Assembly (NCBI RefSeq): GCF_018336915.1
Contig: NZ_CP064921.1
Span: 1-32,000 of the forward strand
DNA from: Acaryochloris marina S15
Lineage (GTDB): Bacteria; Cyanobacteriota; Cyanobacteriia; Thermosynechococcales; Thermosynechococcaceae
DNA: 32,000 nt
Direction of reading: 5' to 3'
The first letter of the stretch is position 1. Every line of letters begins with the position of its first letter. Under the pieces are notes generated by a model, which saw only the letters and a program-made list of their open reading frames with translations, did not search any database and was not told where the DNA came from. A program made the position numbers and the translations under genes. Positions 1-32,000 of the stretch are shown here, in pieces.

Positions 1-1
1 T

Positions 2-1399
2 GAAATAGCCAATCAAGCCAAAAGCCGATTTATCGCCAATATGAGCCATGAATTTCGTACCCCTCTCCACGGCATCATGGGCTTCAGTCAACTGCTGTTA
101 AAAGATGATCAAATTACCTTAGATCAGCAATCTAGCCTTAATACCATTCATCGCAGTAGTGAACATTTACTCTCTCTAGTCAACGAAGTCATTACCCTCT
201 CCAAGGTTGAAGCAGGAATGCTCACCTACGAGTCCAAGGATGTGAACCTTCACGACCTTTGTGAGGGAGTGCAAGACTTATTTTCCCTACAAGCTGTTTC
301 CAAGAACATCCAGTTTCAAATTTACCTTGCCCCTGATATTCCTCAATATGTGAGAACTGACGCTCAAAAACTCAGGCAAATTCTCATCAACTTACTAGGA
401 AATGCCCTCAAGTTTACGAAGCAAGGAAGTGTTGATTGCCAAGTGCAATGGCGATCCGCTAGCTCTGAAGCTTCGTCCCACCAATTAAGGTTTACTATCC
501 AAGATACGGGACCAGGAATTCCTGAGCATTTGCTGCCTCAACTGTTTAACTCCTTTACCCAAGATCCATTGACTCGCGATAGCTTTGGAGGCATTGGATT
601 AGGACTAACCCTTTGCCAAAGATTTATCCATCTACTGAAAGGAGACATTTCAATAGATAGTGTTGAAGGCAAAGGTACGACCGTCAGCTTTCATATTCCA
701 GTTGAATTGGGTGAGCCTGTTCTAGAACTCTCTGTGTCCCAAAAGACCGCCGTAGGGCTGGCAGAAAATCAAATCCCCTATCGAATTCTGGTCGTAGAAG
801 ATTATTCTGATAACCGCGAGATTTTAGTCATGATGCTGGAAACGGTAGGGTTTGAAGTCAAAGAAGCAGAGAATGGCCAAGAGGCAGTGGACTTCAATCA
901 AACTTGGCATCCTCATTTGATCTGGATGGATTTACAATTGCCTCTGCTCAATGGTCTAGAGGCGACGCGACTGATCAAAGCCCAGACCCAAAACCCACCC
1001 GTGATCATTGCCATCACAGCCCAAGCTCTTGAAGCTGATGAAGTGAAAGCGCTCAAAGCAGGGTGTGACGACTATCTACGCAAACCTTACAAAGCTACTC
1101 AAGTTTTTGACAAAATGGCTCAGCATTTGGATATTACTTATCGTTATGACACTCCCAGCCCTACTAGACCTGCAACAAATCCTATTCCCCTAACAATAAA
1201 GCAGTTAGACTCTATGCCACGCTCTTGGGTACAGCTACTGCACGAGGCTGCGATTAAGTTAGATGAAGATATGCTTGATCAGTTGATGAAAGACATTCCT
1301 CATGACCAACCTTCCCTAAAATCTTCATTGGAATATCTCATGACCACCTATCAATATGACGTGATCATGGAGGCGACCCAAGCGATTTTGAGAGAATGA
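2..1399 (+). CDS. hybrid sensor histidine kinase / response regulator (5' end outside window)
   Basis: The frame is open to the window edge. Codons from nt 2 read [25 protein letters not shown], the HisKA H-box. HATPase_c boxes follow ([21 protein letters not shown]), then a receiver domain ([24 protein letters not shown]). The ATG at 41 in the ORF track is internal. Confidence 0.9.
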
Positions 1400-1743
1400 A
1401 TAATGCTTCAACCTACTGGTAGAGATTTAGTTCATTTGTGCCGTTATCCTGACTCTAGCCGCTCGTTCTTTTTGGAGATATTCACCCTATGCCATCATTG
1501 AGTAACGCCCTCTTTTTAGCTCAGGTTGAGCATGATCCGATGCACCGCCTGAATTTCTCACAAGCTCTTACTAAATTCATCTACAATCCAGTCTCAGCAG
1601 GACTTACAGAGAACTTAGTAAAATAACACTCTGCATTTTGATTAAGCCTCGGTATTCTTGGCATCTAATGGTTTGGCTTAGTAAATGTAGAAAAATCTAG
1701 CATCCGCATTAGAGGCGTCCACCAGCCCGCTCTAGCCAAATTG

Positions 1744-2208
1744 TTAAAGCGTGCGCTCACAGAGGTCAATGCGAAATTCAACTCCGTGTTGAGTGAACCC
1801 TAATCGTTGATATAGATCATGAACATGTGGCCTGGAAATACGACTCGTTGCAATGAGTTTGTAGCAATTTGCCTCTTTAGCTAATTCAATCACTTGTTTA
1901 ACGAGCTCTGAACCTATTCCATTACCTCGACAGGACTCATCCACGTACACATCTTCCATTAAGCCAAACGGTTGATCGTGTAAATCGTTGCACATCAGAT
2001 AAATGTAAGCTCTTCCAACCTCAACTCCATTGTCTGTAACAGAGATGCGGATGCCCTTAGCTTCAATGTTTCTTCTTTCAAAATCCAAGTCCTTATCCCT
2101 TCCATTTATTTGATCGCCAATTTTAGATAAAATTTGCAGGCTACAACTTAAAACCTGAATATTGTACAAGTCTTGAGTAAAAGGGGCCAAAAAACAGCGA
2201 GAATGCAA
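1744..2208 (-). CDS. GNAT family N-acetyltransferase, probably 5'-clipped
   Basis: It has the acetyl-CoA motif A (VDESCRGNGIGSELVKQVIELAK) and a GNAT-like C-terminus (YKLIATS...LYQRLGF). The ORF-track start at 2208 is TTG and there is no in-frame ATG until mid-protein. The IS1380-type transposase starts only 30 nt away. Confidence 0.7.
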   Translation of the reverse strand: MHSRCFLAPFTQDLYNIQVLSCSLQILSKIGDQINGRDKDLDFERRNIEAKGIRISVTDNGVEVGRAYIYLMCNDLHDQPFGLMEDVYVDESCRGNGIGSELVKQVIELAKEANCYKLIATSRISRPHVHDLYQRLGFTQHGVEFRIDLCERTL

Positions 2209-2238
2209 TTACCACAAAGCTTCTAGCGGTTTTATTGT

Positions 2239-3666
2239 ATGACCCCAACTACAACAGAGTGTACTTCAAAGACCTACGACTTTGGCAAGCTCGGCTCTCG
2301 CCCCATCCTGGCAGATTTCAACGGTGGCACCCTCACCAGTGATGCAGGTCTACTACTGATCAAGCAGGTAGACGAGCAGTTTCACATTACCCAGCACTTT
2401 ACGGAATGCTTCATCGACCAACGCAACCCAAACCGCATTCAACACCATCTATGTGACCTTGTAGCCCAACGAGTGTATGGCATCATCCAAGGCTATGAAG
2501 ACCTCAATGACCATGATGTGTTACGCCACGAGCCGATGTTCAACATTGCGGTGGGACAACTCGAAAAGAGTCATCCTCGCTGTGCACCTCTTGCTGGGAA
2601 AAGTACTCTCAATCGTTTGGAGCAAGCCCCTCATGGTGATGCTGAGTCCCTCAACCGACGCTACGTACGGTTTGCCCTCAACCCTGATGCCATGAAGACG
2701 TTTTTCGTGGAGCGCTTTGTTCAGCTCACACCCACAAAGCCAGAGCATATCGTGATTGATATAGATGTCACTGACGACATGGCCCATGGTCAGCAGGAAC
2801 AGGTCTTTTTCAATCCCTACTATCACCATGAGTGCTTTGCTCCGCTGTTGATCTTTTGTGGGACACATTTACTGGCAGCCCAGTTACGTCCTTCCAATGT
2901 GGACCCTGCAGCAGGAGCGTTGGAGCAATTGCAATGCATCATCCCTTGTCTACGGTGTCATTGGCCTGAGGTCGAAATTACGGTCCGCGCTGATAGTGCC
3001 TATGCACGCAATGACATTATGGACTGGTGCGAAGGGGAAAACGTGGATTATGTGATCGCCATGGCGGCGAATGACCGTTTAGTTCGCATGAGTAAAGATA
3101 TCGAAGCTAAAGCCAAGGCTGAGTTTGAGCGGTGTCAGACGGTAGAGCCACCGCTGGAAGGGACTCCATGGTATCGCTCTCTCAACTATCAGACCCTTCA
3201 CTCCTGGAGTAAAAGACGACGGGTGGTTGCTAAGGTCACCTATGACGAAAAAGGCGTGCATCATCGGTTTGTGGTCACCTCTTTTCCGGCATCAGAGGTG
3301 ATTCCCAGTAAGCTCTACGAAGATGAGTACTGCCCAAGGGCAAATATGGAAAATCGGATCAAAGAACACCAGCTTGAATTGTTCAGTGACCGCACTTCGG
3401 CCCATTGGTTTGAGAGCAATCAACTGCGCCTCTGGTGGTCATCTGTGGGATATGTTTTGCTCAATGCCCTGCGCGAACATGGGCTCGCCGATACGCCGCT
3501 CAAAGCAGCACAGCTAGGAACCATTCGCCTGAAGCTGCTCAAAGTAGCCGCTCAAATCCGCTTCAGTGTCCGCCGTATTTATGTCGGCATCAACTCACAC
3601 TGTCCTTGGCAGCAGTGGTTTGAGCACGCCATTCTCAGATTAAAACGATGGCCTGCTCCCACCTAG
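2239..3666 (+). CDS. IS1380-family (DDE group 1) transposase
   Basis: 475 aa. The N-terminus reads FNGGTLTSDAGLLLIKQVD, and the C-terminal signature reads YCPRANMENRIKEHQLELFSDRTSAHWFESNQLRLWWSSVGYVL, which is typical of IS1380/IS4-like DDE enzymes. I could not define the element ends confidently. Confidence 0.75.
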   Translation: MTPTTTECTSKTYDFGKLGSRPILADFNGGTLTSDAGLLLIKQVDEQFHITQHFTECFIDQRNPNRIQHHLCDLVAQRVYGIIQGYEDLNDHDVLRHEPMFNIAVGQLEKSHPRCAPLAGKSTLNRLEQAPHGDAESLNRRYVRFALNPDAMKTFFVERFVQLTPTKPEHIVIDIDVTDDMAHGQQEQVFFNPYYHHECFAPLLIFCGTHLLAAQLRPSNVDPAAGALEQLQCIIPCLRCHWPEVEITVRADSAYARNDIMDWCEGENVDYVIAMAANDRLVRMSKDIEAKAKAEFERCQTVEPPLEGTPWYRSLNYQTLHSWSKRRRVVAKVTYDEKGVHHRFVVTSFPASEVIPSKLYEDEYCPRANMENRIKEHQLELFSDRTSAHWFESNQLRLWWSSVGYVLLNALREHGLADTPLKAAQLGTIRLKLLKVAAQIRFSVRRIYVGINSHCPWQQWFEHAILRLKRWPAPT

Positions 3667-3923
3667 ACGGAAGTGATAGGCAAACCCAGGTAAATAGTGA
3701 ATTGCAAGGGAATGATAACCCTAGCTTTGCGATGTCCATTTTTGCTAAAAATCGAAGTCTTCTAGTGAATTCCTCCATCACTGGAGCAAGTAAACCTGTG
3801 ACCGTACCTTTCAATGACAATATTGGAATGGATCAACGGATGGTTGTAGCCAATTCGGCCTTCTGATTACTGCTTGTGAGAAATGCAGGACCGGGGGATG
3901 AGACGATATGGGCTGCGAGATAC

Positions 3924-5138
3924 TTAGTGCGATCTCAAATCCGGTAGCTTAGGTCTCGATACCGCATCCGTCGAGAGATCTGGCATCTTGCGCCGATGCC
4001 GCCACATAATCCAGCCCGTCATGATCAAAATGCTGGGGGATAGGCCCATACATACATACAGAATACGGGTCGGTAGCCCCCCGAAGAATCCGTAATGGAT
4101 GGCGGGAAACGTATTGATGATGAAATCGCCTCGAGATCTCCCTGTATACAGCCCCCAAGTGCGAATGAGATCACCACTATATTTATCAAATTCCAGCACA
4201 CCACAATCATAGGTGTCATAACACTGCACCCAATCGATAATTCCAGTCGGCTCACTACCGATATAGGCATTCGAGAAACGACTGCCCGGTAAAGTGGCTT
4301 CAGCCATTTTCACCATCTTGGGTAAATGTTGGCCCAATAACCCGACCGTTATAACGTTAGGAATTGGACGAGAATAAACCGGTACATCAACCCCTTGATC
4401 CGTTGGTCCAGGTTGGCTAAAGGTCAGGGCATAGATAGCTGGCATGGTCCAAGAGCTGTAGTTCCAGCAAAACCCCGTAAAAGTTGCCATGGCCAAAAAG
4501 AGACTGGCAAGAATGCCCACTACTTTATGAACATCAAAGTTGCGCCGTTTAATATGCCCTTGCCACTTGATTTTGAAACCGGCGATCAGCTTGCGCCAGC
4601 CGGGCCATAGGATCGTGCCAGATAGGCAGAGGAGTGTCGTGAGCAGCCCCACAGCCCCCACAAAATAGAGTCCCCACTGCCCCGCAAAGAGACCTTCATG
4701 AAATGCCAGAAGTGACGCCCAAAAAGCGTCAATGTCATCCGTATTCGTTTCATTACCAATCACTTCCGCCGTATAAGGGTTGAGATAGAGGAGATGGAAC
4801 TGATCCGCCATGTCAGAATAGCCAAAATAAATGGGTTCATCTGCCTGGAAAAACCGATGTTCACTCTCAGCCAATTCGGTTATTTCATGGAATTGAGGGA
4901 CATTGGCTTGCGCATACGCTTCGGCCCGTTGATACAGTACCGGTAAGGGCAACCGTTCATCTTCTGGCTGAATTACAGGAAGTTGGCTTTTGATCTGAGT
5001 GTTAGAGAGTTCAGGAGAGAAGACCAATAGGCTCCCCGTTAACCCCACGACTGCAATAACCAGCCCAATCCCTAGACCAACGATCCGGTGAAAGGTGAAA
5101 ACCCAGGTTCTGATTTTTTTGGAACTGATTAATACCAT
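3924..5138 (-). CDS. PepSY-associated TM helix domain protein (siderophore-locus partner)
   Basis: 404 aa with an ATG start. The N-terminus KKIRTWVFTFHRIVGLGIGLVIAVVGLTGSLLVF is the characteristic PepSY_TM opening. There are several further TM helices, and it lies directly downstream of the TonB-dependent receptor remnant. Confidence 0.75.
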   Translation of the reverse strand: MVLISSKKIRTWVFTFHRIVGLGIGLVIAVVGLTGSLLVFSPELSNTQIKSQLPVIQPEDERLPLPVLYQRAEAYAQANVPQFHEITELAESEHRFFQADEPIYFGYSDMADQFHLLYLNPYTAEVIGNETNTDDIDAFWASLLAFHEGLFAGQWGLYFVGAVGLLTTLLCLSGTILWPGWRKLIAGFKIKWQGHIKRRNFDVHKVVGILASLFLAMATFTGFCWNYSSWTMPAIYALTFSQPGPTDQGVDVPVYSRPIPNVITVGLLGQHLPKMVKMAEATLPGSRFSNAYIGSEPTGIIDWVQCYDTYDCGVLEFDKYSGDLIRTWGLYTGRSRGDFIINTFPAIHYGFFGGLPTRILYVCMGLSPSILIMTGWIMWRHRRKMPDLSTDAVSRPKLPDLRSH

Positions 5139-5151
5139 TGATCTTTACTGC

Positions 5152-5978
5152 TTAAAACTGAACGGATACAGTACCCTGGACAGTAAATGGTGCCCCCACC
5201 AAGGTCAACCCCGCCACATTACCTTCGAAGTAACGCGTATTGAATAAGTTCTTGAAGTTCAACTGGACATTCCAATGTTTGCGGCGATAGAACAAGCTCG
5301 CATCAACCCGCAGATAGTCTGGCAATACAAAATCGTTCGGGATTGCGGCTTCGCGGTTGCCCACATAAAATAATCCCAGCCCACCCCCTAAGCCTTGAAA
5401 ACGACCTGACTGGTGTTCATAGGTGGTCCACAGACTGGCCCCCACTCCGGGAGCATTCTCCAACAGGTTCCCTTCAGGATTAAACTCATCTCCTCTGGTG
5501 ATGACAGAGTCATTGACGAAGGTCGAGGCAATAATATTCCAGCCCGGCAGCACCTCGCCCCCAATATCAAACTCCAGGCCACGACTTCTAACTTCACCAA
5601 TCGGAATGGAAAAATCGTCATCCAGCGGATCAACCCTAAGGACATTGGATTTGGTGATTTGGTAGGCCACCAGAGTAGCTGCTAGCTTGCCCCATTCAGC
5701 TTTGATGCCGACTTCAAACTGAGTACCGCGTTCCGGTTCAATCACTTCACCCTCCCGAGTTCGGGCATTATTGGGCGAAAAGGAACGATTGAAATTCGCA
5801 TACAGGGAAACGGGCTGAATGGGTTGATAGACAATGCCAATCCGAGGAGAGAAGGCTTGGTCATTAAAGTTGGCGGGAAAGTCCGCCCGCTCTCCTTCAA
5901 ACACTTCAAATCCTTCTTCGTCATAATTCAAAAAGTCATATCGTCCACCCACCAGGAGCTTGAGGGTAGGGGTTAATG
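5152..5978 (-). pseudogene. TonB-dependent (siderophore) receptor, C-terminal fragment only
   Basis: It shows beta-barrel C-terminal hallmarks (LRVDASLFYRRKHWNVQLNFKNLFNTRYFEG, terminal ...TVSVQF). The reading frame (…LTPTLKLLVGGRYDF…) runs without a start straight into the IS256 end at 5979. The plug and most of the barrel are missing. Confidence 0.85.
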
Positions 5979-7353
5979 GTTAGTGTCCCTATTTATTCGC
6001 CACGGTTTTTGAGGCGATCATGCTTGGCATGATCCCTACGAGAGACGAGAAAGAAAATCGCTAAACAGCTCTCCTCATTTGGGAAAGCACCAATTTCGTC
6101 AGCCTTGGTTCGGAATTTCCGGAACAGCCTTTCTAGCGCATTGGAAGTACGAATCAGCGAATGAAGGGATTCATCAAAATCATAGAAACTCAAGGTCAGG
6201 GCAAAATCTTTGATGAAGGTTCTAACAGCATCGGGTTCAAGGTCTGTCCATTTCTGTGCAAACACGAGCAACGTCACAATCGCTTCTTCCCAGTCTGGCG
6301 CTTTATAGATAGCATAGGCATCGTGTTTAATTTGTGAATATCGCAGCTTCTTTGCTTCAGAGTGGGAGAGTTCTTGTCCTTGAGCATCCAGGTGTGGCAA
6401 TTGCTCATAGCCCAAATGCCGGAGCATCGCTCGAACCTTGTGGGTAATGCATCGTTGATGTTGTGCGAGGGGAAACAGAGCGCGAATTACCTTAGGTAGT
6501 CCAGTGGTGCCATCACTGACAATCAGCTTCACCAAATGGGTTTGCAATCCTCGGTGCCGCAGGTGCTCAAAGAACAGTAGCCAGGCTGCCTCAGATTCTT
6601 GGACAGCCATTTCGTAATGAAGAACGGTTTGTGTCCCATCTGGCCATATCGCCATGGCCACTAAGATGACTCGGTCTTCCGCACGACGTAGCTTCCGGAT
6701 ATGTCCAGCTTGGTCTTCCCAAAAGTCTTCGGAGGCGCATTGAACACTCGCCCACACTCCATCAACAATCAGAATAAAAGGGGTTTTCTCAAGACGAGTT
6801 TGACGACTTTGGAGCATTTGCTTCTGAGCTTTGAGAGTAATCCGGTTAATGGCATTCACGGATAAAACTGCTCCCAGGATCTCATAGAGAGCTTCTTGCA
6901 AGTCTCGAAGCGATAAACCCATGACATACAAGCCCAGGCAAAACTCTAGAAGGCTACCGAGGGCTCGTTGGTAACGCTCTAGAATCTTCCACTCTCGGTC
7001 TGCATTCCCTTTCCGTAGTTTCGGGACAGATAGTTGAGCAATCCTGCCGTACTGGGTATCAAGAACCCGCTGATAATAGCCTGAACGTCGAGGGCGAGTC
7101 CCTTGAAGCTCTGATAGATAAGCTTGGACTTCTTCGTCTAGTGCTGACTCTACTGCTATCTGGGTAACTCGGTTAGCCTCAAGGCGCAGGGTTGCTTCTA
7201 AAGCTTTGTTAATAGAGGCATATGAACTTTGAGACTGGATACGGATAATCTGCTGCTCACGTTGGGAAATGTTCATCAAGGAGTGCTCCGAATTCTCTAT
7301 TATCAGAGCATTTCAGCTATTCCAGCTCATGGCGAATAAATCAAGACACTAAC
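5979..7353 (-). mobile_element. IS256-family insertion sequence (1375 bp)
   Basis: The terminal inverted repeats are GTTAGTGTCCCTATTTATTCGCCA (5979-6002) and TGGCGAATAAATCAAGACACTAAC (7330-7353), matching at 21/24 positions. They enclose a mutator-type transposase. The flanks GGGTTAATG and GAATATTTA differ, so there is no target duplication. Confidence 0.85.
5993..7276 (-). CDS. IS256-family (mutator-type) transposase
   Basis: Motifs: ILIVDGVWASV, LIVSDGTTGL, QRCITHKVRAMLRH and SNALERLFRKFRTKADEIGAFPNEESCL. The first ATG is at 7276; the track start at 7279 is TTG. Confidence 0.9.
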   Translation of the reverse strand: MNISQREQQIIRIQSQSSYASINKALEATLRLEANRVTQIAVESALDEEVQAYLSELQGTRPRRSGYYQRVLDTQYGRIAQLSVPKLRKGNADREWKILERYQRALGSLLEFCLGLYVMGLSLRDLQEALYEILGAVLSVNAINRITLKAQKQMLQSRQTRLEKTPFILIVDGVWASVQCASEDFWEDQAGHIRKLRRAEDRVILVAMAIWPDGTQTVLHYEMAVQESEAAWLLFFEHLRHRGLQTHLVKLIVSDGTTGLPKVIRALFPLAQHQRCITHKVRAMLRHLGYEQLPHLDAQGQELSHSEAKKLRYSQIKHDAYAIYKAPDWEEAIVTLLVFAQKWTDLEPDAVRTFIKDFALTLSFYDFDESLHSLIRTSNALERLFRKFRTKADEIGAFPNEESCLAIFFLVSRRDHAKHDRLKNRGE

Positions 7354-7573
7354 GAATATTTAGACCTCAAGGTTATCGGGATTGACGAGATTTCTCTGAA
7401 AAGAGGCCATCGTGATTTTGTAGTTTTGATCACGATTCCTACCACAGGCGGAGTAGACATATTGGCAGTTCTGGCTGACCGTAAACAACAGACCGTTGCA
7501 AATTTTCTTCAATCGATTCCCCTTCATTTACGCCAAACCATTGAGCGGGTTTGTACTGATATGTATCAAGGAT
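7354..7573 (+). pseudogene. ISL3-family transposase, internal fragment
   Basis: It translates to EYLDLKVIGIDEISLKRGHRDFVVLITIPTTGGVDILAVLADRKQQTVANFLQSIPLHLRQTIERVCTDMYQG. It is bounded on the left by the IS256 end and on the right by the IS1595 inverted repeat. Track ORF 7426..7668 is this fragment reading on into the IS1595 end. Confidence 0.75.
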
Positions 7574-7664
7574 CGCTCTTTATGGATTCCAGGGATCGGG
7601 CAACAGAAGGCCATTGCCAAAGGTATAATGCCGTGAATCCCCCTCTGAGCCTGTACTGTAGTTC

Positions 7665-8156
7665 ATGACTAATACTTCACTGATCAATCTTGAGACGTTA
7701 ATTGATGATGCCAAGTGCTTCGAAATCCTGCGCCAACTTCGATGGCCACAAGGTATCGATTGCTATGATTGTCAATCCACAGAAATCGTCAAGCGAGGCT
7801 TTGATGAAGCTCAACCATTGCGTCAACGCTATCAGTGTAAGGCTTGTCACAAACGCTTCGACGACTTGAGTAATACGATTTTTGCAGGACATCATCAGCC
7901 TCTACAGACTTGGATTGTATGCTTGTACTTCCTGGGATTGAACCTGTCCAATCACCAAATTGCTCATGAACTTGACCTCAATAAAGATGATGTTCAGGAT
8001 ATGACATCTCAATTACGTTCTGGCATTGTTGCTACAAAGCCTGTCGTCACCTTGCAAGGGGAAGTTGAGTGTGATGAAGCCTATGTTATTGCTGGCCATA
8101 AAGGACGGCCAGAAGCGGTCAAAAAAAAGAGAGGAAGGGGCGCCGTCGTCGTCTGA
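7665..8156 (+). CDS. IS1595 transposase, N-terminal part (zinc ribbon plus first catalytic D)
   Basis: It carries the CxxC...CxxC ribbon (IDCYDCQS...YQCKACHKRF) and VECDEAYV. It ends 24 nt before the second ORF, which lies in the -1 frame. Confidence 0.8.
   Translation: MTNTSLINLETLIDDAKCFEILRQLRWPQGIDCYDCQSTEIVKRGFDEAQPLRQRYQCKACHKRFDDLSNTIFAGHHQPLQTWIVCLYFLGLNLSNHQIAHELDLNKDDVQDMTSQLRSGIVATKPVVTLQGEVECDEAYVIAGHKGRPEAVKKKRGRGAVVV
8123..8129 (+). promoter_or_regulatory. candidate -1 frameshift heptamer A_AAA_AAG within an A8 run
   Basis: The A run spans 8121-8128. In the orfA frame the codons are AAA AAA AAG. Shifting by -1 here gives ...KKERKGRRRRLKTKSGRGTLKKEKPPIFGMIQRQGEV..., joining both halves into one IS1595-type transposase. 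Confidence 0.4.
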
Positions 8157-8179
8157 AGACAAAATCCGGCAGAGGAACA

Positions 8180-8608
8180 TTGAAGAAAGAGAAACCTCCG
8201 ATCTTCGGCATGATCCAGCGTCAAGGAGAAGTTATTCTGAGGATGCTTCCCAATGTAAAGCAAGCCACCATTGCTCCGATAATCCAAGACTCTATCGTTG
8301 CTGGAACGTTGATTTACACTGATGAGTACAGCATTTATTCTCGTCTAACAAAGTGGGGATATGAACATAAAACCGTCTGTCACAGTGCGGGAGAATATGC
8401 TCGTGATGAGGATGGAGACGGATTCTTTGAAGTACATGTCAATACGATGGAAGGGTTCTGGTCCTTACTTCGATCTTGGCTGAGGCCGCACAGAGGTATT
8501 TCGCAAGAGAAGTTGCCGCTATATCTGGGTTTCTTTGAGTTCGTCCATAACACTCGGAAGCGAGGGAAGGGATTGCTTTCAGCTCTTTTAGAATGCCTCC
8601 TCAAGTAG
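8180..8608 (+). CDS. IS1595 transposase, C-terminal DDE part (frame -1 relative to orfA)
   Basis: Motifs: PPIFGMIQRQGEV, LIYTDEYSIY, HVNTMEGFWSLLRSWL. The track start is TTG, and the frame is already open from the A8 run. Confidence 0.8.
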   Translation: MKKEKPPIFGMIQRQGEVILRMLPNVKQATIAPIIQDSIVAGTLIYTDEYSIYSRLTKWGYEHKTVCHSAGEYARDEDGDGFFEVHVNTMEGFWSLLRSWLRPHRGISQEKLPLYLGFFEFVHNTRKRGKGLLSALLECLLK

Positions 8609-8631
8609 ATCCCTGGAATCCATAAAGAGCG

Positions 8632-9498
8632 TTACCCCTTAATGTAAGACTTGTCTTTGAAAAGTATAACGATAGTTAAGAAAACTAATGTTCGAAATAT
8701 GTGTAAGAGAAATGTGACAGGCTCTGAAAATCTACTTGCAATAAAAATTGTAGGCGAATAAAATCCAGTTTTATTTATAAGGCCAATAACTGATGAAGAG
8801 TAAAGATAATTAGCTGAAGTACAACCAAATATAATTTCAGGGCAATTATATTTGGACAGAAGAAATAAGACAAGAAAAATCGCGAGATAGTTTGTTATAA
8901 ACAAGTATGGTGAATCTAGGGCCGACAAAGAGAATATTAAGCTAATAGAAGCAGATAAAAAGTATGGAGAAGGAATAATTAGACTGAAGGATTGCAGAAA
9001 GTACCCAATCCTGAATATACCAAAAATTCCAGATAGATAGGTAAACGGTAGTATGAAAAAGAGAGAACCTATCCAATCCCAAAATCTAATATCTGAATTT
9101 AGTTGGATGTTATCAGGAAATAAAATTACTATTACAAGAAGAGTTAAACATCTTATCAGGAAAAATATTGCGAAAACATAGAATGCTTTCTTCCAATCAG
9201 TCTTCCTTCCTGAAATAGCTAGAGATGATAGTCTTCTCTGGTGAATTTTTTCAGTAATTATATAGAGTAATCCAATAAATGATATTAGTATGCATGATAA
9301 AAATAAGTATTGTATTGTCCAAGGCTGCTGATTAAACCATTGCCTGAACTGACCTGTCTGTGCACCACTAAATGCTCCCCATAGCCCGAAAGCAATGGCA
9401 CATATAAAAAGCCAAAGGAAAAATGATAGAAATGCTAAAAAATATTGTTTCCAGCCATTCTTACCTAGATGTACTAAATCTAAATATGTAGATTTCAT
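8632..9498 (-). CDS. polytopic membrane protein (about 8 TM), orphan; possibly a degenerate CPBP/Abi-like fold
   Basis: 288 aa with an ATG start, very AT-rich and Phe/Ile/Leu/Ser-rich. By eye there are eight hydrophobic segments. LSGIFGIFRIGYFL, IFSLSAL and SANYLYS sit where the CPBP motifs EExxxR, FxxxH and HxxxN would lie, but they lack the catalytic residues. The stop codon abuts the IS1595 end at 8631. Confidence 0.6.
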   Translation of the reverse strand: MKSTYLDLVHLGKNGWKQYFLAFLSFFLWLFICAIAFGLWGAFSGAQTGQFRQWFNQQPWTIQYLFLSCILISFIGLLYIITEKIHQRRLSSLAISGRKTDWKKAFYVFAIFFLIRCLTLLVIVILFPDNIQLNSDIRFWDWIGSLFFILPFTYLSGIFGIFRIGYFLQSFSLIIPSPYFLSASISLIFSLSALDSPYLFITNYLAIFLVLFLLSKYNCPEIIFGCTSANYLYSSSVIGLINKTGFYSPTIFIASRFSEPVTFLLHIFRTLVFLTIVILFKDKSYIKG

Positions 9499-9562
9499 TG
9501 CATGTTACCTCTGATTTCTTATTGCTCAAAAATATCCTTTGTTAGTCCATGTCATACACACA

Positions 9563-9590
9563 AGTCTGATTTAAACTGAGAAATCAGACT
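9563..9590. other. perfect 10-bp stem / 8-nt loop hairpin between the giant ORF and the membrane-protein gene
   Basis: The arms are AGTCTGATTT and AAATCAGACT around the loop aaactgag. A 14-bp palindrome TGGGGTTAACCCCA follows at 9611-9624. There is no clear U-tract on either strand. Confidence 0.5.
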
Positions 9591-9820
9591 GCGCTTTAGG
9601 AATGAAGATGTGGGGTTAACCCCAGGGCTATTTCATTCAAAATTGAGCGATGATGTGCCGGTTGCTGAACTTCAAAGAAAGCGTAAATAATTGCAATTTA
9701 ATTCTTGTTAAGCCAAAACCTAGACTTTTATTGAAAATGATGTTTGAATTCATCAATTAGAAAAGTGTTGATAGCATTATTTACGCTTACAGCAGGGAAC
9801 AAGTTATAGCTAAGTCTAAC

Positions 9821-9843
9821 CATGGGATAAAACCCGAAATGAG
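9821..9843 (+). repeat. copy A of a 23-26 nt repeat CATGGGATAAA(A/G)CCCGAAATGAG
   Basis: It matches 18466-18488 at 22 of 23 positions in the same orientation, and it is related to 17373-17398. It lies 7 nt beyond the stop codon of the giant ORF. On the minus strand it reads CCCGctcatttCGGGTTTTAT, a weak terminator-like shape. Confidence 0.7.
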
Positions 9844-9850
9844 CGGGCAA

Positions 9851-12800
9851 TTAAATTAGCCAATCTACTGATTCAAAGCTACGACGCTCAACATCTAACA
9901 AATTTGAGTCTGTATGGTGAAGTCGCCAATCCTGCAAGATGTAATAAATTCGCTCGTTGTAATTGACCCAGTCATCTGCATACGTATCTGTCAAAGACTC
10001 TGGACCCGGGCTATTTCCCCCGCCTAAGTCATGATATTTTATGAGATCGTCTTTGATTCGTTCATCCCCAATAGCAAAATAGTCAACTAAATAGTTAGTG
10101 TACTGAGCTACAGTTGGATCATGCTCTGGAACATTGAATGCCACACTGCTAGAGCGTCCAGGATACTCTACTTTGATTGCTTCATTTGCTCTATCAGTAC
10201 CTAAGTTTCCAGAAAAAAGATTAACGACATCACCATACCAGGGGATTTCTGTAAGGATGTCGTCAAGCGTTTCGTCTATGAGGAGCTGTTCATGCTGAAC
10301 CAAGTTGTAGTTCCCTACTAGCGTTAGTTCCTGCTTTCTCTGCAAATTAGTCTCAAATCGTGCTTCATACCAAGCTTCAAAGCCATCTGAAAATTTTTGT
10401 TGGTCTGGATCTAACTGTTCAAGAAATGTTTGTAGTTTTTCTGTATTAGGTGTGGCGTCACCTATAAATTCTTCGTAGAAAGCAGCCAATTTTGGAGCTA
10501 GTTCTTCAAATAATAAAAGGTTCCCCTCTGCTATTTTTGTTCGCTGTGGACCTGTTGCCCCATTTGTAATGACAAGAGGTACCCCTCCTTCATTACGAAT
10601 GACTTTACCGACGGCATCAGATGCCCAAACACCCCAATGTGCCCAATTAGCGCCTGAGTTCTCTCCTAGGAATTCGTCTAGCCGGACAGCAATCTCAGCG
10701 TAGGTTGCGGTGATCAGTTGGTTCCGGACACCTGTATTAGTCTCAGGGAGATGAGTAATTAAATCGACTGCTCCAGATAAATCAGATGTGTGTCTCAAAC
10801 CTGCAGCAGCAAGGGCTTGTAATCCCTCAGATGGTATCGAGTTCTCATCTGAGATGTTGGTGCCAGAGATATCCGCATCGCCACTCATGATAAAGGCATA
10901 TGCAGCGGCTGGATCATCTGCAAAGACTTGCCTGTCTAAAAGTGATTGATTTAAGTCAGCAAAGTTCAAGCTCCCATCTGGTAGATCATAGCGACCACTT
11001 GTCGTTTCGATTTGCTGGTAGAAATTGCGATCGTCTAGCAGATATTGAGCTGCATCCCTCAAATCTTCAGCATAAACGTAATAACCAGTGGAATACTTTG
11101 CACTGACAACAGCGTTTAGATCATCGGTCGAAATTGAACTATCAGGATTCTTGTGTTGTTTCGCAATATCGAGTTTATCAGCGTTGTTATAGATGGTTCG
11201 TAGATGCTGGTTTTGTGTCAAGAAAACATTGATTTCATCAATATCGAACTTAGAGTCTTCTCTGAGATCTCCAACAGCGCTGGCATCTCCATTGATTCTG
11301 AAGGCTTTCGCGAAGGAATCACTATCGTTTGCAACTTCCATGCGGGCAAACAGGATCGGATTATCAACGAGATACTGGGCAGCTTGCTGTAGCTCAGCAT
11401 CAAAACTTTCGTCTGGATCAGCAATGATTTCAAGATCGGCCATACCAATGACGCTATCGATGTCTCCCTTACCCGCTGCAACATCAAAGACATCAGCGTT
11501 ATTGCGAATCACGTCGAATGCTCGCATCGGAGTCATTGCCTGTTCATTTGACAAAGCGAGTGGAATAGGTTTTTCGCTTGTCGTTGGCGGTTGGGTTGAT
11601 GACGGTTGAGAGACTGGTGTTAGAGACTGAGGTTCTGGAGAGGAATCAGGCAGATGTGCCGTATCCTCTAGTATTGGTGTCAGAGATTGAGGCTCTGGAG
11701 AGGAGTTAGGCAGATGTGCTGTATCATCAGGAGCTGGAGACTGAGGCTGACCGCTGGCCGTCGTTAAATTTAACCGATAAGATGTGCTTTCAGAGCCAGC
11801 TTCGGTAATTCGTACATAGTACTCCCCGGCCTCTAGCGTTTCTTGAATACGGTTGTTGGTGACTGTGTCTGCAGATCCGATTGTTCTACCCTTGCTGTCA
11901 AGCAAAGCGAGTTTCAGATCACTCTTCACATCAGGACCGCCAACATAAAGTTCAACCTCTTCAGGTTGCTCTAGGTTGAACTTGTAGACATCTTGCCGAT
12001 CAAATTCATATCGCGATCTCTGATAGCCTAAGCTATCAGAAATATTGGAACCACCATTTTCAAGTGATATCTGCGTCGCCGTCGAAAGAGCATCATTGGG
12101 ACGGGTCGAATCTTCTGGATCTTCGAGATGATGCCAATCTAAGGCTGACCAAGATTGAGCATCAACAACGCTCTCAAATCCAAGGCCATGTCCGTGATGG
12201 AAACGGCTAACAGCATCCGCAGTCTCTTTTCCAAAGTCTCCATCGGCCCCTCCCAGCGGTAGCTCATAGCCTAGATCAAGTAGTCTTTCCTGTAGCTCCT
12301 GTACTTTTGTCCCACTATCGCCAATTTGTAGTGTGCCCCCGTCATCAGAACTTTCTGGTGCTGATGACGGGGGAGCAGCAGGAATAGAGGCAGAACTCGC
12401 TTCACCAGGCCCCTGAGCCTCAAAACTGAATGAGGCTGCCCACGTTTGAGGTCCAACAATTCCATTATTTTCTAGTTCTGGATAAAGTTCCTGAAACGCC
12501 TGGGCAACTCCACGGCTTTGAGGTCCGAACTCACCATCAACAGCAATATCCCAACCCAAGTTCTGCATTTTCTGCTGCCAAAGCTGCACATTTGGGTCGT
12601 AGCTCAGAGAGTCGCCAGACTCGTATTCAAGTCTGTAGCCTGGGTACTCAGAGGAGGGTAGTGGACCTGGGGCTGTGACTGGTGGTACATCGCTTCCTCC
12701 TGTAGGTAGTTCTGAACCAGCTTCCCAGCCATTATCTTGCCACTGCTGAATCCGTTGTTCAGAGGCTTCAAAGTGCCCTGGATCTTCAAAGTTTCCAAAT

Positions 12801-15800
12801 CTGGCCCCCCAGACATAACCTTTTTCATGAAAGTAGGGCGCGAGTTCAACGAGACCTCTATTGGTTAAACTATCTTCAGCGAAATCAAATGCTCCGCCAA
12901 AATTAAGGTCAATTGCTGTCCCCCAAGAGTGGTTAGAAATCGTTCCTGGTCTTTCATGGCCAGAGCTGTTTTTCTTAGGACGTATGTTTAACAAGCCACT
13001 GAGCTGTATTTGCTCATAGAGTGCGGGTTTTTCTGCTTTAACTTTGGCGAAAATCTCCTGCAAATCATCAAGCATTGGTCTGAGACCCGGCACCGTAAAA
13101 GGGCCTACATTTCGACTTTCAATTAGATTCTGATACTCAGGGGTAGCTCCGCCTATATTGGGGTTACCGATGGTAGCCAGCATAAAGTCTGTGTCTGGGG
13201 TTGATAATCCCGGACTGATAGTTGTTTTGTTCGGAATGGAGACTAATTCAAGATAATTTGGCTCACCGCCTGCAGGTGGAGTGATGGGAGTAGCTAGCGG
13301 TTCAGTATTTAGATCACTCGGTCCTCTCGCATCCAAAGCAAAGGACGCTGCCCACGTCTGAGGTCCAACAATTCCATCATTCTCTAGGTCCGAGTATAGC
13401 TCCTGGAAAACTTGGGCAATAGCTTGACTTTGAGGCCCGAACTCACCATCAACAGTAATGTCCCAACCCAAGTTCTGCATTTTCTGCTGCCAAAGCTGCA
13501 CATTTGGGTCGTAGCTCAGAGAGTCACCAGACTCGTACTCAAGGATGTAGCCTGGGTATTCAGACAAGGGCAATGCAGGTAGATTTGGCTGATCTGGTGG
13601 AGCGGCTTGATCACCCTCAAGACCTTGGATTTGGTTGAGAGCTGTTGTTTGTCCAGTACTACGCTGGCTTTCGTACAGCTCATTTAATTGCCCCGGAGAG
13701 CGATCATAAGTCAGTTGAAAATGAGGCTGGTCTACAAAATTATTGAAATCGCCTCCCCATTCAAGCCCCTCACTCTTACCGATTTCAGCAATTTGACTCC
13801 AATAATCACCGCCGTAGTTTGCCTGTCCATCTTTGATCTCAACGACATCAACCGCTAATCCATAGTTGTGATAACTTTCGCCTCCTTCTGCATTAGTGAC
13901 GATACCCCCAGCATTCCCGTTGCGGCCCTGTTGATAGAGCTGATCTTGCTCTTCAAATGTTCTGAATGCGTCTGTGACTCTTAGTTCTATTCCTAGCTCA
14001 GCATCCACCCGGTTTATGAACCGAATGACTTCATCCTGCATGGTGGGATGAAGAGTTGTAATTCTCTCTTGGGTCACATCATCCCAGATTGCACTAATCG
14101 AGTCGTAATTGTTGGTAGCATCTGGAACTGGAGCGGCACCTCCGCCATTGCTAGTTGTGTCATCAAACAGGTCAGCACTAGGTAAAAAGTCCCTAACCCG
14201 ATTGGCCGCTTCTCTGGGGGTGATGGCACCATCTTTGTTAATGTCTAAACCTGCGTTGCCGTTGTAGGGTGAATCCCCCTTAGTTATGATTGGCCGATCG
14301 GGATCTTGACCTACTGCTGCAGGCCATAGCACTGCCATGTAGGTATCCTCTAGCGTGTTGAGCTGACTGCTCATCGCGAAATGCTTCTCGACGTAATCTA
14401 ACTGCTCAATAGCAGACATCTGTGCTAATTCAGCAGTGGTTGTCCCCAAACCTTGGGCAGTCTCTGGCATGAACTGAATGAGTCCAGTTGCGCCACTACC
14501 GTAAGCGTTAGGAATGCTGGGGCTATAAGTCTCGGCTGTTTCAAATCCCATGACGGCCATTAGATACTCGGGAACAGCATTCAAACGACCAGAGATTTCT
14601 ACAACTTTGTCTAGAAAAGCTTGATTAACGTCAGGGATATAGGTCCCATACTCAATGTCACTCGTCACAGTTGGCTCTGATGCAGTTGGAGACTGATCTG
14701 TCGGCTCGTCCTCCTCCACTGTGCCAGGAATGTAGATTACCTCACCAGCAAGCAGACTATTCGCTTCTGTTTCTGAGAATGTTGTACCATCTTCTCTTTG
14801 AAATTCTATCCAGCGGTGACCATCTCCAAATTCTCGCTGAGCAATATCCCAAAAAGTGTCGCCACTTACTAAGGTGTATGGATTAAATTCATCAGATTGC
14901 GCAGGTGGAGATGTTAGCTCAATAACTGTTTCGACTGGAGAGTCTGCAGCGGTTAGTTGTTCTCCGGGAATGTAGAGAATTTGACCAATTTGCAGGCTCT
15001 TAGCCTCTGCTTCTGTAAATTTTGTGCCATCTTCATTCTCAAGCTCGGTCCAGCGGGCTCCATCTCCAAGCTGACGCTCTGCAATCGCCCACAATGTATC
15101 ACCGGTTTGAAGTTCATAGGATGTACGACTATCACTTTGCTCAACGGAGAGTGAAGTGTGTATTGGTTGGGTCTGACCTTCAACTCTTAAAATCAACGTT
15201 GAATGATCGTCTTCATATTTGAGTCTCAGTAGGTCAGCATCAGCAATTTCTTTCCCTCGAGCCAGCCTTGAAAAAATTGCCCCTTCATCACCCGCAGAGT
15301 CAATTGCATTGAGCTTTTGGTCAAAATAATGGCCTGCTTCTTCAAGCAGAACAGCATCTAACGCTTCTGTATTATCTGAACTTTGAGCAAGTAGCTGATC
15401 CGAGACAAAAATAGTGTTGTCGCCAAAGGCACCCTCACCCTTTAGATCTGCTGCTGCTACAACTTTAATCTCCGGTCCCCCGTCTCCTGAAACAAAATCA
15501 CTAACTAGCTCTTTTGCTTCAGAGACCTCAATATCATCTCCAAACGCCGTCTCAAATGTCTTAAGGAAATCTGGATTCTCGCTCAAGTTCACTAGATTCT
15601 CTTGCAGTCTCAACTCCGCTGCTTCTAGTACAGTGGCTTCCTGACTTGTTGACGAGTCATCGACATACCCCAAACTGCTGTTAATGCCTCCAACCCACGA
15701 GTCAAGACCTTCTGACACCGACCCTAATTGCTTCTTGACGCTTGCTAGCAATTGACTGTTGCCAATATCAGTGGCTAGCTCACCCAGACCGTCAACGAAC

Positions 15801-16306
15801 GCTCTAGCCTGATGATTGAGTTCATTATGAATACCATTGCTCGGATCGTTCCAGCTCCCTGCCGTCGTAGCAACCCAGTTGCGTATAGTTTCACCAATAC
15901 CTTCAGCGGTATCCTTGGCCAAGAGCCTGCTCGACCCTGCGGCTTGTTCGATAAATACAGAACTATGCGTAATTAGCCCTGCGCTTGTTCTGACTGCAGT
16001 ATCAACGATTGGAATGTCTGTAAGAACCCTATCCATCCAAGAGTTGACGGACTCTGGCTCATTGAGAACGGGTTGCATAGGCGAGCTAAGACTATTCTCA
16101 AACTGACCTTTTCCCTGATCTTGCAGTCCGGTATCCCAATTCATGCTTGATAAATCGGGAAGATCGGGCATTGCCTGCGGTCCCTGGCCAAGATCTGTAA
16201 ATAGGTTCTGGCTAGGCCCAAACGAATTACGAGGGGATAAAGGATCTAAGCCAGCGTGGGTTAAAGTACTCTCTGAGACACCATTGGTATCAACATCAAA
16301 ACTCAT
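9851..16306 (-). CDS. giant multidomain peptidoglycan-hydrolase protein (2151 aa from the ATG; the track ORF adds 2 codons from a TTG)
   Basis: It is a single uninterrupted ORF. A GAGGA RBS (16313-16317) lies 6 nt upstream of the ATG at 16306. The domain order, read from motifs, is listed in the sub-features below. There is no N-terminal signal peptide (MSFDVDTNGVSESTLTHAGLDPLSPRNSF...). Confidence 0.9.
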   Translation of the reverse strand: MSFDVDTNGVSESTLTHAGLDPLSPRNSFGPSQNLFTDLGQGPQAMPDLPDLSSMNWDTGLQDQGKGQFENSLSSPMQPVLNEPESVNSWMDRVLTDIPIVDTAVRTSAGLITHSSVFIEQAAGSSRLLAKDTAEGIGETIRNWVATTAGSWNDPSNGIHNELNHQARAFVDGLGELATDIGNSQLLASVKKQLGSVSEGLDSWVGGINSSLGYVDDSSTSQEATVLEAAELRLQENLVNLSENPDFLKTFETAFGDDIEVSEAKELVSDFVSGDGGPEIKVVAAADLKGEGAFGDNTIFVSDQLLAQSSDNTEALDAVLLEEAGHYFDQKLNAIDSAGDEGAIFSRLARGKEIADADLLRLKYEDDHSTLILRVEGQTQPIHTSLSVEQSDSRTSYELQTGDTLWAIAERQLGDGARWTELENEDGTKFTEAEAKSLQIGQILYIPGEQLTAADSPVETVIELTSPPAQSDEFNPYTLVSGDTFWDIAQREFGDGHRWIEFQREDGTTFSETEANSLLAGEVIYIPGTVEEDEPTDQSPTASEPTVTSDIEYGTYIPDVNQAFLDKVVEISGRLNAVPEYLMAVMGFETAETYSPSIPNAYGSGATGLIQFMPETAQGLGTTTAELAQMSAIEQLDYVEKHFAMSSQLNTLEDTYMAVLWPAAVGQDPDRPIITKGDSPYNGNAGLDINKDGAITPREAANRVRDFLPSADLFDDTTSNGGGAAPVPDATNNYDSISAIWDDVTQERITTLHPTMQDEVIRFINRVDAELGIELRVTDAFRTFEEQDQLYQQGRNGNAGGIVTNAEGGESYHNYGLAVDVVEIKDGQANYGGDYWSQIAEIGKSEGLEWGGDFNNFVDQPHFQLTYDRSPGQLNELYESQRSTGQTTALNQIQGLEGDQAAPPDQPNLPALPLSEYPGYILEYESGDSLSYDPNVQLWQQKMQNLGWDITVDGEFGPQSQAIAQVFQELYSDLENDGIVGPQTWAASFALDARGPSDLNTEPLATPITPPAGGEPNYLELVSIPNKTTISPGLSTPDTDFMLATIGNPNIGGATPEYQNLIESRNVGPFTVPGLRPMLDDLQEIFAKVKAEKPALYEQIQLSGLLNIRPKKNSSGHERPGTISNHSWGTAIDLNFGGAFDFAEDSLTNRGLVELAPYFHEKGYVWGARFGNFEDPGHFEASEQRIQQWQDNGWEAGSELPTGGSDVPPVTAPGPLPSSEYPGYRLEYESGDSLSYDPNVQLWQQKMQNLGWDIAVDGEFGPQSRGVAQAFQELYPELENNGIVGPQTWAASFSFEAQGPGEASSASIPAAPPSSAPESSDDGGTLQIGDSGTKVQELQERLLDLGYELPLGGADGDFGKETADAVSRFHHGHGLGFESVVDAQSWSALDWHHLEDPEDSTRPNDALSTATQISLENGGSNISDSLGYQRSRYEFDRQDVYKFNLEQPEEVELYVGGPDVKSDLKLALLDSKGRTIGSADTVTNNRIQETLEAGEYYVRITEAGSESTSYRLNLTTASGQPQSPAPDDTAHLPNSSPEPQSLTPILEDTAHLPDSSPEPQSLTPVSQPSSTQPPTTSEKPIPLALSNEQAMTPMRAFDVIRNNADVFDVAAGKGDIDSVIGMADLEIIADPDESFDAELQQAAQYLVDNPILFARMEVANDSDSFAKAFRINGDASAVGDLREDSKFDIDEINVFLTQNQHLRTIYNNADKLDIAKQHKNPDSSISTDDLNAVVSAKYSTGYYVYAEDLRDAAQYLLDDRNFYQQIETTSGRYDLPDGSLNFADLNQSLLDRQVFADDPAAAYAFIMSGDADISGTNISDENSIPSEGLQALAAAGLRHTSDLSGAVDLITHLPETNTGVRNQLITATYAEIAVRLDEFLGENSGANWAHWGVWASDAVGKVIRNEGGVPLVITNGATGPQRTKIAEGNLLLFEELAPKLAAFYEEFIGDATPNTEKLQTFLEQLDPDQQKFSDGFEAWYEARFETNLQRKQELTLVGNYNLVQHEQLLIDETLDDILTEIPWYGDVVNLFSGNLGTDRANEAIKVEYPGRSSSVAFNVPEHDPTVAQYTNYLVDYFAIGDERIKDDLIKYHDLGGGNSPGPESLTDTYADDWVNYNERIYYILQDWRLHHTDSNLLDVERRSFESVDWLI
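9854..11572 (-). other. C-terminal ~570 aa of the giant ORF, unassigned (internal ~105-aa duplication plus ~320-aa terminal domain)
   Basis: NNADVFDVA (aa 1604) and NNADKLDIA (aa 1709) recur, as do AAQYLVDN (aa 1644) and AAQYLLDD (aa 1754). The terminal part contains NQLITATYAEIAVRLDEFLGENSGANWAHWGVWASDAVGKVIR. I cannot name a family for it. Confidence 0.5.
11606..11725 (-). repeat. 2 x 60-bp tandem repeat encoding DTAHLP(N/D)SSPEPQSLTP(ILE/VSQ)
   Basis: Two adjacent 20-aa units (aa 1530-1549 and 1550-1569), visible in the DNA as two near-identical 60-nt units. Confidence 0.85.
11762..12103 (-). other. PPC (pre-peptidase C-terminal)-like beta-sandwich (aa ~1404-1517)
   Basis: DRQDVYKFNLEQPEEVELYVGGPDVKSDLKLALLDSKGRTIGSAD...LEAGEYYVRITEAGSESTSYRLNL follows the D-x-Y-x-F ... 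DLDL ... AG-YY-V ... Y-L pattern. Confidence 0.6.
12140..12334 (-). other. PG_binding_1 module 3 (aa ~1327-1391)
   Basis: LQIGDSGTKVQELQERLLDLGYELPLGGADGDFGKETADAVSRFHHGHGL. Confidence 0.7.
12425..12658 (-). repeat. PG_binding_1 module 2, near-duplicate of module 1
   Basis: By my manual alignment, 66 of 78 aa are identical to module 1. A 65-nt stretch is identical at the DNA level (12549-12613 vs 13461-13525). Confidence 0.85.
12758..13135 (-). other. LAS/M15 zinc peptidase domain 2 (VanY / D,D-carboxypeptidase-like, aa ~1060-1185)
   Basis: SNHSWGTAIDLNF (His-x6-Asp) and FEDPGHFEAS (the third His). The sequence is clearly different from domain 1. Confidence 0.7.
13337..13567 (-). other. PG_binding_1 module 1 (aa ~916-992)
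   Basis: NVQLWQQKMQNLGWDITVDGEFGPQSQAIAQVFQEL...DGIVGPQTWAA. Confidence 0.8.
13709..14080 (-). other. LAS/M15 zinc peptidase domain 1 (CwlK / L-Ala-D-Glu peptidase-like, aa ~745-868)
   Basis: LRVTDAFRTFEEQDQLYQQGR, then SYHNYGLAVDV (His-x6-Asp) and FVDQPHFQL (the third ligand His). The H/D/H set is intact. Confidence 0.75.
14183..14647 (-). other. SLT-type lytic transglycosylase domain (aa ~556-710)
   Basis: LMAVMGFETAETYS carries the candidate catalytic Glu, followed by SGATGLIQFMPETAQGLG, the signature shared with phage/SLT transglycosylases. Confidence 0.7.
14726..14881 (-). other. LysM module 2 of the giant ORF (aa ~478-529)
   Basis: YTLVSGDTFWDIAQREFGDGHRWIEFQREDGTTFSETEANSLLAGEVIYIPG. 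Confidence 0.8.
14966..15121 (-). other. LysM module 1 of the giant ORF (aa ~398-449)
   Basis: YELQTGDTLWAIAERQLGDGARWTELENEDGTKFTEAEAKSLQIGQILYIPG. Confidence 0.8.
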
Positions 16307-16390
16307 AATCAATCCTCACTAGAGTACTGGATTCTTTAACTGACTTAACCATCTGCTTTGAGGCACGGCTATCAAAGCTCAATCCAAGAA

Positions 16391-16420
16391 ATTATCAGGG
16401 GTGGTTAGCCAAGTTGATAA
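16391..16420 (-). promoter_or_regulatory. candidate sigma70-type promoter for the giant ORF
   Basis: The minus strand reads TTATCA, a 17-18 nt spacer, then (T)GATAAT, about 85-115 nt upstream of the ATG. This rests on a pattern match only. Confidence 0.25.
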
Positions 16421-16866
16421 GAATCGCTATATTTTCAGCTAGAGCAAGACTAGAAAAACAGATGACTTGCAAAATACTGTAACAGTGCCAACAGCAAACC
16501 CTAGTCGTTTTGGAAGCTGTATTTTAGTCATTATTTTCTCCATGTATAAGCGATGGGAATGCAGTGTAATTCAAGGGGATCAAGACTGTTCAATGAGTTA
16601 TAGACCAGAAACAATCTTGTGCCGATTGCAAAAGCCAAATAAATGCTTGAATCCAATAAAAAAGTATTGATTGATACAAAAAATCATTGATATTCTGACT
16701 TGGCTTATCTATTCAGCCAAATTCCGTTATTTGCTTTTAGCCTCATGGAATTGAACTTACAAAAAAAGGTTCGGCATTTCAATCGAATATTATGGAAGTA
16801 AATAGATAATTTAGTAGAATTTTTGTGAATAGAAGTAGAAATAAATGGAACAAAGTAGAACTTTAC

Positions 16867-17163
16867 CACCTGTAAATGATTCCGAGTTTTCTTACTCTGC
16901 AATGATTTGAGGAACCATAGCTGTTGCCATTGACCATTTAGTTCTACGGTTCTCAGTACAGCTAAGGTGTGACTTTCTCGTTTAGACCAGCTCATCCCCT
17001 TCTTCTTCTGGCAAAACTTGCTAGTAAGACATTGTCGTAGTCATCAATGAGTACAATTTTGGCTTTGACAAAAAGAGATTATTTCCAATCTGAGTGGAGT
17101 AAAGTCACTGTAAAATCTCTAAAACTCAGGCAGGGAAAGTTAACCCGGAATCATTTACAGGTG
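16867..17163. repeat. foldback / MITE-like element (297 bp) with 18-bp perfect termini
   Basis: CACCTGTAAATGATTCCG (16867-16884) pairs with CGGAATCATTTACAGGTG (17146-17163). Weaker similarity continues inward: both arms encode ...SWSK...KSL..K.TRNHLQV in opposite orientation. Confidence 0.7.
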
Positions 17164-17372
17164 AGCTTTGATTGAGGTCCCCGACTACAAATATGCAAGT
17201 GGGGCAAGACAAATGTCTCAAACTTCTCAAGAATTAAGAATCTTGGAATCCATCTATGGGTCTGAGTTTGAAGCATTTGCACTTCTAAAGAACAACAAAC
17301 TAAAAGGCCGGAGTCATTTTAGTTTGTGCAAGTGGAATGCTATGTAGAGAAAGGATTTTAGACAAATTCACT

Positions 17373-17398
17373 CATGGAATAAAAACCCAAATGAGTTG
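17373..17398 (+). repeat. copy B of the CATGG(G/A)ATAAA..CCC(G/A)AAATGAGTTG repeat
   Basis: CATGGAATAAAAACCCAAATGAGTTG compared with copy C CATGGGATAAAGCCCGAAATGAGTTG. The differences are one 1-nt indel and 2-3 substitutions, depending on where the gap is placed. Confidence 0.6.
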
Positions 17399-18068
17399 TT
17401 AGAGAAAAAATTGCAAGTATGAAAGGCTATTTTGAGCTAAGTAGCTAGCCTCAAAAAGTAGAGTTATCTTACTTTTCTATAAGTCAATCAAAATAGCCCT
17501 TATGCATTAGACTTACAATACATCTCAAGCAGAATCTATAAATAGTTTATATCCAGTTAATTTAGTAAATATCCATCAAGATATTTTAGTTTACTTACTC
17601 AACTTAAATATTTATTCTGGTTTTGATATGCTACAGTTACCTCAGCAAGTGCCATCACATCTAAACCAATATCTAAATTTTCAAGATGGCAGTTAGAATT
17701 CCATATACGGTGTTATTTTTCTGTTAGTGACTGAGTTGTCTTGAACATACTAATTTATTTGACTTTGTTTTTAAAATAAAGAAGTATTGTTAGTTACCAA
17801 CTTCATCTTGATGCTCCGTAAGTGAATAAGTCTCTTTCACTTGATTGGGATATGTATAGAGTGCGTTGTAGCTTGAGTTGTTGGTGCTTGTTGATACCTA
17901 GTCCTTCAATCACTGTATTTTACCGTTTTGCTCGAAAGCTCGGTAATAAGTTCTCTGTATTTGTTTAATTCTCAATGACTTCAGTTGAATAAGTTATAGG
18001 AGGTGAGTTTTAGTACTTTTAACCTCAAGAATTACATACCTATCTATAGGCAGTATCAAGGTGCAGAC

Positions 18069-18386
18069 ATGAAAAAATCAACAATCTCTAAATGTAGAAG
18101 ACAATTCTCGCTGACTTTCAGCGGACTACTTTTTTTTACCGCAACAGCTAGTATATTTGTAACCCCTGAAGCAGCATCAGCTCACACGAAGTACCGTACG
18201 GTGTGTGCAGGTTACTCAGCAAAAGGTCCGTATGGGTGTAGTAGAGTCAAGACTCCACACAAGCACCAACCACCAAAACCACCAAGACGACCAACAACAA
18301 CAAAACCAACAACAAAACCAACAACAAAAACACCTATTGGTTGCCTCAATACTGGGTTCGACCACTTAGGCCGCAGGTGTCGCTAG
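18069..18386 (+). CDS. small secreted basic protein with 4 Cys and a PTTK-repeat linker (orphan)
   Basis: The ATG at 18069 gives MKKSTISKCRRQFSLTFSGLLFFTATASIFVTPEAASA|HTKY, a signal-peptide-like opening with an AxA site. The mature part (~67 aa) has 4 Cys and the stretch PPKPPRRPTTTKPTTKPTTKTP. The track start at 18003 is a GTG overlapping an AGGAGG, which is unlikely to be used. Confidence 0.6.
   Translation: MKKSTISKCRRQFSLTFSGLLFFTATASIFVTPEAASAHTKYRTVCAGYSAKGPYGCSRVKTPHKHQPPKPPRRPTTTKPTTKPTTKTPIGCLNTGFDHLGRRCR
18291..18329 (+). repeat. CCAACAACA(ACA)AAA tandem repeat (PTT(T)K x3) inside the small ORF
   Basis: One 15-nt unit followed by two perfect 12-nt units. Confidence 0.85.
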
Positions 18387-18443
18387 TCTTAGTACAAGAT
18401 AAAAAGCTTGAAAAATTGATAGAGATGGGGATTTACTAGTACT

Positions 18444-18491
18444 CAACTCATTTCGAGTTTTATTCCATGGGATAAAGCCCGAAATGAGTTG
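18444..18491. repeat. 48-bp imperfect palindrome centred on CCATGG; the right arm is repeat copy C
   Basis: Of the 24 arm positions, 21 pair as Watson-Crick, 2 as G-U on the plus-strand RNA, and 1 is a mismatch. It starts 58 nt after the small-ORF stop and is not followed by a U-tract. Confidence 0.8.
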
Positions 18492-18603
18492 CAGGAATTG
18501 AGAGTCCAGAGTAATGTTGCAGCCTCAACTGAGATTTTTGCTGGGTTAACATTGGAGAGGGACTTTATCAATCAGGTTCTGAGGAAAGAAATCATGCAGT
18601 AAT

Positions 18604-18890
18604 GGCTTTCCAATAGCAACAGAAAAATTTAGCCTGTAGACAAAGAATCAAGCCGTAAGAGCTAGTTATAATAAGCTTTTCAAGACTTCTCGTTTTTGGT
18701 GTCGTTGCTCTCAGAATAGCCGGTACTGAATATATCCTACTGTCCGATCTTTACCTGTAAATGGAACAGTGTAAACCCATACTTCTTTCCCCATAAGGGT
18801 TTCAAGGTAGAAGCTCATAATTGCCCAAACATCTTAAATGGGACAGTTTGATCCCTACCGGCTAAATTTTTCCGTTGCTATTGGAAAGCC
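18604..18890. repeat. MITE-like element with 31-bp terminal inverted repeats
   Basis: GGCTTTCCAATAGCAACAGAAAAATTTAGCC (18604-18634) pairs with GGCTAAATTTTTCCGTTGCTATTGGAAAGCC (18860-18890), with 30 of 31 positions complementary. The ~225-bp interior has no ORF. Confidence 0.75.
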
Positions 18891-18908
18891 TTGTAGCTCT
18901 TTGCCAGG

Positions 18909-19104
18909 CCTCAAACGACCGAAGCTGTATTTAGGGGCAGCTTAAACCCATAAGCTATGAATACCAAAGGTTCTAGCCATTCTCATTAAATATTATTTAT
19001 TGAGAATATTGTTGACTTATAAACGCTGTAACGACCAAAATTGGTTAATTACTATAGTGCATTTATACTAAATTGCCCCATATCGCAGCTTCAGTCGTTT
19101 GAGG
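18909..19104 (-). mobile_element. MITE copy 1 (196 bp, intron-free)
   Basis: The terminal inverted repeats are CCTCAAACGACCGAAGCTG (18909-18927) and CAGCTTCAGTCGTTTGAGG (19086-19104), 18 of 19 complementary. The interior is homologous, in reverse complement, to 28516-28700; for example GCTGCGATATGGGGCAATTTAGTATAAATGCACTATAGT is identical. Confidence 0.8.
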
Positions 19105-19111
19105 TCAAGAA

Positions 19112-19507
19112 CTAACAAAAAGCGATTGCTTCGACTTCCACGAGAGTTTCTGGAGAAGCCAGAGAAGCAACTCCAATGCATGTTATGGCAGGACGTGATT
19201 CGCCAAAGAAATTAGCTAAAATAGGCATAATTTCGTTTGAGTATTCACCAAATTCGCCTCGAATATAAATACGAGCTCGCAATAATTTATCGATTGATGA
19301 CCCCGCATTTTCCAAGGCAATTGCCAAATTAGCGAGTGCCTTTCGCATCTGACCTTCAACAGACTGTTCTGTCGTTTCATATTGATGATTCCAATCTACT
19401 TGACCAGAGAGAAAAATAAGTCCCGATTGAGTCTCGATCGTAGCTTGGGACATACCATATGGAGCACCATCAAACAATTCTGGGGGATTGATTAGTTTTT
19501 TATTCAT
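19112..19507 (-). CDS. RidA/YjgF/L-PSP family protein
   Basis: 131 aa. The layout GLIFLSGQV...ALANLAIALENAGSS...RIYI...PAITCIGVASLASPETLVEVEAIA is typical of the family. Confidence 0.85.
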   Translation of the reverse strand: MNKKLINPPELFDGAPYGMSQATIETQSGLIFLSGQVDWNHQYETTEQSVEGQMRKALANLAIALENAGSSIDKLLRARIYIRGEFGEYSNEIMPILANFFGESRPAITCIGVASLASPETLVEVEAIAFC

Positions 19508-19618
19508 CTTGATTTTCTAAATGTACTTGCAAGGTTGACAATTATGATTATGCAAAAAGTAAGGAGGTAAAAACTTGTATATTTTGCTGATTTCAGGACA
19601 TTCTGATGATTAGTTTGA

Positions 19619-20524
19619 TTATCTTTGTTGTTGCAGTTGTCTGGGAGATACACCTAGCAGTTTTTTCATGTGGCGACTGAGGTGACTTTGGTCGTAAAAA
19701 CCAACGCTAATTGCTACATCGGCGATCGCCATATCTTGTTTGAGCAACAACTTTTTGGCACGATCGATTCTTTGCTGAGTTAAGAATTGATAGGGAGATT
19801 GTCCCGTACTTTGACGAAACAAATGAGAAAAGTGCGACTGACTTAGTTTTACAGAACTGGCTAATTCACCCAAGGAAATATCATTTGCCAGATAAGTATC
19901 AATATAATCAGTTACCTGTTTGAGTTTATAAAGAGGTAGTCCACCTGTATATTCCGCTACCTTAGCTCTTGAGGTACTGTAATGTCTTAATAGATGTACG
20001 GCTAGCATATTGCTAAGAGACTCAATATACATTTGATTGCCAGATTGAGTGTGAGCAATCTCTTGCTGAAACAACATTGCTAAATTGTGTAGATGAGAGT
20101 CGTGTTTATTTAAAACGGGTAAAATTTCTACACTATCGGCGTTAGCAAAATCATTTTCTAAGGCAATTTTCCGTAGAAAATCTGGCGCAATCTCGAAGCT
20201 CAAGCTCAAGCATTCATCAGAGTCTTCCCACGACCAAAAACCATTGTATGAACTAGGCTTGAGGCATATAGCGCCCCGTTTCGTTTCACCAGTATATTCG
20301 CGATCTCCAATTCGAGTAATTTGCTGTAAGTGACTATCACTCAACAAATAATACAGCCAATGATGATTGGTAGAAGCTACTTCTTTTTGATTGTCAGGAT
20401 CAACATGATGAGAAACAATAAAGTTTCCTTGATGAGCAATTTTTTGAGCAACAATCCCACGATTTATGTTGTTAGGATCGACAACTGTTAGCGGTAGACT
20501 TTCATCAGCTTCTCGATTTCTCAT
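19619..20524 (-). CDS. AraC family transcriptional regulator
   Basis: It has the C-terminal double HTH (ISLGELASSVKLSQSHFSHLFRQSTGQSPYQFLTQQRIDRAKKLL...IADVAISVGFYDQSHLSRHMKKLLGVSP). Confidence 0.9.
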   Translation of the reverse strand: MRNREADESLPLTVVDPNNINRGIVAQKIAHQGNFIVSHHVDPDNQKEVASTNHHWLYYLLSDSHLQQITRIGDREYTGETKRGAICLKPSSYNGFWSWEDSDECLSLSFEIAPDFLRKIALENDFANADSVEILPVLNKHDSHLHNLAMLFQQEIAHTQSGNQMYIESLSNMLAVHLLRHYSTSRAKVAEYTGGLPLYKLKQVTDYIDTYLANDISLGELASSVKLSQSHFSHLFRQSTGQSPYQFLTQQRIDRAKKLLLKQDMAIADVAISVGFYDQSHLSRHMKKLLGVSPRQLQQQR

Positions 20525-20758
20525 TTTGATAATTTCTCAATAGACTTGTCCGAATATTTATATAATTAAAAATTCTATATAGCGTTGAGATAGCAAACGA
20601 ACAGAAAACAACACTGAACGTATAGCTAGAAATATTTACTTAGAATTATCTGGATACTGTGCGTACTGGTTGACTGATGAAACAATATCAAAATATCTGG
20701 AAGGTGAAATAGAAATTGGACAAATAGCATAACCCCTGAATCTATGACCTATAGTCCC

Positions 20759-21340
20759 TCAAGGATTAACCCATTGGCTCGACCAGGTAGTATCTGTTTC
20801 TAACTGGTAAATACAGCGTTGGTGCGGATCGCTTCTTAATTTTAAATGGTCTACTTTTTGGGGAACTAATAACAACAAGCCGAAAGTATCTGGGGGCAGA
20901 ATAGGATCAGGTGGTTCGATATCAAAGGTTGACTGGTCCGCTGTTGGTTGTCCTGGATCTGACCAAGCAAATTGCGATCGCGCCGCGTCAGAAAGCTCTT
21001 GCCAGGCTATGTTACGGGCTTTAAGTAAATCTGAATCTTTATCTTGAGCTTTCACCAAGCGTAGAACACCTTGAATCCGAAACTGTTCGCGGGTTTCGGT
21101 AAAATACCAGCATATTTCCCCTACTGCTTGCCGTTCAATATCTTGAACCTTAGCACTACGGACATCGATAACAATTTTTAGGCTATTGCTATCGTCTTCT
21201 AAAAAACCCCGAAACACTAGCGTACGGTTACTAGGATAGCCCGCTGGGGTTACGGTAGCTAGCTGAAAGAAACGAGAATAGGGGTTGAAACGATTGCCGT
21301 CAATGGCACTGGATAAATGCGATCTATAGGGAGGAATCAT
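20759..21340 (-). CDS. PPOX-class FMN-dependent flavoprotein (cyanobacterial Alr4036-like)
   Basis: NRTLVFRGF...KIVIDVRSAKVQDI...GEICWYFTETREQFRIQG matches the pyridoxamine-phosphate-oxidase-like split barrel pattern. Confidence 0.7.
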   Translation of the reverse strand: MIPPYRSHLSSAIDGNRFNPYSRFFQLATVTPAGYPSNRTLVFRGFLEDDSNSLKIVIDVRSAKVQDIERQAVGEICWYFTETREQFRIQGVLRLVKAQDKDSDLLKARNIAWQELSDAARSQFAWSDPGQPTADQSTFDIEPPDPILPPDTFGLLLLVPQKVDHLKLRSDPHQRCIYQLETDTTWSSQWVNP

Positions 21341-21503
21341 AACAGTTGATAACGAACAATGGACAATGAAAAACGATTTTTGTCTTAGGGTAAGTTCGAC
21401 AATATTAGAAATTAACAGAAGGCAACGATCGCAATTCTTTCGGTTCTAATAGCAAACAGGTTGTCATTATTTAAGTTTGTAGTCTGGCTATAATGTGATT
21501 ACT

Positions 21504-21641
21504 TTAACGACAGCCAATACATCTTGAAGAATAGTCAGCCTCAGCAAACGCATAGCGAATCTGACCAGACTCCTCTATGACATAGGTGGTGGGCATCAGT
21601 AGCTTATAGCTATCGTCACCATTGCTGTCGGGAATAACAAT
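21504..21641 (-). pseudogene. possible C-terminal remnant of a thioredoxin-fold (AhpC/TSA-like) gene
   Basis: It translates to IVIPDSNGDDSYKLLMPTTYVIEESGQIRYAFAEADYSSR, which resembles the ...PD.NG......L..P.TFVID.dG.IRY... tail of redoxins. It has no start codon and begins just after the MATE stop. Confidence 0.3.
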
Positions 21642-21645
21642 TCAC

Positions 21646-23058
21646 CTATATTACGAGAGCATCGGGTCCTGAACTACGCTCGTCACTGGAAGCAATTATC
21701 AGTTGAGTTAATCGCGTAAACCGCCATGTAAATAGGATACTCGCAAACACAACTCCAATAGTCTGTCCTATCCATAAGCCAATACTTCCTAGCTGTAATG
21801 TGAATCCTAATACATAGCTTCCACTTAGACCCACAACCCAAAAAGAAAGGCCACTGAGTAACATTGGCACCTGAGTATCTTGAAGACCATACAGTGCTCC
21901 CATTGCAACTCGCTGAACTCCATCAAATAATTGAGATAAAGCAACAATATATAGCATTGGCAATGCAATGAGAATAGTGCTTAAATTTTCAGGATTATTA
22001 ACATCTATAAATATGCTAATTATCTGCTTAGGAAAGCTCACTAATATAACTGCAGTAGAAAGCATTAGAAGTGAAACAGCTACAATAGCAATATATCCTG
22101 CCAGACGTGCGCTTCTAAAATCTTTTTTTCCCACCCATTGTCCTACCCGTGCCGTTACTGCGTAGGACATTCCTAAAGGAATCATGAAAAGAAGAAGCAT
22201 TGTTTGATAAACAATATGATGCGCAGCTAGGACTTGAGCACCTAAAAGTCCCATGAAAAAAGTGATTATTGCGAACAACCCATACTCCAACGCAAGCGTT
22301 ACGGCAATGCCACTCCCAATACGTATTAAACGTAAAATTAATGAAGGACTAATATGAACAAAATCGTTTAAGAAATTATATTTTTTCAAGTCTGCTTGTT
22401 TCAAGGTATAAGCTAAGAAAATAGCAAACATTAACCAAAAACTTAATCCACTGGCTAAGCCGAAGCCCGCTAGTTCCATTCTTGGAAACGAAAATTTCCC
22501 AAATCCTAAGACATAATTTCCCGTTATATTGAATATTGTTCCAATAATGACAATGGGAGTAACAATATGAGCATGGGCAAGAGCCGAGACATATCCTCGT
22601 AACATGGCAAAACCTAAGGCTGGAAAAATTCCCCATAAAATCCATTTTAGATAAGGATTCGCCAGTGAAATAATATCCAAAGGTTGCTGAAATAAAGACA
22701 GAAATGATTCCAAATTTCCAACTAATATCATTAAGGGGACTGCCAAGAAAATCGATAGCCATAGACCCTGGCGTGCAATATGTGAGATTTTCTGGGTTTG
22801 GCGCGCCCCATATGCTTCCGCAACTAAAGGGCTAACAGCCATGACCAGACCGCTGAAAGTGTTCAGGATCAATTGAAACGTTGTTGCTGCTAAACCACCT
22901 GCTGCTAAGCTCTCGATACTTAAATGCCCCATCATAATCGTGTCCACGAAGCCAACGGCAGCCTGAGCAATTTGTGCACACGCTAACGGGACAGATAGTT
23001 TCAAAAATTCTTTTACCTCAAGGCTAATACTCGATTTATTGATTACATTGCTGGTCAT
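21646..23058 (-). CDS. MATE family efflux transporter
   Basis: 470 aa and about 12 TM segments. The N-terminus LKLSVPLACAQIAQAAVGFVDTIMMGHL is the classic MatE opening. Confidence 0.9.
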   Translation of the reverse strand: MTSNVINKSSISLEVKEFLKLSVPLACAQIAQAAVGFVDTIMMGHLSIESLAAGGLAATTFQLILNTFSGLVMAVSPLVAEAYGARQTQKISHIARQGLWLSIFLAVPLMILVGNLESFLSLFQQPLDIISLANPYLKWILWGIFPALGFAMLRGYVSALAHAHIVTPIVIIGTIFNITGNYVLGFGKFSFPRMELAGFGLASGLSFWLMFAIFLAYTLKQADLKKYNFLNDFVHISPSLILRLIRIGSGIAVTLALEYGLFAIITFFMGLLGAQVLAAHHIVYQTMLLLFMIPLGMSYAVTARVGQWVGKKDFRSARLAGYIAIVAVSLLMLSTAVILVSFPKQIISIFIDVNNPENLSTILIALPMLYIVALSQLFDGVQRVAMGALYGLQDTQVPMLLSGLSFWVVGLSGSYVLGFTLQLGSIGLWIGQTIGVVFASILFTWRFTRLTQLIIASSDERSSGPDALVI

Positions 23059-23645
23059 TACTGTAGATTCTTGATAAACAGTTTAGAAAATTTTTGACTA
23101 CCCAAATCACAAATAGTGGTCTGTACAAAACTGCCAGGATTGGCTGATCAGAATGAGAGTGTCTGCAAAATGTTGATATTCTTTTAGCTCAAACCTTGGC
23201 TCATAATGGCTCGAAACTCTTTAAGTTGTTTTTGAAGCTGGTGATAGCCATAGTTAATATGTCTCCAAAGAAGTAGATTGTTCAAGATTATGGAAGGTTC
23301 AGGACCTTTCATTTTTTATCGAGCGTCACCCTAGCCGTAAGAGATAATTTGGGTAAGACTCAATTGCCTCGATCTACAACCGTGCGTTTATATATACTCA
23401 GAACGAGTTGAAAGTTTACTTTCTTCATGAGCTTCAAATCCCTTGTTAGAGAGAGTTGTAGCTCAATCTAAAATGTTAAGCCCTCAGCCGTTGGCAGTAT
23501 AACTGTCTAGATTTACTGCATGAATCCAGGCAGTTGACTAATCCATTTTTCCTTGGCTTGTTGCGGTTGGACTATAGGTTGAAACTATCGTAACTGCCAT
23601 AAACTGATATTGTTTGAAAGGTGGTTAGACATCCAAAAGAGTAAG

Positions 23646-23676
23646 CTTTGTTGACGCTTATTAGGCATCAACAAAG
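23646..23676 (-). terminator. candidate intrinsic terminator of the SDR gene
   Basis: A 9-bp stem (CTTTGTTGA / TCAACAAAG) with a 13-nt loop overlaps the stop codon. On the minus strand it is followed by CTTACTCTTTTGG. Confidence 0.35.
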
Positions 23677-24269
23677 AGAACTTCTCCAGTAATAAACCCA
23701 TCAACAGAGCGTTCAAAGGCTTTGCCAACCAATTTCCCAGGAACAGGTTGAAAACCTGGCATTATCTCACCGTATACATCCCAAGCCTCTACCAGAACCG
23801 TGGGATTGACGACATTGATACGGATTCCTCTAGGCATCTCATAGGCGACACACTTCACAAAAGTGTCTATTGCACCGCTAGTCGTTGCATCTGCAATTGC
23901 AAATGGAATCGGTTTAGTATTCAAAATGCCGCTAATAAGCGTAAATGATCCAGCGTCCGCAATATACTCTTGTCCGATTCGGACTAAGTTAATTTGTCCC
24001 ATCATCTTACTCATCACAGTAGTCATCCACTGCTGTTCTGTCATGTCTACGAACATCTCATATTCACAGAATCCAACAGTATTCACAACAGCATCAAAGC
24101 CGCTGACTGCTTGGTATAGTGCCCTGATGGATTCTTCACTTGTGATGTCAACTTTGTAGTCACAACCTTCGCCAGAGCGGGAGGCTGTGATAACACGATG
24201 CTTACCTAAGCCCGTTAGTGCAGCCTGTCCCATTTTGCCATTGGCACCAATCAGAATTACCGTTTTCAT
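23661..24269 (-). CDS. short-chain dehydrogenase/reductase (atypical, short)
   Basis: MKTVILIGANGKMGQAAL is a Rossmann-type GxxGxxG-like start. The protein is 202 aa. Confidence 0.75.
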   Translation of the reverse strand: MKTVILIGANGKMGQAALTGLGKHRVITASRSGEGCDYKVDITSEESIRALYQAVSGFDAVVNTVGFCEYEMFVDMTEQQWMTTVMSKMMGQINLVRIGQEYIADAGSFTLISGILNTKPIPFAIADATTSGAIDTFVKCVAYEMPRGIRINVVNPTVLVEAWDVYGEIMPGFQPVPGKLVGKAFERSVDGFITGEVLFVDA

Positions 24270-24447
24270 TGTTTTAGTTTCCTTTAGATTTTGTTTCGGT
24301 TGTGAGATCAGCTCTTAACTAGAGTACATCAAGACTGACCTATATGTATGTAGATAATATAGCCAAAAAATATACTGCTCAACTTAATCGTGAATGGAAA
24401 CATCAAGACTCATTGAACAGCTAGATGATAGGCTTGAGGTTATTTTT

Positions 24448-24465
24448 CTACCTATATATAGGTAG
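24448..24465. promoter_or_regulatory. perfect 18-bp palindrome CTACCTATATATAGGTAG (possible operator)
   Basis: It is perfectly self-complementary. It lies 179 nt upstream of the SDR start and 41 nt from the IS4 end. Confidence 0.3.
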
Positions 24466-24505
24466 TCTACAATGAGTTGCTAAACGATGCAAGGGGTAAT
24501 GGGGG

Positions 24506-25932
24506 CTACGGTGTACACATAAGTCGATTTTGAGCTATTTCCCATGCAAAGAACATCGTCTCAAACCGTTTCAGGCCATGGGTTAGCGTTGCTGTACCTG
24601 GAGGTCTTTGAGACTGATACCCCTTCCATCCACCCAGGCGAGCAACAATCCAAGTTGCCCAGGCCAAGGAGTTAATCGGATAAGGATTTTGTAGCTTTGT
24701 AGTTTTACCTTGGACTGTGGGGGCAATTTGTTTCAGGTATTGCTGCTGTTCATCGGTAAAAGTGATAGATGCAGGCCATTGTGGCTCGTCTCGTCCTTCC
24801 ACCATTTGCAATGTCGCAACCGCAACAGATAAGGCTAAGACGGTGAGGCGCTGAATTGCTTCACCTGATTCGAGTTGTGTCGATTCAAGATCTAAACCAG
24901 TCTTTTTTAGTTGGGCAAAAAGCCGCTCAATTCTCCACCTGAATTTGTACCATTCCAGGATTTGTAGCGCTTGCTCAAGGGATTCCACCGTGTGAGTGGT
25001 CAATAAGCGCCAATGAATCGGTTTCTGACCTTTGGGCGTTGTCTGTTCTTCCGCTTCGATGGCATACAGTTGAATACTCGGTGGATAGTCCAATTCCTTT
25101 AAATGCTCAGGTCGTTGAATTTTGACTGGAGCACAGCGGATCAGTAGCTTTGCATCTCTCGCCATCCGCTGAGTACGGGATTCGTACTCAATCGTAATCG
25201 TGGTAAATCCAATCCCCCATTGTGATTTGAGATATCCATAGAGTGATTTGGATTGACCTAGCAGACGACGGTCTTGACGAACCCTGACTAGGAGATGATT
25301 GAATGCATCAGGCACCGTTGCCCACTCTTCATACAAGTCCGATTCTCGGTCACCGATATGAGTGACCAGGCTAGCCCCTCCTGTCTTCAAACAGTGTTGA
25401 CTTCGCTCAGCAGATGCTAACCATTTGAAGGATTCTTTCTCTTCAATCGGGAGATTGTTATACCCACCTCTATCTTTGACCGTTGGACGATTCGAGTCAC
25501 GAGTCCATAGTTGAACAGTGCTCAATCCAAGCGGGAAACCAGTAGCTGCATCTAAGGCTAGGGTGGGGTGAATAAAAAAGCCCACATCACGATCATTACC
25601 GACGACACCCAATTCTTCTGTTTTGATGCGTCCAGAATGAGACTGCAAGTTGATCTCACTAGTGTCACTGATCGCTAAAATATGTCGCTCTTCTACCTGT
25701 TGCTGGCAGTGGTCACTGAGGCTTTTGACCAGTTCAGATATAGACACGTTCTCATTCTCTAAGAAGCGGTAGTAGCCCACTTGCTCTGCGCGGCCTTGGC
25801 TGATTTGACGGATGCTTACGCTCTGATGGTGATGAATGGCATCGAATAATGAAGCCCCCTTTTGAGCAAACGAAGGTCTCCAAAGGTAGTTCCATTAATC
25901 AGTTCTTCGTGCACCAAAATAGGATTTTTCAT
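24506..25932 (-). pseudogene. IS4-family transposase with one frameshift in an A4G5 tract
   Basis: The ATG at 25932 gives MKNPILVHEELINGTTFGDLRLLKRG. The main frame then continues ASLFDAIHHHQSVSIRQISQGRAEQVGYYRFLENENV... and carries YKFRWRIERLFAQLK (the YREK signature). The frames meet at CCCCCTTTT (25855-25863), and one extra G would restore a single ORF. Confidence 0.85.
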
Positions 25933-25995
25933 ATCTATGAGGATGCTCTATACGACTTCACTACAGTCTAATTCAGACTTGTGTGTACACCGTAG
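24506..25995 (-). mobile_element. IS4-family (IS50/Tn5-like) insertion sequence, 1490 bp, with target-site duplication
   Basis: The inverted repeats are CTACGGTGTACACATAAGTC (24506-24525) and GACTTGTGTGTACACCGTAG (25976-25995), 19 of 20 complementary. A direct repeat GTAATGGGGG flanks both ends (24496-24505 and 25996-26005). Confidence 0.9.
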
Positions 25996-26419
25996 GTAAT
26001 GGGGGTTACCCCCTGACTGCCTGACATAAGTACCTCAAAGCCTTTAGATACATAGCTTTTGGATGCTGAATAGCAGGGTGTATAAGGCCACAAACGACCG
26101 GTGCGATGTAGCAAGCTAAGTGTGAAAGGAGGAATCAACTTCTAATCAATGAGTGGAGATGAATATCTCTCAGCAGAATCTGTCCTGCTGTCCCCACGTA
26201 AAGGAGTCTCTGACTCTGGTCACGTTGGTAGTAAGTAATGAATCCAACGGAATGCAGACCACGAAAGAATCCTAACCTGACAGCCTAAGTCGGGAAAGGG
26301 CAAGGGGAAGCCTGAAAGGGTTAAGACAACTGAATCGTCGATTAAGCTTCGTCATTGAGGAATGAGTGAAATCAGGCTGACACACTCAAACCAAAAGGTG
26401 TATGGGTGGTTCAACGGCT

Positions 26420-26426
26420 CGGTCGT
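26420..26426 (+). other. EBS1 candidate (CGGTCGT) in the terminal loop of hairpin 26409-26435
   Basis: The stem is GTTCAACGG / CCGTTGAAC. The loop sequence CGGTCGT is the exact complement of the 5'-exon end ACGACCG (26094-26100). Confidence 0.7.
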
Positions 26427-26558
26427 CCGTTGAACGACAGACCATAATCCCATCGGAGTATAGACGGAACCCGCCCCAGGCGCATCTCACACACTTGGAA
26501 CTACAGTAAGCCCGATGGATTCTCTGGTGATTTCAGCAGAGTAGGCAAACCGTAAGGG

Positions 26559-28433
26559 ATGCACAATCATCCAGCGGGTAAAGGATGTCAGAGAAAGCAA
26601 AAGCTCCTGGTAATGCGGGAGATAGGGGTTCTGACTTTGCCCCACATCGAAAGATGGCTGACTTCTGACGGGTCTTCGACGATAAACCAACGCAAGGGAA
26701 CCGTATCCATTGTGAAAGATAGAGTCCATCTGGACATCGGAGCAAGGAAGCCTCTTGAGTACTGGACCTCCATCAACTGGGGGCTAGTCAAGAAACGGGT
26801 TAGGAATCTGAGGCAGCGAATTTATCGTGCGACTCAAAACGGTCAGTGGAATCGGGTCAGAAGCCTAATGAAACTGATGTTACGCAGCTACTCCAACCTG
26901 CTGCTGTCTGTGCGAAAGATGACTCAAGAGAATCAGGGTAAAAATACCGCTGGCCTGGATGGTCAGACGGCTCAAACCTCTGAACAACGAGTCCAACTGG
27001 TTAACCGATTGCAAGACCATTCTCTCTGGCAGGTTCACCCGACCAAACGGGTATACATTCCTAAATCGAATGGGAAATTGAGGCCGCTAGGAATTCCGGC
27101 AATCGAAAATCGAATCGCACAAATGGTGGTCAAGAATGCATTAGAACCGCATTGGGAAGCCCGTTTCGAGGGTCATAGCTATGGTTTTCGCCCTGGCCGT
27201 AATTGTCATGACGCTCTTGAGCAATGCTTTTTACGACTTAGACATGGCTGTGACACCTGGGTGCTTGATGCAGATCTAAAAGGTGCATTCGACCATTTGA
27301 GTCACCAATGTATCCTTGATACCATAGGCCTAGTGCCTGGTCGAGGGTTAATCAAACAATGGCTCAAAGCAGGTTATGTAGAAGCTGAGATGTTTCATGC
27401 CACCACTGAAGGTACTCCCCAAGGTGGTGCAATCTCGCCTCTGTTACTTAACATCGCTCTGAATGGAATGGAACAACTGTTGTTGTCAAAGACAACAACA
27501 AACGTATATCAACCCTCCAACAAAGCGAAATCTCAGTCGCCACGTAAGCGCACTTCGCCGACTTATGGCTACTGCCGATACGCTGATGACTTTGTGGTAA
27601 CGGCGAAAACAAAAGCAGACATCGAAGCGGCTGTCCCGATTGTGCAGGAATGGCTTAAGCCAAGAGGGTTAGAGCTGAACTTGGAAAAGACAAAGATAGT
27701 GAATATCCAACAGGGTTTTCATTTTCTAGGATTTTCTATTCGGCACTATAAAGGTAAGTGTCTTTGTAAACCGCAAAAGGAGAAGGTCTTGACTTTCCTC
27801 CAAAACATTCGGAATTGGTTGAAGCACAACGCTTCCATCAGTCCGGCAGCGGTGATACATCACCTTAACCCGATTCTGCGTGGTTGGGGCAACTACTATA
27901 AGCATGGCGTTAGTAAAGAGGTGTTCAGCTATGTCGATAGCCAAATCTGGAGGGCGATCTGGAGATGGTGTCGCAGGCGTCACCCTAACAAAAACGGGAG
28001 ATGGGTTGTTAGAAAATACTTCCGAACCTTCAAGGGACGACAGTGGACATTTGCCACAACCGTCACTGACCGGGCAGGGAATCAAAAACCGCTAGTGCTA
28101 GTGCGTTTAGCGGATGTTCCGATTCAACGTCATGTCAAGGTCAAAGGAACTGTATCCCCTGATGACCCAACTCTCAAAGATTACTGGAACCATCGCCAAA
28201 CCCGATTTGGAAAAACCTATTGGGAGAAAGGCTCTAAGTACTATCAAGTTGCTCAGAACCAGCATTGGCGATGCCCAGTCTGTCACGATGCGCTATTCAA
28301 TGGAGAAGCTTTGCACACTCATCACCGTAAGCAGATTAAAGAAGGAGGCAACGAGATGGCAGTGAATCTCATTCATCTTCATCAAGCTTGCCACCAACAT
28401 CTGCATAAGAATGAGTTAGTTCTGAGTTGCTGA
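26559..28433 (+). CDS. group II intron reverse transcriptase/maturase with HNH endonuclease domain
   Basis: [21 protein letters not shown] is RT0-like. Further motifs: [35 protein letters not shown] (YADD), maturase X ([15 protein letters not shown]) and HNH (CPVCHDAL...[12 protein letters not shown]...[11 protein letters not shown]). The true start may be the ATG at 26613 or the GTG at 26712. Confidence 0.9.
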
Positions 28434-28439
28434 GGGCTT

Positions 28440-28473
28440 GAGCGGCTTGATGGGAAACTGTCACGAGCCGTTC
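28440..28473 (+). ncRNA. group II intron domain V (34 nt)
   Basis: GAGCGGCTTGATGGGAAACTGTCACGAGCCGTTC folds as a 10-bp lower stem with the AGC triad, a 2-nt 3' bulge (CA), a 4-bp upper stem and a GAAA tetraloop. A domain VI-like hairpin with an unpaired A (28509) follows. Confidence 0.85.
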
Positions 28474-28661
28474 TTAGGGGAGGGGGACACGGCGACGTGT
28501 GCCCTCTTACCCGACTAGCTGCGATATGGGGCAATTTAGTATAAATGCACTATAGTGATGAACCAATTTTGGTCGTTACAGCATTTATAAGGTGATTAAA
28601 CTCTCAATAAGAAAAATATAATGAGAGTAGCCAAAACCACTGCTATTCATGGCTTACAGGT

Positions 28662-28707
28662 GTAATCTGGCCTAAAACGCAGCTTCCGTCGTTTTAGGCC
28701 AGATTAC
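28662..28707. repeat. 18-bp perfect-stem hairpin at the MITE copy 2 end
   Basis: GTAATCTGGCCTAAAACG (28662-28679) pairs with CGTTTTAGGCCAGATTAC (28690-28707) around a 10-nt loop. Confidence 0.85.
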
Positions 28708-28747
28708 CATTGGTTCTCAGCCCAGACCCTATTTTTGCGACACAACC

Positions 28748-29644
28748 CTATAATGGGTAGCCAGCCAGCTTTTCGCTAAGAAATTGCAACAGCACTTTAA
28801 CTTTTGGAGATCGCTCCTTCGTCACGGGATAAATCGCACTCAACAAAGTCGGTGTAGAATACCAATCCGTTAAGAGGGGGACTAACTGTTCTGATTGCAC
28901 AGCCTGGTTGCAAAAGAAACACGGCAGTAGGCCAATTCCCAGCCCGTCCAGTACCAATTCATAGGCAATGGTCGGATCATTAATAACGCATCGTGGTGTG
29001 TGAATAATCTCTTGCTTGCCCAGTGGTCCCGACAATCTCCAGGCGTATGTCTGACGGCGAGACTTACCAGTCGCAATCGTGGCATGTTTGGGTAAATCGT
29101 GAATAGCTTTAGGGATTCCTGCTTGTTCGAGATAACTAGGACTTGCAAAGAGTTGAACGGTGGCTTTCCCAAAGGGTTGGATCCTTAGAAGAGAGTCTTC
29201 GATAGCACCAACTCTCATTGCTATATCAAAGCCATCAGTTAAGGGATTGATGGCTCTATTTTGTATTTCATGCACCAGGCGAATGTTGGGATATTGCTTA
29301 AGAAACATCGGAATGATTGCCTTGATAAAGAGGTGGGTGAAGGCACTGGGGGCACTCATTCTAAGAATGCCTGTTGGCTCAGCTTGCTGGGCCTGAATGG
29401 TCGCTTCTGCTTCTTCCACTTCAGCTGCGATGCGATCGCAATAGTCAAAATAGAGCTTGCCCACTTCAGTGGGTCGCACCACTCGGGTCGAGCGCTCTAG
29501 CAACTGCGCTTGTAAAGAGGCTTCAAGCTGCTGAATTCGTCGAGTCACCGTACTTTTGGGTAAACCTAAACGCCGAGCGGCCCCTACAAAACTCCCCTGC
29601 TTGACCACTTGTGCAAACACAAGCATGGCGTTCAGATCGGTCAT
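28748..29644 (-). CDS. LysR family transcriptional regulator
   Basis: It has an N-terminal wHTH (LNAMLVFAQVVKQGSFVGAARRLGLPKSTVTRRIQQLE) and a LysR substrate-binding region. It is divergent from the FMN reductase gene. Confidence 0.9.
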   Translation of the reverse strand: MTDLNAMLVFAQVVKQGSFVGAARRLGLPKSTVTRRIQQLEASLQAQLLERSTRVVRPTEVGKLYFDYCDRIAAEVEEAEATIQAQQAEPTGILRMSAPSAFTHLFIKAIIPMFLKQYPNIRLVHEIQNRAINPLTDGFDIAMRVGAIEDSLLRIQPFGKATVQLFASPSYLEQAGIPKAIHDLPKHATIATGKSRRQTYAWRLSGPLGKQEIIHTPRCVINDPTIAYELVLDGLGIGLLPCFFCNQAVQSEQLVPLLTDWYSTPTLLSAIYPVTKERSPKVKVLLQFLSEKLAGYPL

Positions 29645-29915
29645 TGAAAGATTGTCCCGTTTATGGAATTATCAATCCAATTAAAGCAGCTTTTTAGTCA
29701 TACTGTTCCAATGTATGGTGAGCCAAGAGAAATAGTAAACCAGCAACCGTGTCAAAGGGTAATGCCAATGGCCCCCAATCATTCGATTCCGTAGAAATGA
29801 ACTGAAAACAGTAAATACGTTCAAGAATTTGACTTTTGGCCTTGATATTGTTCCCTTAATTGCTATTTTTTGCCCAACTTATTGTGAGCCAAAGTGCTCA
29901 GGAAAAAAATAACTT

Positions 29916-30506
29916 ATGTCTCACCCCATTAAATTCTTGGCATTTGCTGGAAGTGCCCGCATCGAATCCTTTAATAAAAAGCTGATCAACGTCGCTGTTG
30001 AGGGGGCCACATCGGCTGGAATCGATGTAACGGTTTTGGACCTCATTGATTATCCGATGCCCTTGTTTAATGAGGATTTAGAAGCCAAAGATGGTCTCCC
30101 CGATTCAGTACTTCGGTTTAAAGCCCTCCTGAAAAGTCATCAGGGCTTCCTGATCGCCTGTCCCGAGTACAACGGTTCTATTACACCACTGCTCAAAAAT
30201 GCCATCGATTGGGCCTCTCGGCCTGAACCAGGGGAAGCACCGATGGCCCTCAGTTGCTTCAAAGGCAAAGTTGCGGCCCTTCTCGCCACCTCTCCTGGCG
30301 GACTAGGAGGACTGCGGGGACTGGTCCATGTGCGCGCCATTTTAGAAGGAATTGGTGTTTTCGTTATTCCTGATCAAAAGGCAATTTCGGGGGCTTATCA
30401 AGCCTTTGATGATCAGGGCCATCTTATTAATGAGAAACAGGTTAAGGCGGTCCAAGCGATCGCGCTCAAGCTTGCTGATGTAACGACAAAGTTATCGCAG
30501 TCATAA
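29916..30506 (+). CDS. NAD(P)H-dependent FMN reductase family oxidoreductase
   Basis: IKFLAFAGSARIESFNKKL...FLIACPEYNGSITPLLKNAIDWASR is the characteristic FMN_red pattern. Confidence 0.85.
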   Translation: MSHPIKFLAFAGSARIESFNKKLINVAVEGATSAGIDVTVLDLIDYPMPLFNEDLEAKDGLPDSVLRFKALLKSHQGFLIACPEYNGSITPLLKNAIDWASRPEPGEAPMALSCFKGKVAALLATSPGGLGGLRGLVHVRAILEGIGVFVIPDQKAISGAYQAFDDQGHLINEKQVKAVQAIALKLADVTTKLSQS

Positions 30507-30579
30507 GCGCATATCAAAAAAACGATAGAGCTATCTACCTCTCCGCAAACAAGCTGATTAACCTTTAGAGCAATTCTCT

Positions 30580-31167
30580 ATGAACTATTCAGATAAACTA
30601 ACCCGAGATAATTGTGTCTTCGTCCTCGTTGATTTTTTGGATGGCTTTTTCCCAGGTATTAAAACCATCAACCATGATTTACTGCGTAAGAATGCAGAAG
30701 CCTTTACGCGCTTATCGAAGATCTTTGATCTCCCCACCATTATGCTGGGGGAAGAGGGGGGCTTTCGTGGCAACTTCTTTCCTCAAGTTGTGGCTCATGC
30801 CGACCATGCCATTCGGGTCGAACGCCATACCCCCAGCGCTTGGGATGAACCGGAGTTTCAAGACCAGCTTGCGGCGATGGGTCGCAAAAAAATAGTTCTG
30901 GGGGGCATCTCCCTTGATATTTGTACGTTACAGCTCACGATTGATTTGATCGGGGCTGGGTATGAACCCTATGTCGTCGTTGATGTGTCAGGGTCCGATA
31001 CGGCTCTCAACGAAACAGCAGCCATGATGCGCATGACCCAAGCCGGAGCGGTGATGGTTTCCTGGGCCTCGATTGCCTCAGAAATCATGAAGGATTGGCA
31101 GACACCAGAAGGGCCATTGGTAGGGCAGCTTTATCAAGACTTTAGCTATTGGGGTAATCGGATCTAG
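30580..31167 (+). CDS. isochorismatase-family (cysteine) hydrolase
   Basis: VFVLVDFLDGF carries the catalytic Asp region. KKIVLGGISLDICTLQLTIDL carries the nucleophile Cys. Confidence 0.8.
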   Translation: MNYSDKLTRDNCVFVLVDFLDGFFPGIKTINHDLLRKNAEAFTRLSKIFDLPTIMLGEEGGFRGNFFPQVVAHADHAIRVERHTPSAWDEPEFQDQLAAMGRKKIVLGGISLDICTLQLTIDLIGAGYEPYVVVDVSGSDTALNETAAMMRMTQAGAVMVSWASIASEIMKDWQTPEGPLVGQLYQDFSYWGNRI

Positions 31168-31279
31168 CCCCACTGAGAAATAAGAGTATTGCTCCAACCC
31201 AATCGAATACATCATTCCCATGTCTTCAATGGACGAGCACGAAGTTGAATTGATTATCTTGCAGACGAGAAAAATAGAT

Positions 31280-31843
31280 ATGCTACCAATCAAACGATGG
31301 ATGTTCGCTGTTGCGATCTCAATCATCGCATCCCCGACTTTCATCACCTCTACCCTAACTGTTGTAACGGCTCAAGAGGCCGACAACAAGGCATACATCA
31401 CGGCTGAGAATAAGCTAGTCGTTGCCGATGAAATGGCCATTCGTCAAGTTATTGCCCGTCTCAACCATGCCCTAGATGCCTCTGATTATCCCCTTTACGC
31501 CAGTTTCTTTGCAGAGGAAGCTGTATTTACCTCGGATTTTGGCAATGCCAATGGCTCTGAGAAAATTGTCCTTGCCCTAGAAGCATCGCGGCCACTGATC
31601 ACCAATAAGCGACACGTTGCCGCCAACCTGGTGATCAGTGGCGTAGGAGATCAAGCCAAAGTCACAAGCTATTTAGTGGTGTTTGAGCGGGCAGAGTCCC
31701 TCACCTATGTCGGGTCAGCTATCAACATCGACACCCTGGAGAAGCGCGATGGGCAATGGGTGGTCGTGCGCCATGAAAGCGAATTAGATCCGGCAACCCT
31801 GAAGGCAATCCAATCCGCCATGAAAGCGGAGAAAGCCCAGTAA
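31280..31843 (+). CDS. SnoaL-like / NTF2-fold protein with N-terminal signal-like segment
   Basis: MLPIKRWMFAVAISIIASPTFITSTLTVVTAQEA is followed by DEMAIRQVIARLNHALDASDYPLYASFFAEEAVF, a SnoaL_4-type opening. The longer track start at 31220 is also possible. Confidence 0.65.
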   Translation: MLPIKRWMFAVAISIIASPTFITSTLTVVTAQEADNKAYITAENKLVVADEMAIRQVIARLNHALDASDYPLYASFFAEEAVFTSDFGNANGSEKIVLALEASRPLITNKRHVAANLVISGVGDQAKVTSYLVVFERAESLTYVGSAINIDTLEKRDGQWVVVRHESELDPATLKAIQSAMKAEKAQ

Positions 31844-31865
31844 TTCCTTACAACCCATAATCACG

Positions 31866-32000
31866 ATGCTGACCTACGATCAATTTGAACCGAAATACGC
31901 CACTGTTAATGGTGGCGTTAAGCTGCACTACCGCCGTGGTGGTCAAGGAGACATTCCTATCCTGCTGCTCCATGGCTGGATGGGAACATCACACACCTGG
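31866..32000 (+). CDS. alpha/beta hydrolase (3' end outside window)
   Basis: The ATG at 31866 opens MLTYDQFEPKYATVNGGVKLHYRRGGQGDIPILLLHGWMGTSHTW, the typical N-terminus of epoxide-hydrolase/haloalkane-dehalogenase-like enzymes. The frame is open to the window end. Confidence 0.8.
   Translation, partial: MLTYDQFEPKYATVNGGVKLHYRRGGQGDIPILLLHGWMGTSHTW

Follow-up and report, generated by a model that had tools for sequence, protein, structure and literature searches.

The 32,000-nt window of Acaryochloris marina S15 DNA analysed here encodes a giant protein that is probably, though far from certainly, an exported, modular, wall-breaching antibacterial effector organised like a polymorphic toxin. 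Its gene is a single uninterrupted open reading frame (ORF) on the minus strand, with an ATG at 16306, a stop codon at 9851–9853 and the sequence GAGGA 6 nt before the start, in agreement with a first-pass annotation that had described one 2151-aa ORF with a good ribosome-binding site. The product is 100% identical to A. marina WP_212661577.1 / QUY40351.1, the former annotated as a "peptidoglycan-binding protein" and no more. GC content is even along the ORF, the last 908 residues together with the downstream ORF are present in three independent short-read assemblies, and two proteins of other organisms (P0002 and P0003) show the same order of N-terminal region, LysM, LT, M15 and PGB modules. 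The GC profile, the assemblies and these architectures gave no sign that separate genes had been fused by misassembly, an error the annotation had allowed for, and the ORF is a real gene. No full-length orthologue was found in other genomes, the best match spanning 46% of the protein, and an exact-sequence contig search with the protein returned no record. The features of the locus are as follows.

9851..16306, minus strand: whole ORF, 2151 aa and stop; identity to WP_212661577.1 / QUY40351.1
15662..16306, minus strand: N-terminal extension (aa 1–215), Acaryochloris-type family only; common to P0002–P0005 and L005–L011
15152..15661, minus strand: 'EExGH' module (aa 216–385); profile relatives, model, breakpoints
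14963..15118, minus strand: LysM 1 (aa 397–448); Pfam, above cut-off
14723..14878, minus strand: LysM 2 (aa 477–528); Pfam, above cut-off; 140-nt duplication at 70%
14177..14632, minus strand: lytic transglycosylase domain (aa 559–710); 9udh_A, 9k2v_E and phage LTs; Pfam SLT sub-threshold
13706..14098, minus strand: M15 peptidase a (aa 737–867), PF13539/VanY (Peptidase_M15_4); Pfam, above cut-off
13334..13513, minus strand: PG_binding_1 #1 (aa 932–991); Pfam, above cut-off
12758..13258, minus strand: M15 peptidase b (aa 1017–1183), PF13539 (Peptidase_M15_4); Pfam, above cut-off
12422..12601, minus strand: PG_binding_1 #2 (aa 1236–1295); Pfam, above cut-off; 262-nt duplicate of #1 at 83%
12134..12331, minus strand: PG_binding_1 #3 (aa 1326–1391); Pfam, above cut-off
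11759..12010, minus strand: PPC β-sandwich (aa 1433–1516); Pfam, above cut-off
11606..11737, minus strand: P/S-rich linker (aa 1524–1567); 60-nt x2 tandem repeat inside
10925..11536, minus strand: four EF-hand-like NolX/HrpK1-type repeats (aa 1591–1794); D.DG.I...DL ... AAQYLLDNP
9854..10924, minus strand: all-α core, putative toxin domain (aa 1795–2151); conserved motifs
8632..9498, minus strand: downstream polytopic membrane ORF, 288 aa; ~7–8 hydrophobic segments, 32% GC

The central part of the protein binds and cuts murein. Domain searches recovered the hydrolase families, and the two LysM, three PG_binding_1 and PPC domains named in the first-pass annotation all lie above their Pfam cut-offs. 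The SLT-type lytic transglycosylase stood on structural homology and fell short in Pfam: the region scores 17.6 bits against an SLT gathering score of 21.3, whereas 149 aa of it align at E 2e-41 with 9udh_A, a 'lytic transglycosidase' of solved structure, the Glu of GFETAE (aa 587–592) falling opposite the Glu of AFETGE. By sequence, residues 559–710 are a lytic transglycosylase (SLT/GH23-like), with the Glu in GFETAE as the predicted catalytic residue. Both proposed M15 peptidases are present, but they are not unrelated as first thought, since both belong to PF13539 (52.1 bits for M15a and 42.9 bits for M15b, cut-off 25) and their catalytic cores are 27% identical. The motifs SYHNYGLAVD and DQPHF in M15a and SNHSWGTAID and DPGHFE in M15b are intact, and both copies keep the H-x6-D ... 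H metal ligands; the earlier statement that catalytic and metal-binding residues are preserved thus holds for the LAS motifs and for the Glu of GFETAE. Ply500 is matched at E 6e-19 and 6e-3 by the two domains. M15a resembles Ply500 and LysB4 and would be an L-Ala-D-Glu endopeptidase of their type, and both LAS peptidases most likely belong to this type, a bond specificity that we infer from homology. The closest annotated relatives of M15b are M15 genes that lie within T6SS clusters and occupy a position like that of TagX, for which biochemistry is available (PMC5061870). Multi-domain phage endolysins and TagX-type L,D-endopeptidases associated with secretion (Ply500, LysB4, CwlK and TagX) likewise have PF13539 LAS cores with intact H..D...H ligands and PG_binding_1. 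The protein described here differs from them in that it is 2151 aa long, is not a phage protein, and has its two such cores, its transglycosylase and its five binding modules flanked by a head and a tail of toxin type. It is rare for a single polypeptide to combine three murein hydrolases.

The transglycosylase domain shares ~55% identity with 'putative lytic transglycosylases' of phages and also matches the phage internal protein 9k2v_E, M15a is like phage endolysins, and the head described below has a counterpart in the PVC-metallopeptidase leader of eCIS toxins. Together these could point to a protein derived from a phage or a contractile injection system, either a virion-associated lysin or eCIS cargo. 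We consider this very improbable. A phage origin was rejected: in a tblastn search of 50,697 phage records the matches were to single domains only and never extended over more than 15% of the protein, and IMG/VR profile scans with both end domains yielded no relatives; nor were homologues found in prophage lysis or tail modules. As the first-pass annotation had noted, no phage or secretion-system genes occur among the Pfam-scanned ORFs of the window (most ORFs of 90 aa or more), tail genes included, and tail and sheath families are missing from the top neighbours of head-module genes.

The two ends of the protein, at first taken for unknown sequence, are not orphans: the 393-aa N-terminus and the 565-aa C-terminus each belong to a sizeable family. 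In the head (aa 1–385), residues 1–215 comprise ~85 disordered residues with a conserved GPQAM motif followed by long helices, in a low-confidence model. The EExGH module that follows has the invariant positions EE.GH..D...N..D(S).GDEG.IF ... E.D, and is predicted to form three β-strands and then a helix bearing EEAGH, with AF2 pLDDT >90 for aa 220–370. Its best fold matches by Foldseek are aspzincins (1ge6, probability 0.90), AsaP1 and Spartan/selecase. The likeness to zincins is weak (Foldseek E 0.05), and EExGH replaces HExxH, with the first metal His changed to Glu; the module may lack catalytic activity, or may even be something other than a peptidase. No Pfam family matched aa 1–393 at E<=1, no NCBIfam model matches the head, and a literature search for its motif (GDEGAIF and variants) found no paper.

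Relatives of the head number 489 in species-representative genomes and are almost all cyanobacterial, the module standing N-terminal in proteins of 450 to >3500 aa. RTX repeats occur in 13 of 43 surveyed head-module proteins, and CHAP, M10, cadherin and FG-GAP domains in others; HlyD is the commonest family among the immediate neighbours of their genes, with only 6 of 135 neighbour ORFs matching. Residues 1–373 are 37–85% identical in L005–L011 and P0002–P0005. The window protein is ~85% identical to L005, from an Acaryochloris MAG, up to aa ~372 and unrelated to it beyond, and L008 and L010 are 89% identical over aa 1–382 and divergent after. The payloads carried by this head include PG_binding_1, PT-HINT and EndoU (L008), PT-HINT and EndoU followed by small immunity-like ORFs (P0005/L001), Ntox5 (P0004), and LysM with unknown domains (L009 and L011), while P0002 and P0003 keep the LysM-LT-M15-PGB array and end in a domain different from that of the window protein. 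An N-terminal region conserved among several proteins of related organisms, and near-identical N-termini joined at sharp breakpoints to unrelated C-terminal payloads, are features of polymorphic toxins. They mark aa 1–385 as the invariable portion of a polymorphic-toxin-like family of cyanobacteria, with a recombination breakpoint at the end of the module. The earlier view that this is no housekeeping autolysin, and is closer to bacteriolysins or polymorphic toxins, gains support from a head common to PT-HINT+EndoU and Ntox5 proteins and from the sharpness of these breakpoints.

A housekeeping or developmental autolysin, serving growth, septation or turnover of the producer's own wall, would suit the NCBI name and a set of modules (LysM, PG_binding_1, LT and M15) all known in autolysins. 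It would not be expected to carry a head common to nuclease toxins with swapped payloads, nor to lack a full-length orthologue elsewhere (46% coverage at best). No Sec-type signal peptide was found, and no transmembrane segment either, because the maximum 19-residue hydropathy is 1.1. The gene also lies in an IS-rich region on a 144-kb replicon or contig; a PLSDB megablast with 8.4 kb matched no known plasmid. We give the autolysin reading very little weight. Between the two roles once suggested, wall attack and wall remodelling, remodelling is the less likely.

PVC-metallopeptidase (DUF4157) leaders head a known set of polymorphic toxins (Zhang et al. 2012, PMC3482391). The layout of our head matches the description of that leader, and Ntox5 had earlier been listed only with it, so that the Ntox5 payload of P0004 is a further tie (PMC3482391). 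Both groups have a constant zincin-like N-terminal module, with three strands and a metal-motif helix, and recombining variable payloads; both at times have extra copies of the module near the C-terminus (here in P0006 and P0011), and at many loci an immunity gene is missing. Unlike the PVC-metallopeptidase leaders with their HExxHxxQ-E motif, however, the head has EExGH..D / GDEGxIF (EEAGHYFD in the window) and no Pfam DUF4157 match, and it is essentially cyanobacteria-specific, often on RTX proteins with HlyD neighbours and not near contractile-tail genes. What is shared is an architectural role and weak zincin fold similarity only, and peptidase activity is putative.

The C-terminal domain combines the four repeats with a core whose conserved motifs are HLPET..G.RN.LIT..Y, GANW..WAS, AEGN, HEQ and HHTD. 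A large number of its polar residues are invariant (PET, RN, Y, D, NW, S, GN, HEQ, R and H), as is typical of an active site. The core is modelled confidently as an all-α fold, for which Foldseek against PDB and BFVD found nothing better than E 0.6; a profile search of PDB sequences with the C-terminal domain gave no match, and neither Pfam nor NCBIfam matched the core. The family is large: a search at E<1e-10 gave 991 clusters, and its size at 50% identity is about 1000 clusters or above. In a further feature of polymorphic toxins, the domain is reused as a cassette behind other trafficking domains, recurring after WxG/WXG100, RTX and VWA N-termini, and the core also stands alone in proteins of 350–450 aa. 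A metagenome scan with the C-terminal profile found two loci only, from near-identical contigs, and tblastn of the domain against plasmids found none. In high-GC bacteria the domain sits behind WxG-type N-termini, and at all four high-GC loci with readable flanks a homologous ~170-aa lipoprotein starts at or over the stop codon. This small lipoprotein, which no NCBIfam model matches, looks like an immunity protein. Its family is absent from the 32-kb window, and the closest C-terminal homologues (45–60% identity; L004, L088 and L090) have no immunity-like neighbour. From its sequence and contexts we take the C-terminal domain to be a putative toxin.

T7SS LXG/WXG toxins such as TelC, paired with TipC, act outside the membrane and have lipoprotein or surface immunity. 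The high-GC homologues, with WxG-type N-termini and a conserved lipoprotein, resemble them, as does an all-α toxin domain that appears to work in the envelope. The C-terminal domain has no fold or sequence match to TelC (mentioned in PMC12419801) or to any other PDB entry, however, and the A. marina protein differs in its head and has neither a T7SS context nor a lipoprotein of this kind. A second comparison is with the T3SS translocators HrpF/NopX(NolX)/PopF/HrpK1, which have the EF-hand-like repeat unit in common with it. Pfam NolX is matched by 11 of 13 close family members and T3SS_HrpK1 by 9 of 59 wider members, whereas the window protein reaches 14.5 bits against a NolX cut-off of 26.1, over profile positions 199–294 only. 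Membership of this group was rejected: the score is sub-threshold, the likeness is confined to the repeats, with the all-α core outside those models, and the protein has neither hydrophobic segments nor T3SS genes in the window.

Two readings that dispense with a toxin bear on the same evidence. The protein may be an exoprotein or adhesin that stays on the producer's surface, anchored in the producer's own envelope by the head with LysM and PG_binding_1, its hydrolases making room and its NolX/HrpK-like C-terminus touching a host or substrate; Acaryochloris lives on ascidians and algae. The EExGH head is mostly on adhesin-like giants (RTX, cadherin, FG-GAP, VWD, Calx-beta and LapA matches), the TagX-position relatives of M15b let a secretion machine through the wall of the producer itself, the C-terminal repeats are like those of plant-interaction T3SS translocators, and immunity genes are missing beside the close C-terminal homologues. 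Yet genuine nuclease toxins with PT-HINT are also found on the same head, at 37–89% identity, a space-maker would need far less than three different murein hydrolases, all of them intact, the high-GC C-terminal homologues are paired with immunity-like lipoproteins, and the giant protein has no adhesin repeats, which together leave this reading unlikely. We also give a small chance to a pure secreted bacteriolysin, for killing or nutrient release, with the C-terminal 565 aa as a Ca-dependent folding, targeting or secretion domain. Intact hydrolase motifs, EF-hand-like repeats, a C-terminal location that suits a type I secretion signal region, and standalone close homologues without immunity genes all fit it; the many invariant polar residues of the core, its occurrence alone, and its place at the toxin position of WxG-type proteins next to conserved lipoproteins do not.

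In the wall-breaching effector that we favour, the constant head, ending in its zincin-like EExGH module, would serve export and/or release, its most likely counterpart among other polymorphic toxins being their N-terminal PVC-metallopeptidase leader. The payload past ~aa 385 would be exchanged among relatives through recombination. Export might be by type I secretion: an acidic (352 D+E against 125 K+R), Cys-free composition lacking a signal peptide fits RTX/type I substrates, although RTX GGxGxD nonapeptide repeats are absent from the protein (no HemolysinCabind match) and no ABC or HlyD genes lie within the 32-kb window. The two LysM and three PG_binding_1 modules would keep the protein on murein, while the transglycosylase cut glycan strands and the two PF13539 LAS peptidases cut stem peptides, the three hydrolases jointly opening the sacculus of a neighbouring bacterium. 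The C-terminal domain, with its Ca-binding-like repeats and new all-α core, would then be a toxic tip in the exposed envelope. The modules that bind and cut peptidoglycan could instead act on the producer's own wall.

Little is known of how cyanobacteria fight neighbours or export very large proteins that have no signal peptide, and a triple hydrolase could be a model for how a secreted toxin gets through a Gram-negative-type wall with no injection machine. The EExGH leader, for which neither Pfam nor NCBIfam has a model, stands at the N-terminus of hundreds of exoproteins in cyanobacteria and marks where a toxin family recombines; the C-terminal family joins a confident but unmatched fold to the toxin position of WxG proteins and a conserved lipoprotein partner. 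A wider proposal, tentative and in our estimate less likely than not, is that the leader defines a class of proteins, as yet unnamed and peculiar to cyanobacteria, that takes in exported polymorphic toxins as well as giant exoproteins and uses the leader for export or self-release, probably by type I secretion. The A. marina member would be a self-sufficient wall-drilling toxin that, by means of its transglycosylase and two endopeptidases, carries a new envelope-targeting enzyme domain (a PET-RN...HEQ all-α fold) through competitor murein, and in Actinobacteria the same domain would travel by type VII secretion and be neutralised by the dedicated lipoprotein. If confirmed, the leader would help to find cyanobacterial secreted effectors in genomes, and the end domain would bring with it a new toxin–immunity pair that targets the envelope.

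Downstream, the 288-aa membrane ORF begins 352 nt from the giant gene and has a GC content of 32% against 47%; the C-terminal cassette and this ORF are both lower in GC. By position only it is a candidate immunity gene, and it may not be a gene at all. It matched no family, NCBIfam included, and among 90-odd fetched loci its relatives were confined to near-identical assemblies, beside the same giant gene, none adjoining any homologue. The first-pass idea of a system formed with this membrane protein and with a divergent small secreted peptide was consequently not upheld; the peptide lies 1.7 kb from the giant gene, across an ORF-poor, AT-rich stretch, and has no NCBIfam match.

Parts of the array are repeated at the nucleotide level. 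The PG_binding_1 modules are an internal duplication (262 nt, 83%), in which #2 is by sequence a recent duplicate of #1, and the LysM modules are likewise duplicated (140 nt, 70%). The P/S-rich tandem linker, also as first described, contains a 60-nt x2 repeat at 11615–11734. Tandem Repeats Finder missed this two-copy repeat, which a separate repeat search recovered.

The giant gene runs uninterrupted on the minus strand from an ATG at 16306, with GAGGA six bases ahead, to a stop at 9851–9853, encoding 2151 aa. It lies on a contig of 144,267 bp, and its product matches A. marina WP_212661577.1 / QUY40351.1 at 100% identity, an entry that bears only the name 'peptidoglycan-binding protein'. Since GC content is uniform over the ORF, its final 908 aa recur together with the following ORF in three independent short-read assemblies, and the order N-terminal region, LysM, transglycosylase, M15 and PG_binding_1 recurs in two proteins from other organisms (P0002 and P0003), we see no sign of an assembly fusion. 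The protein contains no cysteine and a large excess of acidic residues, and neither a transmembrane segment nor a signal peptide was found. A GPQAM motif (aa 42–46, window 16168–16182), conserved across the Acaryochloris-type family, sits within the otherwise disordered first 85 residues and may serve as a signal for secretion or processing.

The midsection of the protein carries the following domains, all above Pfam cut-offs, as the first-pass annotation had listed them:
LysM, two copies
aa 737–867, Peptidase_M15_4/VanY (M15a)
PG_binding_1, one copy between the two M15 domains
aa 1017–1183, second Peptidase_M15_4 (M15b)
PG_binding_1, two copies after M15b
PPC

The SLT-type transglycosylase also proposed there fell under the Pfam cut-off (17.6 versus 21.3 bits), but for aa 559–710 the solved structure 9udh_A, a lytic transglycosylase, is a match at E 2e-41. 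This segment is also similar to the transglycosylase portion of an internal protein of a phage, and it shares ~55% identity with phage proteins annotated as 'putative lytic transglycosylases'. The two M15 copies had been called unrelated; both match Peptidase_M15_4 and share 27% identity over the core, which makes them diverged members of one family. M15a matches Ply500 (E 6e-19) and LysB4 (E 4e-18), and M15b matches Ply500 weakly (E 6e-3). Both copies keep the LAS metal ligands and the transglycosylase Glu aligns with that of 9udh_A, in agreement with the earlier view that the catalytic residues are intact. The PG_binding_1 pair and the LysM pair are internal duplications, and the linker is a tandem repeat (60 nt x2).

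The nearest annotated relatives of M15b are M15 genes within T6SS clusters, where they occupy the place of TagX. TagX itself is a PF13539 member with L-Ala-D-Glu endopeptidase activity, by which a gap is made in the wall for a secretion apparatus (PMC5061870). This likeness indicates that PF13539-type domains serve local wall breaching. Alternatively, the hydrolases of the giant protein might act on the producer's own wall, as these TagX-like relatives do in opening it for secretion. One M15 metallopeptidase gene related to M15b, on Paracoccus methylovorus plasmid p1 (L089, 25903–26847), lies in a T6SS cluster with ImcF-related, VgrG, TagF and TssM genes and adjoins a two-partner-secretion haemagglutinin pair.

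The first ~385 aa, the head, matched nothing in Pfam or NCBIfam, and are common to proteins that are clearly polymorphic toxins. The payloads that follow the same head are:
P0005, PT-HINT and EndoU, then several small ORFs in a row, DUF2247 among them
P0004, Ntox5
L008 (Acaryochloris MAG), PG_binding_1, PT-HINT and EndoU
L009 and L011, LysM and ends without an assigned domain

Between the giant protein and its relative at L005, 31–39 of 40 residues agree per block up to ~aa 372, after which agreement drops to background and L005 runs on as a different 869-aa protein. Likewise, L008 and L010 share 89% identity over aa 1–382 and are unrelated beyond it. Polymorphic toxins by definition join a constant head to variable payloads (PMC3482391), and the breakpoints behind the head show this pattern. 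The earlier leaning towards a bacteriolysin or polymorphic toxin is supported and sharpened. P0002 and P0003, the closest hydrolase-bearing relatives, share a beta-rich end of ~340 aa without a Pfam match (aa ~1430–1774 and ~1085–1426, respectively), another candidate toxin tip.

Over its final 170 aa (aa 216–385, the EExGH module), the head bears the invariant signature EE.GH..D...N..D.GDEG.IF...E.D. Scanning one genome per species, we found the module in 489 coding stretches, almost all cyanobacterial, with the motif located 120–240 residues into proteins that range from 450 to >3500 aa. Among 43 such proteins, 13 have RTX repeats, and others have DUF4114, FG-GAP, VWD, cadherin, Calx-beta, CHAP, polysaccharide deacetylase or serralysin domains. 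HlyD is the commonest family among 135 immediate neighbour ORFs (6, with ABC_tran at 3), and the top 25 neighbour families include no tail or sheath family. AlphaFold2 places three strands and then a helix bearing EEAGH in aa 220–370 (pLDDT >90). The best PDB fold match is the aspzincin 1ge6 (probability 0.90, E 0.05, weak), with further weak matches to AsaP1 (aspzincin), Spartan and selecase. From this layout and these weak but consistent matches, the modelled module looks like a zincin in which Glu replaces the first metal-binding His. The PVC-metallopeptidase leader is a zincin, of three strands and three helices, that forms the constant N-terminus of variable toxins, occasionally has second copies near the C-terminus, often lacks immunity genes in its loci, and is the only leader listed with Ntox5 (Zhang et al., PMC3482391). 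The EExGH head shares the constant N-terminal position, the variable payloads, many loci without an immunity gene, and second copies near the C-terminus (P0006, P0011), but its signature differs and Pfam DUF4157 is unmatched. We consider the relation a functional analogy and possibly distant homology, not membership.

Standalone proteins homologous to the C-terminal 565 aa occur at 45–60% (P0013–P0017) and 26–34% identity (P0018–P0024), and a profile of the domain retrieved 1780 clusters at E<=1e-3, 991 of them at E<=1e-10, from 1.84 billion representative proteins. The domain has two parts:
aa 1591–1794, EF-hand-like repeats, the source of the family's NolX and T3SS_HrpK1 matches
aa 1795–2151, an all-alpha core in which many polar residues are invariant

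NolX matches occur in 11/13 close family members, and NolX and T3SS_HrpK1 matches in 12+9/59 wider members, the 9 being T3SS_HrpK1; the giant protein's own NolX score is only 14.5 bits, below the cut-off of 26.1. Core-only proteins match no Pfam family. The AlphaFold2 model is confident (pLDDT 82.7, pTM 0.86), yet Foldseek against PDB and BFVD gave nothing better than E 0.6, and PDB sequences gave no match. N-termini in the family include RTX, VWA and WXG100 types, and proteins from high-GC contigs (70–75% GC) begin with WxG-like segments. P0002, P0004, P0013 and P0014 also share a repeated coiled-coil unit, 'ALGTS..VT.ALQ.EL', and a segment 'SDR(R/K)(L/F)Y.Q...FDAA..AQ'. Both connect cyanobacterial-head proteins with standalone C-terminal-domain proteins, a sequence likeness suggesting that linker cassettes are drawn from one pool.

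At all four high-GC loci with readable flanks, a ~170-aa lipoprotein with a lipobox and two conserved Cys starts at or over the stop codon, directly 3' of the WxG-type homologue:
L091, 10583–11098
L092, 5475–5984
L093, 7664–8185
L094/L095, about 6725–7235 of L095

The lipoprotein of L091 is a homologue of that of L092 (E 8e-7), and the lipoproteins are an uncatalogued family. No such partner lies beside the closer, lower-GC homologues or in the window. By analogy with TelC–TipC, an exported lipoprotein would be the kind of immunity partner to expect where a toxin works beyond the cytoplasmic membrane. The end domain of the giant protein is probably envelope-acting.

The Cys-free acidic composition, the lack of a transmembrane segment or signal peptide, and the RTX and HlyD associations of the head point weakly to type I-like export. 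In the most economical reading, the giant protein would be exported, its head module would possibly release the payload, murein would be bound and cut through by three complementary activities, and the C-terminal domain would act in the exposed envelope. We infer all of these functional steps from homology and context. The protein follows polymorphic toxin architecture but differs from known examples in its cyanobacteria-specific, uncatalogued leader, its unusually rich wall-degrading midsection and its uncatalogued end domain.

A Pfam scan of most window ORFs of 90 aa or more recovered no phage or secretion genes, as the first-pass annotation had noted. The giant gene lies within an IS-rich stretch that also holds two DDE transposases and:
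3924–5138, minus strand, PepSY_TM protein adjoining a receptor remnant
5152–5952, minus strand, TonB-dependent receptor of which the last 266 aa are left
5993–7279, Mutator-family transposase abutting the receptor remnant
7665–8608, plus strand, IS1595-family transposase split in two, one ORF for the zinc ribbon and one for the DDE part
26559–28515, plus strand, group II intron whose ORF has RVT_N, RVT_1, GIIM and weak HNH matches

The three features at 3924–7279 (minus strand) are probably an IS-disrupted iron-uptake locus. The IS1595 copy, being split, is probably frameshifted, and its absence from L086, an otherwise matching assembly, suggests a recent insertion.

The annotation had also proposed a three-gene system with the adjacent membrane ORF and a small secreted peptide, for which we found no support. 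The downstream 288-aa ORF (~7–8 hydrophobic segments, 32% GC) matches no family and is found solely beside the giant gene, in near-identical assemblies, one without the IS1595 copy; by position alone, it fits an immunity gene. The peptide is probably the small basic protein at 18003–18386 (plus strand), which has a signal-peptide-like segment, four Cys and TTKP repeats and matches no family. It lies 1.7 kb from the giant gene across an AT-rich, ORF-poor stretch (16307–18000, ~1.7 kb, 35% GC) with neither a convincing ORF nor an Rfam match, and nothing was found to tie the two genes together. Elsewhere, Rfam Intron_gpII matches directly after the intron ORF (28438–28515, 50.9 bits). A short-chain dehydrogenase ORF (within 23661–25780, minus strand) spans profile positions 42–175 of 236 and adjoins a DDE transposase, and is therefore probably another IS-truncated gene.
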